Source: Euryarchaeota archaeon UBA171 (lineage in GTDB: Archaea > Thermoplasmatota > Poseidoniia > Poseidoniales > Thalassarchaeaceae). Taken from it: 64,000 nt of DNA. Location: positions 11,909 through 75,908 of the forward strand of contig DANO01000018.1 in the NCBI GenBank assembly GCA_002497295.1, written 5' to 3'. Shown piece by piece: positions 1 through 64,000 of the stretch. Within the stretch, counting starts at the first letter, position 1; the number at the start of each line of letters is the position of its first letter. A program made the translations under genes and the position numbers. The notes beneath the pieces were generated by a model. That model ran no database searches, was not told the origin of the DNA, and saw only the letters and a list, made by a program, of their open reading frames with translations.

Positions 1-3000
1 TTAGTGGAGCAACTCTTGCCGTCTCTTCTGGAATATGGGTCGAAGACTCCGTTTTGTTGATATCAGATACAGAGATAGAGAAATCGGATAATGGGATTTT
101 CGTACGCCACATATCCGAGGGATTCACGACACGCCCCACTCTGGAGAATATCTCCATCTCCAATTCGAAGTATCGCGGAATAATGGTTGAACAGTACAAT
201 CGATCCAAGTGGAATGATCTGAATGTGAATGCAATTATCAGGAATGCCACTGTTTCTGGAACAGGAGGGCCCGACTCAGAAACACAGGGCCTCGCCATCG
301 CAGCTGTTGAACTAAACACTAGTGGTGCATTTATCGAAGGCTTGAATCTAATTTCTAATCACGCTACTGGGCTCAAGGCATACATGATTGATGGCACATC
401 TGTATTCAGAAACATCACATCTTCCGACGACGGCTCAAGAAATCTCGGATCCGGCCCAGGGGAAATGGCCGGCATATATCTCAGAAGTGCTAGTTGGCCT
501 GTAACGTTGGAAGATATTAGCGTGACAGGCGCGCAAGGCTCCGGAATCCTCCTCTGGAAGGGAGGGGCAACTGGATACAATTGGACTACTACTCAGAATG
601 GTGGCGTAGGTATCGATGTCAGGGAGTTCCATCCAGAGGTAATAGGTATCGCATCTTCGATGAATCAACTCTCTGGTGTACGAATCATGGACTCATCTAA
701 TGTTTGGATAGAGAATGCTCTTACTTCCGGAAATGGCGCTATGGCGACGATAAATTCGGAAGGGGCAGGGTTTTCATTCATCCGTTCAAACGATTTTATC
801 AGTTCGGGCAAGAATGTGAGTTGTGTAAACTGCACATCCAATGGAGATAAAGTGGGTTTTTCCATTGTCGATAGCATAGATCTGCAGCTGATTGGGATTA
901 GCTCTGTTTTCCCATTATCCGGACTTGCAATATCTGGAGATGGGACCAATCTTCAGAGAAATGGTCCAGTTTTAATCCACGGAGCAGACTTGCAGACAGA
1001 TTCAATCAGTCCTGCTGTCGTAATGCAGTCGATCGACGCCCATCTTCTTGATGTGTCGATATCCGGAATATCTGGAGGGCTAGAGTGGTCCCCCTCTGGA
1101 TCATCAGAATCGAGTATGTTCAACAGTCAGATCACAGGAATCAGCGGATGTGCCTCATTCTCAGGATTCTATTCCCTGGCCATCGAGAATGTAATCTTTA
1201 ATTGCACCACTCAAAATTCGCCTTCATTCACCTCATCAAGCGTATCGCTGAGTGACGTCGAATTAATCGGCCCATCCTCTCTAAACCTCTCATCAGGAAG
1301 CATCGTAAATTGGGTCTCTTCCTCGCCGATCACTGAGCCATCATCGGACGATGATGACGATTTGCTAAACATCTCATGGAGGATTCAAGCAGCGGCAGTC
1401 AATCAAAACGGATATGGAATACCGTATGCAGAATTGAACCTCTCATTCGATTCACTTCAGCAAGACCAGATTCTGATTTTGCCCTATTCTGGTAGGTCAA
1501 ATACCGGTCCATACGTGGGCCAATCCTGGAATAATAGTTCAGGCTGGTCTCCCGTAGCCAGTGTACAAGGTGTTTGCTCCTATGGCGGCCACAGCAACTC
1601 AACAGACATCATGCTCCTGAATCAAGATATTTCGATGGTATGTGAAATTGATTTACCCAATCAACCCCCATTTGTCGTCTGGGACTCACCCAAAGATGGG
1701 TCGATTTTCGGGAGTTCGGACATGGTCATCCTGAATGCCACTCATTCATGGGATATGGATGATGACTCACTCACATACTTGTGGACAAGTTCGATTGATG
1801 GTATCTTAGCGGGGCCATCCGCTGGATCATCATATGTAATAGCGAATAGTGGACATGAGGCTGCTCCAAATCTAAGTGATGGTCAACATACTATCACTCT
1901 CGAGGTCTGCGACTCGACAGGCCTATGTTCGATCGAACAACGTTCAATCGAATTACTCAACCTCCCGCCTTCTGTATCCGTCGAAGCATCGCCTCAAATC
2001 TCTCCATTCGGGGTCATGAGTCTCGGAATGACGAGAAATGCGACTGTCGACTTGTCTGGGACTTATGATCCAGAAGATGACTCCCTCCTGTGTTGGATTC
2101 GAACCAGCTACGGTGCGAACATGTCTCTCAGCCCGCCATGCAATACGGCCTTCTCGATTGGCTTTGATCCATCAGAAGATGCATTCACTGCAACAGTATC
2201 TGTGTATGATGGCTCAAATCAGCCAGTTTCATGGACCTTTACTGTCGATCATTTCAATGAGTTACCTGAGATAAATCACTCAATCACCCGATTAGGAACA
2301 ACATCAGAGGATATGCTGGACATAAGCTTCGAAGGAACCTTGGATCCCGAAGGAGATACTCTCCACCTTTCAATCGAATCTGATTTGGATGGAATCATAT
2401 GGTCTGGAATTGAGGAATCCGATGGAAACTCTTGGCAAGGACGACTTTCAAAGGGCTCGCACCTGCTAACGTTGAGTGCATGGGACAATAGCCCTGAGAA
2501 TACGGGCCGAAAATCGTATGAACAGGTAGAAATTGAAGTCATCAATTCAGACCCAAGATCTGTAATCGCCTTTCCCCATGAGGGTTACACGACAGACTCT
2601 TCAAATTTGGTTGAATTCAGTTCAACCGGGTCAGGAGATCAGGATTTACACTGTTTGGAACTCCCTCAAGAGGGGTGGGGCCTACTGTGTTCCCCAAAAG
2701 AGTCTTCGAATGATTTAGTCAGTGTTACGTGGAATCTCAATGACCAATTGGAACCGCTTTCAACCGAATGGAGTTTTCAGTCTCGGCTTCCAGAAGGAAG
2801 TCATATCCTGACCCTCACAGTGGATGATGGATTGGGGAATCCTGCATATTCATTTGTTAATGTCACTGTTTCTCCCTCTGCCCCTATCATCGTGATAGAT
2901 AGGCCAGAAGACGGCACGTCTTCCAAATCAAATGAGAAAGTGGTCTTCGATCTTCGTAACTCGTTTGACGCAGATGGAAACCCCTTCTCAATGACGATTT

Positions 3001-3926
3001 ACTCTGATGTGCTCGAGACACCCATATTGAAAGACGTAAATCCAAATCAAATTCATGAAAGATATCTCTCAACGGGACAGCATAATCTCACAATCATCCT
3101 TGAGGATTCCATAGGGTTCTCAAGAACCACTGGAATATCTTTACTAATTCTTCCAAGTGCCCCCGTTGTAACTATTGCTTCCCCACAAGATGGACGCTTC
3201 TTTCCCCCCGGCGATCGAGTACTCCTCGACTCCACGGGAACTTTAGATTATGATGGCGATCTATTGCTCTTGGAATGGACTCTTGCTGATGGCACAACTC
3301 TTGGCTTCAACTCGATTATGGAGGCCAATCTACCGCCTGGGCAGCATATCATCGTACTAACTGCGAAAGACTCTAGAGGAACATTTGACCAAGACTCCAT
3401 CTCAATAATGGTGGGTTCGAGTGCCCCATTCCTCTCTTCTCTTTCAGTATCTCCGGACAGTCTAAACAGTAAACAGGCCCAGACGATAAAGATACAAGTA
3501 TCTCTGGTCGATCTTGATGGAACATCTGACCAGGTATCGGCTGTGTTAACAGTTTCAGGGAATCCCACAGTGGTCGAATTGAACGATGATGGGGTATTTG
3601 GAGATTCAGTACCGGGCGATGGGGTGTGGACAAGGAATGTCCAGGTGTCCCCTGATGATAGTGATTGGATGAGAATCGATGTATGGGCCAGAGATGGTGA
3701 CACAGTAAGTCCGACGCTTACGGTTACTATCCCGATAGAGAATGATGATTCGGATTCAGAAATAATTCAGATTATTCTGATAGGGGGTGCGGCGGCAGTA
3801 GCTCTCCTTGGTATAATCGGCCTAGTCGTCGCTCGTTCGAGACGAGCCTCTACGATAGCAGATATAGAAATGATCGAGTCATGGCGAGGATTTACTTCCG
3901 ATCCAGAAGATGAAGCGTTCGAATAG
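1..3926 (+). CDS. Cell-surface protein, 5'-truncated at window edge: parallel beta-helix-like N-region, about six PKD/Ig-like modules, C-terminal TM anchor
   Basis: The frame is open from nt 3 with no stop upstream of the TTG at 54, so the gene probably starts outside the window. The N-terminal ~430 aa are degenerate short G/N/S/I-rich repeats typical of right-handed beta-helices. Repeated Ig-like modules end in G(Q/S)HxxT(L/I)xxxD motifs (DGQHTITLEVCDSTG, KGSHLLTLSAWD, EGSHILTLTVDDGLG, TGQHNLTIILEDSIG, PGQHIIVLTAKDSRG). They are preceded by PKD-like DPEDDSL / LDPEGDTL / LDYDGDLL motifs. The C-terminal helix IIQIILIGGAAAVALLGIIGLVVA is followed by RSRR and a short acidic tail. Confidence 0.75.
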   Translation, partial: SGATLAVSSGIWVEDSVLLISDTEIEKSDNGIFVRHISEGFTTRPTLENISISNSKYRGIMVEQYNRSKWNDLNVNAIIRNATVSGTGGPDSETQGLAIAAVELNTSGAFIEGLNLISNHATGLKAYMIDGTSVFRNITSSDDGSRNLGSGPGEMAGIYLRSASWPVTLEDISVTGAQGSGILLWKGGATGYNWTTTQNGGVGIDVREFHPEVIGIASSMNQLSGVRIMDSSNVWIENALTSGNGAMATINSEGAGFSFIRSNDFISSGKNVSCVNCTSNGDKVGFSIVDSIDLQLIGISSVFPLSGLAISGDGTNLQRNGPVLIHGADLQTDSISPAVVMQSIDAHLLDVSISGISGGLEWSPSGSSESSMFNSQITGISGCASFSGFYSLAIENVIFNCTTQNSPSFTSSSVSLSDVELIGPSSLNLSSGSIVNWVSSSPITEPSSDDDDDLLNISWRIQAAAVNQNGYGIPYAELNLSFDSLQQDQILILPYSGRSNTGPYVGQSWNNSSGWSPVASVQGVCSYGGHSNSTDIMLLNQDISMVCEIDLPNQPPFVVWDSPKDGSIFGSSDMVILNATHSWDMDDDSLTYLWTSSIDGILAGPSAGSSYVIANSGHEAAPNLSDGQHTITLEVCDSTGLCSIEQRSIELLNLPPSVSVEASPQISPFGVMSLGMTRNATVDLSGTYDPEDDSLLCWIRTSYGANMSLSPPCNTAFSIGFDPSEDAFTATVSVYDGSNQPVSWTFTVDHFNELPEINHSITRLGTTSEDMLDISFEGTLDPEGDTLHLSIESDLDGIIWSGIEESDGNSWQGRLSKGSHLLTLSAWDNSPENTGRKSYEQVEIEVINSDPRSVIAFPHEGYTTDSSNLVEFSSTGSGDQDLHCLELPQEGWGLLCSPKESSNDLVSVTWNLNDQLEPLSTEWSFQSRLPEGSHILTLTVDDGLGNPAYSFVNVTVSPSAPIIVIDRPEDGTSSKSNEKVVFDLRNSFDADGNPFSMTIYSDVLETPILKDVNPNQIHERYLSTGQHNLTIILEDSIGFSRTTGISLLILPSAPVVTIASPQDGRFFPPGDRVLLDSTGTLDYDGDLLLLEWTLADGTTLGFNSIMEANLPPGQHIIVLTAKDSRGTFDQDSISIMVGSSAPFLSSLSVSPDSLNSKQAQTIKIQVSLVDLDGTSDQVSAVLTVSGNPTVVELNDDGVFGDSVPGDGVWTRNVQVSPDDSDWMRIDVWARDGDTVSPTLTVTIPIENDDSDSEIIQIILIGGAAAVALLGIIGLVVARSRRASTIADIEMIESWRGFTSDPEDEAFE

Positions 3927-4691
3927 TCAGTTATCGTCAAGTCCCCAAGGCGTTCTTTCTCTGGTTAGCCCCATCCTAAGGGTGAATAGTGACATAAGAT
4001 TGCCAAACCCGTCTCTCCATGTGTTAATTTCAGCTTCGCCAACTCTCGACCTGTATGGCACGCTAATCTCCCTTCTACGGCTGCTTGCTAATTTCGTCAT
4101 ACATCGAATCTTGAATTCTTGAGACATTGCCATTCCATCATGCTTGGGCCGGAGATCTTTGCGATCAAGAATACTACGTCTGAAGACCCACATACCGCTC
4201 TGTGAATCTGAAATGGGTGCGAAGAAGAGAAGCCTCGTAAAGAAGGTGAGAGTCTTATTCCCAAGACTGTGGAGTATTGACATAGAGCCATCTTCTGCCT
4301 TTGAGAGTCTGTCACACGTGATAAAATCCAAATCTTCGTCAATCAGCATCTTGACCAGAGAAGGGATTTCTTCTCCAGGATATGTGCAGTCAGCGTCCAT
4401 TGTCACGATTATATCAGCATCAGAGAGAGCGAATCCTGTTCTGTAGGCCCGCCCGTATCCTTTCCTTTCTTCTAAGTGAACTCTCGCACCCACATTTTCT
4501 GCCAGCTCCCTTGTCCTGTCCTTTGAGTTTCCATCTACAACTATGAATCCAAGTTCACGACACCATTTTCCAGTGGGCACTGATTTGATTGTATCGACAA
4601 TGGCTGCCTCTTCGTTCCTTGTCGGTATTACAACATCGACGCGCACGTCTATACTGTTGCCGGCCATACCCTTTCCACTGATTTCTCCCAC
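3927..4691 (-). CDS. Family 2 glycosyltransferase (dolichyl-phosphate sugar synthase-like)
   Basis: GT-A motifs: VDVVIPTRNEE, VVDGNSKDRT, and a DAD-type motif in IIVTMDADCTYP. Length is 254 aa. Its stop abuts the stop of the surface-protein gene with zero intergenic nt. Confidence 0.85.
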   Translation of the reverse strand: MGEISGKGMAGNSIDVRVDVVIPTRNEEAAIVDTIKSVPTGKWCRELGFIVVDGNSKDRTRELAENVGARVHLEERKGYGRAYRTGFALSDADIIVTMDADCTYPGEEIPSLVKMLIDEDLDFITCDRLSKAEDGSMSILHSLGNKTLTFFTRLLFFAPISDSQSGMWVFRRSILDRKDLRPKHDGMAMSQEFKIRCMTKLASSRRREISVPYRSRVGEAEINTWRDGFGNLMSLFTLRMGLTRERTPWGLDDN

Positions 4692-4746
4692 TTAACGACT
4701 AGTGGTACGTTCATGCCGGCGAATACTTCATTTCTCCAAGTCTTGA

Positions 4747-5847
4747 GTGAGTGGTATGAGTGGCGATGCCCGACTAGGTACAAGCGGACTCAGATTACGC
4801 ACTGCGACCAACTTGGCCGTGTTGATGTTTGTCGTGATAATCGCTATCAAGGAACTTTCAACAATCATCCAGCCAATGGTTGTAGCTATATTCCTATTTT
4901 TCGCAATACGCCCTCCTGCATCATGGCTTGAAGATAGATTCGGGCATCCATTGTTGTCATATAGCGCAATCTTAGTCACTTTCCTCGGCGGTATACTTCT
5001 TGTTAGTCAGATACTATACTCTAGCCTATCTGAATTCTCGAGCGAAGTAGACAATCTAACGCCCATATTCAACGAACGTCTCGAGCAGGTGGAGGGGATG
5101 GAATTCTACGGGTATAGCATTGATCTTGCTGGCTTGAAAACAGTGATATCGATTGAAGAGATAAATCGTCTAGTCACTGAGTTCATAGGCTCTCTAGCCT
5201 CATTCACTGCTAATCTACTGACTGTTCTGATATTCTTGGCTTTCATCATTCTAGAAGCTGAATCTCTTCCAAGAAGGATTATGGCCGCCTTTCCCGCCGA
5301 ATCAGCACGCTTCGACAATATTGCCAACAAGGCGGAGCGAAACATCAACGTGTACATCAAAACAAAGGCAACTGTTGCTTTCGGGCAGGCAGTCATTGCA
5401 GGCATCGCATTGACTTTATTCGATATACCAGGGGCATTTATCTGGGCATTCTTGGTTTTCCTTCTAGATTTCATACCCTATCTCGGTGCGCTTCTTTCAT
5501 TCATACCCCCGGTCATTCTCGCATTCATCATACTGGAACCGGCCGGATTCCTCGCAGTCGTATTCATTCTGGTTGCAAATCAGCAGGTTTGGGGAAGCAT
5601 AGTCGAACCCCAGTTAGCCGGGCAGAGGTTGGATATGTCGCCCATAGTTCTCCTGGCCCTGGTGGCTTTTTGGTATTGGGCGTGGGGCCTCACGGGAATG
5701 ATCCTCGGCGTACCTCTGGCAGTCATTATGAAGATCTTACTCGAGTCGGATGAGCGCACACTGCCAATTGCAATTATGCTATCGAGAAATCCACCCTCAT
5801 CTGTGGACAACAACGATCAGGTTTCCATCGGTCGAGACTCTGAGTAG
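4747..5847 (+). CDS. AI-2E family transporter (PerM/UPF0118-like permease)
   Basis: Polytopic membrane protein with the characteristic central region VYIKTKATVAFGQAVIAGIALTLFDIPGAFIWAFLVFLLDFIPYLGALLSFIPPVILAF. GTG start at 4747; alternative ATG at 4756. Confidence 0.8.
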   Translation: MSGMSGDARLGTSGLRLRTATNLAVLMFVVIIAIKELSTIIQPMVVAIFLFFAIRPPASWLEDRFGHPLLSYSAILVTFLGGILLVSQILYSSLSEFSSEVDNLTPIFNERLEQVEGMEFYGYSIDLAGLKTVISIEEINRLVTEFIGSLASFTANLLTVLIFLAFIILEAESLPRRIMAAFPAESARFDNIANKAERNINVYIKTKATVAFGQAVIAGIALTLFDIPGAFIWAFLVFLLDFIPYLGALLSFIPPVILAFIILEPAGFLAVVFILVANQQVWGSIVEPQLAGQRLDMSPIVLLALVAFWYWAWGLTGMILGVPLAVIMKILLESDERTLPIAIMLSRNPPSSVDNNDQVSIGRDSE

Positions 5848-6405
5848 TGACGATTCTGAGATATTGTGTAATCCTCTTGTCGAGAGTGAGAAAAACTCGT
5901 TTTCAATCGACCATCTCCCACCTTTTAGTGTAACAGATTGACAAGGCTCAAGAGCAAAAACTGAGAAGTGTTTTCCAGGTTCAATATCAATCAAAAAATC
6001 AATACAACCAGGAGCAACTCTGTAACTCACAGTTTGACTGGAGTGAAGCCTCATTGTGACCTCACTCGGTGCCTCAACGACTGAACCCCATATCCCTAGT
6101 TGATGCCCCTCACATCCACCCTCTATCCCAATCACGTCCATCTGATCATATCCTTTCTTGTACAGATATCGAATCGCCTTCGAAAGATCACTGGACTCCT
6201 GATTTTCAAGTTGAATTTTCTCAACACCTTCGTGTGAATTTTGAGTCGAGTCCAAATCACCGAGAATAATATCAACTTGGACGCCAGCTCTTAGTGCCCG
6301 ATCGCTACCTCCGTCTATTCCCACTATCAGGTCGGCTTCAGAGATAAGCGATCTCCGAATATCCGCGGATGGCCCATTCGAGTTAAGCCACAATACAGCG
6401 CGCAT
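5797..6405 (-). CDS. Thiamine pyrophosphokinase
   Basis: IVGIDGGSDRALRAGVQVDIILGDLDS matches the GDFDS-type motif. ESSDLSKAI and GIEGGCEGHQLG match the TPK catalytic-domain pattern, followed by a C-terminal beta-sandwich-like region. The 3' end overlaps the convergent transporter gene by 51 nt. Confidence 0.65.
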   Translation of the reverse strand: MRAVLWLNSNGPSADIRRSLISEADLIVGIDGGSDRALRAGVQVDIILGDLDSTQNSHEGVEKIQLENQESSDLSKAIRYLYKKGYDQMDVIGIEGGCEGHQLGIWGSVVEAPSEVTMRLHSSQTVSYRVAPGCIDFLIDIEPGKHFSVFALEPCQSVTLKGGRWSIENEFFSLSTRGLHNISESSLLRVSTDGNLIVVVHR

Positions 6406-7421
6406 TACCTGGACCTCGACATATATTTTCCATCTACGACGAGCGCCTTGCCATCAATTTCAATCGTTGGTTTGATGAGGAGTCCTCGGACATTGGTTGA
6501 AACATTTGCAGAGCCACCAAGACCCGAATTATTGCCAAACGCAAACATGGCGCCTCCTCTCCAGCATTGATCTTCAAGAAGACCGAGACCTCTCTTGGCT
6601 CTTGGATTCATGCCGAAACTGAACTCTGAGAAGGTTCTGACAAGATGCCCCTTGCCCGATCGCATTCCCTCTGATGCCAATTCGAATTCTGATTCAATGT
6701 CTGCAGAAATAGGATCGCCCGTTGCAGATGATAACAACCCGTCTTTGATCACAATCTGCAGCGGCTTCCCAAGCTCACTACCTTCCCATGAGCCATTGAG
6801 AATGAGCCTTCCTTGAGCAGTGCCCTCCTTGGGCATGACAAATACTCTCCCAGCAGGTAGATTCGTGACTTGCCCCGGACGAGTGCAAATGCCTGTATCC
6901 TCCAGTATCCATCTACTTCCTGATTGGAAGCGCAAATCAGTTCCAAGAGAACTTGTGACTCTGACTTCACGTGCTCTTCGAAGTCTAGACCCCATACTCG
7001 CGATTTCAGTCGCCATTGCGTTATGGTCCGCTGTAAATCCGCCTCTGGCAAATGACTCAACCCCAACTCCTGGAATTGATGCTATTCTTGCACCCTCTTT
7101 CGAGGCCGCAGCCCTTGCCCTTGTATGAGTCATCGACTTCGTGGTCAAGAGAAATATCACGTCCTGTCTCCTCATCAAATCGGATACAGGAGAAGGCGGC
7201 TCAATCCCTTGCTCTTCGAGTTCCGGCATCATCATCATCAGCACTCTTGAAGTTACTTCAGAAGACGCCTCATACACTGCTCTTGCAATTTTAGTCGTCT
7301 TGGTGTCGGTTACGATAAGTACATTCTCATGCTCTCGAACTTCCAAGCATGAATGAATAACCGTCCTCGCAGATATCAGTAGGTCTTCCTCACTAACATC
7401 TATTTCACTTGATTCAACCAC
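6405..7421 (-). CDS. M29 (aminopeptidase T/AmpS)-like aminopeptidase family protein
   Basis: At 338 aa, the overall pattern resembles the COG2309 family: N-terminal VLIVTD...AR..YEA, NLPAGRVF, and C-terminal FSFGMNP...GGAMFAFG. This is a family-level call from memory. TAATG overlap with the downstream TPK gene. Confidence 0.55.
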   Translation of the reverse strand: MVESSEIDVSEEDLLISARTVIHSCLEVREHENVLIVTDTKTTKIARAVYEASSEVTSRVLMMMMPELEEQGIEPPSPVSDLMRRQDVIFLLTTKSMTHTRARAAASKEGARIASIPGVGVESFARGGFTADHNAMATEIASMGSRLRRAREVRVTSSLGTDLRFQSGSRWILEDTGICTRPGQVTNLPAGRVFVMPKEGTAQGRLILNGSWEGSELGKPLQIVIKDGLLSSATGDPISADIESEFELASEGMRSGKGHLVRTFSEFSFGMNPRAKRGLGLLEDQCWRGGAMFAFGNNSGLGGSANVSTNVRGLLIKPTIEIDGKALVVDGKYMSRSR

Positions 7422-7523
7422 GCGCGCTACACCTCCGATATACTACTCGCCTACGGTCGACCTTGGTAAAACGTCTGTATCAAAATACGCCATCCCTCAA
7501 CAAAAACATTCCAAGATTTCCAT

Positions 7524-8354
7524 CTACTGGGTAAGTCTGGCTCTCGATACTTCCTTTGACACGGATAATGCATTCGTGCCAATTTCTGAGACTTTCCATT
7601 TCGGCCTTCTGCCGTTCGAAGCCGTTTCAACCATTTCTGATTGACGCAATTCTCTGAGATGGTGGCTGAGTAACTGTCTCGATATCGACATTTTGTTCTG
7701 AATTTCCTTTCCAGTCAATCCAAATTGGCCTGATTTAGCAAGTATCTCCAACACAGCCAGTCGAGTTCCCACTATTGGATTTCGTATACGCCCAATTTCT
7801 TCTTTGGATAACTTGGATACTGCATACCGCCTTAGTTTACCATCGCGCCAAGAAATGACTTCTCCACGACTCTCGAGAAGATGTAGGTGATACGATGTCA
7901 CTCCATTAGCTAGACCAAGACCATCTCTAAGAGCTGAGAAATGTATTCCTGCATTACCTTCGAGATAGCCAAGAATACGCCCCCGTGTCAGCATATCGTC
8001 GCGACTACTCTTCATCCCAGCCACCAAGGGAGAGATCAAGGCAGCTAATACTGCAACTTTCACAAATTCAAGAACAAATGAACCCAGTATTAGGGATCCA
8101 ATAATTCCTATGCCACCAGCCAGCAAGCCACTGGAGAGAGGGGACTCAGAATGTTCAGCCTCCCTGTTGCTACTCCCTCGCCCATCGTCTTCATCTGAAT
8201 CGGCTGCGTATTCAGCCTCAAGAGCAAGATCATCCGATTCATCATCAATCGATAAGACAGAATTTTCTGATGGAGAATATGCGATCCACATGCTGGAGAG
8301 TATCGCAGATATAGCGAATAAAGTTATGATTCTGACGACAATGACGTCTTTCAT
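7524..8354 (-). CDS. Membrane-anchored transcriptional regulator with two winged-helix (ArsR/MarR-like) domains
   Basis: N-terminal hydrophobic helix (VIVVRIITLFAISAILSSMWIAY), an acidic Ser/Asp/Glu-rich linker, and a second long hydrophobic stretch (LLAGGIGIIGSLILGSFVLEFVKVAVLAALISPLVAG). Two wHTH-like units follow: GIHFSALRDGLGLANGVTSYHLHLLESRGEVISWRDGKLRRY, and TRLAVLEILAKSG..TGKEIQNKMSISRQLLSHHLRELRQSEMVE. Confidence 0.6.
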   Translation of the reverse strand: MKDVIVVRIITLFAISAILSSMWIAYSPSENSVLSIDDESDDLALEAEYAADSDEDDGRGSSNREAEHSESPLSSGLLAGGIGIIGSLILGSFVLEFVKVAVLAALISPLVAGMKSSRDDMLTRGRILGYLEGNAGIHFSALRDGLGLANGVTSYHLHLLESRGEVISWRDGKLRRYAVSKLSKEEIGRIRNPIVGTRLAVLEILAKSGQFGLTGKEIQNKMSISRQLLSHHLRELRQSEMVETASNGRRPKWKVSEIGTNALSVSKEVSRARLTQ

Positions 8355-8398
8355 CGACTCTTGAAATCCAACCCTCCCCTATGATTGCCGTGGTGAGT

Positions 8399-8478
8399 TG
8401 ATTTGACAAATAATAGAATCAACTCGGACAGAATGCCTTGATTATATATTCAAAAATAAATAATAATTTGTCAAATCA
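8399..8478. promoter_or_regulatory. Divergent promoter/operator: mirrored 16-nt elements (ATwATTTGTCAAATCA), each 44 nt upstream of its start codon
   Basis: The + strand at 8463-8478 reads ATAATTTGTCAAATCA. The reverse complement of 8399-8414 reads ATTATTTGTCAAATCA (15/16 identical). Gap to ATG 8523 is 44 nt, and gap to the minus-strand ATG at 8354 is also 44 nt. The ATwATTT part is TATA-like. This is the only strongly AT-rich intergenic region in the window. An additional 9-bp inverted repeat (GAGTTGATT 8395-8403 / AATCAACTC 8417-8425) overlaps arm 1. Confidence 0.5.
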
Positions 8479-8522
8479 TAATACCAAGTCGTTCATATCT
8501 TAAGGTGTGCCGAGTTATTCCC

Positions 8523-10880
8523 ATGAAGCGCATCTCGACAATCGCTGTGATACTCGCTCTTCTGATGCAAGGATGCCTCGCATCGGTGAATCCGGATGAT
8601 GAAATATGGCCTCCTGATGGCGATTATCCTAGACTCGAACTATCAGAAAAATCCAGATCCAATGCTGTGCTGCAAAATTTCAATGACTGCGACTCATTGC
8701 TGCAGACGCTCCAACAGAATCTCCTCGATGAGATGGCAGTCCGACTCGACCAGGAATCTTACTGGCACTGGTCTAATCCAATACTACGTGATTTCGGAGG
8801 AGTCTGGTTCGACGATGCTATGGCGGAAGGAACGGACACCGCTCTAGACAGCAGCACTGAATCATCTCCTTCGAGGGAAGGCGAGTATTCAGGAACCAAT
8901 AACCAAGAATCTGGTGTAGATGAGGCGGATTTCCTGAAGACAGATGGTTTCCATACATACATGCTCAATGGCCCATTGTTGTTGATCATGGAAATACCCG
9001 AATTCGGCCAGATTAGCCTCCTAAGTACGATGGAGCTTGAAGGAAATCCGATGTCGATGATGATTGAGGGAGATACCATGGTGGTCGCTTCCTCCGTGTA
9101 CGGGTGGCAGCTTGAAGATGATCATCCCTTGACACAAATCCTCGCCAGGGAATACACATATCCAAATTCTGATTATGTCTACAAACATTATCGATCTGAT
9201 TTGGTAAAATACTCTATCATCGACATAAGTGATAGGAATACTCCCTCCATCCAGCATGAGATATACCTCGAAGGGTACTACAATACTGCTCGCTTGGTGG
9301 ACGGTACCGTACGAAGCATTACCCATGCACAGATGGATGTCTGGGGCCTGGAGTATTATGTAGCCCTTCCAGACGAATATTGGTCGATTGAAGATATGTA
9401 TGAGCGAATGGATGTCTGGAATTCTTCGCTTTTGCAGACATTATCCGATAATCGTGACAGGATTCTGGCGCTTACACTCGATGACCTTCTCCCTCAAAGG
9501 TATGTGGTGGATGGAGACAATGTGGTCATTTTACCATATTCTGTCAGTGAATGCAGCGAGTATGCAGCATCTTCAGATAGCGTAGCTAGAGGATTCTTGT
9601 CGATTGCAACCTTCGACATATCAAATGATTATGTATCCATGGAGGTCGATCATATAGCATCATCATGGGCCCACGTGTACGCCTCACCTGATGCGTTGGT
9701 TTTCGCTGAACCTGCAAATGACTGGTGGTGGTTTTGGGGTAATGATGAATATGAGGATGCAACTAATATCCATGTATTCGATATCTCCCAACCAGGAACA
9801 ACATCCTATGTTGCGTCTGGCAGAGTATCTGGAACCGTCCAAGATCAGTTTTCAATATCCGAGTTTCAGGGAGTCATACGAGTCGCCTCAACTACCGATG
9901 CTTGGGGGCGTTGGTGGATATCGGATTCTATGAATTCGGAAACCGACGAACCTGTATTCACTGGCCCATCCAACAGAGTCACTATGCTAGAACCAACTTC
10001 ATCTGGCGATTTAGATCAGATTGGCATAATCGAGGGAATAGCTGATGGGGAGAGGATATGGAGTGCTCGATTCATGGGGGAAAGAGCATATCTCGTCACG
10101 TTTGAAACCATAGACCCTCTTTGGGTTCTAGACCTGTCTGATCCTGTCAACCCCACCATACTGGGTGAGTTGGAGGTTCCCGGAGTCTCAACATACATCC
10201 ATCCTGTTGATGAGAATACCCTCCTGACTATCGGAATTGGACCGGGTGATGACGGTCTTGGACTCGATTGGTCTATGACTCAGATATCGCTCTTCGACGT
10301 CAGCGATCCGACGAATCCCACATTAGCCGACTCTCTGCCGATATCACCAGTTCACGCGGATGATGACTGCCAAAATATCCGTACCTGCGGATGGTCATGG
10401 TCCTGGTCGGAAGCAACATACGAACACAAGGCATTCACATATTGGGCGCCAGAAAATATGCTTGCAATACCCCTGTCCACTTATCGATACGTGTACGATG
10501 AAAACTACTATCAAGGTGGTTATGAACACATCTCGATGCTAAAACTGATTGATGTAGATACGGAAAATCTGAGCTTATCAGAACACGGCGAAATAGACCA
10601 CTCATCGTTCTACAACGACGACGATGGACCCAATTGGTGGTTCTATAGCACCAGTATCCGCCGGTCCATATTCATGGGAGACTACATCTATGCATTCTCT
10701 ACTCTGGGTGTAACAATCCATAATACCACTGACCTGACTCATATGCAAGATATGCTAATCCCAGGATCGCATTATGTGGAAGATGTAGGGGAAGCAGAGT
10801 CTGAACAGGAGTCAAACGAGTCATCGGGAGAAGATGAACCATGTCCAGATGGCTCTGAAGGAGATTCCTGCCAAGACTAG
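8523..10880 (+). CDS. Secreted beta-propeller domain protein (COG4880 / Beta_propel-like), probable lipoprotein
   Basis: Signal peptide with lipobox-like MKRISTIAVILALLMQGC. The region SGTNNQESGVDEADFLKTDGFHTYML and the later WSARFMGERAYLVTFETIDPLWVLDLSDPVNP match the conserved pattern of the beta-propeller family as I recall it. Acidic Cys-containing C-terminal tail. The ORF track starts at GTG 8505, but ATG 8523 is preferred (signal peptide begins there, symmetric promoter spacing). Confidence 0.7.
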   Translation: MKRISTIAVILALLMQGCLASVNPDDEIWPPDGDYPRLELSEKSRSNAVLQNFNDCDSLLQTLQQNLLDEMAVRLDQESYWHWSNPILRDFGGVWFDDAMAEGTDTALDSSTESSPSREGEYSGTNNQESGVDEADFLKTDGFHTYMLNGPLLLIMEIPEFGQISLLSTMELEGNPMSMMIEGDTMVVASSVYGWQLEDDHPLTQILAREYTYPNSDYVYKHYRSDLVKYSIIDISDRNTPSIQHEIYLEGYYNTARLVDGTVRSITHAQMDVWGLEYYVALPDEYWSIEDMYERMDVWNSSLLQTLSDNRDRILALTLDDLLPQRYVVDGDNVVILPYSVSECSEYAASSDSVARGFLSIATFDISNDYVSMEVDHIASSWAHVYASPDALVFAEPANDWWWFWGNDEYEDATNIHVFDISQPGTTSYVASGRVSGTVQDQFSISEFQGVIRVASTTDAWGRWWISDSMNSETDEPVFTGPSNRVTMLEPTSSGDLDQIGIIEGIADGERIWSARFMGERAYLVTFETIDPLWVLDLSDPVNPTILGELEVPGVSTYIHPVDENTLLTIGIGPGDDGLGLDWSMTQISLFDVSDPTNPTLADSLPISPVHADDDCQNIRTCGWSWSWSEATYEHKAFTYWAPENMLAIPLSTYRYVYDENYYQGGYEHISMLKLIDVDTENLSLSEHGEIDHSSFYNDDDGPNWWFYSTSIRRSIFMGDYIYAFSTLGVTIHNTTDLTHMQDMLIPGSHYVEDVGEAESEQESNESSGEDEPCPDGSEGDSCQD

Positions 10881-12253
10881 AATTGGTTGAATTTCAATAC
10901 CCTTCCAGTAGAACCGGGTTCAGCCACAGATATTCCTTTTAGAGATCCCCCGACCTCTCGTCTGTGAACTATTTCTCCATCTACGATGGTGTATATTGGC
11001 CACCCCGTTAGCTCTCTTCCCGCATAGGGCGTCCATCCTACCTTTGTCCATGTGTCTTCATCAGAGATAATCCGGTGCGTATCTAGATCAACCAGTGTCA
11101 AATCAGCATCATATCCTTCTATTATCGATCCTTTCTTCTCGATTCCGTAGACTTTTGCTGGCCCTTCACACATCCAATTCACTACGTCTGTGACACTACA
11201 TTTCCCACCTACTGCGTGAGTAAGCATCACGGGAAGCGATGTTTCAACCCCCGGCATTCCAGCCGGAGCTTTGGGGAAACCAGCCGATTTGGCTTCCAAT
11301 GTATGCGGGGCATGGTCTGTCACAATACAATCTATGGTGCCGTCTTTGAGGCGCTTCCATAGGGTCTCCTTATCCTCTGTATACCTGATTGGAGGATTCA
11401 TCAGGGCTCTGACGCCTAGTTTTTCAACATCATTTTGGTCAAAGGTTAGGTGCTGGGTACAAACTTCGGTTGTGATTAAATCACCTTTATTTCCTACTAA
11501 CCAATCTGCTTCTCTGGCGCTGGTAAGATGCACGATATGTAGTCGATGGTCATAATCGCGCGCCAGACCAGACGCGCGCTTCGTCGCTAGGAAAGCACAT
11601 TCCACATCTCGACATTCGGCATGAGCCGCAATATCCGTGCGATGTGCGTACTCACTTATTCGAGTTTGGAGACGAGATTCATCTTCCGCATGGGTTGCAA
11701 TGACTCCTCCCGTATTTGAGAAGATATTTTCCAGATGCCTTTGCTCATGGACAAGCAGATCTCCTGTGCTGCTCCCCATGAAAACCTTAATTCCACAAAC
11801 GCCATCCATCCCTTCTACGCTCTGCAAATCACTCACATTGTCCTTGGTCGCACCGACAAAGAAACCATGGTGAGTCACAGTTTTCTTCGCTGCTAGGGCA
11901 ATCTTTGCCTCGAGAGTTTCCCGATTAGTGGCATTGGGTATGTTATTTGGCATATCCAAGAATGAAGTTACACCACCGGCAGCAGCAGCGCGACTCCCAC
12001 TTCGAAGATCTTCTTTTTCAGGTTGACCAGGCTCCCGGAAGTGCACATGTGGATCAATAACGCCCGGAAGTAGATGTAATCCCGTGGCATCGATAGTATA
12101 CTCGCCATCTTGCGGTTCTAAACCTCCGCCAGGCGCAATAGTGGCGATTGAACCATTAGTAACTCGAAGGTCTCCCCTTGTCACTCGATCAGGCAAAACT
12201 AACGAGGCATTTTGAATCAGCATATGGCGGGTCATGTGTGGTTCCAATGTCAC
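10877..12253 (-). CDS. pyrC: Dihydroorotase
   Basis: Amidohydrolase metal-binding motif LPGVIDPHVHFREPGQPEKEDLRSGSRAAAAGGVTSFLDMPN, later HAED, and VTDHAPH. The true start may be the internal MLIQNASLVLPD (about 12223). Confidence 0.85.
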   Translation of the reverse strand: MTLEPHMTRHMLIQNASLVLPDRVTRGDLRVTNGSIATIAPGGGLEPQDGEYTIDATGLHLLPGVIDPHVHFREPGQPEKEDLRSGSRAAAAGGVTSFLDMPNNIPNATNRETLEAKIALAAKKTVTHHGFFVGATKDNVSDLQSVEGMDGVCGIKVFMGSSTGDLLVHEQRHLENIFSNTGGVIATHAEDESRLQTRISEYAHRTDIAAHAECRDVECAFLATKRASGLARDYDHRLHIVHLTSAREADWLVGNKGDLITTEVCTQHLTFDQNDVEKLGVRALMNPPIRYTEDKETLWKRLKDGTIDCIVTDHAPHTLEAKSAGFPKAPAGMPGVETSLPVMLTHAVGGKCSVTDVVNWMCEGPAKVYGIEKKGSIIEGYDADLTLVDLDTHRIISDEDTWTKVGWTPYAGRELTGWPIYTIVDGEIVHRREVGGSLKGISVAEPGSTGRVLKFNQF

Positions 12254-12345
12254 CGTAATGCAGCCATCACAATACTGTTTTCATTATGGGAATAACATAC
12301 TATCTCCCCGCTCGCTTCAAATAAGCGATAGTACGGCGGACAAGC

Positions 12346-12423
12346 AGCGGGTTGGAGTAGTCAGGTTATCTCGTCGGGCTCATAACCCGGAGACCGGTGG
12401 TTCAAATCCACCATCCGCTACCA
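12346..12423 (+). tRNA. tRNA-Met (anticodon CAT), initiator-type features, CCA encoded
   Basis: Cloverleaf folded by hand: acceptor AGCGGGT/ATCCGCT (A1:U72), anticodon stem TCGGG/CCCGG with three consecutive G:C pairs next to loop CTCATAA, T arm GGTGG-TTCAAAT-CCACC, discriminator A, then CCA. A1:U72 plus GGG:CCC are archaeal initiator hallmarks. tRNA-Ile2 (modified CAU) cannot be fully excluded. Confidence 0.9.
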
Positions 12424-12557
12424 CATCCATTTCAAAGTGAACGTGAGTTGAAAGTGAATATTCGATAGACTCAGAGCCATCTTCATGTTGATAAATAGAA
12501 TTCTAGTAAACAAGGGTCAATGCGTGTTTCATATACCCTGGTTGCTGAGAGGAGGAT

Positions 12558-13559
12558 ATGGCATCAAAGAAGACCACACAAAAAATCGAAGATGAAGAGA
12601 TAGTAATCGATGCTGAAGATGAAGAACCAGGCATCGAAGATTTGCCAGGCGTAGGACCAGCAACTGCAGAGAAACTCAGAGAAGCAGGATTCGACGAACT
12701 CATGACTATTGCAGTCATGAGTCCAAAAGAACTTGGCGATCAAGCAGAATTAGGCGAAGCTGTTGCATCCAAAATAATTGCAGGCGCTAAGAAGATGGTA
12801 AATGTCGGTGGATTCGTAAGCGGGGTCTCTCTTCTCGAACGCCGTTCTCAGGTCCAAAAATTGACGTCCGGAGCCGCCGCTCTCGATGAACTCCTCGGAG
12901 GTGGTTTCGAGACCCAAGCGATTGTCGAGGTCTTCGGAGAGTTTGGCAGTGGAAAGACGCAGATAGGGCATCAACTCGCAGTCAATACGATCTTGCCAAT
13001 TGCCCAAGGAGGATTTGATGGAGAAGTATTCTACATAGACACAGAAGACACATTCAGGCCTGAAAGAATTGCTCAGATGGCGGAAGGGGCGGGACTAGAT
13101 CCTAATGCTGTATTGGACAGAATACATGTTGCAAGAGCATACAACTCTGCTCATCAGATGCTACTCGTAGACGAGATAAAGAGAATGTCAAAAAGCATCG
13201 ATGTTAAGATGGTCATTGTCGATTCACTGACCAGCCATTTCCGAGCTGAGTATGTCGGGAGAGGCATGCTCGCAGACAGACAACAGAAATTGAACAAGCA
13301 TCTCAAAGAACTCAAGCAACTTTCCGATGTGAACAACGCTCTCGTACTTGTCACAAATCAGGTGATGTCGAATCCAGGGACAATGTGGGGAGATCCAACT
13401 AAGGCGATTGGCGGACATATTGTGGGCCACGCAAGCACATTCAGGCTTTACTTGCGTAAGTCAAAGGGCGGCAGAAGAATAGCCAGACTAATTGATAGCC
13501 CAAATCTTCCAGAGGGCGAAGCTGTATTTACAGTCACAGCAGAAGGAATCAGAGAGTAA
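12558..13559 (+). CDS. radA: DNA repair and recombination protein RadA
   Basis: N-terminal HhH domain ([17 protein letters not shown]), Walker [10 protein letters not shown], Walker B-like [20 protein letters not shown]; 333 aa. GGAGG lies just upstream of the ATG. Confidence 0.95.
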
Positions 13560-13563
13560 TCGG

Positions 13564-15273
13564 TCAAACAGAAAGTTCAGAGAGCGATTTTCTGACCGAA
13601 CTTACGAGATTCCCAATATGCCCCTCATCGAAACTCAAATCGATGTCTGCTGATTCAAAAAGATGAGGAAGCGTACGCGTATTTCCAAGTTTCATAGCGT
13701 TCGCATAATCATTCAGAGCCTTCTCCGGATCATTAAGCTGAGTCATCCATATTTGCAAAGCCCCAAGTTGAGCTATCCCGTATTCGATGTAGTAGAAAGG
13801 CGCCCCAAATAAGTGCCCTTGAGTCTGCCAAAAGAGTGCCTCATCTTCTTCGAATCCATTCCAGTTTGTCCTAGGCCCATATTTCCCCCTAAGGTCAAGC
13901 CATGCTTTCGAGCGTTCCTCGCGTGTATGGTTTGGATTTGAGTACATCCAGTGTTGAAATGCATCAATTCTACATATCCATGCGAGAAGGCCGATAATGG
14001 CCTCAAGATGCATCTTCCTCGCACGATCTGTTGTTTCTTTCGAGTCATAGAACTCACTCCAGTAGGGTTGAGTAAGAAGTTCCATTGACATCGAAGCAAC
14101 CTCTGCAAATTCAATTGGATAGTTACGATCCTGTATGAGGTCATGATGACTACAATACATCGTATGGAAAGCATGTCCAGCTTCATGAATCATGGTCTCT
14201 ACATCCCCCTGCTGACCGGATGCATTCATGAAAATGAAGGGGAGCCCGGTTTTTTCCAAATTATACTGGTATCCCCCGGGGGCCTTTCCCTTCCTGCTGT
14301 CGAGATCCAGAACTTCACCCTCAATCAGTCGATTGAACATTTCACCCAATTCAGGAGATAGCGAATGGAAGACCTTCAAAGTGATTGATACCAAATCATC
14401 CACTTCTTCGAAAGGCTGTAGAGGGGGCCGTCCAAAAATATCGGGAGAATCTCCTGACTTCTCATTAACGTCCCAGGGCTTCAACTCATCGTACTCGAAA
14501 CCATTTCGACGTTCCTCATTTATGCTGTGAATCAAAGGCATACAATGAATCTCTACAGCCTCATGAAACGCCAGACAATCTTTCGGAGTATAATCAAATC
14601 TCTCCATGGAACGGAATGCATAGTCAACATAGTTTTCAAATCCTGAATTAATGGCTATTTTGTGCCTTATTCGAACTAATTCGTCCATGATTTCAGATAT
14701 TCTTTCCGAATCGATCATTCTTCTCTCTCTGATTTTCGTCCATGCCAAACGTCGAATATCGCGATCATTCGATTCCAAGAATTTTCTCATCTGAGGCATA
14801 GTACGCTCCACACCATCGAATTCTACAGTCATCGCACCAGTAATCTTCTGATATTCCGTAGACAGCCTCGTACATTCTACGGATAGGGGGATATTCTCCT
14901 CCCTGAATATTTCAATCGAGTTCTGCATACTTCTTAGAATCAGATCATAACGTTCTGGAAGGCTCCCCAGGAAGTCAAGGCTTGCTATTTTCAAATCGAT
15001 CTTGTTGGAAACCTCTGACATTTTTGGACGTACATTTTCTACGAATGACATGAAAGCAGATTGCTTCTCTTCGTTTTCAGTATCACAAGTCATCCCGATG
15101 TACAATTTTGCACCGGCTTCCGAGACATGCTCCGCCATATCGGATATATCTTTGAAAAGAGACTCCAAATCATCTGCATCCTCAACCGGACGCTCTAGAA
15201 GATTCGTCGCCACAGGCTTCAAATCATTCCACGATGTAGCGTTGAAATCATCTGCGAGGGGAAACATCTCCAT
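13564..15273 (-). CDS. pepF: M3B family oligoendopeptidase F
   Basis: Zinc motif HEAGHAFH with downstream EVASM (the third-ligand Glu region). The 569-aa length and overall layout are typical of PepF. Confidence 0.85.
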   Translation of the reverse strand: MEMFPLADDFNATSWNDLKPVATNLLERPVEDADDLESLFKDISDMAEHVSEAGAKLYIGMTCDTENEEKQSAFMSFVENVRPKMSEVSNKIDLKIASLDFLGSLPERYDLILRSMQNSIEIFREENIPLSVECTRLSTEYQKITGAMTVEFDGVERTMPQMRKFLESNDRDIRRLAWTKIRERRMIDSERISEIMDELVRIRHKIAINSGFENYVDYAFRSMERFDYTPKDCLAFHEAVEIHCMPLIHSINEERRNGFEYDELKPWDVNEKSGDSPDIFGRPPLQPFEEVDDLVSITLKVFHSLSPELGEMFNRLIEGEVLDLDSRKGKAPGGYQYNLEKTGLPFIFMNASGQQGDVETMIHEAGHAFHTMYCSHHDLIQDRNYPIEFAEVASMSMELLTQPYWSEFYDSKETTDRARKMHLEAIIGLLAWICRIDAFQHWMYSNPNHTREERSKAWLDLRGKYGPRTNWNGFEEDEALFWQTQGHLFGAPFYYIEYGIAQLGALQIWMTQLNDPEKALNDYANAMKLGNTRTLPHLFESADIDLSFDEGHIGNLVSSVRKSLSELSV

Positions 15274-15276
15274 TCC

Positions 15277-15522
15277 TCAATTACGATGGGAGTAGGGTCC
15301 GATCGGAAGTGGCCCATCCTCTCTAGAATACTTCTGGCGCTTCCATTTCTTGGCCGCTTCTTGAACCGTTTCTCTTATTTTTTCCAAGTCTGGATGTTCT
15401 GGATTCTCTTTTTCAATCCAGCAAGCGGAGCAATAACGCACTCCAGCGTGATCAACATAGTTGCTAGGAGTACAACCGACACCGCATACAGAGCATTTCC
15501 CATAGCCAAGGAATCTGGACAT
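15277..15522 (-). CDS. Small zinc-ribbon protein (hypothetical)
   Basis: 81 aa with CSVCGVGC...CSACW cysteine pairs and a basic C-terminal half. It lies 3 nt upstream of pepF on the same strand. No family recognised. Confidence 0.45.
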   Translation of the reverse strand: MSRFLGYGKCSVCGVGCTPSNYVDHAGVRYCSACWIEKENPEHPDLEKIRETVQEAAKKWKRQKYSREDGPLPIGPYSHRN

Positions 15523-15562
15523 CGTCCCTCCCAGAACAGACTCACCTATCAGATTGACTGAT

Positions 15563-16120
15563 TCAGTTAATCACTGAATTAGAAAGATGGATTATGAATG
15601 CCTCCTCAAGAGATACAAACTCACCTTCATCAACAGAACCCTTAATTTTTCTTAGGCCACTAAGTGTTGGAATCGGACGTTCAGGAATCAATACCCCTCC
15701 TAGATGCCCAATCAATAGATCAGCATCGTCGCTGAGATCGTTGTAGTATTCTCGCGAGATATTCATTTCATACAGTGGCGAACCATTCGACTCTTCAGGA
15801 AGATAGAACAGCCAAGCACGTGAATCCCCCTCGCCTAAACCCGAACGCTTGATTCCTTCAGTGATTTGTCTTGTCCCGCCAACAATTCTCATAAATTCTG
15901 TTTCAGGACTTCTGGCCACACTGTCTCCACGGGATTCCAGCCTTCTAAGTGCAGTCCACGCTGACCAGGCATGATTCTCACTGGCAACGACTCCATCGCC
16001 TATCAAACCCCACCTCTCACTTGCTCTCCATTCATGAAGGGATTCAAGAAGGTCATGAAGGATAACAGGTTCATGGAAGCGGATTCCCCATATTGGGAAC
16101 CATGGAACCATCGCAGTCAT
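15563..16120 (-). CDS. cgi121: KEOPS complex subunit Cgi121-like
   Basis: VVASENHAWSAWTALRRLESRGDSVARSPETEFMRIVGGTRQITEGIKRSGLGEGDSRAWLFYL parallels the conserved Cgi121 core (H..A...A....aks.e.E.l...sG.rQI.eaIk..G). Compared from memory with the Methanocaldococcus protein. Confidence 0.6.
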   Translation of the reverse strand: MTAMVPWFPIWGIRFHEPVILHDLLESLHEWRASERWGLIGDGVVASENHAWSAWTALRRLESRGDSVARSPETEFMRIVGGTRQITEGIKRSGLGEGDSRAWLFYLPEESNGSPLYEMNISREYYNDLSDDADLLIGHLGGVLIPERPIPTLSGLRKIKGSVDEGEFVSLEEAFIIHLSNSVIN

Positions 16121-16145
16121 GACGGTCCCAGAACGTCACTCAAAA

Positions 16146-18704
16146 TCAAGCCTTGCCACTCATTCCTTTAATTTTTGAAGACGCCTCTTTCCTGATATTG
16201 GTGGCCAATTTGACACTCCACCCCTGAAGCGTAGATAGCTTGTTGATATCGGAATCAGTCATTGATGCAACATCGCTAACAGACTCCAGAGACAACTTCT
16301 CAATCATATCTCTAGCCCTTGACCTACCAACTCCACGAATTGAAACCAACTGAATTATGTCAGATCTACACCCATGTCTAATTCTGATTTGCACCTCTCG
16401 AAGAAGTTCAGTCAACGAATCGGCAATTGAACCATTATCCACAATATTCTCAGAAGACTCTGCAAGTATCCTGATTGACGACCTCAATAACCACTCCACA
16501 CCATCTACTCGTGATCTAATATCTCCTGGTTGAACTCCCCACGAGGACTCCAGTTCACCCATCGTTCGTTCCTCTATCCAATCTAATAGCATCGAAGTAG
16601 ATTTAACTCGTTCAAGCTCCTCAGTAACATCAAGTGAAATGAGCCTCTCTCGGTCATGGATGCTAGATCGAATTTCCATGTCCTCAAGCTCACTCCGCTT
16701 TACCCATAGCTTCTGAAAATCGGGAGTTGAAATCGTTAGATGGATGAGTGAGAACGGAGTAATCTGCCCTATATCATCGACACCCGAGAGTATGGCGCCA
16801 GCTCTAGACAGGCCATCAGATATTATCCGGCCTGAAATCGGATTGAGATACAGCCTTGCTACGGTTCTTCCAAGCCCTGTTGCCCGATACGTCATAGACA
16901 GGGATTCAGGTGCCTCTAGCACTGCCCTTTCAACATCACTTGCACGACTGAATCCGAAGACAGCGGGACCCTTTCTCGGACTTATCACACGTCTTTCGAG
17001 TATTTCTCGTTGAATGTTCTCAACTCTTACTAACCCTCCAGCAACCTTTGCCCAATCCGGAAGATCATCTCCCCAGTCTTCTTCCCGCTCCTCTGAGAAA
17101 TCAATCTCAGATATTCTCTCAGTGACTTTAGGATCTTCCCCAGATCTTTCTATCATGCCATTGTCTGCCAACCATACTATTGACCGATCGATCCTCGATT
17201 CCATCTCCTCATTATCCAGGGAATCTGCAAGAAATGTTTGAGCTAGGAATGAGCCCAGTGCGAATCTGTCATTCAGGCCCCCTGTCGCTATCAATGCCAA
17301 GAGATGGGTCAATAGGGCCGGATCCTCCTCGGCGATGGATGAATTAGGATTTGCAAGTTTGGAGACAATCGGCTCAATCCCTCCAAGTAAATATCGATCC
17401 ACGATAAACTGCTCTTCATCCGAATTCTTGGCTAATATCATGCCTTCACCATGAGGATCATAACCGGGCCTACCAGCCCTTCCTAGCATCTGACGGACCT
17501 CGATTGCTCTGATCGGCACTGATCCCCCAGCAGCGGAATTCCATCTCCTATGATCCCTTATCACGACCCTTCTCGAAGGTAGATTCACTCCTTGTGCCAA
17601 GGTCGGAGTGGCAACGAGTGCCGTTAAATTGCCCATTCTGAATGAATCCTCTATGATTCTCCTCTGCCGAGAGGAAAGACCAGCGTGATGAAATCCGATT
17701 CCTCTTGAAACAGATTCAGCCAATGCCTTGCTCATGGTAGTCCCTTCGCTAGCACCAGTAATCGACTTCGAAATACTCTCCCAATTTTCTATTTGAGATC
17801 GTATATTTTCATTCCCTTCTCTTTCGGAAATACGCTTGATGTGTTTAGACAATTCTCGGGCCTCTTTTTGCGCTGAAGCCCTTGAATTTACGAATATGAG
17901 AGTTTGTCCACCAGTCTCCATCGCATCGAGTACCAATGCCCTAAGATTTTGATTGGGGTTGCCAGATATTTCTCTAGGCGAGGGGAGATCCCTCTCAATC
18001 ATCCCATCTATTCTGTGAATCTTCAGATCCAGCCCATTCACAGTACCCGATTGAAGCTCCACAGGACGCCATTCAGATTTTACCAGATCGGCTTTGAGCC
18101 AATTCGCCACTGAATCTGAATTTCCAACCGTAGCTGATAGAGCTATGATCTGACATCCAGGTCTCTCATGCCTTATCCTGGCAATTATGATCTCGAGCGT
18201 AGGGCCCCTGCCAGGATCATCAAGAAGATGGAACTCGTCAATCACGATTGCCTCCGCATTATCTAGAAAATTTGGACGGGTCCGGATTAGAGAATCAAGA
18301 CGCTCGCTAGTACAGACAAGAACATCCCAGTCATGTAGGGAGCCCATCTCTTCTCCTCTATCTCCAAGAGCAAGACTTGCTTTGAGTCCAACTCCTTTGC
18401 ATAGCGCATGTATCTCTTCGTGCTTTTCGCTAGCCAATGCCTTTAGCGGAACCACGTAGATACCTCTCCCGCCATCACTCGAAATTACCTTCTGAAGCAT
18501 GCATATGTGCGCAACCAGAGATTTCCCACTTGCCGTGGGGATAGACAACATCAGATTCTTGCCTGTCAAGCCATGCCTGAGCGCCTCTTCTTGAGGAGGG
18601 TAAAGAGAATCTATTCCGAGCACATTCTCAACCGACTCAGCCAGTCTGGGATCAATGCCGAGAGAGCGAACTCTGGCCTGCGAACCAACTTCCATCATGA
18701 CCAT
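16146..18704 (-). CDS. hel308: Hel308/Ski2-like ATP-dependent DNA helicase
   Basis: Superfamily 2 motifs PTASGKSLVA (I), VIDEFH (II), SAT (III), HHAGL, TPTLAQGVNLP, QMLGRAGRPG (VI). C-terminal HhH-like domain (LVSIRGVGRSRARDMIE). At 852 aa it is longer than the usual ~700-720 aa because of acidic insertions in the winged-helix/ratchet region. Confidence 0.85.
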   Translation of the reverse strand: MVMMEVGSQARVRSLGIDPRLAESVENVLGIDSLYPPQEEALRHGLTGKNLMLSIPTASGKSLVAHICMLQKVISSDGGRGIYVVPLKALASEKHEEIHALCKGVGLKASLALGDRGEEMGSLHDWDVLVCTSERLDSLIRTRPNFLDNAEAIVIDEFHLLDDPGRGPTLEIIIARIRHERPGCQIIALSATVGNSDSVANWLKADLVKSEWRPVELQSGTVNGLDLKIHRIDGMIERDLPSPREISGNPNQNLRALVLDAMETGGQTLIFVNSRASAQKEARELSKHIKRISEREGNENIRSQIENWESISKSITGASEGTTMSKALAESVSRGIGFHHAGLSSRQRRIIEDSFRMGNLTALVATPTLAQGVNLPSRRVVIRDHRRWNSAAGGSVPIRAIEVRQMLGRAGRPGYDPHGEGMILAKNSDEEQFIVDRYLLGGIEPIVSKLANPNSSIAEEDPALLTHLLALIATGGLNDRFALGSFLAQTFLADSLDNEEMESRIDRSIVWLADNGMIERSGEDPKVTERISEIDFSEEREEDWGDDLPDWAKVAGGLVRVENIQREILERRVISPRKGPAVFGFSRASDVERAVLEAPESLSMTYRATGLGRTVARLYLNPISGRIISDGLSRAGAILSGVDDIGQITPFSLIHLTISTPDFQKLWVKRSELEDMEIRSSIHDRERLISLDVTEELERVKSTSMLLDWIEERTMGELESSWGVQPGDIRSRVDGVEWLLRSSIRILAESSENIVDNGSIADSLTELLREVQIRIRHGCRSDIIQLVSIRGVGRSRARDMIEKLSLESVSDVASMTDSDINKLSTLQGWSVKLATNIRKEASSKIKGMSGKA

Positions 18705-18757
18705 GCTTCAAGTCAGGGCGCTAAAGGATGCCGAATGTACGAGACATCTATTTTCAA

Positions 18758-19240
18758 TCAAGACCATCTGTGAAATGCTGGATGACCTTCTTTAACCGCA
18801 ACAAAAAGTCCCTTACCTTCTGCACATAGGATTCCGTCCGCCTCAAGAGTCATCTCGATTTTTATCCGATCATCCCACTTTGATTCATCCACTGCCTTCG
18901 CCCTGATGGTCAATTTTGAGTCTGAAGGAGTCGGCCTTCTTAGATTGACAGTGTAACTAGCAGTTACTGTGCATGGAGGCTCATCCAAACCATCTCTGTC
19001 CATGATTGCGATTGCAGCAGCCCAATTCCCATGACAATCAAGCAGAGTTCCTATTATACCACCATTCACCATGCCTGGAAATGCTTGATGCTCCGGCGAA
19101 GTATCAAATTCCATTATGAGGCCATCTTCTGAACGAAAAGACCTGATTCTTAGACCGTTTAGGTTGGAAGGGCCACAACCAAAGCAGATGCTGTTACTAG
19201 CGTACTTTTCTTGAACAGACATATCGCCCACATTACTCAT
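18758..19240 (-). CDS. PaaI-family hotdog-fold thioesterase
   Basis: CFGCGPSNLNGLRIRSF followed by GMVNGGIIGTLLDCHG is typical of PaaI/DUF4442-type thioesterases; 160 aa. Confidence 0.7.
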   Translation of the reverse strand: MSNVGDMSVQEKYASNSICFGCGPSNLNGLRIRSFRSEDGLIMEFDTSPEHQAFPGMVNGGIIGTLLDCHGNWAAAIAIMDRDGLDEPPCTVTASYTVNLRRPTPSDSKLTIRAKAVDESKWDDRIKIEMTLEADGILCAEGKGLFVAVKEGHPAFHRWS

Positions 19241-19294
19241 ATTCGCCTTCTAAAAGAATACGAATTCAATCATTGCGGAAATAATCCTCCCTCA

Positions 19295-20659
19295 GTGCCA
19301 CTTATCTCGGACCCCCACCTCCCATGGACGTTGAGTGACGATTCTGGAACTGAAGATCCCAAAAAAGGAGTCAAACGCGCTTCGAAGAGGCGCAGATCCT
19401 CCTTGAAGGTGGTAAACCATATACCGAAGAGGAGACGAAGAGAGATTGAAGACGCAACTGAAGAAAAATCTTCTAGCCCAGAGGCATGGTCTCGAAAATC
19501 TGGTCAGAAAAATCACAAGATTGAACGTAGAATGACCAAACCGGGCGTTGTCCGTACCATACCATTCGACTTGATAGATACTGAGATCGGTGAATCTTGG
19601 TCGATACCGATAACCGTTGTCCACGGGACTAGGCCGGGACCGACAGTAACCCTTCTTGGGGCTGTACATGGGAATGAATTGGTAGGCCCGCAGGCACTCA
19701 CCTTCCTTCAATCGAGCCAGATACTCGGGGAAGGCAAGGCGATTGACGCTGGTGTGATGGCGGGAACACTGAGAATAGTACCGATAGTCAATCTCCCTGG
19801 TTACAGGAGGAGAACACGATATATTCCTGATGGAAGAGATTTGAATCGATTTTTTCCAGGGAGGGGTGGAGGGAATACCACGCAGAGGATAGCCTTGAGA
19901 TTGTGGGAACACCTCGCCAAGACTAGCGACTTCATAATTGATCTACATTCAGCAGCAAGCGGCAGGACGAATCTCCCCCACATACGGGCGAATCTTGCCC
20001 ATCCGCCCAGTAGCATGCTTGCAAGGGCCTTTGGAACTGAAGTGCTTCTTGATGGCCTCGGGCCAAGAGGTTCCCTGAGAAGAGTTTCTAATGAGCATAA
20101 TCTTGGATGCATAACATTCGAAGGAGGCGGTGCAGATTCACTAGATTCAGATGCTGTACAAGTTGCAACATATGGCATATTGAACATACTTCGATATCTG
20201 CATATGATCCCCGGGTATCCGAGCAGTCCAAGATTCAGACTCTTAGCATCCGGCTCAATATGGATACGATCTGATCACGGAGGACTCCTTGATGTATTGG
20301 CTCCTGTTGGCTCTGTAATAGAAGAAGATGAAGTCGTTGCTACTGTAACTGACCCAGAGCATGCTAGGGAATCTGTAGAGATCCGTTCCCCGGGAAGAGG
20401 TCTGTTGATCGGAATGGCCACTCACCCATTCGTTACATCCGGAACTCCCATTGGGCATCTTCTCCCGCTGAAGAGAGGGTTATCGACCATAAAAAGTAGA
20501 CTAGACGAAGACGATGTGCTAATTCTTAGTGGAGTACTCGAAGACCCGATTTGGCGAGAAGAAGATACGGAAGACATAGATCTCGAGTCATTGGATGAAC
20601 CTTCTCCAGATGGCTGGGCCAGCGTTGATGATCCGATGCTCGAAGAGGAAGACGATTGA
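19295..20659 (+). CDS. Succinylglutamate desuccinylase/aspartoacylase (AstE/AspA, M14-like) family deacylase with K/R-rich N-terminal extension and acidic C-terminal tail
   Basis: Core motifs LLGAVHGNELVG (zinc His/Glu), IIDLHSA, and the C-terminal beta domain. The ORF is open from TTG 19211, which would overlap the divergent thioesterase start. GTG 19295 leaves a 54-nt divergent spacer similar to others in this window. ATG 19532 (MTKPGVV) is the conservative alternative start. Confidence 0.7.
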   Translation: MPLISDPHLPWTLSDDSGTEDPKKGVKRASKRRRSSLKVVNHIPKRRRREIEDATEEKSSSPEAWSRKSGQKNHKIERRMTKPGVVRTIPFDLIDTEIGESWSIPITVVHGTRPGPTVTLLGAVHGNELVGPQALTFLQSSQILGEGKAIDAGVMAGTLRIVPIVNLPGYRRRTRYIPDGRDLNRFFPGRGGGNTTQRIALRLWEHLAKTSDFIIDLHSAASGRTNLPHIRANLAHPPSSMLARAFGTEVLLDGLGPRGSLRRVSNEHNLGCITFEGGGADSLDSDAVQVATYGILNILRYLHMIPGYPSSPRFRLLASGSIWIRSDHGGLLDVLAPVGSVIEEDEVVATVTDPEHARESVEIRSPGRGLLIGMATHPFVTSGTPIGHLLPLKRGLSTIKSRLDEDDVLILSGVLEDPIWREEDTEDIDLESLDEPSPDGWASVDDPMLEEEDD

Positions 20660-20669
20660 AACGATAATT

Positions 20670-23600
20670 TCAGTTACGATTGAAATCTGGAGCACGAGGT
20701 ATATTCTTCGGAGCCGAAGCCTCGTGAATATGTTCTTCTGAGAATCCATACGCCTCAAGTGCCTCTTTCAGAACAGATCTTCTCCTAGAGACCATTCCAG
20801 TAACTACAACGGATATTGCTAGAATTACTAGGATGCAACCGATAATTGCGAACCCAAGAGGCCCGCTAATCACATCCAACAATTGCTCTGACAGAGTCGG
20901 GGGTTCAGACCAAGTCCGAATATCAAGACTCCATACAAGAATCGTCTGAATTCCAGAGTCAACTACGCGGAGCTCAAGCATATGTAATTCGGACGATTCG
21001 CAAAGTATACTCAGGATGTCATCTTCAGTACATCCAAGGGGATCGATTTCGATCGAACCAAAACCTCCTGTTTCATATTGATTGAGTGGAATTCCGTTCA
21101 AAGACCAATACATCGTTGCATTGACTCCTTCTGGGATACTCGGAGCCATTATGGCCATGGACTCATTAGACGCCTCCCACACAATCGTAGCACCAATAGT
21201 GTGCCCGAGTTCTGAAAATCGATCGATACCCTCATCCACCAATGCATTACAGTTCTGATCAAAACCGTCCCAAAGCTCATCCGCATCAGGTCTTATCTTG
21301 GGGTCAAGATCATCACAATCATCGAACCAGTAGTATCCATCCCCGTCTTCATCAGAGTCGAATGATTTTGGGTCAGTTTCGAATAGCAACACCTCGTCTC
21401 CATCACTCATTAAATCACCATCCGTATCGTAATCCAATGGCTGAGTATCGTAGACATGTACCTCATCATAGTCTGAAAGGCCATCCCCATCGCTATCCAA
21501 GTCAATGAAGTCCTCGTCGGAGAAACCATCGCAATCATTGTCTTTTTTATCTAAGATCTCTACTCCAACAGGAGACGATTCCGAATCTTGATCATCACAG
21601 TCCTCGAACCAATAGAAACCATCAGCATCCTCGTCATTATCGAAAACAAGGGGGTCGGTGGAACTTATGCCGATTTCATATCCATCCGAAAGGCCATCCC
21701 CGTCCGAGTCGGGATGGAATGGATTGGTGAATCGTACATTGAATTCTTCGTAGTCGGAAAGGCCATCTGAATCGGAGTCTGCATCGAGATAGTTCTCATC
21801 GACTTCATTATCGCAGTCATTATCGATTCCATCCAAGTATTCCAAAGCATCTGGTGACACTAGGGGATTTGAATCATCACAGTCCTCGAACCAATATCTG
21901 CCATCAGAGTCTGAATCCTCATCAGCAAGTAGGGGATCTGTGAAGTAAATTAGAATCTCATCTCCATCCGAGAGCCCGTCATCGTCTGAATCATGGTCGA
22001 GATAATCCGTACTATGGATGTGAAATTCGGGCCAATCCTTCAATCCGTCACCATCCCTATCGGTGAAATTGTATCCCTCATCGATTACCTGATCACAATC
22101 GTCATCGACACCATTCAGAATATCTGGCCTACCGGGATTTACTCCGGGATCTGAATCGTCACAATCATCGAAATGATAGTACAAATCACCATCAGCATCC
22201 GGATCAAATATCAATGGGTCACTTCCATAGATTACGATTTCTTGTCCATCTAGTAGCCCATCCCCGTCAGTATCAGAGTCCAGTGGATCCGTGAGGAAAT
22301 TTTCTACTTCATCGCCATCTAGTAATCCGTCAATATCACTATCCGACACCAGTGGATCTGTGCCGCTCTCAACTTCGAAGGCATCATCGAGACCATCGTC
22401 ATCAGTGTCTGATTCATATGGATCCGTACCGTAAACATTGATCTCATCCACTGTCAGAAGACCGTCATCATCATGATCGCTCTCAAGATCAACGCCATGC
22501 ATGGTCAGGCTCCATGAGTTCAAAGTCCCCGTAACTCCTGGCGAGGAGTCTTTCAACCTCAATATCCAGTTACCTGCAGAAGATTCTCCCCAGTGATGGA
22601 CACTTCCGTAGACCCAATCCTGGATATCATCTCCAGTATCTCCATTTGAACTCCTGAGAACCGAGGTGGTTCCAACAGGAGAAACCAATTCAATATCGAG
22701 GTCTCCTCTGTTCGAATGTGATATATCCACCATGATGCTTACCGACTCGATACTTATGTTGTCTGTAACTGTGAATTGAGATTCGACCCATCCGCTCTCT
22801 TCAGAGATCGGTAGAGACGTTGTTGTCGGCCCATATGTAGCGTTCGACTCAGGTACTAAGTTGGACCAATTCGCCGCCATGGAGGTCGCTGCCCCTGCAT
22901 CTATGACTCCAAATCCATACTTATGTGAAACGAGATGACCTGCACCATTAGGTGCCCAAGAGGTATCGGTAACATGATTCTTTTTCGAGGTTAAAACAAT
23001 GATCTCTTGAACATCTCTCCACGATAGATTCTCATTAGCTTCAAGCATAAGTGAGATAACACCAGATACCAAAGGGGTTGCACTCGAGGTCCCTCCAAAG
23101 GAATCTGTCACATCGCCACCGTTATACCCTGAAGATCCAGCTACATCTGTTGTAGTTATGCCTTCGCCATCTCCATCCGAGGGAGCAGCCACAAGGATAT
23201 TCGCTCCAGGTTCAGCGTACCATGACTGTACACCATTATGATCCACTGCTGTTACGGCGATCGTGAATCTATTGTTTGTGAATCCATCCGCATTCGAATC
23301 ATCATCATTCTGTAGTCCATTTCCTGCTGCGAAGGTGTAGATGTTCCCCAATCCTCCTCGTCCATTGTATGCCCCATTCTCGATTGCTGAAAGTGTCAAT
23401 GGACCCGGCCCCGAAATAGTCGCACCATTGTCAGAGGGTCCCCATGAGTTCGAGTAGATGTCGATATCTTGAGGCATGTAGCCAAGTGCAGAAGCATCCA
23501 ATGAATCACCGCCCCAACATGCAATTAGCCTGCTTCCTGCCAGATTTGCCCCGAACCCTGCTCCCGTAACGTCCACTCCATTATTTCCCGTGGCTGCCGC

Positions 23601-24266
23601 CACTCCCCCTGCAGCGGTTCCATGAGCATCGTTTCCAGATGGGGTGGGGTCCGAGTCCGAATCGCAGAAATCATATGACGTCGAGGCTTGATAATTGGGG
23701 CTGAGATCCGGATGTGCATGGTCAAGGCCATCATCGATAATCGAGATGGTCACTCCTGAACCATTGTAGGAGTTCCACACTCCTGTGATGTTCACGTCTT
23801 CCCCTTGCAACCCTCCTGTTTGCCCAGTGTTGGAGAGATGCCATTGTTCGGGAAAATCAGGGTCGTTTGGGATTAACCTGGGCGTCTTCTGATGCTGCTT
23901 ATCGGGTATGAACAACTCGATGAAGTCTAAATCCTCCAGCCTCTCAAGCACTTCCAAAGATTTAGCAGATTTGTAAGGTGTCCACACATATGTTCCATCC
24001 ATCCAATCCACGTCGTCCAAATGTCCGCTTGGTAGGACATCAATGAGGAAATTCTTTTCCTCTCCACTCAGAACTATCCAACTACCATTATGTCCCTCAT
24101 ATGAATCATAATCCGAAAGGGCTCTTTCAAAGGCTGCCGCCACCCTCGGAGAAAACTCTTCTAGAATCCTGTACTCGTCAGAAGAATCGGCAGAAACCAA
24201 TTCCCCTGCCACGCTTCCCATGGGCGATAAAATCAAGATAAAGAACATCGCTATTGAGTATCGCAC
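20670..24266 (-). CDS. Secreted kexin/proprotein-convertase-like subtilase (S8) with P-domain, acidic Ca-binding repeat region and C-terminal TM anchor
   Basis: Signal peptide MFFILILSPMGSVAG. Catalytic triad contexts SIIDDGLDHAHPDL, HGTAAGGVAA, GGTSSATPLVSGV. P-domain-like DISHSNRGDLDIELVSPVGTTSVL...GNWILRLKDSSPGVTGTLNSWSLTMHG. Many DxDxDGLxDxxE/TDP repeats and four YWFEDCDD...DNDCD modules. The anchor GFAIIGCILVILAISVVVTGMV is followed by SRRR. Confidence 0.85.
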   Translation of the reverse strand: MRYSIAMFFILILSPMGSVAGELVSADSSDEYRILEEFSPRVAAAFERALSDYDSYEGHNGSWIVLSGEEKNFLIDVLPSGHLDDVDWMDGTYVWTPYKSAKSLEVLERLEDLDFIELFIPDKQHQKTPRLIPNDPDFPEQWHLSNTGQTGGLQGEDVNITGVWNSYNGSGVTISIIDDGLDHAHPDLSPNYQASTSYDFCDSDSDPTPSGNDAHGTAAGGVAAATGNNGVDVTGAGFGANLAGSRLIACWGGDSLDASALGYMPQDIDIYSNSWGPSDNGATISGPGPLTLSAIENGAYNGRGGLGNIYTFAAGNGLQNDDDSNADGFTNNRFTIAVTAVDHNGVQSWYAEPGANILVAAPSDGDGEGITTTDVAGSSGYNGGDVTDSFGGTSSATPLVSGVISLMLEANENLSWRDVQEIIVLTSKKNHVTDTSWAPNGAGHLVSHKYGFGVIDAGAATSMAANWSNLVPESNATYGPTTTSLPISEESGWVESQFTVTDNISIESVSIMVDISHSNRGDLDIELVSPVGTTSVLRSSNGDTGDDIQDWVYGSVHHWGESSAGNWILRLKDSSPGVTGTLNSWSLTMHGVDLESDHDDDGLLTVDEINVYGTDPYESDTDDDGLDDAFEVESGTDPLVSDSDIDGLLDGDEVENFLTDPLDSDTDGDGLLDGQEIVIYGSDPLIFDPDADGDLYYHFDDCDDSDPGVNPGRPDILNGVDDDCDQVIDEGYNFTDRDGDGLKDWPEFHIHSTDYLDHDSDDDGLSDGDEILIYFTDPLLADEDSDSDGRYWFEDCDDSNPLVSPDALEYLDGIDNDCDNEVDENYLDADSDSDGLSDYEEFNVRFTNPFHPDSDGDGLSDGYEIGISSTDPLVFDNDEDADGFYWFEDCDDQDSESSPVGVEILDKKDNDCDGFSDEDFIDLDSDGDGLSDYDEVHVYDTQPLDYDTDGDLMSDGDEVLLFETDPKSFDSDEDGDGYYWFDDCDDLDPKIRPDADELWDGFDQNCNALVDEGIDRFSELGHTIGATIVWEASNESMAIMAPSIPEGVNATMYWSLNGIPLNQYETGGFGSIEIDPLGCTEDDILSILCESSELHMLELRVVDSGIQTILVWSLDIRTWSEPPTLSEQLLDVISGPLGFAIIGCILVILAISVVVTGMVSRRRSVLKEALEAYGFSEEHIHEASAPKNIPRAPDFNRN
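21224..22480 (-). repeat. In-frame tandem repeat region inside the protease gene: four 282-nt (94-codon) modules plus flanking thrombospondin-type-3-like acidic repeats
   Basis: The 24-mer atcatcacagtcctcgaaccaata occurs exactly at 21591-21614 and 21873-21896. Diverged copies start at 21309 and 22155, giving a period of exactly 282 nt. The reverse complement encodes YWFEDCDD. Confidence 0.8.
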
Positions 24267-24294
24267 ATCCTCAGGACTCCGAACATGGTAAAAA

Positions 24295-25554
24295 TCAGAC
24301 CGCTTCTTTGTGCGTCTTGATTGCAGAGAAGATCTCTTCCTCAGTCATGAGTCTTCTTTGTGATTTTGCCACGTTGAATAAGTGGTCAACCAATGATGAA
24401 GATTCTTCGATGCCGTTTTGATTCAGCCAGTGTATGATATTTGATCGACCGCTCATATGCCCAATTCGTATGACTTGATGAAGGCCAAAGTCACCTGCAG
24501 GGACTCCCGAGTAAACTCTGTCCGCAAGCCAATCATCGCCTTTCTTCATGGCTTTTATGACGGCAGAAGCATGTACACCAGTACCAGTCTCAAATGCATC
24601 ATCTCCGAAGATCGGATAATTTCTTGGCAATGGTACTTCGATGTACTCATTAGCCTTCTTCATGTAGTTATTCAGACCGGTTAGATCGTTCGAAATTACG
24701 CCCATCAGACTTAGGTTGACGAGAGTCTGATCAATAGGGGCATTACCCGATCTCTCTCCCACCCCCAATGCAGTGCCGTGTATTACGTCGGCCCCAGATT
24801 CAACTGCTGCGAGATTGTTTGCAACTCCGAGACCGCGGTCTTGATGCCCGTGCCAGTTCACTTCTATATCGCGACGTTTTGCACCTGAGTCTGGTATCAC
24901 TTCTTGTTCTATGAATGACATCAGATTACGCACTCCATTGGGAGTGACGTGACCGCAAGTGTCACAGATGCAAATCCTATCTGCACCAAGCTCAATTGCT
25001 CTTGTGTAAACTGCCTTGATGTCCTCCGGACGACTCCTAGTCGTATCTTCGGTGACGAACATTACGGGAATATCGTTGTCGATTGCAAAATCGACTGCTT
25101 TCTCCGCAGTTTTCATGATTTTATCCATCGTCCAGTTTTCAGCATATTGGCGAATAGGAGACGTACCGAGAAAGGCACTTGCTTGTATCTGACGTTCATG
25201 TTTTGCCTGTAGATCGACAAGAGGTTCAATATCTGACACTAAGGTCCTAACAGCACAACCGGGACGTATCGAATAGTCGTTCTCCCCCATATGCCCAAGC
25301 ATCGAATCTATGTGCTCAACATGATATGGGCCTGCACCCGGCAGACCAAGGTCAACTTTCTGAATTCCCAGTCCTTCCATGCAATCCAGAAGTTCGATTT
25401 TTTGCTCTATCGTAGGATTCCTAGCGCTCGGGCTTTGCAAACCATCTCTTAGGGTCTCATCGTCGAACCATATAGGATGAGGGTGTTTGCCCGAATCCCT
25501 CTGTAATTCAGGCTTTATTTTATTCCAGTCGTAGATCAATTCCCGCTCGTCCAT
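24295..25554 (-). CDS. HMGL-like (DRE-TIM) 2-isopropylmalate/homocitrate/citramalate synthase family protein
   Basis: FDDETLRDGLQSP, HGHQDRGLGVANNLAAVESGADVIHGTALGVGERSGNAPI. At 419 aa it has no LeuA-type regulatory domain. Substrate cannot be assigned. Confidence 0.7.
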   Translation of the reverse strand: MDERELIYDWNKIKPELQRDSGKHPHPIWFDDETLRDGLQSPSARNPTIEQKIELLDCMEGLGIQKVDLGLPGAGPYHVEHIDSMLGHMGENDYSIRPGCAVRTLVSDIEPLVDLQAKHERQIQASAFLGTSPIRQYAENWTMDKIMKTAEKAVDFAIDNDIPVMFVTEDTTRSRPEDIKAVYTRAIELGADRICICDTCGHVTPNGVRNLMSFIEQEVIPDSGAKRRDIEVNWHGHQDRGLGVANNLAAVESGADVIHGTALGVGERSGNAPIDQTLVNLSLMGVISNDLTGLNNYMKKANEYIEVPLPRNYPIFGDDAFETGTGVHASAVIKAMKKGDDWLADRVYSGVPAGDFGLHQVIRIGHMSGRSNIIHWLNQNGIEESSSLVDHLFNVAKSQRRLMTEEEIFSAIKTHKEAV

Positions 25555-25608
25555 CTTCTACGCCGTCCTTCCTACCGTACTGGATGTGTTTCAAGCATTC
25601 GGAGGAAA

Positions 25609-26697
25609 TCACACAAATGGTTTCCCCGTTTCTGAGAATTTCTTCTCACTCCTTACTATGACCAAAGCAGCTAATATCGAACCAATAATCGAGCCAAAAT
25701 CTCCTGACGACGCAAATAGCGCCATGAGGAACATGAGTCCAAGATACAGCTGGGACACCCAGAATGAACGAGCTGCCTTCGGCATCCTGCCCGTGTTATC
25801 CATCTCTTCATCATGATCTAACACAAAAAGAGTCTTGACATACCATATTGCTACGAATAACGAACCAATTAGAAAAGATATGGATGCAATCGAGTCATTC
25901 CCGGAGAATATCAGATACGGCCCAACGAATGAAGTTAGAAGTAGAAGACAGCCATATACGCGCATTTCAAGGATTGTTCTCTTGAATCCCTTGACACCAG
26001 GCATCATAGGAACCCCAACATCATGATACTCCTTTGATTTGTACAGCGCTAAGGCCCAGAAATGAGGAGGCGTCCATAGGAATATCAGAGCTACCATGTA
26101 GTATGGGACAAAACTTCCAGTATCCAAAGATGAACTAACCAATGGCACCACTCCAGACCAATCTAGGGAAGATGGGCCCGCGGCCACCCACCATCCAATA
26201 AGAGGGGGTGTTGATCCTGCGAGACCTCCAATAACTATGTTCTGAACAGTACTCCTCTTGAGCCATATTGTGTATACGAAGACATAGAAAAGAATACTAA
26301 AAGCTGCCCAGAACGCTGCAATTTCACCGGCCATTATCGTAAACCAAACAACACCTAGCAGGGAAATTGATACCCCAAAAAGCAGTGCTCCATTTGCACT
26401 GATGGCCCCTGAGGGAATAGGACGTTTACTCGTGCGCCTCATTTTTGGATCTATATCGCGATCATACCACATGTTGATTGCGTTCGCCCCCCCTGCTGTT
26501 AGATATCCTCCCAGGACGGTTATGCCCACTGATTGCATGGTATGGCCAATGCTGGGTCTGGCATCCAAGGTCAAATCATGTATCAGAACGGCACATACTG
26601 CAGTGACTTGGAGGAGTATTACTACTCCTGGCTTTGTCAACCGAAGCCATGCCATCATGATCCGCGACTCCCCCCTGAGCCTATGAAGAAGTACCAT
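25609..26697 (-). CDS. ctaB: Protoheme IX farnesyltransferase (heme O synthase)
   Basis: UbiA-family motifs NMWYDRDIDPKMRRTSKRPIPSG and TPPHFWALAL, with extra C-terminal TM helices. Overlaps ctaA by 17 nt if the first start is used; alternative start MMAWLRLTKPGV is near 26658. Confidence 0.85.
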   Translation of the reverse strand: MVLLHRLRGESRIMMAWLRLTKPGVVILLQVTAVCAVLIHDLTLDARPSIGHTMQSVGITVLGGYLTAGGANAINMWYDRDIDPKMRRTSKRPIPSGAISANGALLFGVSISLLGVVWFTIMAGEIAAFWAAFSILFYVFVYTIWLKRSTVQNIVIGGLAGSTPPLIGWWVAAGPSSLDWSGVVPLVSSSLDTGSFVPYYMVALIFLWTPPHFWALALYKSKEYHDVGVPMMPGVKGFKRTILEMRVYGCLLLLTSFVGPYLIFSGNDSIASISFLIGSLFVAIWYVKTLFVLDHDEEMDNTGRMPKAARSFWVSQLYLGLMFLMALFASSGDFGSIIGSILAALVIVRSEKKFSETGKPFV

Positions 26698-27778
26698 CGT
26701 AAACGGACGTCATATCTTCACGACTCGCAATCCAGATAGTCGCAAGAATAAGGAATGCAATAGACCCAATCAGCAGGTGTAAAAGTGATAGGAATTCCCA
26801 GAATGAATTGGTGAATGGATCATATGATATCACATATAGGCCACCTAATAATCCATTGAATAGGAAAACGCCCGTGGCAAGAGATACCCACTGTGCTAGC
26901 CTCCTTGATCTAGGCTCAAATGAAACATGTTTCCACGTTGTAAATGAGGCTATGAGAAGCGCAACTCCCTCTAAGGCCACGATTACACGATGAATTATCT
27001 GTGAATCAGCAGCAATGTCATCTACTGGAATTAGCAACTCGCCATGACACAGCGGCCAACTTTCGGAAATCCCTGCTACGCCGCACCCATAATTCGCACC
27101 TTCTGTCGTGGAGACATAAACTCCGATGAACACGGCTGAAAGAGCGCCCATGGATGATAATGCAACCATCCTTCTCTGTTTCGAACTCGCATATATCTGC
27201 ATCATTTCTGGTGTTTTATCAGTCTCTCTCCAACGTGACAAAAGTAACCATAAGATGCATAGAGTAAACGCCAGTGCGCTTACGAGATGGAGAGCAACCG
27301 ACCAATGTTCGTTATCCATTCTCACTGTGAGATATCCCAAGAAGCCCTGCCAAACTATCAGAATAAGGCCCAATAAACCCGCATTCCTAACTTGTCTGTC
27401 CGTACTTTGAACGCGAGTACACACCCAAAGTAAAAACATCATCGGACCCAGTAAAGCACCGGCCAATAGGCGATGGAACCACTCAGTAAAAATCTCGAAA
27501 GTAGTGTACCTGTGGGCAGCTCCGCGTGAATCCTCCTCTGCCGGATTCTCATCCCACCAAGCCTCCTGTTCATCTTCAGAGACATCAAATCCCCATGTCC
27601 CAAAGCAAGTCGGCCAGTCCGGACAAGATTCACCCGCATCATAGATGCGAATCATCCCGCCCATTGCTATGACCGATGCAGTGACGGCTAGAACGACTAT
27701 CGAGAGAGTCGTTATTGGAACACTCCCGGCGAGATTCCTTGCACCCATGCCCTCACCGAGGAGGCGGACCTGCTTCAA
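26681..27778 (-). CDS. ctaA: Heme A synthase (COX15/CtaA)
   Basis: CPDWPTCFG motif in the first loop, second Cys pair ([16 protein letters not shown]), conserved His residues in TM helices (HR, H..VALH); 365 aa, polytopic. Confidence 0.8.
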
Positions 27779-28053
27779 TCACTCGTTTCAGCAGCTTCGA
27801 CATCGATTGGTATTCGATCAGTTTCATATTCGAGAGTTGCAATCTTGAGAGGATCAAGAACGAAGCGAACTTTTGCTTCCTCTGTTCCATACAGCTGTAT
27901 AAGTTCATGCATGAATGCCTCGCGGAGCTCTTCTTCAGAGACATAAAGAGGAGCACCCATGCTGATTTGGAGGGCCCGAGCGCCGAGAATACGAGCTTTC
28001 TCAAACCTAGTATGTGTTCGAGGCATGGTTCCAGCCGATTGTATGACGCTCAT
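27775..28053 (-). CDS. rpoK: DNA-directed RNA polymerase subunit K (Rpb6 homologue)
   Basis: [21 protein letters not shown] and later [16 protein letters not shown] match the RpoK/Rpb6 core. There is a ~25-aa insertion between the two conserved blocks. 4-nt overlap with ctaA. Confidence 0.75.
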
Positions 28054-28074
28054 AAGGCCACCGACGTGTAATCG

Positions 28075-29235
28075 TCAATCTCGTGACACCAACATCCCTA
28101 CTGCATTTCCGCCACCGAGGCACAGTGTGACGATTCCAAGAGACCCTCCAGTTCTTTCTAGAGCATTCAGCAGACTCATCAGGCATCTAGCCCCAGAAGC
28201 CCCCAGCGGATGCCCCATCGCAACAGCACCCCCATGCACATTGAAACAATCATGATCAATCCCGAAATGTCCACGTATGCCACAAGACGCTGTAGCGAAT
28301 GCCTCATTGTGCTCGTAAAGATCGATATCTCGAGCCCCCAGACCGTTTCTTTCCAACAGAGATTGTATGCACGGTATTGGTGCAGACATCACCCTTGAAG
28401 GTTCGACCCCCGACGTTTCAAAGTCAATAATTCTAGATATAATTGGCCAACCTTCTCGTTTTGCAGTCTCTTCAGAACAAATCAACAGTGCTGCCGCACC
28501 ATCACTCACCTGACTTGAGTTCCCAGCAGTGACTACTCCTCCATCCAGGAAGACCGGCCTAAGGCCGGAGAGAATCTCAATTGTCGAATTATCTCTGATG
28601 CCCTCGTCCCTACTGAGGTTTGGCATTGTTATCGCTTCCTTCTCCATCCATCCATTGCGCCATGCGGTCGATGCCCTGCTGTGAGATTGAAGCGCATATC
28701 CGTCGGCATCAGATCTCGATACTCCTTCTTCAATAGCGATATTTTCTCCAGTAATGCCCATTGACTCGCCGCTAAACGCGTCCCTCAAACCATCATGCTG
28801 CATTACTGATACAAGGCTTGAGTATTCTACAGACTCCCCTTTAGATGCATCCCGAGCTATCATCGGAGCATTCGTCATTGACTCCATGCCGCCTGCAATT
28901 AAGACATCAGACCGCCCTGCTTCAATTTCCGATGCAGCTATCATGACTGCCTTCAATGAGGAACCGCATACCTTGTTCAGAGTAGTGGCAGGGGTCTTCA
29001 GGGGGAGCCCCGCACCCAGTGCGGCTTGTCTAGCAGGAGCTTGCCCGGCACCCCCCTGTAGGACCATCCCCATGTATACGCCATCGACAACTCCAGATTC
29101 AGGAGGTATTTTCATGGATTCTAGCAATCCAGATATTGCCATAGTTCCTAGCTGCACGGCGGAATATTCCGAGAGACTACCCCTATACTTGCCAAAGGGG
29201 GTGCGAGCATAACCCGTAATCACTGCCACTGTCAC
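28075..29235 (-). CDS. Acetyl-CoA C-acetyltransferase (thiolase II, bacterial type)
   Basis: Active-site contexts NKVCGSSLKAV, GNSSQVSDGAAALL, NEAFA, HGGAVAMGHPLGASG, CLGGGNAVGMLV. Confidence 0.9.
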   Translation of the reverse strand: MTVAVITGYARTPFGKYRGSLSEYSAVQLGTMAISGLLESMKIPPESGVVDGVYMGMVLQGGAGQAPARQAALGAGLPLKTPATTLNKVCGSSLKAVMIAASEIEAGRSDVLIAGGMESMTNAPMIARDASKGESVEYSSLVSVMQHDGLRDAFSGESMGITGENIAIEEGVSRSDADGYALQSHSRASTAWRNGWMEKEAITMPNLSRDEGIRDNSTIEILSGLRPVFLDGGVVTAGNSSQVSDGAAALLICSEETAKREGWPIISRIIDFETSGVEPSRVMSAPIPCIQSLLERNGLGARDIDLYEHNEAFATASCGIRGHFGIDHDCFNVHGGAVAMGHPLGASGARCLMSLLNALERTGGSLGIVTLCLGGGNAVGMLVSRD

Positions 29236-29304
29236 GAGCCACCCTAGTACCGAGCCGATTTCAATAGTACGGTCACAAAGGTGAGCGGCAATAATCAGGT
29301 TCCT

Positions 29305-30390
29305 TTACTCGGAACCCGAAGAGAAGCTGTAGAATTCTGGTCTTTCAATCTCTGGCCTCAGTTCCGGCCTGACTAAGACTGTTCGAATACCCCACAAGTC
29401 CGTGAATACACGGTAGGCAGCTGTGGCATCAAGATAATCGACGCCAGATGATCCTCCCGTGCCTACCCTTCTCCCGATAATCCTCTCAACCATCCTTGCA
29501 TGAGCATGCCTCCATTTTACCATAGCCTCTTCAAGCTCCACAACAGCGTCAACAAGTGCTCTTGGCCAAGTTAAAAGGGGCAATTCTCGATACGATTCTA
29601 TGAATAAGAGCCCTGCTCTAAATCTATCCAACTTACCATCTGGAAGAAGAAAACTCCTCACTTGGATTCTAGCCCCTTCAAATCTACCTTTGATCGCCTC
29701 TGGAGGCATATCGCTAGATTGAAGCATAGCCGCCTCTTGATCTTTCGAATGCCTTTCGAATGCATCCAGGTGGTCGCTGACATATTTCGATACGACGTCC
29801 GAATCCCCCTCATCACCGGGATTAGAGCCCATAATCGGAGTTCTATGCACCCACGCCCTCACTACCTCATGTAGCGACGGCTTCTCACTGGCACGAATTA
29901 GACGATCAAGAGCATGTTTTTGAGTTGGATCTTTTTCTGCAATTTTCCTAAATTGAAGAAGCGGATCGAAATTAGAACCTCTCATTTCGGGCGTGAGTCC
30001 AAGAACAATTTCCAACTCCCTCATTTGATACGATTCAAAACCTGATGCCGTCCCCAATCCATCCCTGAATGCAAGAAAGCCCTGGGGTGTTAGAGTTTCA
30101 AGAACGCCCCACTGGTGGGCCATTAGTTGGAATATCTCAGTTATACGGCGCATCCCATGGACGCAGGATGGAATCGCCTCTTCTGGCACTGAGGAGGCTC
30201 CCAACTCATCCCGAACTCCCTCTAATTCTTTGATGACTTGCTTAAACCATAGCTCGAAGGTCTGATGGACTATGATGAAGTGCATTTCATCTCTTGAGAC
30301 TCCTCTTTCATCGCCCTGAAGCTGTAGTAAACGATCCAACTCGAGATAGGTCCCGTAGGTCCAATTGCCATCGGACTTGTCTCCGGCCAT
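29305..30390 (-). CDS. kynA: Tryptophan 2,3-dioxygenase
   Basis: YGTYLELDRLLQLQ....DEMHFIIVHQTFELWFKQ is the signature N-terminal region of TDO. The later HRTP...GSSG region (GTGGSSGVDYL) fits the heme-proximal part; 361 aa. Confidence 0.8.
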   Translation of the reverse strand: MAGDKSDGNWTYGTYLELDRLLQLQGDERGVSRDEMHFIIVHQTFELWFKQVIKELEGVRDELGASSVPEEAIPSCVHGMRRITEIFQLMAHQWGVLETLTPQGFLAFRDGLGTASGFESYQMRELEIVLGLTPEMRGSNFDPLLQFRKIAEKDPTQKHALDRLIRASEKPSLHEVVRAWVHRTPIMGSNPGDEGDSDVVSKYVSDHLDAFERHSKDQEAAMLQSSDMPPEAIKGRFEGARIQVRSFLLPDGKLDRFRAGLLFIESYRELPLLTWPRALVDAVVELEEAMVKWRHAHARMVERIIGRRVGTGGSSGVDYLDATAAYRVFTDLWGIRTVLVRPELRPEIERPEFYSFSSGSE

Positions 30391-30484
30391 GGCTGTCGAG
30401 AGACGCTACACCTTATCAGTTGAGTCTGCCACCTACCGATCTATTTCGACCGAATCAACATACCATGGCATTCATATCCTCTCG

Positions 30485-31060
30485 ATGCAACCATATTATG
30501 TGATTTACATCCCAGATGCTATTCCTGTGTCTGAAGATCTCAATCTAAGAGCTGCCCGACTCGATGATGCGATTAAACTGTTCAGGGTCGTCAATAAAAA
30601 TAGAATATTTCTGAGAAAACATCTGCCCTGGCTCGATGATACAAATAGCATATCTGACGAGACTGACTTCATCCTCGATCAATCCGAGAAAGCCAATAGA
30701 ATGGAGGCCATGCTATTGCTGCTCGAATATAAGAATGAAATCGTGGGGACATTGAGCATAAATCGAATCGATCATGGGAATAGAACTGCGTGGATAGGAT
30801 ATTGGTTGGATCAAGATCATTGCGGAAATGGCTTGATGACTAGATCGGCAGGCGCATTGATAGATGTTCTACTGAATGCCTGCGCATTCCATCGAGTTGT
30901 GATAGAAGCAGGCATCGACAATCTGCCCTCCAGAGCGATACCGGAGAGGCTAGGTTTCCGAGAAGAAGGCGTGAGCGTCGAGAGAGAATGGCTCTACGAT
31001 CATTGGATTGATATTGTTCAATATGCAATAACTGCTAGAGAATGGAATATCATCCATTAA
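30485..31060 (+). CDS. GNAT family N-acetyltransferase (RimJ/RimL-like)
   Basis: LRAARLDDA...FLRKHLPWLD...WIGYWLDQDHCGNGLMTRSAGALIDV...N.PSRAIPERLGFREEG. The ORF track start (30365) overlaps the divergent kynA start, so ATG 30485 is preferred. Confidence 0.7.
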   Translation: MQPYYVIYIPDAIPVSEDLNLRAARLDDAIKLFRVVNKNRIFLRKHLPWLDDTNSISDETDFILDQSEKANRMEAMLLLLEYKNEIVGTLSINRIDHGNRTAWIGYWLDQDHCGNGLMTRSAGALIDVLLNACAFHRVVIEAGIDNLPSRAIPERLGFREEGVSVEREWLYDHWIDIVQYAITAREWNIIH

Positions 31061-33156
31061 GCCTTCAGAAGCCCGTGATCTATCAGATCACAATTTCCCG
31101 ACGGGAGTGCAGCAAGAACTTCGCCGTGATCAAGCCCTGTAGCTTTCGATATACGCCTTGCGATATCTTCTTTCTTTTCTTTTCCAGGGGTTATCTCCGC
31201 CCAACGACTGCATAAATTGCCAATTGCAGATACGGAGCCGGGTACAGGCATAGGAATGCCATTAACCGTCCCCAGTCCGATTGCCATTTTCAATACAAGA
31301 TCCCGGTGCCACCCCCTGGTGCCTCGTACCACGAATGAACCTCTGCCCAGTGATTCTCCACTTTCTGTGGCCTTGCTTACTTGAGCGGGCCGGACATGGA
31401 AGGCTGTCGCAGCTGCCGAACCAGCCCCCCATGCTCTTGACCAGCATGCTGCTAAAGCCGCCGCCTCTTCTTTCTCATCTTCTGAGAGCATCTGAAGGTC
31501 TTCAGGAGCCCCATTTATGGACTGTATGATCCTGAAATTACAAACTCCTTCTAAAGCAATATCGTCATCTTCCCCCAGTTCCAAACCATCCACTCTCTTG
31601 AGGGCGCATGAGGCTGCTCCATGGAGATCGGCATGAAGATATAGATCGCCTGTTGAAAGATGCCTTTTCACCACCGCATCGTTACCGCGGGCATCTCTCC
31701 CGCCCACCATCAACCTGCCCGGGCCCACAATGCCCCATCGATAGCGTTCAAACCAAAACCTCCTGGTTCTACGTACTGATACTATCTTACCCTTATTACG
31801 CTCTTTTTCAGCTTTAGAAGAAATCTTCTTTTGCTCACTTTCCGTCTTCTGTAGTGCCTTTCTGGCTCCTTCTGCCTTGGCCTTCAGCGTATGTGCTCGT
31901 TCAAAGTAATCTTGGGCACTCTGATGCACTGTGCCCTCTATCGAAATCAGTACCTCTTGACCAGGCTTCCCATCTGAATCAGGCATGAGTACCTTTGCGT
32001 TCTTACTGGCTGGGTCAATCTTTGAAATCCATTTTGAAACGGATGCCTGTTCCGATGTCAAAGACCATCCGACCTTGGATACTTGTTGTTCAATCTGAGA
32101 TCTTATCTCTTCAAGATGGACCCATTCTTCAAGCATGGACGAGCCCTTCTTCTGGAGTACCGAAGCCTCCTCCACGAATGACTCTATACCCTCTCGTTGT
32201 TGATTGGCTCTTCGAGCTAGCCTGTCATCGTCCCTGCCCCCTTCTTCTTCTAGCACCGCTTCTTCCACTCTTCTGGCCAGGGCTTTTGCATCATGTTCAC
32301 CGTAGATTGAGTCAATGGCTGCACACAGGGACTCGGCAGCCTCTCGAGCAAGACCCTCACCTGGTGAATGGGTGAATGGTGAGAACAACTTGTTTGAGGC
32401 CCCTTCACCTTCGGACCATATCGAACCTTCCCCTATCTTGTCAGACTCCTCCATAAGGGTTTGAATGGTCTCTATTAGCGAGGACCGCTCCTTATCGCCA
32501 AGATCCGGGATTGAAGATCGCGGGTCAATTTCTGAAATTCTACACACCAACTCTGCATATCTTCTCCCGAGATTCACTCTCCCAGCGAGGGTACGCTCCA
32601 AGTCGCGATCACCTTCTTTGAAAAGATCGGATAACCCCTTCTCATCAAGTGTGCGGGGATCTGTAGCGGAAGGAGGCGGCGAATAACGCTCTCCTCTTTT
32701 TAGCACCCTGCTTCTGTAGGCTGCACTGGTGAGTGGTTGGATGATGATATCTTCATCATCAATCAGAATCGCATTACCGTCTCTGAACATCTCGATAATA
32801 AGTGAAATTTTTCCCCGCCCATGCTCAAAATCAAGTCGAAGAACTCTGTCAAATCCTATCTGGAGAACTCCAATTAGTCGTGCATTTCCGAGATATTTTC
32901 TCAAAGTCATTGCAAACGAGGAAGGATTTTGGGGCATAGGGCGATCTCGTTCGGAAAGATAGACCCTCTTGCCCCTTACGATTACAAGATCAACCGGACT
33001 CGAGCCGCTTTTTTTCATTCTGAGTACGACCTGCTCATAATGCGGCTGATATGCCTTCTGAGCACGTGCGCCAACCAGTTGCTCAAGTTCGACGCGCACT
33101 CTCGCTACATCAAAGGCGGACATTGCAATTTCAGATACCATATTCGTCCCCCTCAC
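31057..33156 (-). CDS. Rqc2/NEMF/FbpA (NFACT) family ribosome quality-control protein homologue
   Basis: NFACT-N-like N terminus (SAFDVARVRVELEQLVGARAQKAYQP...VLRMKK), central coiled coil, and NFACT-R/DUF814 motif (GRDARGNDAVVKRHLSTGDLYLHADLHGA); 699 aa. Confidence 0.75.
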   Translation of the reverse strand: MRGTNMVSEIAMSAFDVARVRVELEQLVGARAQKAYQPHYEQVVLRMKKSGSSPVDLVIVRGKRVYLSERDRPMPQNPSSFAMTLRKYLGNARLIGVLQIGFDRVLRLDFEHGRGKISLIIEMFRDGNAILIDDEDIIIQPLTSAAYRSRVLKRGERYSPPPSATDPRTLDEKGLSDLFKEGDRDLERTLAGRVNLGRRYAELVCRISEIDPRSSIPDLGDKERSSLIETIQTLMEESDKIGEGSIWSEGEGASNKLFSPFTHSPGEGLAREAAESLCAAIDSIYGEHDAKALARRVEEAVLEEEGGRDDDRLARRANQQREGIESFVEEASVLQKKGSSMLEEWVHLEEIRSQIEQQVSKVGWSLTSEQASVSKWISKIDPASKNAKVLMPDSDGKPGQEVLISIEGTVHQSAQDYFERAHTLKAKAEGARKALQKTESEQKKISSKAEKERNKGKIVSVRRTRRFWFERYRWGIVGPGRLMVGGRDARGNDAVVKRHLSTGDLYLHADLHGAASCALKRVDGLELGEDDDIALEGVCNFRIIQSINGAPEDLQMLSEDEKEEAAALAACWSRAWGAGSAAATAFHVRPAQVSKATESGESLGRGSFVVRGTRGWHRDLVLKMAIGLGTVNGIPMPVPGSVSAIGNLCSRWAEITPGKEKKEDIARRISKATGLDHGEVLAALPSGNCDLIDHGLLKA

Positions 33157-33163
33157 GCGGTCC

Positions 33164-34183
33164 CTATGGCCACCGAAGATGCTTCCGGTTGGATGAGCAA
33201 GTCACAACATACTCGCCCGACGGCCCTGGAAGCGCCTCTAATGCGCCGCCACATTCTGGACAAATTGCTTGTTCGGCCAACTCTTCAACCCAGGCCCGGC
33301 GAGTTTCCATCTCGTCACCTTCCTCCCTCAGTCTTCTGAGTATCCTTTTCACGGGATCTGAAGGATTCAATCCTCTTTCCTGCCAAGGATCGATTCCAAT
33401 CGGCATCATTCCCCGTGCTTCGTCTAGCTCAAAATCTCCTTCTAGCGGAACATTGCCACTTCGGGCAATCGGTCTAATCAGAACATATGCTCCGAAGAAG
33501 CCCCCTACGTGAGCTAGATGAGCAATCCCCGTTGACTGCCCCAGACTTTCCACTTCGTACATGGTATAGATTTCAAATCCTAACTTGATTAGAGTGATCA
33601 GCCATACCGGCCATGCTTTGATTAGAAACAGCAGAGGGAACTCGATTTCGTCTCTCGGCCAACCCGCCATGTACGCACCAAGCAGTCCGAATGCAGCGCC
33701 ACTCGCTCCCAAAGATGCCGTCGGATCTCCGATATGAGTCCCGACCCATGAGACGTTACCCGCTAGAAGCCCGACAAAGTAGATCGCCATCCATCTTTTA
33801 CCCCCCAGTCGCTGTTCAAGAGGAACACCGACTAGCGCTATAACGAGAATATTGCTAAGAACATGGAACCAATCAGCATGGAGCCAACCCGCAGTAATCC
33901 ATCTGTGAACCATACTAGGTTCGAAGGCAATAGCTGGTATCAACGAAAGAAATGCAATCGGCTCAAACGCTATTCCCAGTAAATCTACCCCGGCTTGGAA
34001 GAATGTAACTAGTAGTAGAGATAGAACAGTCGCAAGAGCAAGACTGACCCCTGAACGGACGGCATAGACATAGGGCCCGAATGCGAAAATCAAGAGAACA
34101 CTGAGCGTGACAAAGTCGCCCGGCGTCAAGTCGCCCCAGTATATCTCCACACTTCTCCCCGGATCAAGACGGTTGAAGCCCAT
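33164..34183 (-). CDS. Rhomboid family intramembrane serine protease with C-terminal cytosolic zinc-ribbon-like extension
   Basis: WLHADWFHVLSNILVIALVGVPLEQRLG, catalytic GASGAAFGLLGA, and AHLAHVGGFFGA. The C-terminal ~100 aa are soluble and contain CPECGG...TCSSNRKH. ATG 34183 is preferred over the TTG at 34213. Confidence 0.8.
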   Translation of the reverse strand: MGFNRLDPGRSVEIYWGDLTPGDFVTLSVLLIFAFGPYVYAVRSGVSLALATVLSLLLVTFFQAGVDLLGIAFEPIAFLSLIPAIAFEPSMVHRWITAGWLHADWFHVLSNILVIALVGVPLEQRLGGKRWMAIYFVGLLAGNVSWVGTHIGDPTASLGASGAAFGLLGAYMAGWPRDEIEFPLLFLIKAWPVWLITLIKLGFEIYTMYEVESLGQSTGIAHLAHVGGFFGAYVLIRPIARSGNVPLEGDFELDEARGMMPIGIDPWQERGLNPSDPVKRILRRLREEGDEMETRRAWVEELAEQAICPECGGALEALPGPSGEYVVTCSSNRKHLRWP

Positions 34184-34212
34184 GAATAGCCCCTCCGGCC
34201 GTTTGCGGTGCA

Positions 34213-35640
34213 ATGAAAGGAACCTCCGCAGTGGGAGGGCATGTGTCGTACCCGGTGCTTCGCATCAAGGGGGCCACCGTGCTACGGGGTTCTCGGACTG
34301 TTGTGGAAGACATAGATCTCGATGTAATGTGTGGAGAAATACTGTGTCTAACAGGTCCAAATGGATCTGGAAAATCAACACTTTTGGAGACACTCGCAGG
34401 GTTGCATAGTCCGAGATCCGGCGAGGTGGTGGTGCCTCTCCCTGATCAGGAATCAATACCTATTCGAGACTCAAGAGGTAGGAGAACTCCAGTACCCGGT
34501 CTTTCCATCGCACTGCAAACCGATGGTGCATGCTTGGATGAAACGGTGTTTGAGAGACTCAAAACTGCTTCCATGGTCGCTGGAAAATCGCTTACCGATG
34601 AAACAATCTATGCTGCCATGGAAAAGTGGGCGTTGTCTCATAGGTCTGACGACAGACTTGCAGTTCTGTCCCAAGGATTGAGGAAAAGGGTGTCAATACT
34701 TGCTGCAATACTTCCCGCTATACAATCCAGTGAACCGAGAATTGTACTTCTAGACGAGCCAAGTGAAGGTCTCGACTCCGCATCCCGGGATCTACTTCGT
34801 GAATCGATTTTTTCTCTTAGAGAGAAAGGCCATTCAGTTGTCATAGCGACACATGACGATGCCATAACTGAAATTTCTGACAGGAAAGTCGACATATCTG
34901 CGAGGACGATATCGATATCCGGCTCGAATCATTCCGTTGATGACCCCCCGTTTAGAGATGCTGTCCCCATAAGCGGCGCAATATCAGCACTTGGTAGATG
35001 GATACTAGCTCTCGAGATGAGGAATCCAGTGGATACGGTCCAAAGAATAGTTCCAGCACTTCTAGCACTCTTCCTGCTTCGTTCGATAGGGTTGGATGCC
35101 ATCTCAGACGGAGCACCCTCGTCACTCGCATTTTACATCCTGGCTCCTGCATTAATTGCGATCCTCGTACGACCTGCACTCATCGACCGTCTCAAAGAGC
35201 GACGCTCCGGAGATTGGTGGCGAGCCCATCTTGGTCGTTCCATAAGGCCCCTTTCATCAATAGTCGGCTCACCATGGATATTGCCGATTCCATTGACCTA
35301 TCTTTCCTTTATCATTCTCTCAAACGGCTCATCTGATATCGACCCCTCTGCATATGCGTGGTTATGGCTCCCAGCACTTTCCATGTTGGACATAGGAGCT
35401 GCAGCAACTGCGATACATATGCTCGTGTCTGGGTTTGAACGAAGCACTGCAGTTGCAGCATCTCTGATGATGGCCATACTGATCTGGCCATTTCTTCTGC
35501 TGGTGGATGCTACAACCGAGATACTCTACCAAGGAATGTATTTTGACATTGGGTTCGATACGCCCTTGGGTCTGATCATATGCTCAAGTTTGATCGCTGC
35601 ATCAGTATGGGGTGCAGCCGTCATCATACCCGACGAATGA
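34213..35640 (+). CDS. ABC ATPase fused to a polytopic membrane domain (CcmA-CcmB-like heme exporter by context)
   Basis: Walker A GPNGSGKST, signature-like LSQGLRKR, Walker B VLLDEPSEGLD, and H-loop ATHD, followed by ~230 aa with 5-6 hydrophobic helices. Lies immediately upstream of ccmC. An alternative GTG start at 34255 is possible. The CcmB assignment is by position only. Confidence 0.6.
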   Translation: MKGTSAVGGHVSYPVLRIKGATVLRGSRTVVEDIDLDVMCGEILCLTGPNGSGKSTLLETLAGLHSPRSGEVVVPLPDQESIPIRDSRGRRTPVPGLSIALQTDGACLDETVFERLKTASMVAGKSLTDETIYAAMEKWALSHRSDDRLAVLSQGLRKRVSILAAILPAIQSSEPRIVLLDEPSEGLDSASRDLLRESIFSLREKGHSVVIATHDDAITEISDRKVDISARTISISGSNHSVDDPPFRDAVPISGAISALGRWILALEMRNPVDTVQRIVPALLALFLLRSIGLDAISDGAPSSLAFYILAPALIAILVRPALIDRLKERRSGDWWRAHLGRSIRPLSSIVGSPWILPIPLTYLSFIILSNGSSDIDPSAYAWLWLPALSMLDIGAAATAIHMLVSGFERSTAVAASLMMAILIWPFLLLVDATTEILYQGMYFDIGFDTPLGLIICSSLIAASVWGAAVIIPDE

Positions 35641-35679
35641 AGGCATTGATTCATTCATGATGGCTGCGACGGGAAACTC

Positions 35680-36396
35680 ATGGTACGCATTCCCACCCAG
35701 GCCATTGCCTTGTTGGCATTGGGATCCGGAGGCTTAGTTGCAACCATATTCCTCGGAATCACGTGGGCCCCTGACGTCAATCCGAGCCAGTGGAGGGCTC
35801 CTGCTGCATATCGGATAATATTCCTCCACGTGCCCTTTGCCTGGACATCTTTTCTTGCTTTCGGCATGCTTTTTTGGGGATCATTGAGATGGTACCTGCG
35901 CCGCACTGAACGTTCATGGAGGTTAGTTCAAACCGGATCCGATTTGGGACTTCTATTCGGTATTGGAGTCATAACTTCAGGACCAATATGGGGCATGGCT
36001 GAATGGGGCGTTCCCTGGGATTGGGCCGATCTACGGCTCAATACCTTCGCGCTGCTCACCGCTCTTGCACTGTTCATCGTCATGGCGAGGAGATCGCAAC
36101 CGGATCACGATTCAACAAGGGATACTATAGCTGCAGTGGGGTTATTCGGATTCATACTAGTTCCCATCACGGCAGTAGCAACGACTCTGTATCAGAAGAG
36201 ACATCCTGGAGTGGTAATCATAGAAAGCGAGGATTCTGGACTCGATCCGGCCATCCGTGCAGTGATGATGGTAGGATTCATTTCCATCACGCTCCTATTC
36301 ATCGGATTTACGATAATCTCTGACAAACTATATTCTGCAGAGGCTGAGATAGAATTGAACCTCAAGGCCCTCGATGAAATGAATGGGGGCGAGTGA
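35680..36396 (+). CDS. ccmC: Heme exporter protein C (cytochrome c maturation System I)
   Basis: Trp-rich WWD motif GPIWGMAEWGVPWDWADLRLNT (nt ~35989-36039) and the conserved FLHVPFAW histidine motif; six-helix membrane protein of 238 aa. Confidence 0.85.
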   Translation: MVRIPTQAIALLALGSGGLVATIFLGITWAPDVNPSQWRAPAAYRIIFLHVPFAWTSFLAFGMLFWGSLRWYLRRTERSWRLVQTGSDLGLLFGIGVITSGPIWGMAEWGVPWDWADLRLNTFALLTALALFIVMARRSQPDHDSTRDTIAAVGLFGFILVPITAVATTLYQKRHPGVVIIESEDSGLDPAIRAVMMVGFISITLLFIGFTIISDKLYSAEAEIELNLKALDEMNGGE

Positions 36397-36556
36397 ATTG
36401 ACAGGGGAGACACACCTCATTGTAGCATACGTCATCTTGATCGGCTCTCTCGCACTTTATGGGAATTGGTTGCGGTCGAGATACCGCAATATTGCAAATT
36501 CACGGGCCAGCACCCTTGAAGCCCGAACCCCCCACCCTCGTGATGGCGAGGACTGA
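36383..36556 (+). CDS. Small single-TM protein, CcmD-like by position (below the ORF-track length cut-off)
   Basis: Hand translation: MGASELTGETHLIVAYVILIGSLALYGNWLRSRYRNIANSRASTLEARTPHPRDGED (57 aa). It has one TM helix followed by a basic stretch, as in CcmD. It overlaps the ccmC 3' end by 14 nt, and its TGA shares one nt with the next ATG (TGATG at 36554-36558). Confidence 0.4.
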   Translation: MGASELTGETHLIVAYVILIGSLALYGNWLRSRYRNIANSRASTLEARTPHPRDGED

Positions 36557-37614
36557 TGGCACAGGAGTTCTGTATCGTCTGCGGGGCCCCTCCGCCAGTA
36601 TACGCTGGCCGACTTTGCGAGTCTTGCCTCCGAGATAGAACGCATCTATCCAAGATACCCGAACGTCTGCAGCAAGCGAGATGCTCGAAGTGCAGACTTC
36701 ACAACGTGGGGAAGAGTTGGAGCGATAATGACGATCTATCGATAGCAGAAATTAGGGTTCAGGACCATCTTGAGATTCTAGCTGAAGCAAAGGACGTTGA
36801 TGTCGGCCTCACCGTCGAGACAATTGACGATAGAACCTCCAGGATATCCATAGATGTCAGCGCAATGGTGCACGGCCTGTCATTCGATGACCAGCATACC
36901 GTCCTACTTCAGACAAGCGATACAATCTGTCAGACCTGCTCAAGAAAAGACGGTGCCTACTTCGAGGCAGAGTTCCAGATAAGGTCCGCGGGAAGGAGAC
37001 TGTCCAAGGATGAAATAGGCGTCATCCGAAATACGCTGAATGAGATGCTGGGAGAAGGAACCAATGACCCTCTTTTCTTCATTACGAAAGAGGGCCCTGT
37101 TCAAGGGGGATGGGATCTTCAGCTGGGCTCTAAATCAATGGCAAGAATGTGGGCGAGGAGACTAGCGAGCCGTTTTGGAGGCACCATTAAGGAAACTTCT
37201 ACTGTAATCGGCGTCAAAGATGGTGCAGAGGTAACACGTCTCACTGTTTCCTACAGGAAGCCCGCTTTCTCCATAGGAGACGTCCTCAGGCTAAAGGACA
37301 AACTCTGGATCGTCACCTCTTGGCAGAAAGATGGGCCCATCCTAGGTTCATTTTCCTCTAATCAAAGAAGCGGAAAGACGTGGAGGGACATGGAAAAATC
37401 ATCTGTGGTATGCTCAACTAGCGATCAGATACCCGTTCAGATACTCGATCGCGACGCATCCGCAGCAGAAGTCCTGATACCAGGCGATTGGAAGATGGCC
37501 ACCGTCGCCCTCCCGTTCGACTACGATGGAGAAAAGTCGATCCGTATTGGATTGATAGACCATCAATGGCTGGCAATCCCATATGCAGCGGGAGGAGGGC
37601 TCGGAGATGTCTGA
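36556..37614 (+). CDS. NMD3 family protein (archaeal large-subunit ribosome biogenesis factor homologue)
   Basis: N-terminal double zinc-ribbon pattern FCIVCGAPP...LCESCL...ARCSKCRLHNVGKSW plus a third CQTCS pair. The 352-aa length fits COG1499-type archaeal NMD3. Confidence 0.6.
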   Translation: MAQEFCIVCGAPPPVYAGRLCESCLRDRTHLSKIPERLQQARCSKCRLHNVGKSWSDNDDLSIAEIRVQDHLEILAEAKDVDVGLTVETIDDRTSRISIDVSAMVHGLSFDDQHTVLLQTSDTICQTCSRKDGAYFEAEFQIRSAGRRLSKDEIGVIRNTLNEMLGEGTNDPLFFITKEGPVQGGWDLQLGSKSMARMWARRLASRFGGTIKETSTVIGVKDGAEVTRLTVSYRKPAFSIGDVLRLKDKLWIVTSWQKDGPILGSFSSNQRSGKTWRDMEKSSVVCSTSDQIPVQILDRDASAAEVLIPGDWKMATVALPFDYDGEKSIRIGLIDHQWLAIPYAAGGGLGDV

Positions 37615-38644
37615 CCCGATTGAACTTCTAGCGCAGCATGACAAGCAGGACATGGCGGGGTTCACCCGTGGTTTCGTAGACGATCTGGAAAACGCCTTTC
37701 AGAAGGATATCGGAATTATTGGCGATGATGACTGGGTCGGTGTCCTGTGTATCGGAATGGGCGGCTCAGGTGCGGGCGGGACGTTTCTAACATCCATCGC
37801 AGATAGGCAGGCAGGGCTTCCCGTACTCCATTGGAGGGACTACGGACTCCCATCTTGGTGGGGACCGGAATGGCTCATCATCGCAACCTCATATTCTGGG
37901 AATACAGAGGAGACCTTGGGTGGAGTATCAAAGGCCCTGGAAGAGGGAGGCAGCGTCATCGGAATATCCTCCGGGGGCAAACTGGAGGAGCTACTTTCAG
38001 ACAGAGAGGATGCAGTGCACATCGCAGTTCCCAGCGGCCAGATGCCGAGATCGGCCTTTGGCCATCTCATCGGCACCCAACTCTCCTTACTCTGGTCTAT
38101 GGGGCTCCTCCCGGCTCCGAAGGACGAAGATATCGGTGACATGATCGGCAGATTGAGACAACTCTCTTCGGATTGGGACCCATCGACAGGATCAACACTG
38201 GCATATGAGATTGCTAAATCGATTGGCGAGAACGGCATCGGCATAGTGTCTCCGAGCATAATAGGGTGCGCTGCTCGTAGATTTGTAAGCCAACTGAATG
38301 AGAATTCAAGTCTATTCGCCCGCTCCTCAGAGGTACCTGAGATGAACCACAATGAGATAATTCCGTGGACAGAGCGAGCATCGGAGAACCAAGCGCTAGT
38401 AATAATCCATTCCAGCCTCTCAAAAGATAGAACCTCATCGAGAATGAAGTGGTTCGAGGAGCACTCTGGCGACACAGCAAGAGTGATTCTGAATGCCACG
38501 GGAGAAACTCTTGTCGAGCAGTTGCTCGGCCTAGCGCACATCACTGATTGGATCAGCATAATGCTGGCGGTTTCTCGCGGCGTAGACCCGTCCGAGATGG
38601 CTGCTATTCCCTTGCTCAAGGCACATCTTGAAGAGATTCAGTAA
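37607..38644 (+). CDS. Bifunctional phosphoglucose/phosphomannose isomerase (SIS domain)
   Basis: GMGGSGAGG and SYSGNTEETL SIS motifs. The C-terminal PGI/PMI-type domain has NHNEIIPW. Start ATG 37607 (MSDPIELL) overlaps the NMD3 stop by 8 nt; the ORF track start is 37583. Confidence 0.75.
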   Translation: MSDPIELLAQHDKQDMAGFTRGFVDDLENAFQKDIGIIGDDDWVGVLCIGMGGSGAGGTFLTSIADRQAGLPVLHWRDYGLPSWWGPEWLIIATSYSGNTEETLGGVSKALEEGGSVIGISSGGKLEELLSDREDAVHIAVPSGQMPRSAFGHLIGTQLSLLWSMGLLPAPKDEDIGDMIGRLRQLSSDWDPSTGSTLAYEIAKSIGENGIGIVSPSIIGCAARRFVSQLNENSSLFARSSEVPEMNHNEIIPWTERASENQALVIIHSSLSKDRTSSRMKWFEEHSGDTARVILNATGETLVEQLLGLAHITDWISIMLAVSRGVDPSEMAAIPLLKAHLEEIQ

Positions 38645-39249
38645 ATCGGCCCCATCACCATTCTCGGGTCAGGATATTTGGCAAGCGCCTCTTCTCTGTG
38701 CGCAGGATCGACTACCCCTGGCATGTCATGGGTTCCAGGATCGGACCACGACAGCTGAAAGTGGACATGAGGGTCCCAGCCGCCATTCTCATGTTTATCG
38801 CCCATCCAGCAAATCACCTCGCCTCTCGATATCTTTTGCCCTACTTCTTTGCCAGCAATCGAATCTGAATTCAGATGCCCGTAAAGAGCCCATATAGGAC
38901 GGTCCCCGATGAAATGTTTGGTGATCAATACATTCCCATAATCTCCATCAGCTGGATTGTATCCAAAGTACGATACCACCCCTTGTTCAAATGCCATGCA
39001 AGGAGTCCCTACCGGACCTCCGATATCTATGCCAATGTGTAGGAATCTGCCATCAGAGAAGAGATCTGTAGAATACATGCCGGGCCGCAACTCGTCATAT
39101 CTGCCAATGTCAAATTCGAATTCAGAGGGCGCATATTCGCCTGTCGTAAAATCTCTTACTTCGTACTCTTCTGGGAGATTCACTATTGGATGATAATCGC
39201 CATGAAAAATATCAACCATGTATTCTCTGAGTGTGTCAATCTTCATCAA
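38638..39249 (-). CDS. M23 (LytM-type) metallopeptidase family protein, no signal peptide
   Basis: HIGIDIGGPVGTPCMAFEQGVV (HxxxD), YGHL, and GWDPHVHFQL (HxH). 203 aa with no N-terminal hydrophobic segment. Confidence 0.7.
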   Translation of the reverse strand: MMKIDTLREYMVDIFHGDYHPIVNLPEEYEVRDFTTGEYAPSEFEFDIGRYDELRPGMYSTDLFSDGRFLHIGIDIGGPVGTPCMAFEQGVVSYFGYNPADGDYGNVLITKHFIGDRPIWALYGHLNSDSIAGKEVGQKISRGEVICWMGDKHENGGWDPHVHFQLSWSDPGTHDMPGVVDPAHREEALAKYPDPRMVMGPIY

Positions 39250-40438
39250 CTATGGCATACGGTTGGGATTCTATTTCCTTTGGCTCTGGAAGTTTCCCTA
39301 AAGTTTCTGAAACTTTCAGTTGATCTAATTTCCTCGCTTGAGGAAGAACCCTAGATTCATACGAGCGCATTGTTTCATTGTACTTCTTTGTAGCATGATC
39401 CAAGTGAGTTCCCATTTTCATCATATGAGATATCATTGTTTCAACTCGATTATACATCTCCTCGGTAACCTCGTAAATTGTAGAAGCGGACTGACTGAAT
39501 TCATATTGTTTCCAGTAGAGGGCCACAGTCCGCAACAGTCCCAGCATGGTCACGGGAGTAGCAATCAATACTTTCTTACTCATTGCGTAATCCATGAGAT
39601 TCGGATTAGTAGTGAAGGCTGAAGCAGCCATTGCCTCGCTAGGGATGAACATTATCACATGGTCGAAATCTCCCTCGATGGAATCCTGATAGGACTTAGC
39701 ACTCAGTCTTGTTATTGTCTTCTTCATGGCTTCAGAATGTTCGTCAAGAAGTCTATTCTGCTCATCTCCGGGCCCCAATTCGACTGCTGAGAGGTAATGA
39801 TGACCAATTGCTTTAGAATCGATTGGAATCACACCATCTTTCGGCAACCTAACGATATAATCGGGCCTCCCGGATTCTACTTTCTCTTGTTCAAAGAAGT
39901 CGACATGTTCAGTCATTCCTGCCATTTCAAATATCCTCCGAAGCTTAACTTCCCCCCATTTACCTCTTTCATTCGGTGAGGTGGTTAGGGTCGTAGCCAA
40001 TGCAGTAGTCCGGAAACTAAGGTTCTCTGCCTTGTCTCCCAGATCTTTTAGCTGCCTCTTTATCGCCTCGTAAGCCCCCTTGCGTTCTGTCTCAATTTTT
40101 TGATTAGATTGAGATAATTTTTCCATTTCATCCCTAAGAGGCCTGATTAAATTTTCAACTTCGACTTTTCTTTTATCGATACCCTTCTCGGCCTCGGAAT
40201 TGACTTTTCCAAGCCTTTCCTCCGCAAGTCTAAGGAAGTCCTCATTTTGCTTTCTTCCGATATCAGCGGCGATATTCTCCATTTGAATTTTCAAGGTTGA
40301 CTCAGAAGCAGATTGAGCCTTCATCCGCTCCTCGGTACGAATCATGTCTCCTCTCATCCTTTGCATCGCTAAGAGCCAACCTATTGCCAAACCAGACAAC
40401 AATCCAATCAGGAGTATAGCTACTGTCGGAATATCCAC
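39236..40438 (-). CDS. rmuC: DNA recombination protein RmuC
   Basis: N-terminal TM helix, long coiled coil, and C-terminal nuclease-like domain with PDYIVRLP...IPIDSK...VIMFIPSEAM and LIATPVTMLGLLRTVALYWKQ. GTG start. Confidence 0.85.
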   Translation of the reverse strand: MDIPTVAILLIGLLSGLAIGWLLAMQRMRGDMIRTEERMKAQSASESTLKIQMENIAADIGRKQNEDFLRLAEERLGKVNSEAEKGIDKRKVEVENLIRPLRDEMEKLSQSNQKIETERKGAYEAIKRQLKDLGDKAENLSFRTTALATTLTTSPNERGKWGEVKLRRIFEMAGMTEHVDFFEQEKVESGRPDYIVRLPKDGVIPIDSKAIGHHYLSAVELGPGDEQNRLLDEHSEAMKKTITRLSAKSYQDSIEGDFDHVIMFIPSEAMAASAFTTNPNLMDYAMSKKVLIATPVTMLGLLRTVALYWKQYEFSQSASTIYEVTEEMYNRVETMISHMMKMGTHLDHATKKYNETMRSYESRVLPQARKLDQLKVSETLGKLPEPKEIESQPYAIVDED

Positions 40439-40549
40439 AAAGCACGACTAACATTGAGAGTAGATAAAGACATAGATGATGTCCATACTAAGGGAAGATA
40501 AGAATTAGAGAACCGTTTGCCGACTGTTGTGCGAACAAAGCATCTTGCG

Positions 40550-41161
40550 ATGAGAATCTCGAAATTAGATGATTTCACCTCGCCAATGATCGAACTTGAA
40601 CAGTATACTACCAAGGGAAACTTAGCAGCCAGATGGATACGCCTCGCGAAGGATATGGGAGACATTCCAATGGGCTGCACAGTAGCAGATCTAGGATGTG
40701 GTACGGGTGTATTGGGGCTTGGCGCGTTGTTTTGCGGCGCTTCGAATGCAATTATGATCGATATCGATCAATCTGCGTTAGACATAGTGTACAATAATGC
40801 AGGCAGCGAAGGATTCTCCAAGAATATCGAAATTATCTGCTCTGATGTTGCTGCAGTGACTCTTGAGCATACGGATCTCATACTCTGCAACCCCCCGTGG
40901 GGAACACAAAAGATGGGTGCCGATGCACCATTCTTGGAAGCCATCAGAAATGCTGGTGTGCCAGCATACATGCTCCATTCCAGTGATGCTAAGCATGTAG
41001 CGGCAAGATTTGATTCATGGGGCTGGCACGTCCATGAGGTATTCAGTGCGCAATTCGATCTGGGTTCTTCACACACCCATCATACAAGGAGACGAGTGAT
41101 GACCCAAGCCACTCTCTGGAGGCTCCTACCACCGGATGCAACATCGCCGGACCGTTCATAG
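40550..41161 (+). CDS. METTL5/COG2263-like class I SAM-dependent (N6-adenine type) RNA methyltransferase
   Basis: LEQYTT at the N terminus, SAM-binding VADLGCGTGVLGLGA, and catalytic NPPWG in LCNPPWGTQ. ATG 40550 is preferred over the TTG at 40517. Confidence 0.65.
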   Translation: MRISKLDDFTSPMIELEQYTTKGNLAARWIRLAKDMGDIPMGCTVADLGCGTGVLGLGALFCGASNAIMIDIDQSALDIVYNNAGSEGFSKNIEIICSDVAAVTLEHTDLILCNPPWGTQKMGADAPFLEAIRNAGVPAYMLHSSDAKHVAARFDSWGWHVHEVFSAQFDLGSSHTHHTRRRVMTQATLWRLLPPDATSPDRS

Positions 41162-41172
41162 GCGACTCTCAG

Positions 41173-42417
41173 GTGGCATACCTCATGGGAACCTCATCTG
41201 ACGTTGTCAGCCCGGGGCAGCTCACCGACATAACCCCTGATTCTGAGTTGGGGCCAGGGTTGTCTGCAACCGATAGAGGAGTGGTGGCTCTGGTCACAGG
41301 AACCCTTCATCAGGAAGATGGGACATGGTCCGTGAAGGAATCGAATCTCGGAGTCAACAATCTGGAAGTCGGTGATGATTTCATCGGAGAGGTACACGGA
41401 TTGCAGCCGAAAGTCGCAATAATCAGGATAATCAGCGTCGAGAAACCCGGCATGGAAGCCAAGTCCCTTCCTGCAAAGGAACTCTTTGCCGACATAACCG
41501 TCACAGAACTATGCGACCGATTCATGCCTTCGGCCGGCGATGCAATGAGGAGACGAGACATAGTCCGCGCCCGTGTCACGTCTACGGACCCCATGATACG
41601 CGCAACGACCAAGTCCGCACATACGTTAGGAGTCCTCCATGCGATTTGCACGGCTTGCGGGGAACCGCTACACGCCAGTGATTCAAAACCCGATTTCAAT
41701 GTGGCCTGCAATCGATGTGACTACACAGGCTACAGAGTACTATCATCCGACTTCAACAGGCTCAACGGCATGGACTCTTCAGAGTTGAATCGAGAGGGCA
41801 CCAGATGGTCATCCGAGGCTGATGGGATGCTCGGTCACGATGGTGCCCGCCCCTATCTCTCCCCAGTTGCAGACCATCGAAGGGGATGGTCGCATGAGAT
41901 GCCGAGAGAGGCCGCTAGATCGAGGTCGAGACAAGGCCGAGACCGTCCAAGGAGGGAGATGCATGATGCGAAATGCACTCTCTGCGGCAAAGACACCAAG
42001 GTTCCATTCAAACCAACTATGGGTAAGCCGATTCGTTGCAGCGATTGTCTTGAAGCTGTTAAGCAGGGGGATGCAGATGAGGAGAAACTCGCAGCAGAGA
42101 GAAAGCTGCTGATATCTCTCAGAAAAGAGGCTGAAGCAAACGCTCCCCTGAGGCTATTCGTGGGGAGGCTATCCAGAGATGCCACTGAGGCAGATATCAA
42201 GAAAGCATTCGGAGAGCATGGCGAAGTCGTCGACTTCCATATGCCAGTTGACAGGGATACAGGCAACCCCCGGGGATTCGCATTTGTCACACTGTCTCCG
42301 AAATCCGCTGGAGAAGCTGCCATTAAAGCCCTAAACGGTGCAGAGTTAGCAGGAAGAAAGATCGTTGTAGAGGCCAGTCAGAGAGAAGGCGGGGATCGTC
42401 GTCGAAAGCGGCGATGA
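41173..42417 (+). CDS. csl4: Exosome cap subunit Csl4 fused to a CxxC-x17-CxxC zinc ribbon and a C-terminal RRM domain
   Basis: Residues 1-195 follow the archaeal Csl4 layout: SPGQ N-domain, S1 barrel (VGDDFIGEVHGL ... RRRDIVRARV), and Zn ribbon (CTACGEPL...CNRCDY). Then come an R-rich linker, CTLCGKDTKVPFKPTMGKPIRCSDC, and an RRM with RNP-2 LFVGRL and RNP-1 RGFAFVTL, ending in an RRRKRR tail. It is one uninterrupted 414-codon frame. Confidence 0.75.
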   Translation: MAYLMGTSSDVVSPGQLTDITPDSELGPGLSATDRGVVALVTGTLHQEDGTWSVKESNLGVNNLEVGDDFIGEVHGLQPKVAIIRIISVEKPGMEAKSLPAKELFADITVTELCDRFMPSAGDAMRRRDIVRARVTSTDPMIRATTKSAHTLGVLHAICTACGEPLHASDSKPDFNVACNRCDYTGYRVLSSDFNRLNGMDSSELNREGTRWSSEADGMLGHDGARPYLSPVADHRRGWSHEMPREAARSRSRQGRDRPRREMHDAKCTLCGKDTKVPFKPTMGKPIRCSDCLEAVKQGDADEEKLAAERKLLISLRKEAEANAPLRLFVGRLSRDATEADIKKAFGEHGEVVDFHMPVDRDTGNPRGFAFVTLSPKSAGEAAIKALNGAELAGRKIVVEASQREGGDRRRKRR

Positions 42418-44237
42418 CTGCGAAGCATCAAGCACGAACCCCTTCTCGAAAGTATATGGCCGGTGCTTGGCTGGTCTTGGATGGTTACGAGGACGAACCT
42501 GCTGCGTTCGGGGTCCCGAATTACATCGGCTTTCACGCCAGATACATTTGCGGCGTCTTCGAGGAGAGAGGAATAGACTACAGATATTCCACGATTGATG
42601 ATTTGAGGCTTAGAAGGCGAGCATCACATCGCACGGGTGAAGATTCACTGATGCCGGATGCCGAAGATATAGAGGGAGTAGTCATTCTAGCAGGCGCTGT
42701 AGTGCCTGGGAAATATATCAGGGGGACCCCAATCAGCCGTAAAGAGGTAGACTCCATACTGCCTTCAATCCCATCTGGATGTCCGATTCTGATTGGAGGG
42801 TGGGCCGTGCGGATATGGCGCCAGGATGGGTGGACGCCCTTGAGGAAGAACCTCTTCCTTTCCCTGCAGGATACCGATGCTACCCTAGAGAGTTTCCTTG
42901 CAACAGGGAAGTGGTCTCATCGCAGAAGGACGTCAGAGCAATGGTCAAGATGGGCATTTAGGGGAGCATCTTCCAGAGCGGTGACCGATCATCCAGACAT
43001 CATCTCCCCAAATGGGAGTCCTGGGCCACTCACCTACGAGGTTGAATTGTACCAAGGCTGTGTGAGGTACAAGAGGGGGTGCAAGTTCTGCATAGAGCCC
43101 AAGAAAGGGGTGCCTCTCTGGAGAGATGAGGAGGACGTCATAGCAGAGGTAGAATCTGCGACTGATGCAGGCATACGGAATATTAGGATTGGAGGGGCCA
43201 CAGATGTGTATACCTACAAGGCTGAAGGAGTGATAGATCTTGAGTACCCCATTCCAAACCCTGAGCCCATTGCGAAGGTTCTGCATGAGATACGTGATGA
43301 TGAGCGAATCGAGGTGCTTCATGTCGATAATGCAAATCCTTCGATTATAGCCGAGAATCTGGAACCATCTGAGCAGATAACGAAGACACTGGTCAATACG
43401 CTTACAGACGGGGCTGTCCTTTCCTTTGGTTTGGAGTCTGCCGACCCAGCGGTGCATGATGCAAACTGGCTGAACTGCAATACTGAACAGCTTATGACTG
43501 CAATCAGGCATGTGAATGAACATGGCCGAGAACGTGGTCCAAGAGGCCTACCGAAGATGCTCCCCGGATTGAATTTAATCGCCGGTCTGAATGGCGAGAC
43601 GGAAGCCACCTATCAGATGAATCTCAAATTGCTCAGATCAATTCTTCAAGAGGGTCTAATGCTTCGGAGAATCAACATAAGACAGGTAGAGGGGGCTGGC
43701 TTTCAAGAAGTCCCGAAGAAGGCATTTTCCGCATTCAAGAAAGAAGTCAGAGCCACAATCGACACCCCCATGCTTGAACGACTCCTTCCAGTCGGAACAA
43801 TTCTGAGGAACGTTTGGTGGGAATCCAGCGGAGATAGAATAAGGCTGCCTGAGCAGGTGGAGAACCCCTCTTACAGGGATGCATCAAGACACGGGCGACC
43901 AGGGATAACCTTCGGAAGACAGATCGGCGCTTATCCAATTCTCGTGGGCGTCCCCTACCAGATCCCTCTAGAGACGATGTCCGATGTCCTAGTGACAGGC
44001 CATGGATCTAGAAGTGTCTCTGGAGTTGAATTGGGCCTGAACACGATGAAGGCAACAGAGGCCCAATTCAACTCCATACCCGGCATCGGAAATAAGACTG
44101 CGTGGGCATTGGTTTCCACACGGGCAAAATCATTGTCCAAGAATAGGCCCATTCGTAGTACAGAGCACCTATTCAGCGAAGCAGGGGCCCATCTCCCAGA
44201 TTATGCCCGGGAGATACTCGAGCACCCTACTGGATAG
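42414..44237 (+). CDS. Radical SAM-like Fe-S protein with C-terminal helix-hairpin-helix (COG1031-like)
   Basis: Cys cluster GCVRYKRGCKFC, TIM-barrel-like middle, and C-terminal HhH FNSIPGIGNKTAWALV. 4-nt overlap with the csl4-RRM gene. Family assignment is from memory. Confidence 0.6.
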   Translation: MTAKHQARTPSRKYMAGAWLVLDGYEDEPAAFGVPNYIGFHARYICGVFEERGIDYRYSTIDDLRLRRRASHRTGEDSLMPDAEDIEGVVILAGAVVPGKYIRGTPISRKEVDSILPSIPSGCPILIGGWAVRIWRQDGWTPLRKNLFLSLQDTDATLESFLATGKWSHRRRTSEQWSRWAFRGASSRAVTDHPDIISPNGSPGPLTYEVELYQGCVRYKRGCKFCIEPKKGVPLWRDEEDVIAEVESATDAGIRNIRIGGATDVYTYKAEGVIDLEYPIPNPEPIAKVLHEIRDDERIEVLHVDNANPSIIAENLEPSEQITKTLVNTLTDGAVLSFGLESADPAVHDANWLNCNTEQLMTAIRHVNEHGRERGPRGLPKMLPGLNLIAGLNGETEATYQMNLKLLRSILQEGLMLRRINIRQVEGAGFQEVPKKAFSAFKKEVRATIDTPMLERLLPVGTILRNVWWESSGDRIRLPEQVENPSYRDASRHGRPGITFGRQIGAYPILVGVPYQIPLETMSDVLVTGHGSRSVSGVELGLNTMKATEAQFNSIPGIGNKTAWALVSTRAKSLSKNRPIRSTEHLFSEAGAHLPDYAREILEHPTG

Positions 44238-47200
44238 GTTCCCACTGCACGCTCATCGAACCGTTCGGGGCGACACGTAGCACAGGACGCCATTTTGCAC
44301 CATCGGTTCCCTCGGGTATCGAGGATCGTATCCCGCGCAATATTTCCGGGTGCAGATCAACCGACAGAGCCGACGAACTCGACTCATACCTGCCATCTCC
44401 GATATTCACTCTTTCAATCGGGACAGGAGGTGGTGCCAGCGGCGGAGTTCCTTCGTCATCGTCGCTCTCGGCCCCGCTCTCCTCGGATTCGACGTCTTCA
44501 TCTTCATCCTCAGCCTCATTCGTCTCAGGCTCGATATCAATCACATCTTCCTGCACCTCTTCAGCTTGGGCACCTCTCGAGTCATCCGTTTTCTTGAGTC
44601 CGATGTCTTCCAATATGGTCTCAGAGCTCTCCTTTGCTGTACCAATACCCAACCCTCCTCTTGAGGCATAGAGGACGCCCTGTCCAACCAGCGACATCGC
44701 CGCAGCGAATAGCATCACGACGAACACAAGGTCATTTTGACTCGGAACGACCATGAAGCCCAGAGGCATTCCAATAAGCCCGAAACCCCTCCTCCAAGAT
44801 TCGTCTCTGGAGAACCCCAGCATGGAGTGATGTGCCGATATTGTAAGCACCAGTGCAGGAAAAATCAGGCCATAGCCGTCAATTGAGTAAGCATATCCTG
44901 CTATAAGGGCCCAAACACTCGAAAACTTGCTGAGCTCTTCACCCTTCTCGGAGATCGATATTTTCCCGATTGTCCAAGGCCCTTTCCATACAATGTAGAT
45001 TAAAGCCAGACACTGCAGAATTGGAATCAACAATAGCGTCTCTTCATGAAGATCGAGATCTCGATAGCCCATTGTTGGCCATGCTATTGTCTGCAGAGAT
45101 ATACCCAGATAGAGCAGTTTCTCACGACCCGATACTATCCCGTCCACAGTCATTACTACCGACGATATGACCCATGTGACGTAACCGATGTCCCATGCGA
45201 ACCAAAGTAGGAAATACATCCAGACGCGACTTGTCAACCCCACGAGGGCCACAGGATCATACGACTTCTCGATGCCCCATCCTTCGGGTAGATACTCTTC
45301 GAGTTGGACATCTTCAGCATCGTAGTTCCTGGCTAGAAGGCCACTTTTTTGGATCACTACTTGAATACCAGAAATAACTGCTCCCATCAGACAACCTATC
45401 GCAAATATTTCGTTGCCACTAAAATCGATCCATGAATTGTCGAGCATCCACTCGAGCATGGCCCATATGCCGAAAACAAACGACAAAGGAGCGACATTGA
45501 ACCACCAAATGATTCCATTCGCCCATGCCCAGGCCCACATCCCCGCAGCTATGAAGATCCATACCAATCTGAAGTCGGGTATCAGAAAGGCGAAAGCAAG
45601 AATGCCTGCAATTCCGATGCTGAACCTTTCCTCAGCACCCCATCGAGTATCCCCCTCAGGTCGATCCTCAACTCGAATAGCATAGGCTGAAAGGCCAATC
45701 TGTAAAAAGAGCAGAAGACTCGCCCATCTCGGGATATCCATCACCCCAGATTCCTCTCCAAGGAAAGGAATGCTGTCAAGTACGGAGGCGAGAGTCATTT
45801 CCGGAGCAACGCCCCCAGTCAATACCCCTGCGTAGATTGTGGCAGCTATTGGGAGTGCTAGCAGTATCCACGTATTGACATGGGTAGTGGCGCGATAGGC
45901 GACTATCGCAAAGACGGGTATTGCGAGTAACCCTCCTGAGACATCTGTCGCACCTATCGCGATCAGGGATAGTAGCGTGAAGGACCCTATGGTTCGCGCC
46001 TCGTCGGACAGGTCCTCTATCGTCTTGAGCATCCTGTCTACAACAACCAGTGGTGCTACCACCACGATGTCTCTCAGCACCCTTTCGAAGAATCTTACTG
46101 ACTCCCCATCAATTTCTGGACTGGTATTGAACTGTGCTGTTGAAATGATTGCAAAGACTGCAATGCAGGCGGCCCCTGCAAGTCGATGTAGGGGGCTGAC
46201 ACGCCCCATGGCCCCGCATTCCGCAACTAGAAGGCCACCTGCCGCTGCGATGTGGAATATCGCTAACCTCCACTCGAGTATGTCGACATCTGACAAGGTC
46301 CCGCTTCCATTGAAGCTGTCTGAATAGGTTATGTCCCCTGGTACGGCAAGCATCGAAGCGAGCACCAAGAACAGCGAAGTGAACCCGAATGGCGTCAGTA
46401 GTATGGAGGCCTCGCCCCTCTTTCGTGAGCGGGCCTCCACGTAGATAGCCAGCCCAACCACGAGAGGTAGCAGATTGGCATGAGCGAACTCGAGTGGAAC
46501 GACGCCCCTGTCTCTGATGGCAACAATGGATATCGCAAGAGCTAGAATAGGGATGCATACCAAATTCCACCTTGAACCGACGAGAGTGGAATTTTCATCC
46601 CATAATTTGTTTTCATCTCTGCCGATATCTGTCCTCCGCAGCTGTACCAATGCTACGATGATCAGAACTATTGGCAGAAACTCTCCAGCTTTGTCAGAAA
46701 GTGGCACTAGGGCCCCTGCCAGAATCGCAACTGAGGAGCCGCTAGATGAATTGAACCGGCCTCTTGATTCACTCCATATGCCTAGGCCGATCAAAACGGG
46801 AAGCAATCCCAGCCCGAGCCCATGGGCGTTACTAATCTCGACGCCTCCAATGTCCAGGAATACACCTCCCTGGCTGCTTGCAATCGCTGCAGAGATGAAC
46901 CATGCGACGATCATCGCCCAATATGTCGATCGAACAACCCAGTCCCTAGCATGATCACGAGTTTCGAGATAAACGAATGCACCGATTCCTACTACCCATG
47001 CGATCAATGCAGCTTCCGCTTCCAATAGTGAAAGTGCCAATGCAAGGCCTATGGGCATGGCGGGAGTCCTCTGCATCGTTGTCGGTGCGAACCATCCCAC
47101 GAGTAGAGCGGCCCACAACCAGAATGAAAGTCCGAAAGGTTGCTCAGTAATCGATAAAGAACCCAACACGAAGTTAGCCTGGCCATTGGATGCAACAATC

Positions 47201-48039
47201 TGCAATAGAAGGATTCCGAAAATAACAAACCAAGAGCTCTGCTCAATCATCTCTCTGGATAGCCCGCGATCCGTAGCAGTCATTCCCACGATTACTACCA
47301 TTATGGTCATCCAACCCCCTGATTCTACACCCAGGCTCAATACCACAAGTGCTGGAATTGCCATACTAGCCCCTGCAGATATCAGGTACAGAACCGATCG
47401 ATCGAGTCTAAGTGCATGAATCATCGCAGCACTCAGCAGCAAAACGTGTGAGATTGTATTCCACTGCTCGAAAACTCCCCCTGCATAGTCCACCCATATC
47501 GAAACCGCAGATAGAGAGAGGGAAATCGGTGCGAGTATGACGATAGTCCGGGGAAGAGTTCCTAGATTATGCCGATCGATCATTCTAGTGGATATCTCCA
47601 TGACTAACAACATGAAAATCGTCTGTGCTATCGCTAGCTCAACAGTGGGCGCCCACTGCCCTTCAATGAACTGGCCAGTGTACGCTTCAGCTTCCCACAG
47701 GGCGAAAGCGGAGTATCGCGAGAGCCAGATTGATGCAAGTGCACCCGACAGTACTGCGGTGGCAGCAACATAGTCCTCCACCATATTTTGATTCCGATCG
47801 CTACCCTCTCGGCTGCGCCGCCACTCATGGAAACCTATGCAGCTCACTGCAACGGTTCCGAGCATGCCTCCCAAAATCAGGTAAGAATGGTCACTTTCAG
47901 CCGTCAGTTCGAATGTCACGTAATAAATGGCATATGCAAGGACCGCCGCACCCAAACCTATCGATGCGTAGAAGCCCGCTTTTGCCTCATCAAATCCTCC
48001 GCTAGATATCGTCGCGTTTCCCGGCCCGGGCTTTTCCAT
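44227..48039 (-). CDS. Giant polytopic membrane protein (more than 30 predicted helices) with acidic linker and small C-terminal soluble domain; function unknown
   Basis: The 1270-aa ORF is almost entirely hydrophobic segments of 18-25 aa separated by short loops (about 35 counted by eye). It ends with a D/E-rich stretch (EDEDEDVESEESGAESDDDEG), a PPLAPPPVP linker and a ~70-aa domain. No family recognised. Confidence 0.7.
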   Translation of the reverse strand: MEKPGPGNATISSGGFDEAKAGFYASIGLGAAVLAYAIYYVTFELTAESDHSYLILGGMLGTVAVSCIGFHEWRRSREGSDRNQNMVEDYVAATAVLSGALASIWLSRYSAFALWEAEAYTGQFIEGQWAPTVELAIAQTIFMLLVMEISTRMIDRHNLGTLPRTIVILAPISLSLSAVSIWVDYAGGVFEQWNTISHVLLLSAAMIHALRLDRSVLYLISAGASMAIPALVVLSLGVESGGWMTIMVVIVGMTATDRGLSREMIEQSSWFVIFGILLLQIVASNGQANFVLGSLSITEQPFGLSFWLWAALLVGWFAPTTMQRTPAMPIGLALALSLLEAEAALIAWVVGIGAFVYLETRDHARDWVVRSTYWAMIVAWFISAAIASSQGGVFLDIGGVEISNAHGLGLGLLPVLIGLGIWSESRGRFNSSSGSSVAILAGALVPLSDKAGEFLPIVLIIVALVQLRRTDIGRDENKLWDENSTLVGSRWNLVCIPILALAISIVAIRDRGVVPLEFAHANLLPLVVGLAIYVEARSRKRGEASILLTPFGFTSLFLVLASMLAVPGDITYSDSFNGSGTLSDVDILEWRLAIFHIAAAGGLLVAECGAMGRVSPLHRLAGAACIAVFAIISTAQFNTSPEIDGESVRFFERVLRDIVVVAPLVVVDRMLKTIEDLSDEARTIGSFTLLSLIAIGATDVSGGLLAIPVFAIVAYRATTHVNTWILLALPIAATIYAGVLTGGVAPEMTLASVLDSIPFLGEESGVMDIPRWASLLLFLQIGLSAYAIRVEDRPEGDTRWGAEERFSIGIAGILAFAFLIPDFRLVWIFIAAGMWAWAWANGIIWWFNVAPLSFVFGIWAMLEWMLDNSWIDFSGNEIFAIGCLMGAVISGIQVVIQKSGLLARNYDAEDVQLEEYLPEGWGIEKSYDPVALVGLTSRVWMYFLLWFAWDIGYVTWVISSVVMTVDGIVSGREKLLYLGISLQTIAWPTMGYRDLDLHEETLLLIPILQCLALIYIVWKGPWTIGKISISEKGEELSKFSSVWALIAGYAYSIDGYGLIFPALVLTISAHHSMLGFSRDESWRRGFGLIGMPLGFMVVPSQNDLVFVVMLFAAAMSLVGQGVLYASRGGLGIGTAKESSETILEDIGLKKTDDSRGAQAEEVQEDVIDIEPETNEAEDEDEDVESEESGAESDDDEGTPPLAPPPVPIERVNIGDGRYESSSSALSVDLHPEILRGIRSSIPEGTDGAKWRPVLRVAPNGSMSVQWEPIQ

Positions 48040-48091
48040 GACTGCATTATTTGATATTAGAGGTATAGATATTGAGGCGACAAATGCCGAA

Positions 48092-49540
48092 TTAGCGTTT
48101 TACACAGACGTTAAGCGTCTCAGAGAAGAATCCTAGGCTCCATCTTCCGCCTTCTCGTCCAACTCCGCTGTCTCCAACTCCTCCGAAGGGGGTTCGAAGA
48201 TCCCTGTGGAGCCAAGTATTGACCCAGACCATTCCTGTCCGAATACCTTCAGCGACCCTAATCCCCTTCTCCAGATCTTCAGTCCAAACGCTTCCAGCTA
48301 AACCGTAGCGTGTGCCATTGGCAATCTCAATGGCCTCTTCCTCGGTCTTGAATCGATGTACTGTGACGACGGGGCCGAAGATTTCCTCCGTGGAGCATCG
48401 TGAATCGGGAGATAGGCCCCCAATCACCGTCGGAGCCATCCAATAACCGCCTTCCAGATCTCTAGATAGGGATGATTGGATTTCCATATCGTCCCCTCCG
48501 GTGAGAAAATGCCCTCCCTCATCCTTTGCGATAGAGACGTACTCCTTGACTTTCTTCAGATGACCTGAGGAGATGAGGGCTCCAAGTTGCGTAGAATCCT
48601 CAGAAGGATCACCGATTTTCAAAGACTCAACAGAATCGATAAAGCCCTCTACAAACTCGTCATAAATTGAGTCTTGAACAAGAATTCTGGAGCCACAAAG
48701 ACATATCTGGCCTTGATTCAGGAATGCCGCCCTGCCGACACCCTCTATCGTTTTGTTGAGGTCACAGTCCGCAAATACAATGCTTGAATTCTTGCCTCCA
48801 AGCTCCAGACTTATCTTCTTGAAATGAGGGGCTGCGGATGCAGCAACTTTGGCACCTGTTGACGTGCCCCCTGTAAAGGAGACAAGATCCACATCACTAT
48901 GAGATACCAAACAACTGCCTGCCCCCCCTCCGTCTCCGTGAACCAAGTTGACCACTCCTGGCGGAAGTCCGACTTTGTCGATAACCTCCATGAGGAGATT
49001 CGCCGTCATGGGAGTCATCTCGCTGGGTTTGCATACCACTGTATTCCCCATGCCTATGGCCGGAGCAACTTTCCATGATAGCAAGTATAGTGGCAGATTC
49101 CAAGGGGTGATCAATGCCCCCACGCCAACAGGCCTGTAGGTTACGAAATTGTCCGCATCAGCCATTTCGAAAACTTCTCCACGATGGGTCCTAATCATTT
49201 CAGCAAAGAATCTGAAATTGGCTACCGATCTATTTGCATCAACCGCTCTTGCCAGCGATATTGGTTTTCCTGTATCCCTGCTCTCCAGGGACGCTATGTC
49301 CTCGTATCTGGATTCCAACTCATCTGCTATGATGTCCAGCCACCCTGCTCTTTCCGAATGACTCAGGCCCCCCCACTCTGACTGAGCCTTCCTTGCTGCA
49401 AGGATCGCTGAGTCTACATCTGAAGGCGATGAAAGGGGGACTCTAGCAAATTGCTTTCCGGTAGCAGGCTCAACAACATCGAGCCATTGTTCCCCTGTAT
49501 GTGCCTGAAAATTACCGTCGATATAATTCATCAGATCCAT
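48092..49540 (-). CDS. NAD-dependent aldehyde dehydrogenase, 2-hydroxymuconic/2-aminomuconic semialdehyde dehydrogenase-like subfamily
   Basis: ALDH motifs FTGGTSTGAKV, ELGGKN, catalytic Cys in GQICLCGSR, and EEIFGPV. SVANFRFFAEMI resembles the NFRFFA motif I associate with XylG/DmpC/ALDH8-type enzymes. Confidence 0.85.
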   Translation of the reverse strand: MDLMNYIDGNFQAHTGEQWLDVVEPATGKQFARVPLSSPSDVDSAILAARKAQSEWGGLSHSERAGWLDIIADELESRYEDIASLESRDTGKPISLARAVDANRSVANFRFFAEMIRTHRGEVFEMADADNFVTYRPVGVGALITPWNLPLYLLSWKVAPAIGMGNTVVCKPSEMTPMTANLLMEVIDKVGLPPGVVNLVHGDGGGAGSCLVSHSDVDLVSFTGGTSTGAKVAASAAPHFKKISLELGGKNSSIVFADCDLNKTIEGVGRAAFLNQGQICLCGSRILVQDSIYDEFVEGFIDSVESLKIGDPSEDSTQLGALISSGHLKKVKEYVSIAKDEGGHFLTGGDDMEIQSSLSRDLEGGYWMAPTVIGGLSPDSRCSTEEIFGPVVTVHRFKTEEEAIEIANGTRYGLAGSVWTEDLEKGIRVAEGIRTGMVWVNTWLHRDLRTPFGGVGDSGVGREGGRWSLGFFSETLNVCVKR

Positions 49541-50721
49541 CAGGAATCACCGATTCCCTCGTTAGAGAATGGATCAGACCTGGTCATCGCAGAGGTGTAA
49601 TCTTTCCAATCCATGGAAAATCTGTCTCTGTCCGGGTCCCATTCATCCCATGTGACGATTGACTCCAACGCTGAGGAGTATTTCTCGGGAACTATACCCG
49701 GCACAATGAATGCCTTCTGGCGATGAAGTGGGTACGGATTCCTGAGATTGACCCCCAATACGCCCAATACGGCCCTCGCCACATACCAAGTCGCTTGGCT
49801 GTTCCATCCATGTGCAATTTTGATTACTATTCCAAGTCCCTTTGGCCAGTCGTCATGAATCACAGATAATCCGAGTAGCCCATCTGCTCCTTCTTTTGCT
49901 ACAATACGCCCGTCACCAGCCTTCAGGCAAGTCGAGTCCAATCTGTTGAAACCACCGACTAGATCCGGATTACGATTCATCGCCTCCCATATCCAGTCAT
50001 CATTGCGTCTAGCAACTAGATTTGCGAACATCAAGGCCAATTCGTTTACTGTATTGGAAACTGTGGGAAACCCGCATCCATCTTTCGCCACTCTGAGGGG
50101 CTCCCAATTTGGCTTATTCATATATTCTCGAAGAACATCCAAATACAACGGAAACCAATCTGAACTAGGTAAAGTGTAACCAGCTCTACTCATGCCCATG
50201 AGCCTCATTCCTTTGAGGATAGCAGCGTGCTCTCCTGAGCACGTGTGGAACCATCTTCTTGGCCTCCTTACCTGGCGTCCGAATTGTATCAATGGTACGT
50301 CCAAGGGGCATTGCATCAATCCCCACTCAGATTCAGTAAGCAAAGACTGAGCGGCTGCAACGTGTTCAGTATCTCCATTATGCGAGGAGCAAGAGATGGC
50401 CTTCTGCTTCCAATCCAAGTCTTTCAGGACCTCAACAAAAGGCTTCATCATCAGGGGCTTCATCATAGAGCGGCCATAGACCAAGACATTTCCTCCAAAA
50501 GAGTGGATTATTTCATCCCCATGCGCCCATGCTACCGCGCCATGAATTGTATTCTCTGAAACATCCATCCGCCTAAAATCAACGAGAGGCTCCCATTCCA
50601 CATCTCGTCCAGTGGGTATGTTCTCGAATTTTTCTCCAAGAGGAGTCGTCGGATACACCGCCGAACCAGGCCTTCCAGCCGACACGGAGGAAGGTCGGTC
50701 ATTCGGATTAATTTCCTTCAC
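49540..50721 (-). CDS. Asparaginase II (PF06089-like) family protein
   Basis: GRSMMKPLMMKP, SCSSHNGDTEHV and CSGEHAAILKG correspond to the conserved blocks of the asparaginase_II family as I recall them, with an extra ~60-aa C-terminal extension. GTG start with GTGA overlap to the upstream gene. Confidence 0.55.
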   Translation of the reverse strand: MKEINPNDRPSSVSAGRPGSAVYPTTPLGEKFENIPTGRDVEWEPLVDFRRMDVSENTIHGAVAWAHGDEIIHSFGGNVLVYGRSMMKPLMMKPFVEVLKDLDWKQKAISCSSHNGDTEHVAAAQSLLTESEWGLMQCPLDVPLIQFGRQVRRPRRWFHTCSGEHAAILKGMRLMGMSRAGYTLPSSDWFPLYLDVLREYMNKPNWEPLRVAKDGCGFPTVSNTVNELALMFANLVARRNDDWIWEAMNRNPDLVGGFNRLDSTCLKAGDGRIVAKEGADGLLGLSVIHDDWPKGLGIVIKIAHGWNSQATWYVARAVLGVLGVNLRNPYPLHRQKAFIVPGIVPEKYSSALESIVTWDEWDPDRDRFSMDWKDYTSAMTRSDPFSNEGIGDS

Positions 50722-51977
50722 CTTTCAACACCCCTATTCACGAGGGGGACGACCTTTGTCATGAATGCCTCCATGTTACGCTTCACACGTTCGTTGTCGT
50801 GATTGAAAAAGTCGAACCAGCACATTATCCGATCATCAGGATGAAATCTTTCGATCAGTTGCTGGGCTACTTCGTCCACATTCCCGATGACTGCATTGTC
50901 AACCGCCTTTTCCACTTTACCCGGATCGATGGTCCCCTCCAAGGCATTCCAATAAGTCGAAATCGACGACTTAGATTCCTCTAAAGCATGCTCGGACCGC
51001 TCCACATTCGAGAGCCCATCTTCATCATTGAGAAAAACCATCACGGTTCGAGGCATCATTGAACGACTCCAAACTCCTCCGTCTCTATGGTAGCACTTTC
51101 GCATACGCTCATGCGTAGCTTCAATGATATCTGGCGGGGTTATGCTCAGGTTGAATACTTGTACTGGACGCCATTTATTGACTTCAACTTGAAGATGCTT
51201 ATCATGGCTGCCAAGAACGAGATTCAAGAGATCTCTTCGCCATTCCTTAGGTATCGTGGCGATGGACTCAAACTCGTAGCGGCGGGGAATGACGACTTCA
51301 TCTGGAGAAGTCGAGAGCCCCCATTCTAAGACTGCTGACTCTTGGACACCCGCCCAATCTTCATCACTTCTGAAATTGTCGCGTGTGAGCCTGGTTTCTC
51401 TTATCATGGACGAATCAATCACTTCACCTGACAGGAGTCTAAGGAAAATTTCGCTTGCCTCGGCAAATACCTGGCCACGTAATGCCGGCCATGCAGCCTC
51501 TTCAACAGGGTCCCTCGGAACGATCCCATACGGTCGTGCCATGAATTCAAAACGACCTGCAGAGAATCCGATATGAAGACGACGTGTCTCATCTGGATTC
51601 ACGCCGTGGATTGCGAGGAATGCGCCAACTCGTTCAGCTTGAGCGATTGGCCCCCCCGATGCGAGTATCGACATCACCGCGCTCCCTACCTCCATACGTT
51701 TTGTCCGAGCCATGACAGCTGCAGCGATTTGGAAGAAGTCGGTGCACAAGCCAACTTCACCGGGATAGTGGGGGACCACTGGGTTCGCATTGCTTTTCTG
51801 AACTTCCGTAGAGAGATGGGCTTGAGCAACCCATCCAACGTCAAATCCAAGATCGTCCGCCTTCTCAGCCTGGTCTAAGAAATTGGAGAACATCTCCCTC
51901 TCACTGGGCTTGTAGCCGGTTGAATCCGGCGTCTGCGAGACCGAGAAGAAAATATCGAATTCCATACCATTACCCAT
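50718..51977 (-). CDS. Luciferase-like (LLM class) flavin-dependent oxidoreductase
   Basis: N-terminal FDIFFSVSQTP...FLDQAEKADDLGFDVGWVAQAH and the overall 419-aa TIM-barrel-like pattern are typical of LLM monooxygenases. Cofactor and substrate unknown. Confidence 0.55.
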   Translation of the reverse strand: MGNGMEFDIFFSVSQTPDSTGYKPSEREMFSNFLDQAEKADDLGFDVGWVAQAHLSTEVQKSNANPVVPHYPGEVGLCTDFFQIAAAVMARTKRMEVGSAVMSILASGGPIAQAERVGAFLAIHGVNPDETRRLHIGFSAGRFEFMARPYGIVPRDPVEEAAWPALRGQVFAEASEIFLRLLSGEVIDSSMIRETRLTRDNFRSDEDWAGVQESAVLEWGLSTSPDEVVIPRRYEFESIATIPKEWRRDLLNLVLGSHDKHLQVEVNKWRPVQVFNLSITPPDIIEATHERMRKCYHRDGGVWSRSMMPRTVMVFLNDEDGLSNVERSEHALEESKSSISTYWNALEGTIDPGKVEKAVDNAVIGNVDEVAQQLIERFHPDDRIMCWFDFFNHDNERVKRNMEAFMTKVVPLVNRGVER

Positions 51978-52786
51978 CAGATAGAGCGCATTCGCCCGCC
52001 ATCTACAGCCAGACTAACTCCGCGTATAGCCCCGCTTGAAGGAAGACACATCCAAACCACTGCTGAAGCAGTTTCCAGCGGATCAACAAGTCTGCCAATG
52101 GGTGCTTGATTTCGCCAATCATCGTATATTTCTTCCACGCTCATGCCCGTTCGCTCACTCTTAGACTTGGACAAGGATACAAGACGATCAGTGTCTGTAT
52201 ACCCCGGAAGTATGTTGTTTATCGTTATGCAAGGAGCCAATTCTTTGGAAAGAGACTTGCTCCATGAGGCCATCGCCCCCCTCAAAGTATTCGATAGGCC
52301 GATTCCTTCCACAGGTTCACGGACTGACGTAGAAATAATATTGACAATCCTTCCACTACCAAATTCTTCCATTCCCGGTGCGAGACTCCTGACCAATATG
52401 TGCGATGCATGTAGATGGCGTTTGAAGGGTCCATCGAAGTCTTCCAGATCATTTTGAAGAAGTGGGCTGCGGGGTGGTCCGCCTGCGTTATTGATCAAAA
52501 TCGTAATTTCCTGATTGACTAATGATTCCGCAATCATACGAACAGCATCCGTATCCTCAAGATCCAGGACTAAGGCTTCATGCCCAGAACCATGCATCTC
52601 CGAAACCAGATCATCGAGCATCTCTTTGTTGCGGGCACAGGCAACCACTCTAGCCCCTGCCCTGGCAAGGAGTAACGCGGTGGACCGACCGATTCCACGC
52701 GAGGCGCCACAGACCAACGCAGTCTTTCCATTAAGCACGTTCTCTGAGAAAGGAAAATCTTCACCTAATATATCATCCATCGACAT
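51977..52786 (-). CDS. Short-chain dehydrogenase/reductase (FabG-like)
   Basis: GKTALVCGASRGIGRSTALLLARAGARVV (TGxxxGxG), NNAG, a catalytic Ser region, and a PG motif (NNILPGYTDT). Confidence 0.85.
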   Translation of the reverse strand: MSMDDILGEDFPFSENVLNGKTALVCGASRGIGRSTALLLARAGARVVACARNKEMLDDLVSEMHGSGHEALVLDLEDTDAVRMIAESLVNQEITILINNAGGPPRSPLLQNDLEDFDGPFKRHLHASHILVRSLAPGMEEFGSGRIVNIISTSVREPVEGIGLSNTLRGAMASWSKSLSKELAPCITINNILPGYTDTDRLVSLSKSKSERTGMSVEEIYDDWRNQAPIGRLVDPLETASAVVWMCLPSSGAIRGVSLAVDGGRMRSI

Positions 52787-52791
52787 TTCAC

Positions 52792-53574
52792 CTAATCCAC
52801 GTAATGCGCATATGTTTGCTCACTTAGCTTCTGATATACGACTTCTAGAATTTCTTCTGAGGCGTTTCGGAAGGTAGGGTGGCTACCCTCTCCCTGTGGC
52901 CGACGCATTTCACCCCATCGCCCTTCCACATATGCAATCAGGGCTTCTTTCATGAGAACTCCAGATAGAACAAGCGTTTCATAGCACAAATCTTCGTAAG
53001 TCATCCCTCTTTTTACAGGTACTTCTCTTCTCAAAAGTAAGTCGCCAGTGTCGACTCCATTGTCGCAGAAATGAGTTGAGGAACCTATTGGTATGTCGTG
53101 GTAAACAGACCAAGCAGGAGAAGCCGAACCTCTGCACTCCGGGAGTAATCCAGGATGTGAATTAAGAACGCCGTCTTTGGGGAAATCCAAGATATCTCCC
53201 CTGATTATCCTGGTCCCGCCGAAGACAATCAGATCGAGATCGAAATCCTCTATGTGAGGCATCACATTAGGGCTGTCGTGCTTTTCCACTTCGATATGCG
53301 GTACAACGAAACCATCCTCAGAAAGCCTGGCGATCTGACTCTCAATGGTAGGAGCGACTGGATTGCCCTCAATCCTCTTGAGAAATTTCTCGCGCTCTTC
53401 ATCGCCGATACCCGAGTCCTCTGATATTATTATCGAGGGGATGAAATTCTTTGACAGTAACTGACTCAACATCTCCCTACCATAGGGATGCTCCTTGAGC
53501 AGGAGAAAGGCGAATTCTGGCGTCGAACTAGGTGGCATGTTACGCTCTCCTGAGGAGTCATTGATACCCATCAT
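52792..53574 (-). CDS. Formyltransferase-fold protein (Fmt/PurN N-terminal domain type)
   Basis: LNSHPGLLPECRGSASPAWSV (HxSLLPxxRG-type motif) and VDTGDLL (catalytic Asp region). The likely start is MPPSSTPEFAFLLL near 53538. Confidence 0.7.
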   Translation of the reverse strand: MMGINDSSGERNMPPSSTPEFAFLLLKEHPYGREMLSQLLSKNFIPSIIISEDSGIGDEEREKFLKRIEGNPVAPTIESQIARLSEDGFVVPHIEVEKHDSPNVMPHIEDFDLDLIVFGGTRIIRGDILDFPKDGVLNSHPGLLPECRGSASPAWSVYHDIPIGSSTHFCDNGVDTGDLLLRREVPVKRGMTYEDLCYETLVLSGVLMKEALIAYVEGRWGEMRRPQGEGSHPTFRNASEEILEVVYQKLSEQTYAHYVD

Positions 53575-53821
53575 TTTCGGTCATATCAGGTTTCCACCAT
53601 TCAATTGCCTCGGGTTCGCCCGCCTCATCAATCGCTAGATGGCGCCCTCTTTCATGCAGAATGACCCCCACTATCACCGGCGAGAGCGGGAATAAAACCA
53701 CGTAGAGTAACATCGTGATGAAGAAGAACAAACCTGTGTCGAATATCTCACTCATTGCAATACCAAATGGTATGAATCCGATAAAGAGAATCGCCGGTAC
53801 CCCGAGCATCAGCCATCTCAT
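53558..53821 (-). CDS. Small membrane protein (2-3 TM), hypothetical
   Basis: 87 aa with hydrophobic segments LMLGVPAILFIGFIPFGIAM and LFFFITMLLYVVLFPLSPVIVGVIL. It is the first gene of the minus-strand operon. No family recognised. Confidence 0.45.
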   Translation of the reverse strand: MRWLMLGVPAILFIGFIPFGIAMSEIFDTGLFFFITMLLYVVLFPLSPVIVGVILHERGRHLAIDEAGEPEAIEWWKPDMTENDGYQ

Positions 53822-53873
53822 AAACTAGCAATCGTAACAAACTACTAATGTAAATTTCCAGCATTAGACAATC

Positions 53874-55151
53874 GTGACCGATCAGAGAAGATATGACATC
53901 GATTGGCTCAGAGTCATTTTGTTTGGTCTTTTGATACCCTTCCATGTGGCCATAGGTGTGTATTGGTCCACATATGGAACTGAAATAAATCCGAATGTCG
54001 GAGAAATCGAAGAGCAAGATCGTTTAGAGTTCGCAGAAGCGAATAATGACTACAGTGCAGAGTCTGTTACCATGGAGAGCATGATACTCCATTGGATGCA
54101 CCAATGGAGGCTTGCAGCACTGTTCATGATTTCGGGGATGGGGACCGCTTTCGCATTTCGGAGGAGGGTCTGGAAGACCTTCCTAAAGGAGAGAGTCAAA
54201 CGTCTGCTCATCCCAATGTTCTTTGGAGCTTGGACTATGGGCTTCGCAGGACAACTAATCACCGGTGAAATCGATCTTAACTTGTCAGAAATGACCTCAG
54301 CTTTCCTCTTCGGCATAGTCTGGCGTTCGCTTTCCTTTTGGATCCCCGTCTTTGGAAAGTTAATTGCACTCGGTCATCTGTGGTTCCTGTGGAATCTTTT
54401 CCTCTACTCTCTGATCATGATCCCGGTTTTCAACTCAGTTCGAAATAACCCGGGAGGGCTACCTTCAAGGGCAATAAGGGCCATATTTTCCATAAAATTC
54501 AGTATTGGACCACTCTTGCTGATGCCTCTTATTTTGACGATATCAGAGATTGTATTCAAGCCCTTTTTCCCAGGTTTCATTGGAGTTGCATACGAGTGGT
54601 TTTGGTTCTTCATATTCTTCGCAATTGGATTCTCATGCATCGTTGCCAAGAAGGAATGGTACGAATTTCTCGAGACTCGAAGGACCCTCATAACTGTTCT
54701 AGCTTTACTCTGGACTCTTGCTTTCATATGGATTCGCCTTGAACAACATTCCACTGGAATCGCGTATGTCGATGGCGGCTGGTTGCTTGAGGAGCCACAC
54801 ATTCTCCACGATTCCACGACATTGGCTGCCTGCGTGATTCACAGTTTCCATGCATGGTTTTGGTGTCTTGCCGTGTTCGCTTGGGGCGCCCATCTGTTAA
54901 ATCGATCTAGTTTGCGATTGTCGTATCTTAATCAGGGGGTCTATCCGTTCTACATTGTGCACATGCCCCTCGTATTCGCAGGCCTCCGAATATCGTCTGA
55001 ACTGGGGCTCCGAGATATGTCCGCAGTCTTAGTAGCCACTGTATTCACGGTCTTCACTTGTTGGATATTCTTTGAGATTGTAAGAATCTCACGCTACTCA
55101 AGATTCCTCTTTGGCATCAAGGATAAGAAAACTCAATCCAGCGCACCATAA
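53874..55151 (+). CDS. Acyltransferase 3 family membrane protein (OpgC/OafA-like)
   Basis: N-terminal RYDIDWLRVILFGLLIPFHVA and about 10 TM helices, typical of Acyl_transf_3. GTG start. Confidence 0.75.
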   Translation: MTDQRRYDIDWLRVILFGLLIPFHVAIGVYWSTYGTEINPNVGEIEEQDRLEFAEANNDYSAESVTMESMILHWMHQWRLAALFMISGMGTAFAFRRRVWKTFLKERVKRLLIPMFFGAWTMGFAGQLITGEIDLNLSEMTSAFLFGIVWRSLSFWIPVFGKLIALGHLWFLWNLFLYSLIMIPVFNSVRNNPGGLPSRAIRAIFSIKFSIGPLLLMPLILTISEIVFKPFFPGFIGVAYEWFWFFIFFAIGFSCIVAKKEWYEFLETRRTLITVLALLWTLAFIWIRLEQHSTGIAYVDGGWLLEEPHILHDSTTLAACVIHSFHAWFWCLAVFAWGAHLLNRSSLRLSYLNQGVYPFYIVHMPLVFAGLRISSELGLRDMSAVLVATVFTVFTCWIFFEIVRISRYSRFLFGIKDKKTQSSAP

Positions 55152-55208
55152 TCGAGACCCACATTAGTGGTGGCAAGGCTTGATATCTCATATTAATGTC
55201 AGAATGAT

Positions 55209-55571
55209 ATGGATCCTTCAATCAATGTCCTTGGAACCACGTTGAAGACCTGTAACGCAGATCCGCTTACTGGGTGGTTCAGAGATGGTTGTTGCAATAC
55301 CGATTCAGGAGACAGAGGGATCCACACGGTGTGTGTTGTGGTCGATGAGGCGTTCCTGACGTTCAGTGCAAGCGCAGGGAACGATTTGACGACTCCGAGA
55401 CCAGATATGCAATTCCCTGGCCTAAAACCAGGGGATAGATGGTGCCTTTGTGCAAAAAGGTGGAAACAGGCACTCAGTGAGGGCTGCGCCCCTCCTGTGG
55501 ATTTGGAGGCTACACACCGCAAGACCCTCGATATAGTCGATCTATCCGTTTTGGAGATGCATGCTCTTTGA
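55209..55571 (+). CDS. DUF2237 family protein
   Basis: NVLGTTLKTCNADPLTGWFRDGCCNT......HTVC...FL.FS...GNDL.TP......PGLKPGDRWCLCA.RW matches the DUF2237 consensus as I recall it; 120 aa. Confidence 0.6.
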   Translation: MDPSINVLGTTLKTCNADPLTGWFRDGCCNTDSGDRGIHTVCVVVDEAFLTFSASAGNDLTTPRPDMQFPGLKPGDRWCLCAKRWKQALSEGCAPPVDLEATHRKTLDIVDLSVLEMHAL

Positions 55572-57068
55572 TCAGGGCGTCACTCTAGATCTGTCTCTCG
55601 GGAAAAGAACCACTTCTCTAACATTGCCGGCACCAGTCAGGACCATCAGTAGTCGAGCCACGCCAAGACCCCACCCAGCATGTGGCGGCGCGCCATATCG
55701 GAAACCGTCTGTGTAGAATGAGAAGTCATCGGGATCAAGATCCATATCTCTAAGATTCTGCTCAAGAATTTCCACACGATGCTCTCGCTGCCCGCCGCTA
55801 GTCATCTCATCCCGGCCGTAGTTCAGATCAAAACCACGACTTAGTTGACTGCCCGTGGATCCCATTTCCCCTTCTTTGTGGTGGATATAAAACGGTTTCA
55901 TCGACATAGGCCATCGGGGGATAAAGTGGAAACCAGGGTACTTGGAAGCAATAAGGTCGCAATGATGGCTCTCTATATCGTCGCCCCATTCGATATCTCC
56001 TCCTCCGTCTTTTACGATTTCTATGGCATCGTCGTAAGGTATTCTGGGGAATGGCAGTTCAGGGATCTCTACGATAACTGGCTCCATCCCCTGGGTGCCT
56101 CTGTAGGTATTGATGATGTCCACAAGATCTTGATCATCAGCTGCGACCCTACTCCATATTGAATGAATCATGCGTTCTAGTACGCCCATGACATCTTCAT
56201 CATCACACCATGCTGCCTCTATGTCAAAGGAGACGAACTCATTTAGATGACGATATGTATCATGTTTTTCAGCACGGAAAGCCGGCCCTATCTCAAAGAC
56301 ACGCTCAAGCCCTCCCAGAACTGCTAGTTGCTTGTACAGCTGGGGAGACTGGGAAAGGTATGCAGGGGTATCGAAGTACATCATGGGAAATAGATTCGTC
56401 CCCCCCTCACTCGCGCTAGCGATTATTTTCGGGCTATTCATTTCACTGAAACCCTCTTTGATTAGATGCTCTCTTCCATATTGAAGTACCTTCGAGCGAA
56501 GCTGAAACATCGCATTTACATGTGCTCTTCTGACATCGAGGTGGCGATTGTCCAGTCTAACGTCTAGGCCTACGTTGACATCATCAATAACCCCCACTGG
56601 AAGAGGTGCATCCGCAACAGCCAAAATTTCTGCAGAGGATACGCTTACCTCGTATTCCGGCGGAGGTGGTGAACTTCCTTCAGGAGTCTTCGGGGGTCTT
56701 TTTTTAGCCACAACTCCCGTAACTGATATTGTGGATTCTCGGCTTGAAGATTGAATTGATTCAAACACCGACTCGTCCATGGCATCCCTCTTCAGGAAAG
56801 CTTGGATTCTCCCGGTTCCATCTCGCAGCATTACGAAGCAGACACCTCCGCGACCTCGTACAGTTTCGGCATAACCTGCGAGTGTAACTTGTGAACCAAC
56901 CATGTCCCCGCCATTCGTTACAACCTGTCCGATAGTGTGGGAACGATATGCTGTGGGCAACCACTCGCTGCTGTCTCTCATACCCCTGGCGTGTCGGGGC
57001 TGGGTTTTGAAAGATATCGGGCCATGATGCCAAATGGTTGTACAAGCGAGACTATTCAGATTAATCAT
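55572..57068 (-). CDS. aspS: Aspartate--tRNA ligase, archaeal type
   Basis: OB-fold N-domain (VTLAGYAETVRGRGGVCFVMLRDGTGRIQAFL). Class II motifs FEIGPAFRAE (motif 2), GGQREH, and PPHAGWGLGVARL (motif 3). A Pro-rich insertion KKRPPKTPEGSSPPPPEYE is present. The first ATG overlaps the trmI stop (ATGA); the alternative start is MRDSSEW at 56981. Confidence 0.85.
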   Translation of the reverse strand: MINLNSLACTTIWHHGPISFKTQPRHARGMRDSSEWLPTAYRSHTIGQVVTNGGDMVGSQVTLAGYAETVRGRGGVCFVMLRDGTGRIQAFLKRDAMDESVFESIQSSSRESTISVTGVVAKKRPPKTPEGSSPPPPEYEVSVSSAEILAVADAPLPVGVIDDVNVGLDVRLDNRHLDVRRAHVNAMFQLRSKVLQYGREHLIKEGFSEMNSPKIIASASEGGTNLFPMMYFDTPAYLSQSPQLYKQLAVLGGLERVFEIGPAFRAEKHDTYRHLNEFVSFDIEAAWCDDEDVMGVLERMIHSIWSRVAADDQDLVDIINTYRGTQGMEPVIVEIPELPFPRIPYDDAIEIVKDGGGDIEWGDDIESHHCDLIASKYPGFHFIPRWPMSMKPFYIHHKEGEMGSTGSQLSRGFDLNYGRDEMTSGGQREHRVEILEQNLRDMDLDPDDFSFYTDGFRYGAPPHAGWGLGVARLLMVLTGAGNVREVVLFPRDRSRVTP

Positions 57069-57862
57069 TCTTCAGTAACAAGCTGTTCAGCGGCGATAAG
57101 GAGAAACGCCGTATGGCCTATTGGCTGGTTGCCGGGACGAACTCCCCCGCGACTCGCCTTAGACCAGCGACGCTCGATCACTTCCCCTGCCCATTCAATG
57201 TACAGACCCGCTGATTCGCAAGCCTCCCATGATTTCTCCAATTGTATGCTGGTCGGACAGTAGCACCCTAGCCGCCCACCCGGCCGAAGTAATTTCGAAA
57301 TGTCACTTACCACAGTCCACGGTTCTGCAAGATCCAATATGACAGCATCAAGATGATCTGTTAGAGCTGAAACTTCTTCCTTACAGGATGTGAGATCAGA
57401 CTCAAGAAGATGCCATTCGGGGAACTCTGGCAGAATATCTTTCAGTGTTTCCATGTTTTCACGCCCAACTGTGGCATGCTCTGGCCTATTTTCGACAGAT
57501 ATTAATTTCCCAGAACCCCCAATTACCGATGCTAAATGCATTGCGAGCCCAGCAGATCCGTGACCTCCTTCGAGAACTGTTGAACCCACGCTGATGCCCA
57601 TTCTAGATATCAGATAACCTGCATCCTTTGCAAGTATGACTTGCGCCCTGCGCTTCATGGCCCTCCTGGCTTCGGGAAGGCCCGGGTTGACAACTCTGAG
57701 AGTCTTCTGACCGATCACGAGAGAGTCGCCGGGTACAACGTCTCCAAGTGTATCGTCCACATTGAATCGCCCTAGCCCCCTTACGCGAACTTCCCCCGAT
57801 CCCCTTTGAAGCAAATAGGCCCTGCCATCGGATTCCACTAGGGCTAGCCACTCGCCGCTCAT
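57065..57862 (-). CDS. trmI: tRNA (adenine-N1)-methyltransferase TrmI/Trm61 (GCD14 family)
   Basis: N-terminal beta domain (DGRAYLLQRGSGEVRVRGLG), SAM motif VLEGGHGSAGLAMHLA, and DAVILDLAEPW. Confidence 0.75.
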   Translation of the reverse strand: MSGEWLALVESDGRAYLLQRGSGEVRVRGLGRFNVDDTLGDVVPGDSLVIGQKTLRVVNPGLPEARRAMKRRAQVILAKDAGYLISRMGISVGSTVLEGGHGSAGLAMHLASVIGGSGKLISVENRPEHATVGRENMETLKDILPEFPEWHLLESDLTSCKEEVSALTDHLDAVILDLAEPWTVVSDISKLLRPGGRLGCYCPTSIQLEKSWEACESAGLYIEWAGEVIERRWSKASRGGVRPGNQPIGHTAFLLIAAEQLVTEE

Positions 57863-57971
57863 TGTCTGCCGGGCACTGTTATGTGTTCAAGCACTTCCGG
57901 TCTCAAGTCAGAACACTGGAATACACCTAGGCAGGTTTCATTGATAACTCAGCACGTATCCCGGGGTTGGA

Positions 57972-60900
57972 ATGCACTCGAGAGATAGGCCGCTTACAAC
58001 GTCGGGCGCATTGATAATTATCCTACTAATTTCACTGTTCAGCCCGAGTCATTGGGCCGGTGAAGTGACTTCTGATGAGCTCACTGAGCCAGTGCCGATG
58101 ATGGAGGCAACAAGTCCAGGACATACTGTTTTCGGAGAATATGTTGGCGCGCATTGGTGCGGCCCTTGTATGAGCAGTGCGTCGCCATCGCTCGATAATC
58201 TGAAGACCTCCAACCCGGAAGACTTCACATACATTTCTTTCTTCGAATCAGCATCTGGCGGTTGGCCGAGTGATGGCCCAATCAACCGAATGAGCCATGT
58301 CACAGCCTCTTCATCCGGATATCCTACATTCTCGTTCGCCGATCAACAGTCTGGTGCTTGTTACAAGGTTGGAGCAGGCGGAACAAACTTCTACGATCCT
58401 GAATATTCGGCTGGAGGGTGCATGGACCTGTCTTCGAATGATTTCCAATTAAAATTGACAATGTCTCTGGATTCCACGACCAACGACGTTACTATAACGC
58501 TTGAATCGAAGTATGTGGGGGCACAGTCATCTGTAAACGTCTACGTTTATGGCGCGGTAACAGAGAAGATTGGAGCTGACTCATACGACAATGGTGTCAA
58601 ACCACATCACAACTGGAGGTCCTGGCTTCTCGATAGTACAAGTTCAGGTTTCCAGCAACTCACTCTTGACAAGAATGTCGCAGTCGAGCACACATGGGTC
58701 AAACCTGTTAACCTAGTTAGAACATCATCAGGATATTCTCAATGGGAAAATTTCTGGCCAGTATTCGCTTTGATGGACGGCCCCCACACAACATACAACC
58801 AGGTATATGCGGCAATCGATCCAGATATGGGCCCACTCGTCGATTTAGGCGTATCAAATTTCGGAGCAGATATCGATGGGGGCTATCCTGGGCTCATTCC
58901 CGGGGATTCAGTGTCCCTGTCTGTAACAGTTGAGAATAATGGTGCTGAAGACCACCCGGATGGGGCTGAACTGGTAATATCCTACATGGACGGACTGGAT
59001 CATGTAGAGATAGAACGCCATGATTTGCCATCCATGTACCCCGGCCAAACCATCACATTCCAGTCTACATTCGACTCATCAGTACTATCTTCGGTAGCAT
59101 CAGGAGCAGCCTCTCTCAGGGCTGCCCTCGAAGGCAGCGATTCAGATAGGGTCGATTTCAATGACAAGAATGAGATTTTCATTCCATATGACATGCCGCC
59201 TATAGCAACCAGACCAACGACAGTCGATGGCTCTGAAATATACCGTGGTGCTTCCCTGGATTTTGAACTATCAGCAATTGCAAATGATGCAGTGGATGAC
59301 ATTAGCACCATGACTGCTGAATTTGAGTACAGTCGTTCCGGGCAAAATGATTGGTCATCTGATTGGACAGATTGGGTTGGCCAGATGGGCGCGGGAGGCA
59401 ATCTCAAACTGATCCATTCCCTGCTTACTCCACTCGACGCTCCAACAGGAGACTATGATACGAGGGTCAAATGGACTGATGCACGAGGCCAATCAAGCGA
59501 GTGGCTGTCTACCGATTCTGCATTTGTGCTGAGGAATGCTATTCCTCAGGTGATATCTCCTATGGACCCCCTTCATGCCGGCATGCCCACCGTGAAGGTG
59601 GAGACGCAGGAGACCATCTCGTTGGAAGGGCTAGTATGGGACGCCGAGACACCCATCCCGACCTTGCAAATCGATAGTAACGCGCCACAGTTCAGAAGTT
59701 GGAACCCTGATACTGGGTCGGTAACTGTAGAATTTGACCGAATAATATACGATTCCACCGGCTCGCCAATTCCGCAGGGCCTGTTCATCACAATAAGCGA
59801 TGGAGAGGACTCCAATACCGGCACACTATTGTTCAATGTAATCGAGAATGGGGCGCCAAGATGGTCATCAATATCGCCACAATCGTTCGATGAAGGCGAA
59901 TCTGCAAGCCTAATCCTCACTCCTTTTCTTTCGGATACTAATGACGAGGGTGCACCCTCTAACCCATCTTTATTGAATCTCAAACTGGAGAGCGTCGAAC
60001 CACAGGAGTTCTTCGATGCGATCATTGTTGGGCATACCCTCTCTGTGAGTTCTGTGGACGAGGATTTCGTAGGAATAGCTACAGTAACGGTCAGTGCATC
60101 TGATGGAGATCAAACAACCGAGACCGCAGTCACTTTTGTCATAAACAACATCAATGACGCCCCAAGGATAGATGCTAGTGGAATCGGGAGCATGGTTGCC
60201 AAGGTCGGCAGTACAATGACAGTCTCATTGCCGATGCATGTTTCGGATGCAGATCATGAATTCAGCGAATTATGGATCGATGTCGATACATACGATGCCG
60301 GCTCCGCAACATATGACTTTGATACTGGTCTGATTACGATGAAATGGGATGAAGCAGGGACTGAACTAGTCACCATCACCGCCATTGATCCTATAGGCGA
60401 GTCTGTAACCCATATTATTGAGGTAGAAGTCGTAGACTCACTGCCCTTGACATGGGAATCGATAGGCACCCAGGGGGATATCAGCGCGTCTTTTGACACG
60501 ATGGACTACTCTACGAACCCTGTAGCCACAGTTACTGAGTTGACGAATCATGGCCTCACTAATGTTGAGATTAGATGGCAAGTATGCAATAGTCTGACAG
60601 GAGTGTGTACCGACATGGGGGCCGCCTTTGGATTTAGCCCGTTCACCGTCCAAGCGAATGAAGGTGTTGGGCTGAGAGTTGGCGACTACATCGGGCTTAC
60701 CGTAAACGCCGTAGACTCCTCAGGTTTTGATAGGAAATCCGAGATGCTCAAGACATACGCAGTAGAACCTTCCGACACAACTCAAGAGTCATCTGGCGAA
60801 GAAAAGTCGAATAGTGTATCGTCGTCCTCTTCGATGCCTTTGGTGGCGGGTGTGGCCGGCGTTCTAGCCCTGATAGGCGTCACAGCCTTCATGGTCGCCA

Positions 60901-61040
60901 CCCGTCGAAGAGAGCCTCAAGATTCTACATCTGTGTTGGCAGATGCACCCCTTCCATTGCCGCCTGAGGGGCTCCCAGAGGGGTGGACCATGGAGCAATG
61001 GCAGTACTATGGGCCAGAATACTTGCGCGGAGAACGTTGA
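57972..61040 (+). CDS. Anchored surface protein: N-terminal thioredoxin-fold (WCGPC) module, Ig/cadherin-like repeats, C-terminal TM anchor
   Basis: Signal peptide LIIILLISLFSPSHWAG. VFGEYVGAHWCGPCMSSASPSL...GYPTFSF follows the thioredoxin pattern (WCGPC at nt 58155-58169). Later beta-rich modules include the cadherin-like FVINNINDAPRID. The S-rich stalk and anchor MPLVAGVAGVLALIGVTAFMVA are followed by TRRRE. Confidence 0.75.
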   Translation: MHSRDRPLTTSGALIIILLISLFSPSHWAGEVTSDELTEPVPMMEATSPGHTVFGEYVGAHWCGPCMSSASPSLDNLKTSNPEDFTYISFFESASGGWPSDGPINRMSHVTASSSGYPTFSFADQQSGACYKVGAGGTNFYDPEYSAGGCMDLSSNDFQLKLTMSLDSTTNDVTITLESKYVGAQSSVNVYVYGAVTEKIGADSYDNGVKPHHNWRSWLLDSTSSGFQQLTLDKNVAVEHTWVKPVNLVRTSSGYSQWENFWPVFALMDGPHTTYNQVYAAIDPDMGPLVDLGVSNFGADIDGGYPGLIPGDSVSLSVTVENNGAEDHPDGAELVISYMDGLDHVEIERHDLPSMYPGQTITFQSTFDSSVLSSVASGAASLRAALEGSDSDRVDFNDKNEIFIPYDMPPIATRPTTVDGSEIYRGASLDFELSAIANDAVDDISTMTAEFEYSRSGQNDWSSDWTDWVGQMGAGGNLKLIHSLLTPLDAPTGDYDTRVKWTDARGQSSEWLSTDSAFVLRNAIPQVISPMDPLHAGMPTVKVETQETISLEGLVWDAETPIPTLQIDSNAPQFRSWNPDTGSVTVEFDRIIYDSTGSPIPQGLFITISDGEDSNTGTLLFNVIENGAPRWSSISPQSFDEGESASLILTPFLSDTNDEGAPSNPSLLNLKLESVEPQEFFDAIIVGHTLSVSSVDEDFVGIATVTVSASDGDQTTETAVTFVINNINDAPRIDASGIGSMVAKVGSTMTVSLPMHVSDADHEFSELWIDVDTYDAGSATYDFDTGLITMKWDEAGTELVTITAIDPIGESVTHIIEVEVVDSLPLTWESIGTQGDISASFDTMDYSTNPVATVTELTNHGLTNVEIRWQVCNSLTGVCTDMGAAFGFSPFTVQANEGVGLRVGDYIGLTVNAVDSSGFDRKSEMLKTYAVEPSDTTQESSGEEKSNSVSSSSSMPLVAGVAGVLALIGVTAFMVATRRREPQDSTSVLADAPLPLPPEGLPEGWTMEQWQYYGPEYLRGER

Positions 61041-61103
61041 ATTGGGTGGTAACGCACCTTCAAGAAGGACCGGTCAGAGGGAGAATAGAGGAGGCGGCAT
61101 AGT

Positions 61104-63131
61104 ATGACCGGCAAAGATTCTGTTCCAGATCCACTAGAAGACTGGGAAGAAGGCTCAGCATTCGGTGTTTCTGAGGACAAAGATCCCGTCTGCACCGCTC
61201 CTGTGGAAGAATGGGTCCTCGACCTTCCGATAGAATCCACTGTCGATGTACCTATTCCTGAAAGATTGGTGGACCAGGTAATCGGTCAAGACGCTGCCTC
61301 TATTGTAGTCAGAAAGGCCTCAGAACAGAGACGTCATGTGATTATGGTCGGGGAGCCAGGAACGGGCAAGTCGATGTTAGCCCGCTCAATGACCGAGTTC
61401 CTTCCGCTCGAACAACTCGAAGACGTCCTCGTTTACCGTAACGTGGAAGATGAGAATGAACCGAAGGTGAGGACCGTACCGGCAGGAAGAGGACACAAAA
61501 TAATCTCAGAACGTAAGGCTGCAATTCGTGCACAGAGGAAGAAAACGAATCAGATGCTGCTCTTGATCGCACTTGTGGTGGGTGCAGCATTGCTCCTTGC
61601 AACAATCCAAACTGGGGACATGCTGACATTCATATTCGGTTCCTTCCTCTTGATTTTCGGATACTTTTTCCTTAGGACGAGGTTGACTGCTGGCGACGAG
61701 TCCAATATCCCGAAGCTCCTGATTAAGCATGAACGCAGCGAAGAAGCGCCCTTCATAGATGCAACAGGAACATTATCTGGTGCACTTCTCGGCGATGTGA
61801 GGCACGATCCCTTCCAGTCTGGTGCTGATTTGGCCACGCCTGCCCACGAACGCGTCGAGCCCGGAGCCGTACACAGAGCCAACAAGGGAGTTCTGTACAT
61901 CGACGAGATACGCATGCTTCGGATGGAAGAGCAACAAGCACTCCTCGTGGCCATGCAGGAGAAGGCGCTCTCGATTAGTGGCCGTTCAGAGAGGTCTTCA
62001 GGAGCACTGACAAAATCAGAGCCCGTGCCCAGTGACTTCATACTCGTCGCAGCGGGCAACTTGGATAGCATCCAACAAATGCACCCTGCACTCAGAAGCC
62101 GAATCAGGGGATACGGATACGAGGTATACGTAAACACCGACATGAAGGACACAGAGAGGAACCGGCGTAAATTGGTCCGTTTCGTGGCCCAAGAAGTTCG
62201 TAATGAGGCAAAGAGAGATTCTGGCAGATCAATTCCACATTTCGACCGCGCAGCGATCGGGATGATTCTCAAAGAAGCACAGCGCAGAAGCGGCAGGAGA
62301 GGCAAGCTTTCACTAAGGCTGCGTGAACTTGGAGGGCTGATCAGGATAGCAGGAGACCTTGCATCCGAGGACAGCAGCCCACTCACGACCACGGTTCACG
62401 TCACCAGGGCGCGTGCAATTGCAAAACCGCTTGAGCAGCAAATCGCAGACAGGTACTTGGAGCGCCAGTCCGAATATGCGATGCTCGTTAATCGAGGCAA
62501 TAGGATCGGTAGAGTGAATGGCCTTGCAGTTCTGGGCGCAGACTCTGGGCTATCTGACTTCTCCGGCGTCGTTCTTCCTGTTGAAGCCATGGTCACGCCA
62601 TCACAAGGGAGAAGCGGGCAAGTTATCGCCACGGGTGGCCTCTCTGACCTCGCCAAGGAGTCGGTCACGAATATCAGTGCAGTGGTCAAGAAATTGACTG
62701 GTAAGGACATCAAGGATTATGACCTCCACGTGCAATTCCCAGGCACTCACAACGTCGATGGCGATTCAGCCTCAATCACTATGGCAACTGCCATAATATC
62801 GGCTTTCGAAGGCATCCCTATCGATCAGAATCTTGCAATGACCGGATCACTATCGGTACGCGGCGAGGTCTTACCAATAGGCGGCGTGTCTGCAAAAATA
62901 GAGGCGGCTGTGAAATCTGGAATCGAGAGGGTCATAATACCAAGGATGAATCTTCAGGACGTTCTAATCGATGAGAAATACGAGTCAATGGTGGAAATCA
63001 TCTCCGTTGACAGTCTAGATGAAGTTCTAGAACACGCTCTCGTTGGCGAGCAAGAGAAGGTTAGCCTCGTCGAGAGGCTAGCCAAGGTTATCGACACATT
63101 CTCTTCAGTATCCGATTCAACACTAGCTTGA
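61104..63131 (+). CDS. lonB: Archaeal membrane-bound Lon protease (LonB)
   Basis: Walker A GEPGTGKSMLA, two TM helices inserted in the AAA+ module (LLLIALVVGAALLLATI, FIFGSFLLIFGYFFL), Walker B VLYIDEI, and a protease domain with GDSASITMATAIISA and the catalytic Lys region (GGVSAKIEAA). Confidence 0.9.
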   Translation: MTGKDSVPDPLEDWEEGSAFGVSEDKDPVCTAPVEEWVLDLPIESTVDVPIPERLVDQVIGQDAASIVVRKASEQRRHVIMVGEPGTGKSMLARSMTEFLPLEQLEDVLVYRNVEDENEPKVRTVPAGRGHKIISERKAAIRAQRKKTNQMLLLIALVVGAALLLATIQTGDMLTFIFGSFLLIFGYFFLRTRLTAGDESNIPKLLIKHERSEEAPFIDATGTLSGALLGDVRHDPFQSGADLATPAHERVEPGAVHRANKGVLYIDEIRMLRMEEQQALLVAMQEKALSISGRSERSSGALTKSEPVPSDFILVAAGNLDSIQQMHPALRSRIRGYGYEVYVNTDMKDTERNRRKLVRFVAQEVRNEAKRDSGRSIPHFDRAAIGMILKEAQRRSGRRGKLSLRLRELGGLIRIAGDLASEDSSPLTTTVHVTRARAIAKPLEQQIADRYLERQSEYAMLVNRGNRIGRVNGLAVLGADSGLSDFSGVVLPVEAMVTPSQGRSGQVIATGGLSDLAKESVTNISAVVKKLTGKDIKDYDLHVQFPGTHNVDGDSASITMATAIISAFEGIPIDQNLAMTGSLSVRGEVLPIGGVSAKIEAAVKSGIERVIIPRMNLQDVLIDEKYESMVEIISVDSLDEVLEHALVGEQEKVSLVERLAKVIDTFSSVSDSTLA

Positions 63132-63179
63132 GAGTCAAGCACACTCAACTTGAAGACCCTTCCACCCTTCTTGTCGTTG

Positions 63180-64000
63180 ATGGCAAGGCCAAATGGCGCA
63201 GCACCCCTGACAGTGCTCTTCTTAGTGGTCTTGATTGATATGATGGGATTCACTCTCGTGATTCCCTTTCTGACTTACTTTGTACAGGATCTGGCGACAG
63301 GTGACGGATTTTCTGACATAGGTGCCCGTGATAGGTGGGTTGGCATAGTGTTCGCTACCTATACTCTTGGACAATTCCTATTCACTCCGCTGCTCGGATC
63401 CCTCTCTGATAGGTTCGGACGACGTCCGATACTGATGTTTGGACTAGCCTCCAATACGGTTTTTCTGATTGCCTTTGGTCTTGCTTCTACACTGTGGATG
63501 GCATTGATTGCCCGCTTTCTTGCTGGAGCAGGCAACGGGAATATAGCTGTGACTAAGGCATATATCGGGGATATCAGCGACAGAGAACAGCTGCCAGGTC
63601 GAATGGGCATGATCGGAGCCGCTTTCGGACTTGGATTCATGATCGGCCCATTTCTAGGTGGGGTGCTAACAGACCCAGCAGAGGTATTCGGCGGACCGTT
63701 TGCAACTGATTGGTGGGCCGCCCATCCATATTTCCTGCCTTGTCTATTCGCAGGAACCCTCTCCTTCGTCTCACTGATGCTGGCTAGTCGAATGCTTCCC
63801 GAGAGCCTCCCGGCATCGGAAAGAAAAGCCCAGGCTAAGTCAGGGGGGTTACGTGAAGTCCTCTCAAATTTGATTGGCGTAAGGGACCTTTCACCTGCTG
63901 TTAGAATTCTGATTCTAGTGAACGCCTCTTTCCTAATGGCAATAACGATGATGCACGCCACTCTGATTCTATTCACGGCGATGCCAGTAGATAACGGAGG
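63180..64000 (+). CDS. MFS transporter (drug:H+ antiporter/TCR-like), 3'-truncated at window edge; absent from supplied ORF track
   Basis: Hand translation from ATG 63180 is open to nt 64000: MARPNGAAPLTVLFLVVLIDMMGFTLVIPFLTYF...GSLSDRFGRRPILMFGL (MFS motif A)...LAGAGNGNIAVTKAYIGDIS...GAAFGLGFMIGPFLGG. It was missed because no stop codon falls inside the window. Confidence 0.8.
   Translation, partial: MARPNGAAPLTVLFLVVLIDMMGFTLVIPFLTYFVQDLATGDGFSDIGARDRWVGIVFATYTLGQFLFTPLLGSLSDRFGRRPILMFGLASNTVFLIAFGLASTLWMALIARFLAGAGNGNIAVTKAYIGDISDREQLPGRMGMIGAAFGLGFMIGPFLGGVLTDPAEVFGGPFATDWWAAHPYFLPCLFAGTLSFVSLMLASRMLPESLPASERKAQAKSGGLREVLSNLIGVRDLSPAVRILILVNASFLMAITMMHATLILFTAMPVDNG

Follow-up and report, generated by a model that had tools for sequence, protein, structure and literature searches.

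Knowledge of the archaeal RNA exosome comes almost wholly from a few thermophiles, in which substrate choice is ascribed to Rrp4, to Csl4 and to DnaG, a separate protein. Canonical archaeal Csl4 proteins, such as A. fulgidus AF0206 (PDB 2BA1) and the S. solfataricus protein, consist of an N-terminal domain, an S1 barrel and a C4 zinc ribbon and stop after the ribbon, at ~180-200 aa; their genes lie immediately 3' of a methyltransferase gene, with RpoL as the usual 3' neighbor. In the eukaryotic exosome, RRMs are found on separate, exchangeable cofactors (RBM7 in NEXT, Nrd1/Nab3), and in bacterial PNPase KH and S1 domains are fused to the catalytic chain. These systems share one logic: placed where RNA enters an RNase PH-type ring, sequence-reading RNA-binding domains select the substrates. 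An engineered archaeal fusion is also on record: when the N-terminal RNA-binding domain of DnaG was attached to the C terminus of S. solfataricus Csl4, the reconstituted Csl4-NT exosome gained poly(A) binding and degraded A-rich RNA faster (Hou et al. 2014, PMC4227792).

We analyzed a 64,000-nt window from the Marine Group II (MGII, Poseidoniales) genome UBA171 that encodes a protein with the same three-domain core as canonical Csl4, in the same methyltransferase-linked neighborhood, but running ~220 residues further through a zinc finger and an RRM; a radical-SAM gene follows it where RpoL would usually be found. Unlike the eukaryotic adaptors and PNPase, the RRM and zinc finger here are covalently part of the putative cap subunit. 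The topology is that of Csl4-NT, with an RNA-binding domain C-terminal to a full-length Csl4, but Csl4-NT is artificial, its appended domain is unrelated to RRMs or zinc fingers, and it was built to mimic DnaG, which MGII keeps besides the fusion. We conclude that the gene probably encodes the Csl4 cap subunit of the RNA exosome in MGIIb (Thalassarchaeaceae-type) archaea, with extra RNA-binding modules fused at the C terminus. The features of the locus are as follows, with residues of the fusion protein counted from the GTG at 41173.

40517..41161, + strand: methyltransferase of MTS/PrmA type, 214 aa (Pfam MTS 49.2 bits, PrmA 42.8 bits)
41173..42417, + strand: Csl4-zinc finger-RRM fusion gene, 414 codons from the GTG at 41173
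41194..41346, + strand: N-terminal domain of Csl4, aa 8-58, contributing to the NCBIfam Csl4 match
41347..41637, + strand: S1-type beta-barrel, aa 59-155, in colinear alignment to 2BA1_A
41638..41757, + strand: Csl4 C4 zinc ribbon, aa 156-195 (C159, C162, C179, C182)
41758..41907, + strand: conserved post-ribbon extension (...LNREGTRWSSEADGMLGHDGARPYLSPVADHRRGWSHE), aa 196-245, without known family
41908..41958, + strand: variable Arg-rich spacer, aa 246-262 (1 of 17 columns at least 95% conserved)
41959..42060, + strand: CxxC-x17-CxxC zinc finger, aa 263-296 (C268, C271, C289, C292)
42061..42147, + strand: charged alpha-helix between finger and RRM, aa 297-325, from the structural model
42148..42378, + strand: canonical RRM, aa 326-402 (RNP-2 LFVGRL, RNP-1 RGFAFVTL)
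42379..42417, + strand: basic tail (GGDRRRKRR) and stop codon, its composition kept and its sequence not
42414..44237, + strand: radical-SAM protein, 607 aa (Pfam Radical_SAM 34.6 bits)

Translation of all 414 codons of the plus-strand ORF 41173..42417 revealed no internal stop, confirming the uninterrupted frame beyond the Csl4 part that a first-pass annotation of this DNA had described. Every motif in that annotation (CTACGEPL...CNRCDY, CTLCGKDTKVPFKPTMGKPIRCSDC, LFVGRL, RGFAFVTL and RRRKRR) was found in the translation, and its coordinates for the zinc finger (nt 41974-42048) and the RRM (nt 42151-42378) are correct. Translation probably begins at the ATG at 41185, for a protein of 410 aa, since an AGGTGG element (41171-41176) lies 8 nt upstream of this codon and the nearest homologs are 410 aa long and begin with MGTSS.

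The complete Csl4 layout proposed for residues 1-195 was borne out by a family profile, by alignment to a solved structure and by the fold of a predicted model. The NCBIfam Csl4 equivalog PRK09521 matched aa 11-194 over model positions 2-178 of 180 (E 3.9e-22, 78.9 bits), below its curated cutoff of 90 bits, which is why annotation pipelines do not name the protein Csl4; the shortfall reflects divergence and not an absent domain. A phmmer search of PDB sequences, run with the N-terminal 205 aa because the full-length query was swamped by RRM matches, found A. fulgidus Csl4 (2BA1_A, residues 13-175, E 4.6e-5) in colinear alignment, with the C4 ribbon aligned to its A. fulgidus equivalent. When an AlphaFold model built from a more diverse alignment (pLDDT 78 overall and 83-92 in the Csl4 core) was compared to the PDB using Foldseek, the 17 top matches were all Csl4 chains, the best being 2ba1_A (E 5.1e-14, TM 0.65). 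This model replaced an earlier one from a shallow, MGIIb-only alignment, in which the Csl4 core reached a pLDDT of 61.7 and 2BA1 ranked 45th in Foldseek. A weak Pfam match to DUF7351 over aa 158-205 fell under its cutoff and was disregarded. The Csl4 family corresponds to arCOG00676.

The fusion is not particular to one genome. Among species-representative MGII genomes, all 73 complete orthologous ORFs (410-525 aa) are intact and carry all modules, with a single zinc finger and a single RNP-1 motif per protein, and full-length relatives form more than 200 clusters at 90% identity that cover 94-100% of the query. The architecture of Csl4, CxxC-x17-CxxC finger and RRM is thus real, continuous and conserved according to profiles, model and orthologs alike, and the fusion is the lineage-wide, standard Csl4 of MGIIb. 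A long ORF of this kind could have arisen artificially, by a frameshift, chimeric assembly or read-through joining a Csl4 gene to a separate RRM gene, and one database protein (P0171), in which an RmuC fragment is joined to the extension and finger, does look chimeric or rearranged. That explanation is extremely improbable for the window gene and was rejected: no stop separates Csl4 from the RRM in any of the 73 ORFs from independent genomes, the sequence clusters span nearly the whole query, and the junction region is among the best-conserved parts of the protein. Across the order, the C-terminal extension, finger, helix and RRM are under purifying selection.

The MGIIb protein belongs to a family of Csl4 fusions, which comprises a form with a zinc finger and an RRM (MGIIb), a form with two RRMs (MGIIa) and a form with two zinc fingers and an RGG tail (another lineage). 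The MGIIa (Poseidoniaceae) form, of ~465 aa (e.g. P0346, P0368), has the same Csl4 core as the window's form, shares the invariant extension residues and the gene order methyltransferase-Csl4-radical SAM, and the second of its two RRMs is homologous to the one in the window's form. It differs in that its first RRM takes the place of the window's finger and helix, and in an additional acidic motif, 'SSRELRALxEEE', at its C terminus. Globally abundant marine archaea of an entire order carry canonical RNA-reading domains covalently on the putative cap, in at least three interchangeable versions, and these fusions amount to a natural experiment on how a machine built around an RNase PH ring gains substrate selectivity.

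Conservation across this family bears on whether the core still works on the exosome. In characterized Csl4 the N-domain provides the main attachment to the Rrp41/Rrp42 ring (Hou et al. 2014, PMC4227792). No other folded module varies as much in the ortholog alignment: 8 of its 51 columns are at least 95% conserved, and the median identity between the orthologs and the window protein is 39%. Its model has pLDDT 84-88, its VxPG motif (V12, P14, G15) is invariant in both the finger-RRM and the two-RRM forms, and ECR1_N is detected in the sister fusion forms. The S1 barrel (29 of 97 columns at least 95% conserved, pLDDT 72-92) and the C4 ribbon (18 of 40 columns) follow, and the four ribbon cysteines are all invariant among MGIIb orthologs; they are partly missing in one sub-lineage of the two-RRM form (P0137/P0333).

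The gene neighborhood leads back to Csl4 as well. In essentially every MGII locus with enough flank, a methyltransferase gene lies directly 5' of the fusion, and likewise in loci L081 and L082. In locus L085, a methyltransferase gene is paired with an ordinary 190-aa Csl4, flanked by Dph2 and RpoL; the window and L085 methyltransferases are 28% identical end to end (E 5e-31), and the two Csl4 cores match with a pairwise E of 1e-17. Because the methyltransferase-fusion order matches the pair containing an ordinary Csl4, the fusion is regarded as the Csl4 ortholog of the lineage, and comparison of these loci places it in the ancestral Csl4 slot directly 3' of a conserved methyltransferase. On the other side, the ATG of the radical-SAM gene overlaps the TGA of the fusion (ATGA), suggesting translational coupling. 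Most MGII loci keep the radical-SAM gene at this position (62-69% identity), and a radical-SAM gene also lies 3' of the two-RRM form (L081); searches of NCBIfam and PDB found no relative of the protein encoded at 42414..44237. Exosome ring subunits and DnaG were not among the 33 window proteins (32 genes besides the fusion, inward of ~13 ORFs at the window's ends) searched by NCBIfam and/or Pfam, and tblastn with S. solfataricus Rrp41 as query had no match in the window and 80 loci, an outcome made uninformative by flanks of only 10 kb to either side.

Presence of the other exosome genes in MGII was taken from a published KEGG-based table, in which RRP4, RRP41, RRP42 and dnaG are MGII core genes and CSL4 has no entry (Tully 2019, Supplementary Data 10). 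RRP4, RRP41 and RRP42 are each found in 137-138 of 158 MGIIb genomes and 85-86 of 92 MGIIa genomes (Tully 2019). As this table shows, the lineage has Rrp4, Rrp41, Rrp42 and DnaG without another recognized Csl4.

In a rival scenario, the protein is an exapted Csl4 derivative that has left the exosome and acts as a free multi-domain RNA binder, such as an RNA chaperone or a factor in the response to cold or stress, and the MGII exosome would use an Rrp4-only cap. [quoted passage not shown] We nonetheless consider it unlikely, given that the full three-domain layout is kept, with VxPG and the cysteines of the ribbon unchanged across ~50% sequence divergence, and that the ancestral methyltransferase-Csl4 locus is kept too. 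Moreover, the C-terminal modules are exchanged between related lineages and the Csl4 core is kept in all of them, which argues that the core has a conserved function of its own. If the protein is a Csl4 cap subunit, as we favor, its N-domain would hold it to the Rrp41/Rrp42 ring like the N-domains of other archaeal Csl4 proteins.

Between the ribbon and the finger, the first-pass annotation had described a single Arg-rich linker. This description suits only aa 246-262, a spacer whose length differs among orthologs and whose model has pLDDT <50. The preceding 50 residues (aa 196-245) are among the best-conserved stretches of the protein, with 24 of 50 columns at least 95% conserved in 74 orthologs, and are common to the sister architectures; G209, R211, W212, D234 and R236 are invariant in the two-RRM form too. 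A Pfam profile search found no family for this extension, and searched alone against PDB sequences it gave no match at E <= 10. The model has pLDDT 72-78 over aa 196-229 and <55 past aa 229. The extension most likely packs in part on the Csl4 body and in part forms a docking or RNA-contact peptide. A very conserved 50-residue motif of no family merits study, as does the conserved methyltransferase-Csl4-radical SAM operon.

Both appended domains were recognized well above the profile cutoffs. The finger matches Pfam zf_Tbcl_2 (PF23477; aa 261-295, 50.9 bits against a cutoff of 27) and TIGR04272 CxxC-x17-CxxC (51.5 bits against 36); its four cysteines are invariant in MGIIb, and 16 of its 34 columns are at least 95% conserved. 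Two small M. mazei proteins made of the CxxC-x17-CxxC domain bind zinc according to ICP-MS, and by analogy the finger of the fusion protein is a predicted zinc binder. The charged helix expected between finger and RRM is modeled at residues 303-323 (pLDDT 82-84) and is moderately conserved (6 of 29 columns). The C-terminal region scores as an RRM in the profile search, with RRM_1 (PF00076) matching aa 328-397 over positions 1-69 of 70 at 62.7 bits, compared to a cutoff of 20.7. Its model has beta-alpha-beta-beta-alpha-beta topology (strands 326-331, 351-356, 369-375 and 398-401; helices 339-347 and 377-387), and Foldseek aligned it to solved RRMs with TM 0.88-0.95. RNP-1 aromatic residues of RRMs stack on RNA bases. 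The RNP-1 aromatics F369 and F371 are invariant in both fusion forms, and F329 of RNP-2 is invariant within the MGIIb set. These intact aromatic residues point to single-stranded RNA as the likely ligand of the RRM.

The added modules could instead serve mainly for protein docking or regulation, by recruiting DnaG, the ribosome, the methyltransferase or the radical-SAM enzyme, or by auto-inhibiting the pore. The best-conserved added piece is the extension, which is predicted to be partly disordered when taken alone (pLDDT <55, aa 230-260), as docking peptides typically are, and the genes beside the fusion in the operon are conserved as well. There are also RRMs and zinc fingers that contact proteins, and the Foldseek matches of the RRM include Y14 from the Y14-Mago complex (entry title 'A novel mode of RBD-protein recognition'). 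A mainly docking role is quite unlikely in our judgment, since it would not call for invariant base-stacking aromatics at RNP-1 in both forms and at RNP-2 F329 within MGIIb. In sister lineages a second RRM has taken the finger's place or RGG repeats have been added, all of them RNA-binding solutions, and the engineered Csl4 fusion shows that RNA capture is sufficient for an effect. By analogy with that Csl4-DnaG precedent, the best reading is still the one first put forward from the sequence, in which RNA-binding capacity has been built into the exosome cap.

Under this RNA-capture reading, the finger-helix-RRM unit would hang above the entry pore on the flexible Arg-rich spacer. This putative capture arm may take up single-stranded RNA and thereby raise its local concentration at the S1 pore, so that the tethered arms could tune the choice of RNAs to be degraded or tailed. 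DnaG is probably still bound, and the arms would supplement it and not replace it. An early hint that the RRM stands in for DnaG was rejected, as dnaG is a core gene in both MGII families (Tully 2019).

A broader reading, which we offer tentatively as a possibility, is that Csl4 has become a modular platform in Poseidoniales and related marine Thermoplasmatota, combining a near-invariant, lineage-specific docking motif after the ribbon with interchangeable RNA-reading heads. If so, the most abundant planktonic archaea would possess built-in, sequence-selective RNA decay and tailing, co-transcribed with an RNA methyltransferase and an uncharacterized radical-SAM enzyme that may mark the substrates. 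The platform would be a functional analogue, independently evolved, of the eukaryotic exosome with its RRM adaptors.

Annotation of these genes has followed the appended domains. The pangenome table contains a 'CIRBP' cluster in 143 of 158 MGIIb genomes and 0 of 92 MGIIa genomes (Tully 2019), and IMG names one member of the finger-RRM family CIRBP. From this phyletic pattern and name, we infer that the MGIIb 'CIRBP' cluster is the fusion gene; its MGIIa counterpart is probably listed as PABPC. The 'missing' MGII Csl4 would accordingly be the fusion gene itself, and the table's CIRBP entry in MGIIb would be corrected. In databases the window's form is called only 'CxxC-x17-CxxC domain-containing protein', 'hypothetical' or 'cold-inducible RNA-binding protein', whereas NCBI (PGAP) already lists the MGIIa form as 'exosome complex RNA-binding protein Csl4' and IMG lists it as 'RNA recognition motif-containing protein/exosome complex RNA-binding protein Csl4'. 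The naming of the MGIIa form weakens the novelty suggested in the first-pass annotation. The window's form is a new, uncharacterized variant of a known subunit: a literature search of incomplete coverage found no prior description of a Csl4-RRM fusion of either form, or of RRMs in MGII. The accompanying remark that RRMs are very rare in archaea does not apply to this lineage, since MGII also has small RRM proteins that stand alone as well as other gene clusters of RRM type.

Translation of the window gave a plus-strand reading frame at 41173-42417 that is open over 414 codons, and the motifs and nucleotide coordinates that the first-pass annotation had assigned to its product were all reproduced from the sequence. 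Profile searches resolved the protein into three independent modules (residues are counted from the GTG at 41173). The NCBIfam Csl4 equivalog covered aa 11-194 with positions 2-178 of its 180 (E 3.9e-22); the score, 78.9 bits, falls short of the curated cutoff of 90. For the CxxC-x17-CxxC domain at aa 261-296, TIGR04272 (51.5 bits) and PF23477 (50.9 bits) each exceeded the cutoff, and the C-terminal region previously read as an RRM scored as RRM_1 at aa 328-397 with 62.7 bits against a cutoff of 20.7. The true start is probably the ATG at 41185, because an AGGTGG element (41171-41176) lies 8 nt 5' of it and the nearest homologs are 410 aa long with the N-terminus MGTSS.

The N-terminal half is Csl4, and is the Csl4 ortholog of this lineage. 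Residues 13-175 of 179 in the solved A. fulgidus Csl4 (2BA1_A) are colinear with aa 21-195 (E 4.6e-5). The Csl4 region was poor in a first AlphaFold model made from a shallow alignment; a second model, for which the alignment was widened with a more distant sister form, had a pLDDT of 78.4 overall and 83-92 across the Csl4 core. Its top PDB match was 2ba1_A (E 5.1e-14, TM 0.65, 187 columns), and matches 2-17 were Csl4 chains from yeast, human and Chaetomium exosomes. A small MTS/PrmA-type methyltransferase gene lies directly 5' of the fusion gene in essentially all Marine Group II (MGII, Poseidoniales) loci, and a metagenomic Csl4 of ordinary length (190 aa) is encoded in the order Dph2 - methyltransferase - Csl4 - RpoL. 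Both window proteins are homologous end to end to their counterparts at that locus (methyltransferase, E 5e-31; Csl4, E 1e-17), indicating that the fusion sits in the ancestral Csl4 slot.

In a search of 5.8 billion proteins, full-length relatives (388-479 aa, 49-92% identity) made up more than 200 clusters, all with Pfam matches to RRM and zinc finger. Scanning GTDB species-representative genomes gave 156 encoding stretches, and the ORF was re-derived in the best 80 of these, which are labeled Marine Group II, Poseidoniales, Thalassarchaeum or a generic archaeal MAG (Euryarchaeota, Methanobacteriota, Thermoplasmatota). Among these 80 loci all 73 complete ORFs (410-525 aa) were continuous, none was split, and each had a single CxxC-x17-CxxC motif and a single RNP-1 motif. 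The proposed joining of Csl4, zinc finger and RRM is real, and the unbroken ORFs and full-length clusters exclude an assembly artefact. The closest relatives of the window, SAT1510 (96%), UBA52, UBA552 and UBA558, were placed in MGIIb, the Thalassarchaeaceae-type side, by Tully 2019 (PMC6336850).

When 1.84 billion representatives were searched exhaustively by phmmer, with aa 1-245 as the query, the matches formed three tiers: the MGIIb family, long proteins at 30-42% identity, and Csl4 of the ordinary kind (180-200 aa, 25-31% identity).

Architectures of database proteins in the second tier
P0124, P0125, P0127, P0128, P0131, P0134, P0137: Csl4 + two RRMs
P0129: Csl4 + one RRM
P0130: Csl4 + two CxxC-x17-CxxC fingers + RGG-rich tail

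The form with two RRMs comprises ~40 clusters, and the source, where named, is Candidatus Poseidoniaceae (MGIIa). The gene order around it, methyltransferase - Csl4 - radical-SAM, matches that of the window. In a joint alignment the one RRM that the window protein has is the counterpart of RRM2, and its finger and helix take the position of RRM1. Unlike the window form, the two-RRM proteins (for example P0346 and P0367) and P0130 carry a conserved acidic C-terminal motif, SSRE[LM]RA[LI]xEEE or REAAARREEG, which in many of them precedes KKKRRR and which might serve in auto-regulation or docking. The P0130 gene, at 10001-11383 of a locus (L082) on a 3.0 Mb contig, encodes a long RGG/GGR-rich tail and no RRM, and a PrmA-type methyltransferase gene lies ~900 nt 5' of it. 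In the two-RRM sub-lineage of P0137 and P0333, two of the four Csl4 ribbon cysteines are serine in the same alignment (CSNSG...CHTSG), and the ribbon may have lost zinc binding.

Conservation was measured across 74 aligned MGII orthologs.

Columns at least 95% conserved, by module
N-domain: 8/51
S1 barrel: 29/97
Zinc ribbon: 18/40
Post-ribbon stretch, aa 196-245: 24/50
Arg-rich spacer, aa 246-262: 1/17
CxxC-x17-CxxC finger: 16/34
Helix: 6/29
RRM: 12/77

The earlier description of an Arg-rich linker holds for the variable aa 246-262 and does not fit the stretch before it:

41758-41907 (aa 196-245), plus strand: post-ribbon extension, a near-invariant 50-residue motif (LNRxGxRWSxEAExxLGHDGARPYLSPVADHRRG) following the Csl4 zinc ribbon

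Residues G209, R211, W212, D234 and R236 are invariant in the two-RRM form as well, so the extension is probably older than the split into different C-terminal heads. No relatives were found in Pfam or PDB, and the extension is the least explained element of the locus. The second model gave pLDDT 72-78 at aa 196-229 and low confidence at aa 230-260, which fits one part packed on Csl4 and another folding on a partner. In the database protein P0171 (219 aa), an N-terminal piece of RmuC runs into the post-ribbon motif and the first part of the zinc finger; as RmuC is encoded two genes 5' of Csl4 in the window (39236-40438, minus strand), P0171 is probably a mis-assembly or local rearrangement.

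Wild-type Csl4 binds poly(A) poorly, and the DnaG C-terminal domain contacts the Csl4-exosome (Hou et al. 2014, PMC4227792). The same study attached the N-terminal RNA-binding domain of DnaG to the C-terminal end of Csl4; a Csl4-NT exosome reconstituted with this chimera gained the ability to bind poly(A) and showed enhanced decay of A-rich RNA. The natural MGII fusion has the same topology, which leads us to infer that the finger-helix-RRM unit, tethered by the flexible Arg-rich spacer, would form an arm that captures RNA above the S1 pore, adding to DnaG without replacing it. Such an arm is supported by the RNP-1 aromatic residues, invariant in both fusion forms, by RNP-2 F329, invariant within MGIIb, by the basic tails, and by the different RNA-binding heads that sister lineages carry in this place. 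Zinc binding is the sole known activity of the CxxC-x17-CxxC domain, making its part in RNA contact conjecture, and the added modules could possibly serve mainly for protein docking. That the protein is a Csl4 derivative exapted away from the exosome appears unlikely, its sole point in favor being the comparatively weak N-domain conservation. The fusion is lineage-wide in some of Earth's most abundant archaea and makes it possible to test a clear hypothesis.

Tully 2019 (Supplementary Data 10, PMC6336850) lists RRP4, RRP41 and RRP42 as MGII core (137-138/158 MGIIb and 85-86/92 MGIIa genomes) and dnaG likewise (132/158 and 84/92), so DnaG is clearly not replaced in MGII. No sheet has a CSL4 or EXOSC1 entry. 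The "MGIIa-unique core" sheet has "PABPC" in 77/92 MGIIa genomes and none outside, and the MGIIb-only cluster CIRBP (143/158 MGIIb and 0/92 MGIIa genomes) bears the IMG name of one member of the window's family, "cold-inducible RNA-binding protein". We infer that PABPC and CIRBP stand for the two Csl4 fusion forms, mislabeled because of their RRMs. Further RRM-type clusters, "RBM17/SPF45" (core, both families) and "HNRNPL" (MGIIb only), and stand-alone 115-aa "RNA-binding protein" genes with an RRM also occur in MGII, so the view that RRMs are very rare in archaea fails for this order. Ribosomal protein S27e, another peculiarity of RNA/ribosome machinery, is reported missing from Poseidoniales (MG-II) and Pontarchaea (MG-III) (Dombrowski 2020 supplement).

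The claim of novelty stands in part. The literature searched held no description of a Csl4-RRM fusion or of RRMs in MGII, and among relatives from the protein search the zinc finger-RRM form was never named Csl4. The MGIIa form is already recognized by public pipelines, as "exosome complex RNA-binding protein Csl4" at NCBI and as [quoted passage not shown] or "nucleolin" at IMG, so the general idea was latent in databases. The fusion is a Csl4 subunit in altered form and not a new kind of system.

Other window genes include:

42414-44237, plus strand: radical-SAM protein, 607 aa; its ATG overlaps the fusion TGA (ATGA, 42414-42417)
44227-48039, minus strand: polytopic membrane protein, 1270 aa, with an acidic C-terminal region
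31057-33156, minus strand: archaeal RqcH ribosome-rescue protein (NF041120, 495 bits)
16146-18704, minus strand: Hel308-type helicase (PRK02362, 628 bits, below the model cutoff of 887)

A distance of 11-23 nt separates the stop codon of the methyltransferase gene (41159-41161) from the fusion gene start. The methyltransferase, fusion and radical-SAM genes are likely co-transcribed. The 607-aa protein, which has no characterized relatives in NCBIfam or PDB and a weak HHH match near its C-terminus, is kept 3' of Csl4 in most MGII loci; one locus (L081) has a 364-aa radical-SAM gene in that position. By tblastn the 1270-aa membrane protein had no match in other MGII loci compared, and matched only loci of the window's own MGIIb sub-clade (L001-L006, L058).

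Follow-up and report, generated by a model that had tools for sequence, protein, structure and literature searches.

What do six tightly packed open reading frames (ORFs) do in a planktonic archaeon, when the enzymes they encode are not usually seen together? The window analysed here is a 64,000-nucleotide stretch of an 85% complete MAG belonging to Marine Group IIb (Thalassarchaeaceae). The ORFs all lie on the minus strand, and their junctions are, in order, a 17-nt overlap, a 5-nt gap (TAG-GTGAA-ATG), TGATG, GTGA, and TGATG. The same window also encodes a tryptophan 2,3-dioxygenase that is probably relevant to their function:

53558-53821, minus strand: 87-aa small membrane ORF, first ORF of the unit, found in its own genus only
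52792-53574, minus strand: formyltransferase-fold protein (FT; Pfam Formyl_trans_N), likely true start 53538
51977-52786, minus strand: atypical short-chain dehydrogenase/reductase (SDR; Pfam adh_short and adh_short_C2)
50718-51977, minus strand: luciferase-like monooxygenase (LLM; Pfam Bac_luciferase)
49540-50721, minus strand: class-3 asparaginase homologue (AsnII; Pfam Asparaginase_II)
48092-49540, minus strand: aldehyde dehydrogenase of the 2-aminomuconate-6-semialdehyde dehydrogenase (AMSDH) type, AmnC/NbaE-like (ALDH; Pfam Aldedh)
29305-30390, minus strand: tryptophan 2,3-dioxygenase (TDO; Pfam Trp_dioxygenase)

Relatives outside the genus share five of the six genes

The original prediction described a six-gene, tightly coupled unit, and both the coordinates and the junctions were as it had described them. 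The packing goes beyond a chance arrangement, because LLM, AsnII, and ALDH are contiguous across families in 24 of 26 inspected loci, which cover Poseidoniales families f1, f2, and f3 and three or four other families of the phylum. In the other 2 loci, AsnII-ALDH is missing or lies 1 kb off LLM. The synteny and profile searches that had been proposed as checks found the five enzyme genes conserved together in relatives and upheld every family call (Formyl_trans_N, 1e-12; adh_short and adh_short_C2, ~1e-34; Bac_luciferase, 3e-11; Asparaginase_II, 5e-44; Aldedh, 1e-164).

All six ORFs exist, but only FT, SDR, LLM, AsnII, and ALDH are conserved beyond the genus. The 87-aa ORF, predicted to form two hydrophobic helices (Kyte-Doolittle windows of ~2.2 and ~2.5), had no match in Pfam and NCBIfam profile searches. 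It is a lineage-specific add-on, whose counterparts (43-78% identity) are restricted to loci of the same genus. A divergent acyltransferase-3 gene and a 1270-aa membrane protein, which had been noted as neighbours, were likewise seen in same-genus loci only, and are not conserved members either.

Related genomes carry the genes in a larger cluster

The set had been considered an orphan operon. In other genomes, however, the same genes form the middle of a conserved cluster with TDO, a 2-aminophenol 1,6-dioxygenase (AmnB and AmnA), and RidA, from which the cassette in the window is detached. The intact order is TDO-SDR-LLM-AsnII-ALDH-AmnB-AmnA-RidA, plus a deformylase, and the cluster ranges over Poseidoniales, three other Thermoplasmatota families, and bacterial-type contigs. 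Genome G211 carries TDO-SDR-LLM-AsnII-ALDH-AmnB-AmnA-RidA-FT as a single overlapping operon, into which TDO is fused, while G084 has TDO directly upstream of LLM, in the order TDO-LLM-AsnII-ALDH-AmnB-AmnA-RidA-KynB-SDR. In 17 of the 26 loci, AmnB-AmnA-RidA comes next, either immediately or within 0.6-3 kb, and SDR lies directly upstream of LLM in MGIIb, in families f2, f4, and f31, and in most bacterial-type loci. TDO is also present in many metagenome cluster loci. High-GC metagenome contigs repeat the cluster order, often with TDO and KynB, and one of these is marked as bacterial by a gene for a GGDEF response regulator next to the cluster. Source names among the LLM homologues include Micromonosporaceae and Pseudomonadota, and archaeal and bacterial-type loci with the contiguous cluster differ greatly in GC content.

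The deformylase slot varies by lineage, and is filled by FT, an alpha/beta hydrolase, or KynB. In MGIIa, the alpha/beta hydrolase occupies the slot of FT upstream of SDR (a PDB search with this protein returned no known kynurenine formamidases), and in family f29 and bacterial-type loci, FT is replaced by a KynB arylformamidase encoded in the cluster. In the source genome itself, the cluster is broken up into at least three separate pieces: the cassette, TDO at 18 kb from it (full-length Trp_dioxygenase match, 1.4e-58), and AmnB-AmnA-RidA, followed by an amino-acid permease, on the separate contig C14.

Among 201 Thermoplasmatota genomes, LLM was detected in 38, the AsnII orthologue in 40, and AmnB in 40, all within the same five families, and TDO was present in each of the 38 LLM-positive genomes. 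LLM is present in 38 of 41 relatives. One genome, G013 (96% complete), contains TDO and AmnAB, and searches of it for LLM, AsnII, and FT found none of the three.

The probable outer steps match known catabolism of 2-aminophenol and kynurenine

The ALDH had been predicted to act on a ring-fission semialdehyde, and it proved closest to AMSDH. Its top seven PDB matches are all AMSDHs (1e-138 to 4e-135, with the next family at 1e-115), and its best NCBIfam model is that of 2-hydroxymuconic semialdehyde dehydrogenase (562 bits, under the 693-bit cut-off). The catalytic Cys and Glu are kept, as are two arginines that, going by the residue roles in the AMSDH literature, presumably bind the substrate carboxylate. 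AmnB and AmnA of the source genome match PDB entries 8IHG_A (2e-106) and 3VSG_A (6e-47), respectively. The 2-aminophenol meta-cleavage systems of Pseudomonas sp. AP-3 (amnBACD) and Comamonas sp. CNB-1 (cnbCaCb), and the nbz system of nitrobenzene degraders, share with these archaea a two-subunit LigB-type 2-aminophenol 1,6-dioxygenase, an AMSDH-type ALDH, an adjoining RidA-family deaminase, and the logic of the gene neighbourhood. Those systems, however, belong to pollutant-degrading proteobacteria and receive 2-aminophenol from nitrobenzene or chloronitrobenzene via hydroxylaminobenzene mutase, or as added aminophenol, whereas in planktonic archaea the module is linked to TDO, LLM, a deformylase, and a homologue of asparaginases. 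The archaeal cluster also lacks the 4-oxalocrotonate decarboxylase, hydratase, and aldolase; one small FAA-hydrolase-family gene was the only candidate found for the fate of 4-oxalocrotonate.

TDO, AMSDH, and a RidA-type deaminase are equally shared with the kynurenine pathway (TDO, KynB, KMO, kynureninase, 3-HAO, ACMSD, AMSDH, and 2-aminomuconate deaminase), and deamination of 2-aminomuconate by a bacterial or fungal RidA-type enzyme is a known route (bioRxiv 10.64898/2026.06.05.730449). The enzymes in between differ. With a threshold of E<=1e-30, no kynureninase was detected in the genomes of the five cluster-bearing families, and there was none above cut-off in five genomes, two of which are single-contig. 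Searches of four Poseidoniia genomes detected no ACMSD-type Amidohydro_2, 3-HAO, or KynB, nor was KynB found in MGII, and the search for KMO yielded a geranylgeranyl reductase as the best FAD_binding_3 match. A general caveat is that MAGs are incomplete. For ring opening, the archaea have an AmnAB-type enzyme in place of a cupin, and the o-aminophenol that it cleaves carries no carboxyl group. Given this type of dioxygenase and the fact that no ACMSD was found, the four side-chain carbons of kynurenine must leave before the ring is cleaved.

A proposed route from tryptophan to 2-aminomuconate

Since the cluster elsewhere carries TDO, AmnAB, and RidA, a substrate can be named: tryptophan, via kynurenine. 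It is very probable that the cassette belongs to a pathway leading from tryptophan and kynurenine through 2-aminophenol to 2-aminomuconate. The earlier guess of stepwise oxidation, deamidation, and deformylation of a nitrogen-containing compound fits this reading. Taking together the observed gene content, synteny, co-occurrence, and conservation of families and active sites, and the canonical middle enzymes that were not found, our best reading is that the five conserved genes are the detached central part of a kynureninase-free tryptophan-catabolic cluster (probability roughly 0.6). From gene context, we infer the chemistry of FT, LLM, and AsnII, the point of deformylation, and the role of SDR.

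In this proposal, TDO would open the indole ring of tryptophan to give N-formylkynurenine, from which FT would strip the formyl group, hydrolytically or by passing it on to tetrahydrofolate, either at this point or after the action of AsnII. FMN-dependent LLM would then insert an oxygen into the bond that joins the aryl ring of kynurenine to its side-chain carbonyl, in a Baeyer-Villiger reaction with aryl migration. The product would be the beta-(2-aminophenyl) ester of aspartate, which could rearrange to N4-(2-hydroxyphenyl)asparagine. AsnII would bind the alpha-amino-acid head as it would that of asparagine, and its Ser nucleophile would hydrolyze the beta-acyl bond, releasing L-aspartate and 2-aminophenol; the side-chain product would thus be aspartate, and not alanine as in the kynurenine pathway. 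AmnB/AmnA, encoded on contig C14, would cleave 2-aminophenol to 2-aminomuconate-6-semialdehyde, which the ALDH of the cassette would oxidize to 2-aminomuconate, and the RidA adjoining AmnA would deaminate this to 4-oxalocrotonate. Insertion followed by ester or amide hydrolysis amounts to two steps, matching both otherwise unexplained enzyme types in gene order, and we consider the odds for this version of the middle steps to be slightly better than even. The same logic is found in the 4-hydroxyacetophenone pathway, where HAPMO and an esterase yield hydroquinone: oxygen is inserted next to an aryl ketone, the ester is hydrolyzed, and a phenol is freed for ring cleavage. HAPMO, however, is a type I (FAD/NADPH) Baeyer-Villiger monooxygenase (BVMO), whereas the cassette encodes an LLM.

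The original prediction also recognised no described pathway in the enzyme combination. This stands for the pairing of LLM with Asparaginase_II, as we found no paper describing such a pathway or this tryptophan route, but the lower half is the known amn-type meta-cleavage of 2-aminophenol.

Candidate enzymes for the middle steps

LLM is a divergent flavin monooxygenase of a small family (316 representatives among 1.84 billion proteins). The Pfam match covers N-terminal residues 5-117 only, the protein may start at Met5, and a sequence search of the PDB gave no match. An AF2 model (pLDDT 91.4, pTM 0.90) matched LLM TIM barrels in Foldseek with probability 1.0, among them luciferases, 2I7G, RslO1, and 4UWM, the type II BVMO 3,6-diketocamphane monooxygenase. 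No enzyme type clearly prevails among these neighbours, which comprise luciferases, hydroxylases, F420 enzymes, and BVMOs, and LLM is only ~15% identical to any solved LLM. With the type II (two-component, FMN) BVMOs, such as the 2,5- and 3,6-diketocamphane monooxygenases, it shares the TIM-barrel fold, but its barrel is ~100 residues larger, with insertions, and its predicted substrate would be an amino acid. We propose that it is a BVMO acting on kynurenine or N-formylkynurenine. FMN is a likelier cofactor than F420, since CofD, which is needed for F420 synthesis, was not found; each genome encodes a Flavin_Reduct protein elsewhere.

No other gene of the cluster is as strongly conserved as AsnII (64-86% identity). 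It belongs to the family of the Rhizobium etli class 3 asparaginases (PF06089; 151 bits to the family, 1e-14 to ReAIV, and 3e-13 to ReAV), and its orthologues form a sharply separate group, at >=554 bits, while the phylum's other PF06089 proteins reach <=81 bits and are <=33% identical to AsnII. R84-S85-x-x-K88, S113-H-N-G, and K276 are invariant, and correspond to Arg47, Ser48, Lys51, Ser80, and Lys263 of ReAV. In the alignment with ReAV, both Zn cysteines are retained, while Glu takes the place of the Zn ligand Lys138, and Thr that of Asn134; the orthologue in G211 has neither Zn cysteine. The beta-acyl-enzyme mechanism of ReAV and ReAIV on an aspartyl substrate is expected for AsnII as well (PMC12292245). 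In contrast to these enzymes, AsnII has ~45 extra N-terminal residues and a conserved C-terminal tail, and its proposed leaving group is 2-aminophenol instead of ammonia. Kynurenine can be regarded as asparagine in which an aryl group replaces the amide NH2. We propose that AsnII is a hydrolase that frees L-aspartate and 2-aminophenol from a beta-aspartyl aryl ester or anilide.

FT shares the Formyl_trans_N fold with N10-formyl-tetrahydrofolate enzymes, and in the PDB it comes closest to PurN, the FDH hydrolase domain, and sugar N-formyltransferases. Like these and Fmt, it has an Asn-His-Asp triad (Asn138-His140-Asp175; NSHPGLLP ... DTGD), invariant in 9 orthologues, and an SLLP-like loop. Its scores, however, fall far under the equivalog cut-offs (43 versus 201 bits for Fmt, 36 versus 150 for PurN), and it has an N-terminal subdomain motif (EHPYGREM) and a C-terminal extension of its own. 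Its context suggests removal of a formyl group from an aryl formamide, as the corresponding slot in other lineages holds KynB or the alpha/beta hydrolase. We therefore propose it as a deformylase of N-formylkynurenine or N-formyl-2-aminophenol, possibly with formyl transfer to tetrahydrofolate. The fold is that of a transferase, which counts against a deformylating role on an aryl formamide. The more likely start codon of FT is the ATG at 53538, which has a GGAG 8 nt upstream, as orthologues align only from residue ~17-19; the 17-nt overlap would therefore become a 19-nt gap.

SDR is a conserved member of the cluster, in which G-x-S-N-x-x-R takes the place of the canonical YxxxK, without variation among archaeal and bacterial-type orthologues. 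Structurally, it is nearest to SDRs from structural genomics that are uncharacterised (5VPS, 5IDX, 1O5I, and 2Z1N). It may be either the flavin reductase partner of LLM or a reductase acting after 2-aminomuconate.

Alternative explanations

The same synteny, AmnAB-type dioxygenase, and lack of a detectable kynureninase would also be covered if AsnII were a PLP-independent kynurenine hydrolase yielding anthranilate and alanine, and LLM a decarboxylating anthranilate 1-monooxygenase supplying AmnAB with 2-aminophenol, a role akin to that of salicylate hydroxylase. Flavin hydroperoxide chemistry is capable of decarboxylative hydroxylation, but the decarboxylating aromatic hydroxylases known to us are group A flavoproteins and not LLMs. 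Moreover, a Ser-Lys amidohydrolase has no evident means to cut the C-C bond of kynurenine in the absence of PLP or a beta-diketone. An ester or amide substrate is also a better fit to the order of LLM before AsnII, to the Arg47 and Zn head-group anchor that AsnII retains, and to the beta-acyl-enzyme mechanism, which makes this alternative unlikely. We give slightly less credence to a canonical-like route via 3-hydroxykynurenine or 3-hydroxyanthranilate, with LLM standing in for KMO, AsnII or FT for kynureninase or ACMSD, and the LigB-type dioxygenase for the cupin 3-HAO. The canonical pathway likewise has TDO, an AMSDH-like ALDH, and a RidA deaminase, and substitutes would be needed for KMO, 3-HAO, and ACMSD. 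That would take three non-orthologous replacements, however, with kynureninase and decarboxylase chemistries foreign to the available folds, and the dioxygenase pair matches AmnB/AmnA, which act on 2-aminophenol. No conserved decarboxylase candidate was found in the cluster at the inspected loci.

Least probable, in our view, is that the cassette acts on another small nitrogen-containing compound (a metabolite that is N-formylated or amidated, for example), and that TDO and AmnAB are merely co-located, separate modules. The dispersal of the genes in the source genome and the apparent combination of TDO and AmnAB without LLM and AsnII in G013 speak for such independence. Yet the ALDH of the cassette is itself of the AMSDH type and needs the product of AmnAB, and LLM, AsnII, and AmnB have the same phyletic distribution. 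The genes are also contiguous in loci of very different GC content, and the overlapping operon in G211 joins all members.

If the kynureninase-free route is correct, an abundant ocean archaeon would break down tryptophan by an undescribed pathway, with two unstudied enzymes cutting kynurenine to aspartate and 2-aminophenol ahead of the known ring-opening enzymes.

A conserved five-gene unit

Six open reading frames (ORFs) on the minus strand, at 48092-53821, had been predicted to form an orphan, translationally coupled operon encoding an unfamiliar combination of enzymes. All 6 were found where they had been placed:

53558-53821, minus strand: small ORF (87 aa) with two hydrophobic helices
52792-53574, minus strand: formyltransferase-fold protein (FT)
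51977-52786, minus strand: short-chain dehydrogenase (SDR)
50718-51977, minus strand: luciferase-like monooxygenase (LLM)
49540-50721, minus strand: class 3 asparaginase homolog (AsnII)
48092-49540, minus strand: aldehyde dehydrogenase (ALDH)

Inspection of the sequence bore out the claimed junctions (a 17-nt overlap, TAG-GTGAA-ATG, TGATG, GTGA, and TGATG), and Pfam and NCBIfam profile searches agreed with the family calls (Formyl_trans_N, short-chain dehydrogenase, Bac_luciferase, Asparaginase_II, and ALDH). The Formyl_trans_N match was weak, far under every equivalog cut-off, and the Bac_luciferase match covered the N-terminal part only. FT more likely starts at the ATG at 53538, since GGAG lies 8 nt upstream of it and orthologs align only from about residue 17, and LLM may start at Met5. 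The start of the small ORF is separated from a divergent acyltransferase-3 gene by an AT-rich spacer of only 52 nt (53822-53873, TTTACATTA ... TTTATGAG). Both promoters are squeezed into this spacer, which suggests leaderless or near-leaderless transcripts.

The synteny check called for in the original prediction showed that the genes for LLM, AsnII, and ALDH are kept together across families. LLM was detected in 38 of 41 relatives, and the trio was contiguous in 19 of 20 loci from 3 Poseidoniales families, the exception being L019, where neither AsnII nor ALDH turned up next to LLM. The trio also occurs in 3 other families of the phylum, outside Poseidoniales. The full order FT-SDR-LLM-AsnII-ALDH was contiguous in families f1 and f2, while the small ORF, the divergent acyltransferase-3 gene, and the gene for a 1270-aa membrane protein were present in same-genus loci only. 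The proposed six-gene unit is thus real and tightly coupled, but with the small ORF confined to a genus, its conserved genes number 5. This five-gene unit is real and under selection.

Linkage to genes of aromatic catabolism

The combination of enzymes is indeed undescribed in the literature searched. The label of orphan, in contrast, does not hold for the cassette: in other genomes, it is linked to genes for tryptophan 2,3-dioxygenase (TDO), both subunits of 2-aminophenol 1,6-dioxygenase (AmnB and AmnA, here LigB1 and LigB2), and a deaminase of the RidA family. In G211, a relative of the same class, a single operon of overlapping genes reads TDO-SDR-LLM-AsnII-ALDH-LigB-LigB-RidA-FT. When loci were re-mapped with extra queries, Marine Group IIa (MGIIa) and several genera of Marine Group IIb (MGIIb, to which the genome of the window belongs) showed the order ALDH-(PanB or PAP2)-LigB1-LigB2-RidA-amino-acid permease, and the core gene order likewise recurred in families f29 and f31. 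Overall, AmnB/AmnA adjoined the cassette orthologs or lay within 0.6-3 kb of them in 17 of 26 loci. The genome of the window (a 1.34-Mb MAG, 85% complete) has the same gene set in dispersed form, with TDO on contig C16, at window positions 29305-30390, and LigB1-LigB2-RidA followed by an amino-acid permease on contig C14. We consider it about 85% probable that the cassette belongs to a pathway leading from tryptophan through 2-aminophenol to 2-aminomuconate.

Several further neighbors were observed. A PAP2-family membrane protein of roughly 480 aa precedes AmnB in the genome of the window (L042 5569-6993), and a PAP2-family protein lies between ALDH and AmnB at locus L017 (4422-5927); the placement of this protein marks the point at which the cluster was split in the genus of the window. 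In nearly all Poseidoniales loci, a gene for a non-discriminating aspartyl-tRNA synthetase (55572-57068 in the window) lies upstream of the cluster, at a distance of 0.1-3 kb. Conserved gene order is the probable explanation, and the position is of note since the predicted product is aspartate. A thiolase gene (acetyl-CoA acetyltransferase, 28075-29235) follows TDO on the same strand, an adjacency that could hint at carbon ending as acetoacetyl-CoA or acetyl-CoA. The gene for PanB (ketopantoate hydroxymethyltransferase) lies between ALDH and AmnB in MGIIa (L013 4583-5404; L024 4690-5511), and after the permease at L016. A pantothenate link was considered and set aside, as PanB is inside the cluster in MGIIa and absent there in other lineages; aspartate, a precursor of beta-alanine, may conceivably connect the cluster to pantothenate synthesis, and coincidence is equally conceivable.

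Three other readings of the cassette were weighed against this linkage. The presence of FT and SDR beside the acyltransferase-3 and giant membrane proteins would suit a cluster for sugar N-formylation or surface glycans. Only one genus, however, has the acyltransferase, the small ORF, and the giant protein, while FT-SDR-LLM-AsnII-ALDH is order-wide, and we rejected this reading for that reason. A one-carbon, methanopterin-like module, in which LLM would be a Mer-like enzyme working alongside a formyltransferase, was rejected for its poor fit with the aromatic context and because CofD was not found in the genomes examined, which makes F420 unlikely as the cofactor of LLM. A Rut-like pyrimidine pathway could employ an LLM, an amidohydrolase, and an SDR, and was likewise discarded, as TDO, AmnAB, and RidA are encoded in the same operon.

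Phyletic distribution

The distribution of the key genes was surveyed in a sample of 201 Thermoplasmatota genomes.

Occurrence of pathway genes among 201 Thermoplasmatota genomes
LLM: 38 of 201 genomes
AsnII ortholog: 40 of 201 genomes (orthologs score 554 bits or more, the remaining PF06089 proteins 81 bits or less)
AmnB: 40 of 201 genomes
TDO: 59 of 201 genomes

LLM, the AsnII ortholog, and AmnB were confined to the same 5 families of the sample, which we read as a pattern rather than a statistic, the genomes being kin. TDO was present in every genome carrying these genes, all LLM-positive ones included, and also in lineages without the cluster. In G013, a member of the same family (96% complete), protein queries found TDO and AmnB/AmnA, and did not find LLM, AsnII, or FT; either an assembly gap removed the contiguous cassette, or this lineage has a different middle section.

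The bacterial context was drawn from one metagenome scan and from the source names of homologs. Many high-GC contigs in the scan carried TDO-SDR-LLM-AsnII-ALDH-AmnB-AmnA-RidA-KynB (KynB being arylformamidase), with a GGDEF response-regulator gene neighboring the cluster on one of them, and LLM homologs bore the source names Micromonosporaceae and Pseudomonadota. A homolog search with AsnII retrieved near-identical MGII proteins alone. One contig labelled "Acidimicrobiaceae bacterium SP142" (L075, PAQG01000038.1) encodes an MGIIb-like LLM that is 73% identical to that of the window, and is probably a mis-binned archaeal contig. A protein of 1501 aa from the jakobid eukaryote Andalucia godoyi (P0124) has an N-terminal LLM copy, 43% identical, with GATase and ApbE (FMN transferase) domains after it, and represents either a true fusion or a merged gene model.

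The lower pathway is of the amn type

LigB1 from contig C14 matched structures of the beta subunit of 2-aminophenol 1,6-dioxygenase (8IHG_A, 2e-106; 3VSG_B, 4e-104), and LigB2 from the same contig matched the alpha subunit (3VSG_A, 6e-47), as expected for the two-subunit, LigB-family dioxygenase of the amn-type pathway. The ALDH had been called a dehydrogenase of ring-fission semialdehydes, and correctly so: its top 7 PDB matches were all 2-aminomuconate-6-semialdehyde dehydrogenases (AMSDHs; 1e-138 to 4e-135), the enzyme found at this step of the amn-type pathway. Its catalytic residues (Cys and Glu) are conserved, as are both members of an Arg pair, which, from residue roles in the AMSDH literature, we take to bind the substrate carboxylate. 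The best NCBIfam model was 2-hydroxymuconic semialdehyde dehydrogenase (TIGR03216), at 562 bits and below the equivalog cut-off of 693 bits. The RidA/L-PSP protein whose gene comes immediately behind that of AmnA is a candidate 2-aminomuconate deaminase, its family fitting the AmnD type (Pfam, 1e-26; TIGR00004, 101 bits, with the cut-off at 106 bits).

The identities of LigB1/LigB2 and ALDH mark the lower half of the pathway as the known amn-type route for meta-cleavage of 2-aminophenol. The archaeal set shares the AmnB/AmnA pair and AMSDH with that route, but its later genes are missing from the archaeal cluster: no 4-oxalocrotonate decarboxylase, hydratase, aldolase, or acylating acetaldehyde dehydrogenase was encoded within the cluster at the mapped loci. 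A genome search covering the first 2 of these functions found only one small FAA_hydrolase-family gene per genome, lacking an equivalog assignment.

The upper pathway probably departs from the canonical kynurenine route

The TDO of the window shows the entry enzyme of the canonical kynurenine pathway to be present (PF03301, 1.4e-58). In contrast, kynureninase, kynurenine monooxygenase (KMO), 3-HAO, and ACMSD, which that pathway also has, were not detected in the archaeal genomes examined. No kynureninase scored over the TIGR01814 cut-off in 5 genomes, 2 of them single-contig, or at 1e-30 in families f1, f3, f4, f29, and f31 of the 201-genome sample; in family f28, unlike the cluster-bearing families, a kynureninase-like gene adjoins TDO. 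ACMSD-type Amidohydro_2 proteins gave no match in G000 (the genome of the window), G203, G026, or G211, and the top FAD_binding_3 match in G000, sought as KMO, was a geranylgeranyl reductase. In 4 Poseidoniia genomes, nothing scored over the cut-off for 3-HAO, and cyclase-type KynB was not found.

The deformylation step appears to be filled in several ways. A KynB arylformamidase is encoded inside the cluster of the relative G084 (TIGR03035, 5e-62), which is without FT, and KynB is in the cluster in the bacterial-type metagenome loci too. FT is present in MGIIb, family f2, and G211. No FT ortholog was found in MGIIa, where an alpha/beta hydrolase is encoded directly upstream of SDR; a PDB search with this hydrolase retrieved no kynurenine formamidase. 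FT shares with the PF00551 family its Asn-His-Asp catalytic triad (N138, H140, and D175, invariant in 9 orthologs), but scores exclude it from the characterized equivalogs, PurN, Fmt, ArnA, and sugar N-formyltransferases (NCBIfam, 26-43 bits against cut-offs of 150-777). The alternation of 3 unrelated proteins at one step points to FT as the enzyme that takes the formyl group off N-formylkynurenine, by hydrolysis or by transfer to tetrahydrofolate. FT would replace arylformamidase in MGIIb, and may save the formyl group as 10-formyl-tetrahydrofolate.

A proposed route from kynurenine to 2-aminophenol

AmnAB acts on an o-aminophenol and no decarboxylase is available, so the whole four-carbon side chain of kynurenine would have to be lost ahead of ring cleavage. 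In structure, kynurenine corresponds to asparagine whose amide nitrogen is replaced by an aryl group. We propose that LLM catalyzes a Baeyer-Villiger insertion into kynurenine, with aryl migration, to yield aspartate beta-(2-aminophenyl) ester. An O-to-N acyl shift, to which the ester would be prone, would produce N4-(2-hydroxyphenyl)asparagine, and AsnII could hydrolyze either ester or anilide to L-aspartate and 2-aminophenol. We slightly favor this sequence of insertion and hydrolysis as the middle chemistry.

The AF2 model of LLM (pLDDT 91) has the luciferase-like TIM-barrel fold, with Foldseek matches to LLMs at probability 1.0 and TM-scores up to 0.78. Its neighbors include, though not as the closest, 3,6-diketocamphane monooxygenase (4UWM), a type II Baeyer-Villiger monooxygenase of the LLM superfamily; the fold is common to both, and LLM would use FMNH2 and O2 for the proposed Baeyer-Villiger step. 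Foldseek gave no placement in a functional subgroup, and the sequence search of the PDB gave no match for LLM. A Flavin_Reduct protein is encoded elsewhere in each genome.

AsnII (Pfam Asparaginase_II, PF06089, 151 bits) has both Ser-Lys tandems and Arg47 in common with the class 3 asparaginase ReAV: it keeps Arg-Ser-x-x-Lys, Ser-His-Asn-Gly, and the second Lys, and among 9 orthologs from 5 families, RSMMK, SHNG, and KEGADG do not vary. The Cys-Lys-Cys zinc site of ReAV, however, is altered. Both Cys occur in 8 of the 9 orthologs, and the equivalent of Lys138 is Glu. The AsnII of G211 (L033 7936-8994) has Ser and Asp at the zinc-Cys positions and Gln at the Glu position, so the metal site is not universal in the ortholog group. 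The context of AsnII argues for a beta-aspartyl aryl substrate rather than L-asparagine.

SDR is encoded directly upstream of LLM in MGIIb, families f2, f4, and f31, and most bacterial-type loci, and no more than a few kb away elsewhere. Unlike classical SDRs, it lacks the catalytic Tyr-x-x-x-Lys motif, and has G-x-S-N-x-x-R instead, invariant in 8 orthologs; the glycine-rich loop and NNxGG are kept. Its closest structures are uncharacterized proteins. SDR may be a flavin reductase for LLM, or an enzyme acting after 2-aminomuconate.

Implications

Neither the cluster nor a Baeyer-Villiger step on kynurenine turned up in the literature searched; what is new is a variant of tryptophan catabolism, while its lower pathway is already known. 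We put at even odds the fuller proposal of a widespread, undescribed tryptophan route in MGII and MGIII archaea and several bacterial lineages, in which LLM and AsnII would convert kynurenine to L-aspartate and 2-aminophenol, FT would stand in for arylformamidase in MGIIb, and kynureninase, KMO, 3-HAO, and ACMSD would be unneeded. Recombinant proteins and kynurenine, which is sold commercially, would suffice to test all of its predictions.

If true, 3 new activities would follow: an LLM-class Baeyer-Villiger monooxygenase acting on kynurenine, a formyltransferase-fold aryl-formamide deformylase, and a beta-aspartyl-aryl hydrolase in the R. etli asparaginase family, whose physiological range has, to our knowledge, barely been explored. 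AmnAB dioxygenases are known mainly from pollutant degraders, and the route would give 2-aminophenol 1,6-dioxygenases a natural substrate source and a physiological role. In the surface ocean, few heterotrophs are as abundant as Marine Group II archaea. These archaea are uncultured, and their use of amino acids is inferred from genomes alone. Current annotation would score such genomes as having a "broken" kynurenine pathway, while these archaea, along with various uncultured bacteria, would mineralize tryptophan by a route absent from pathway databases.
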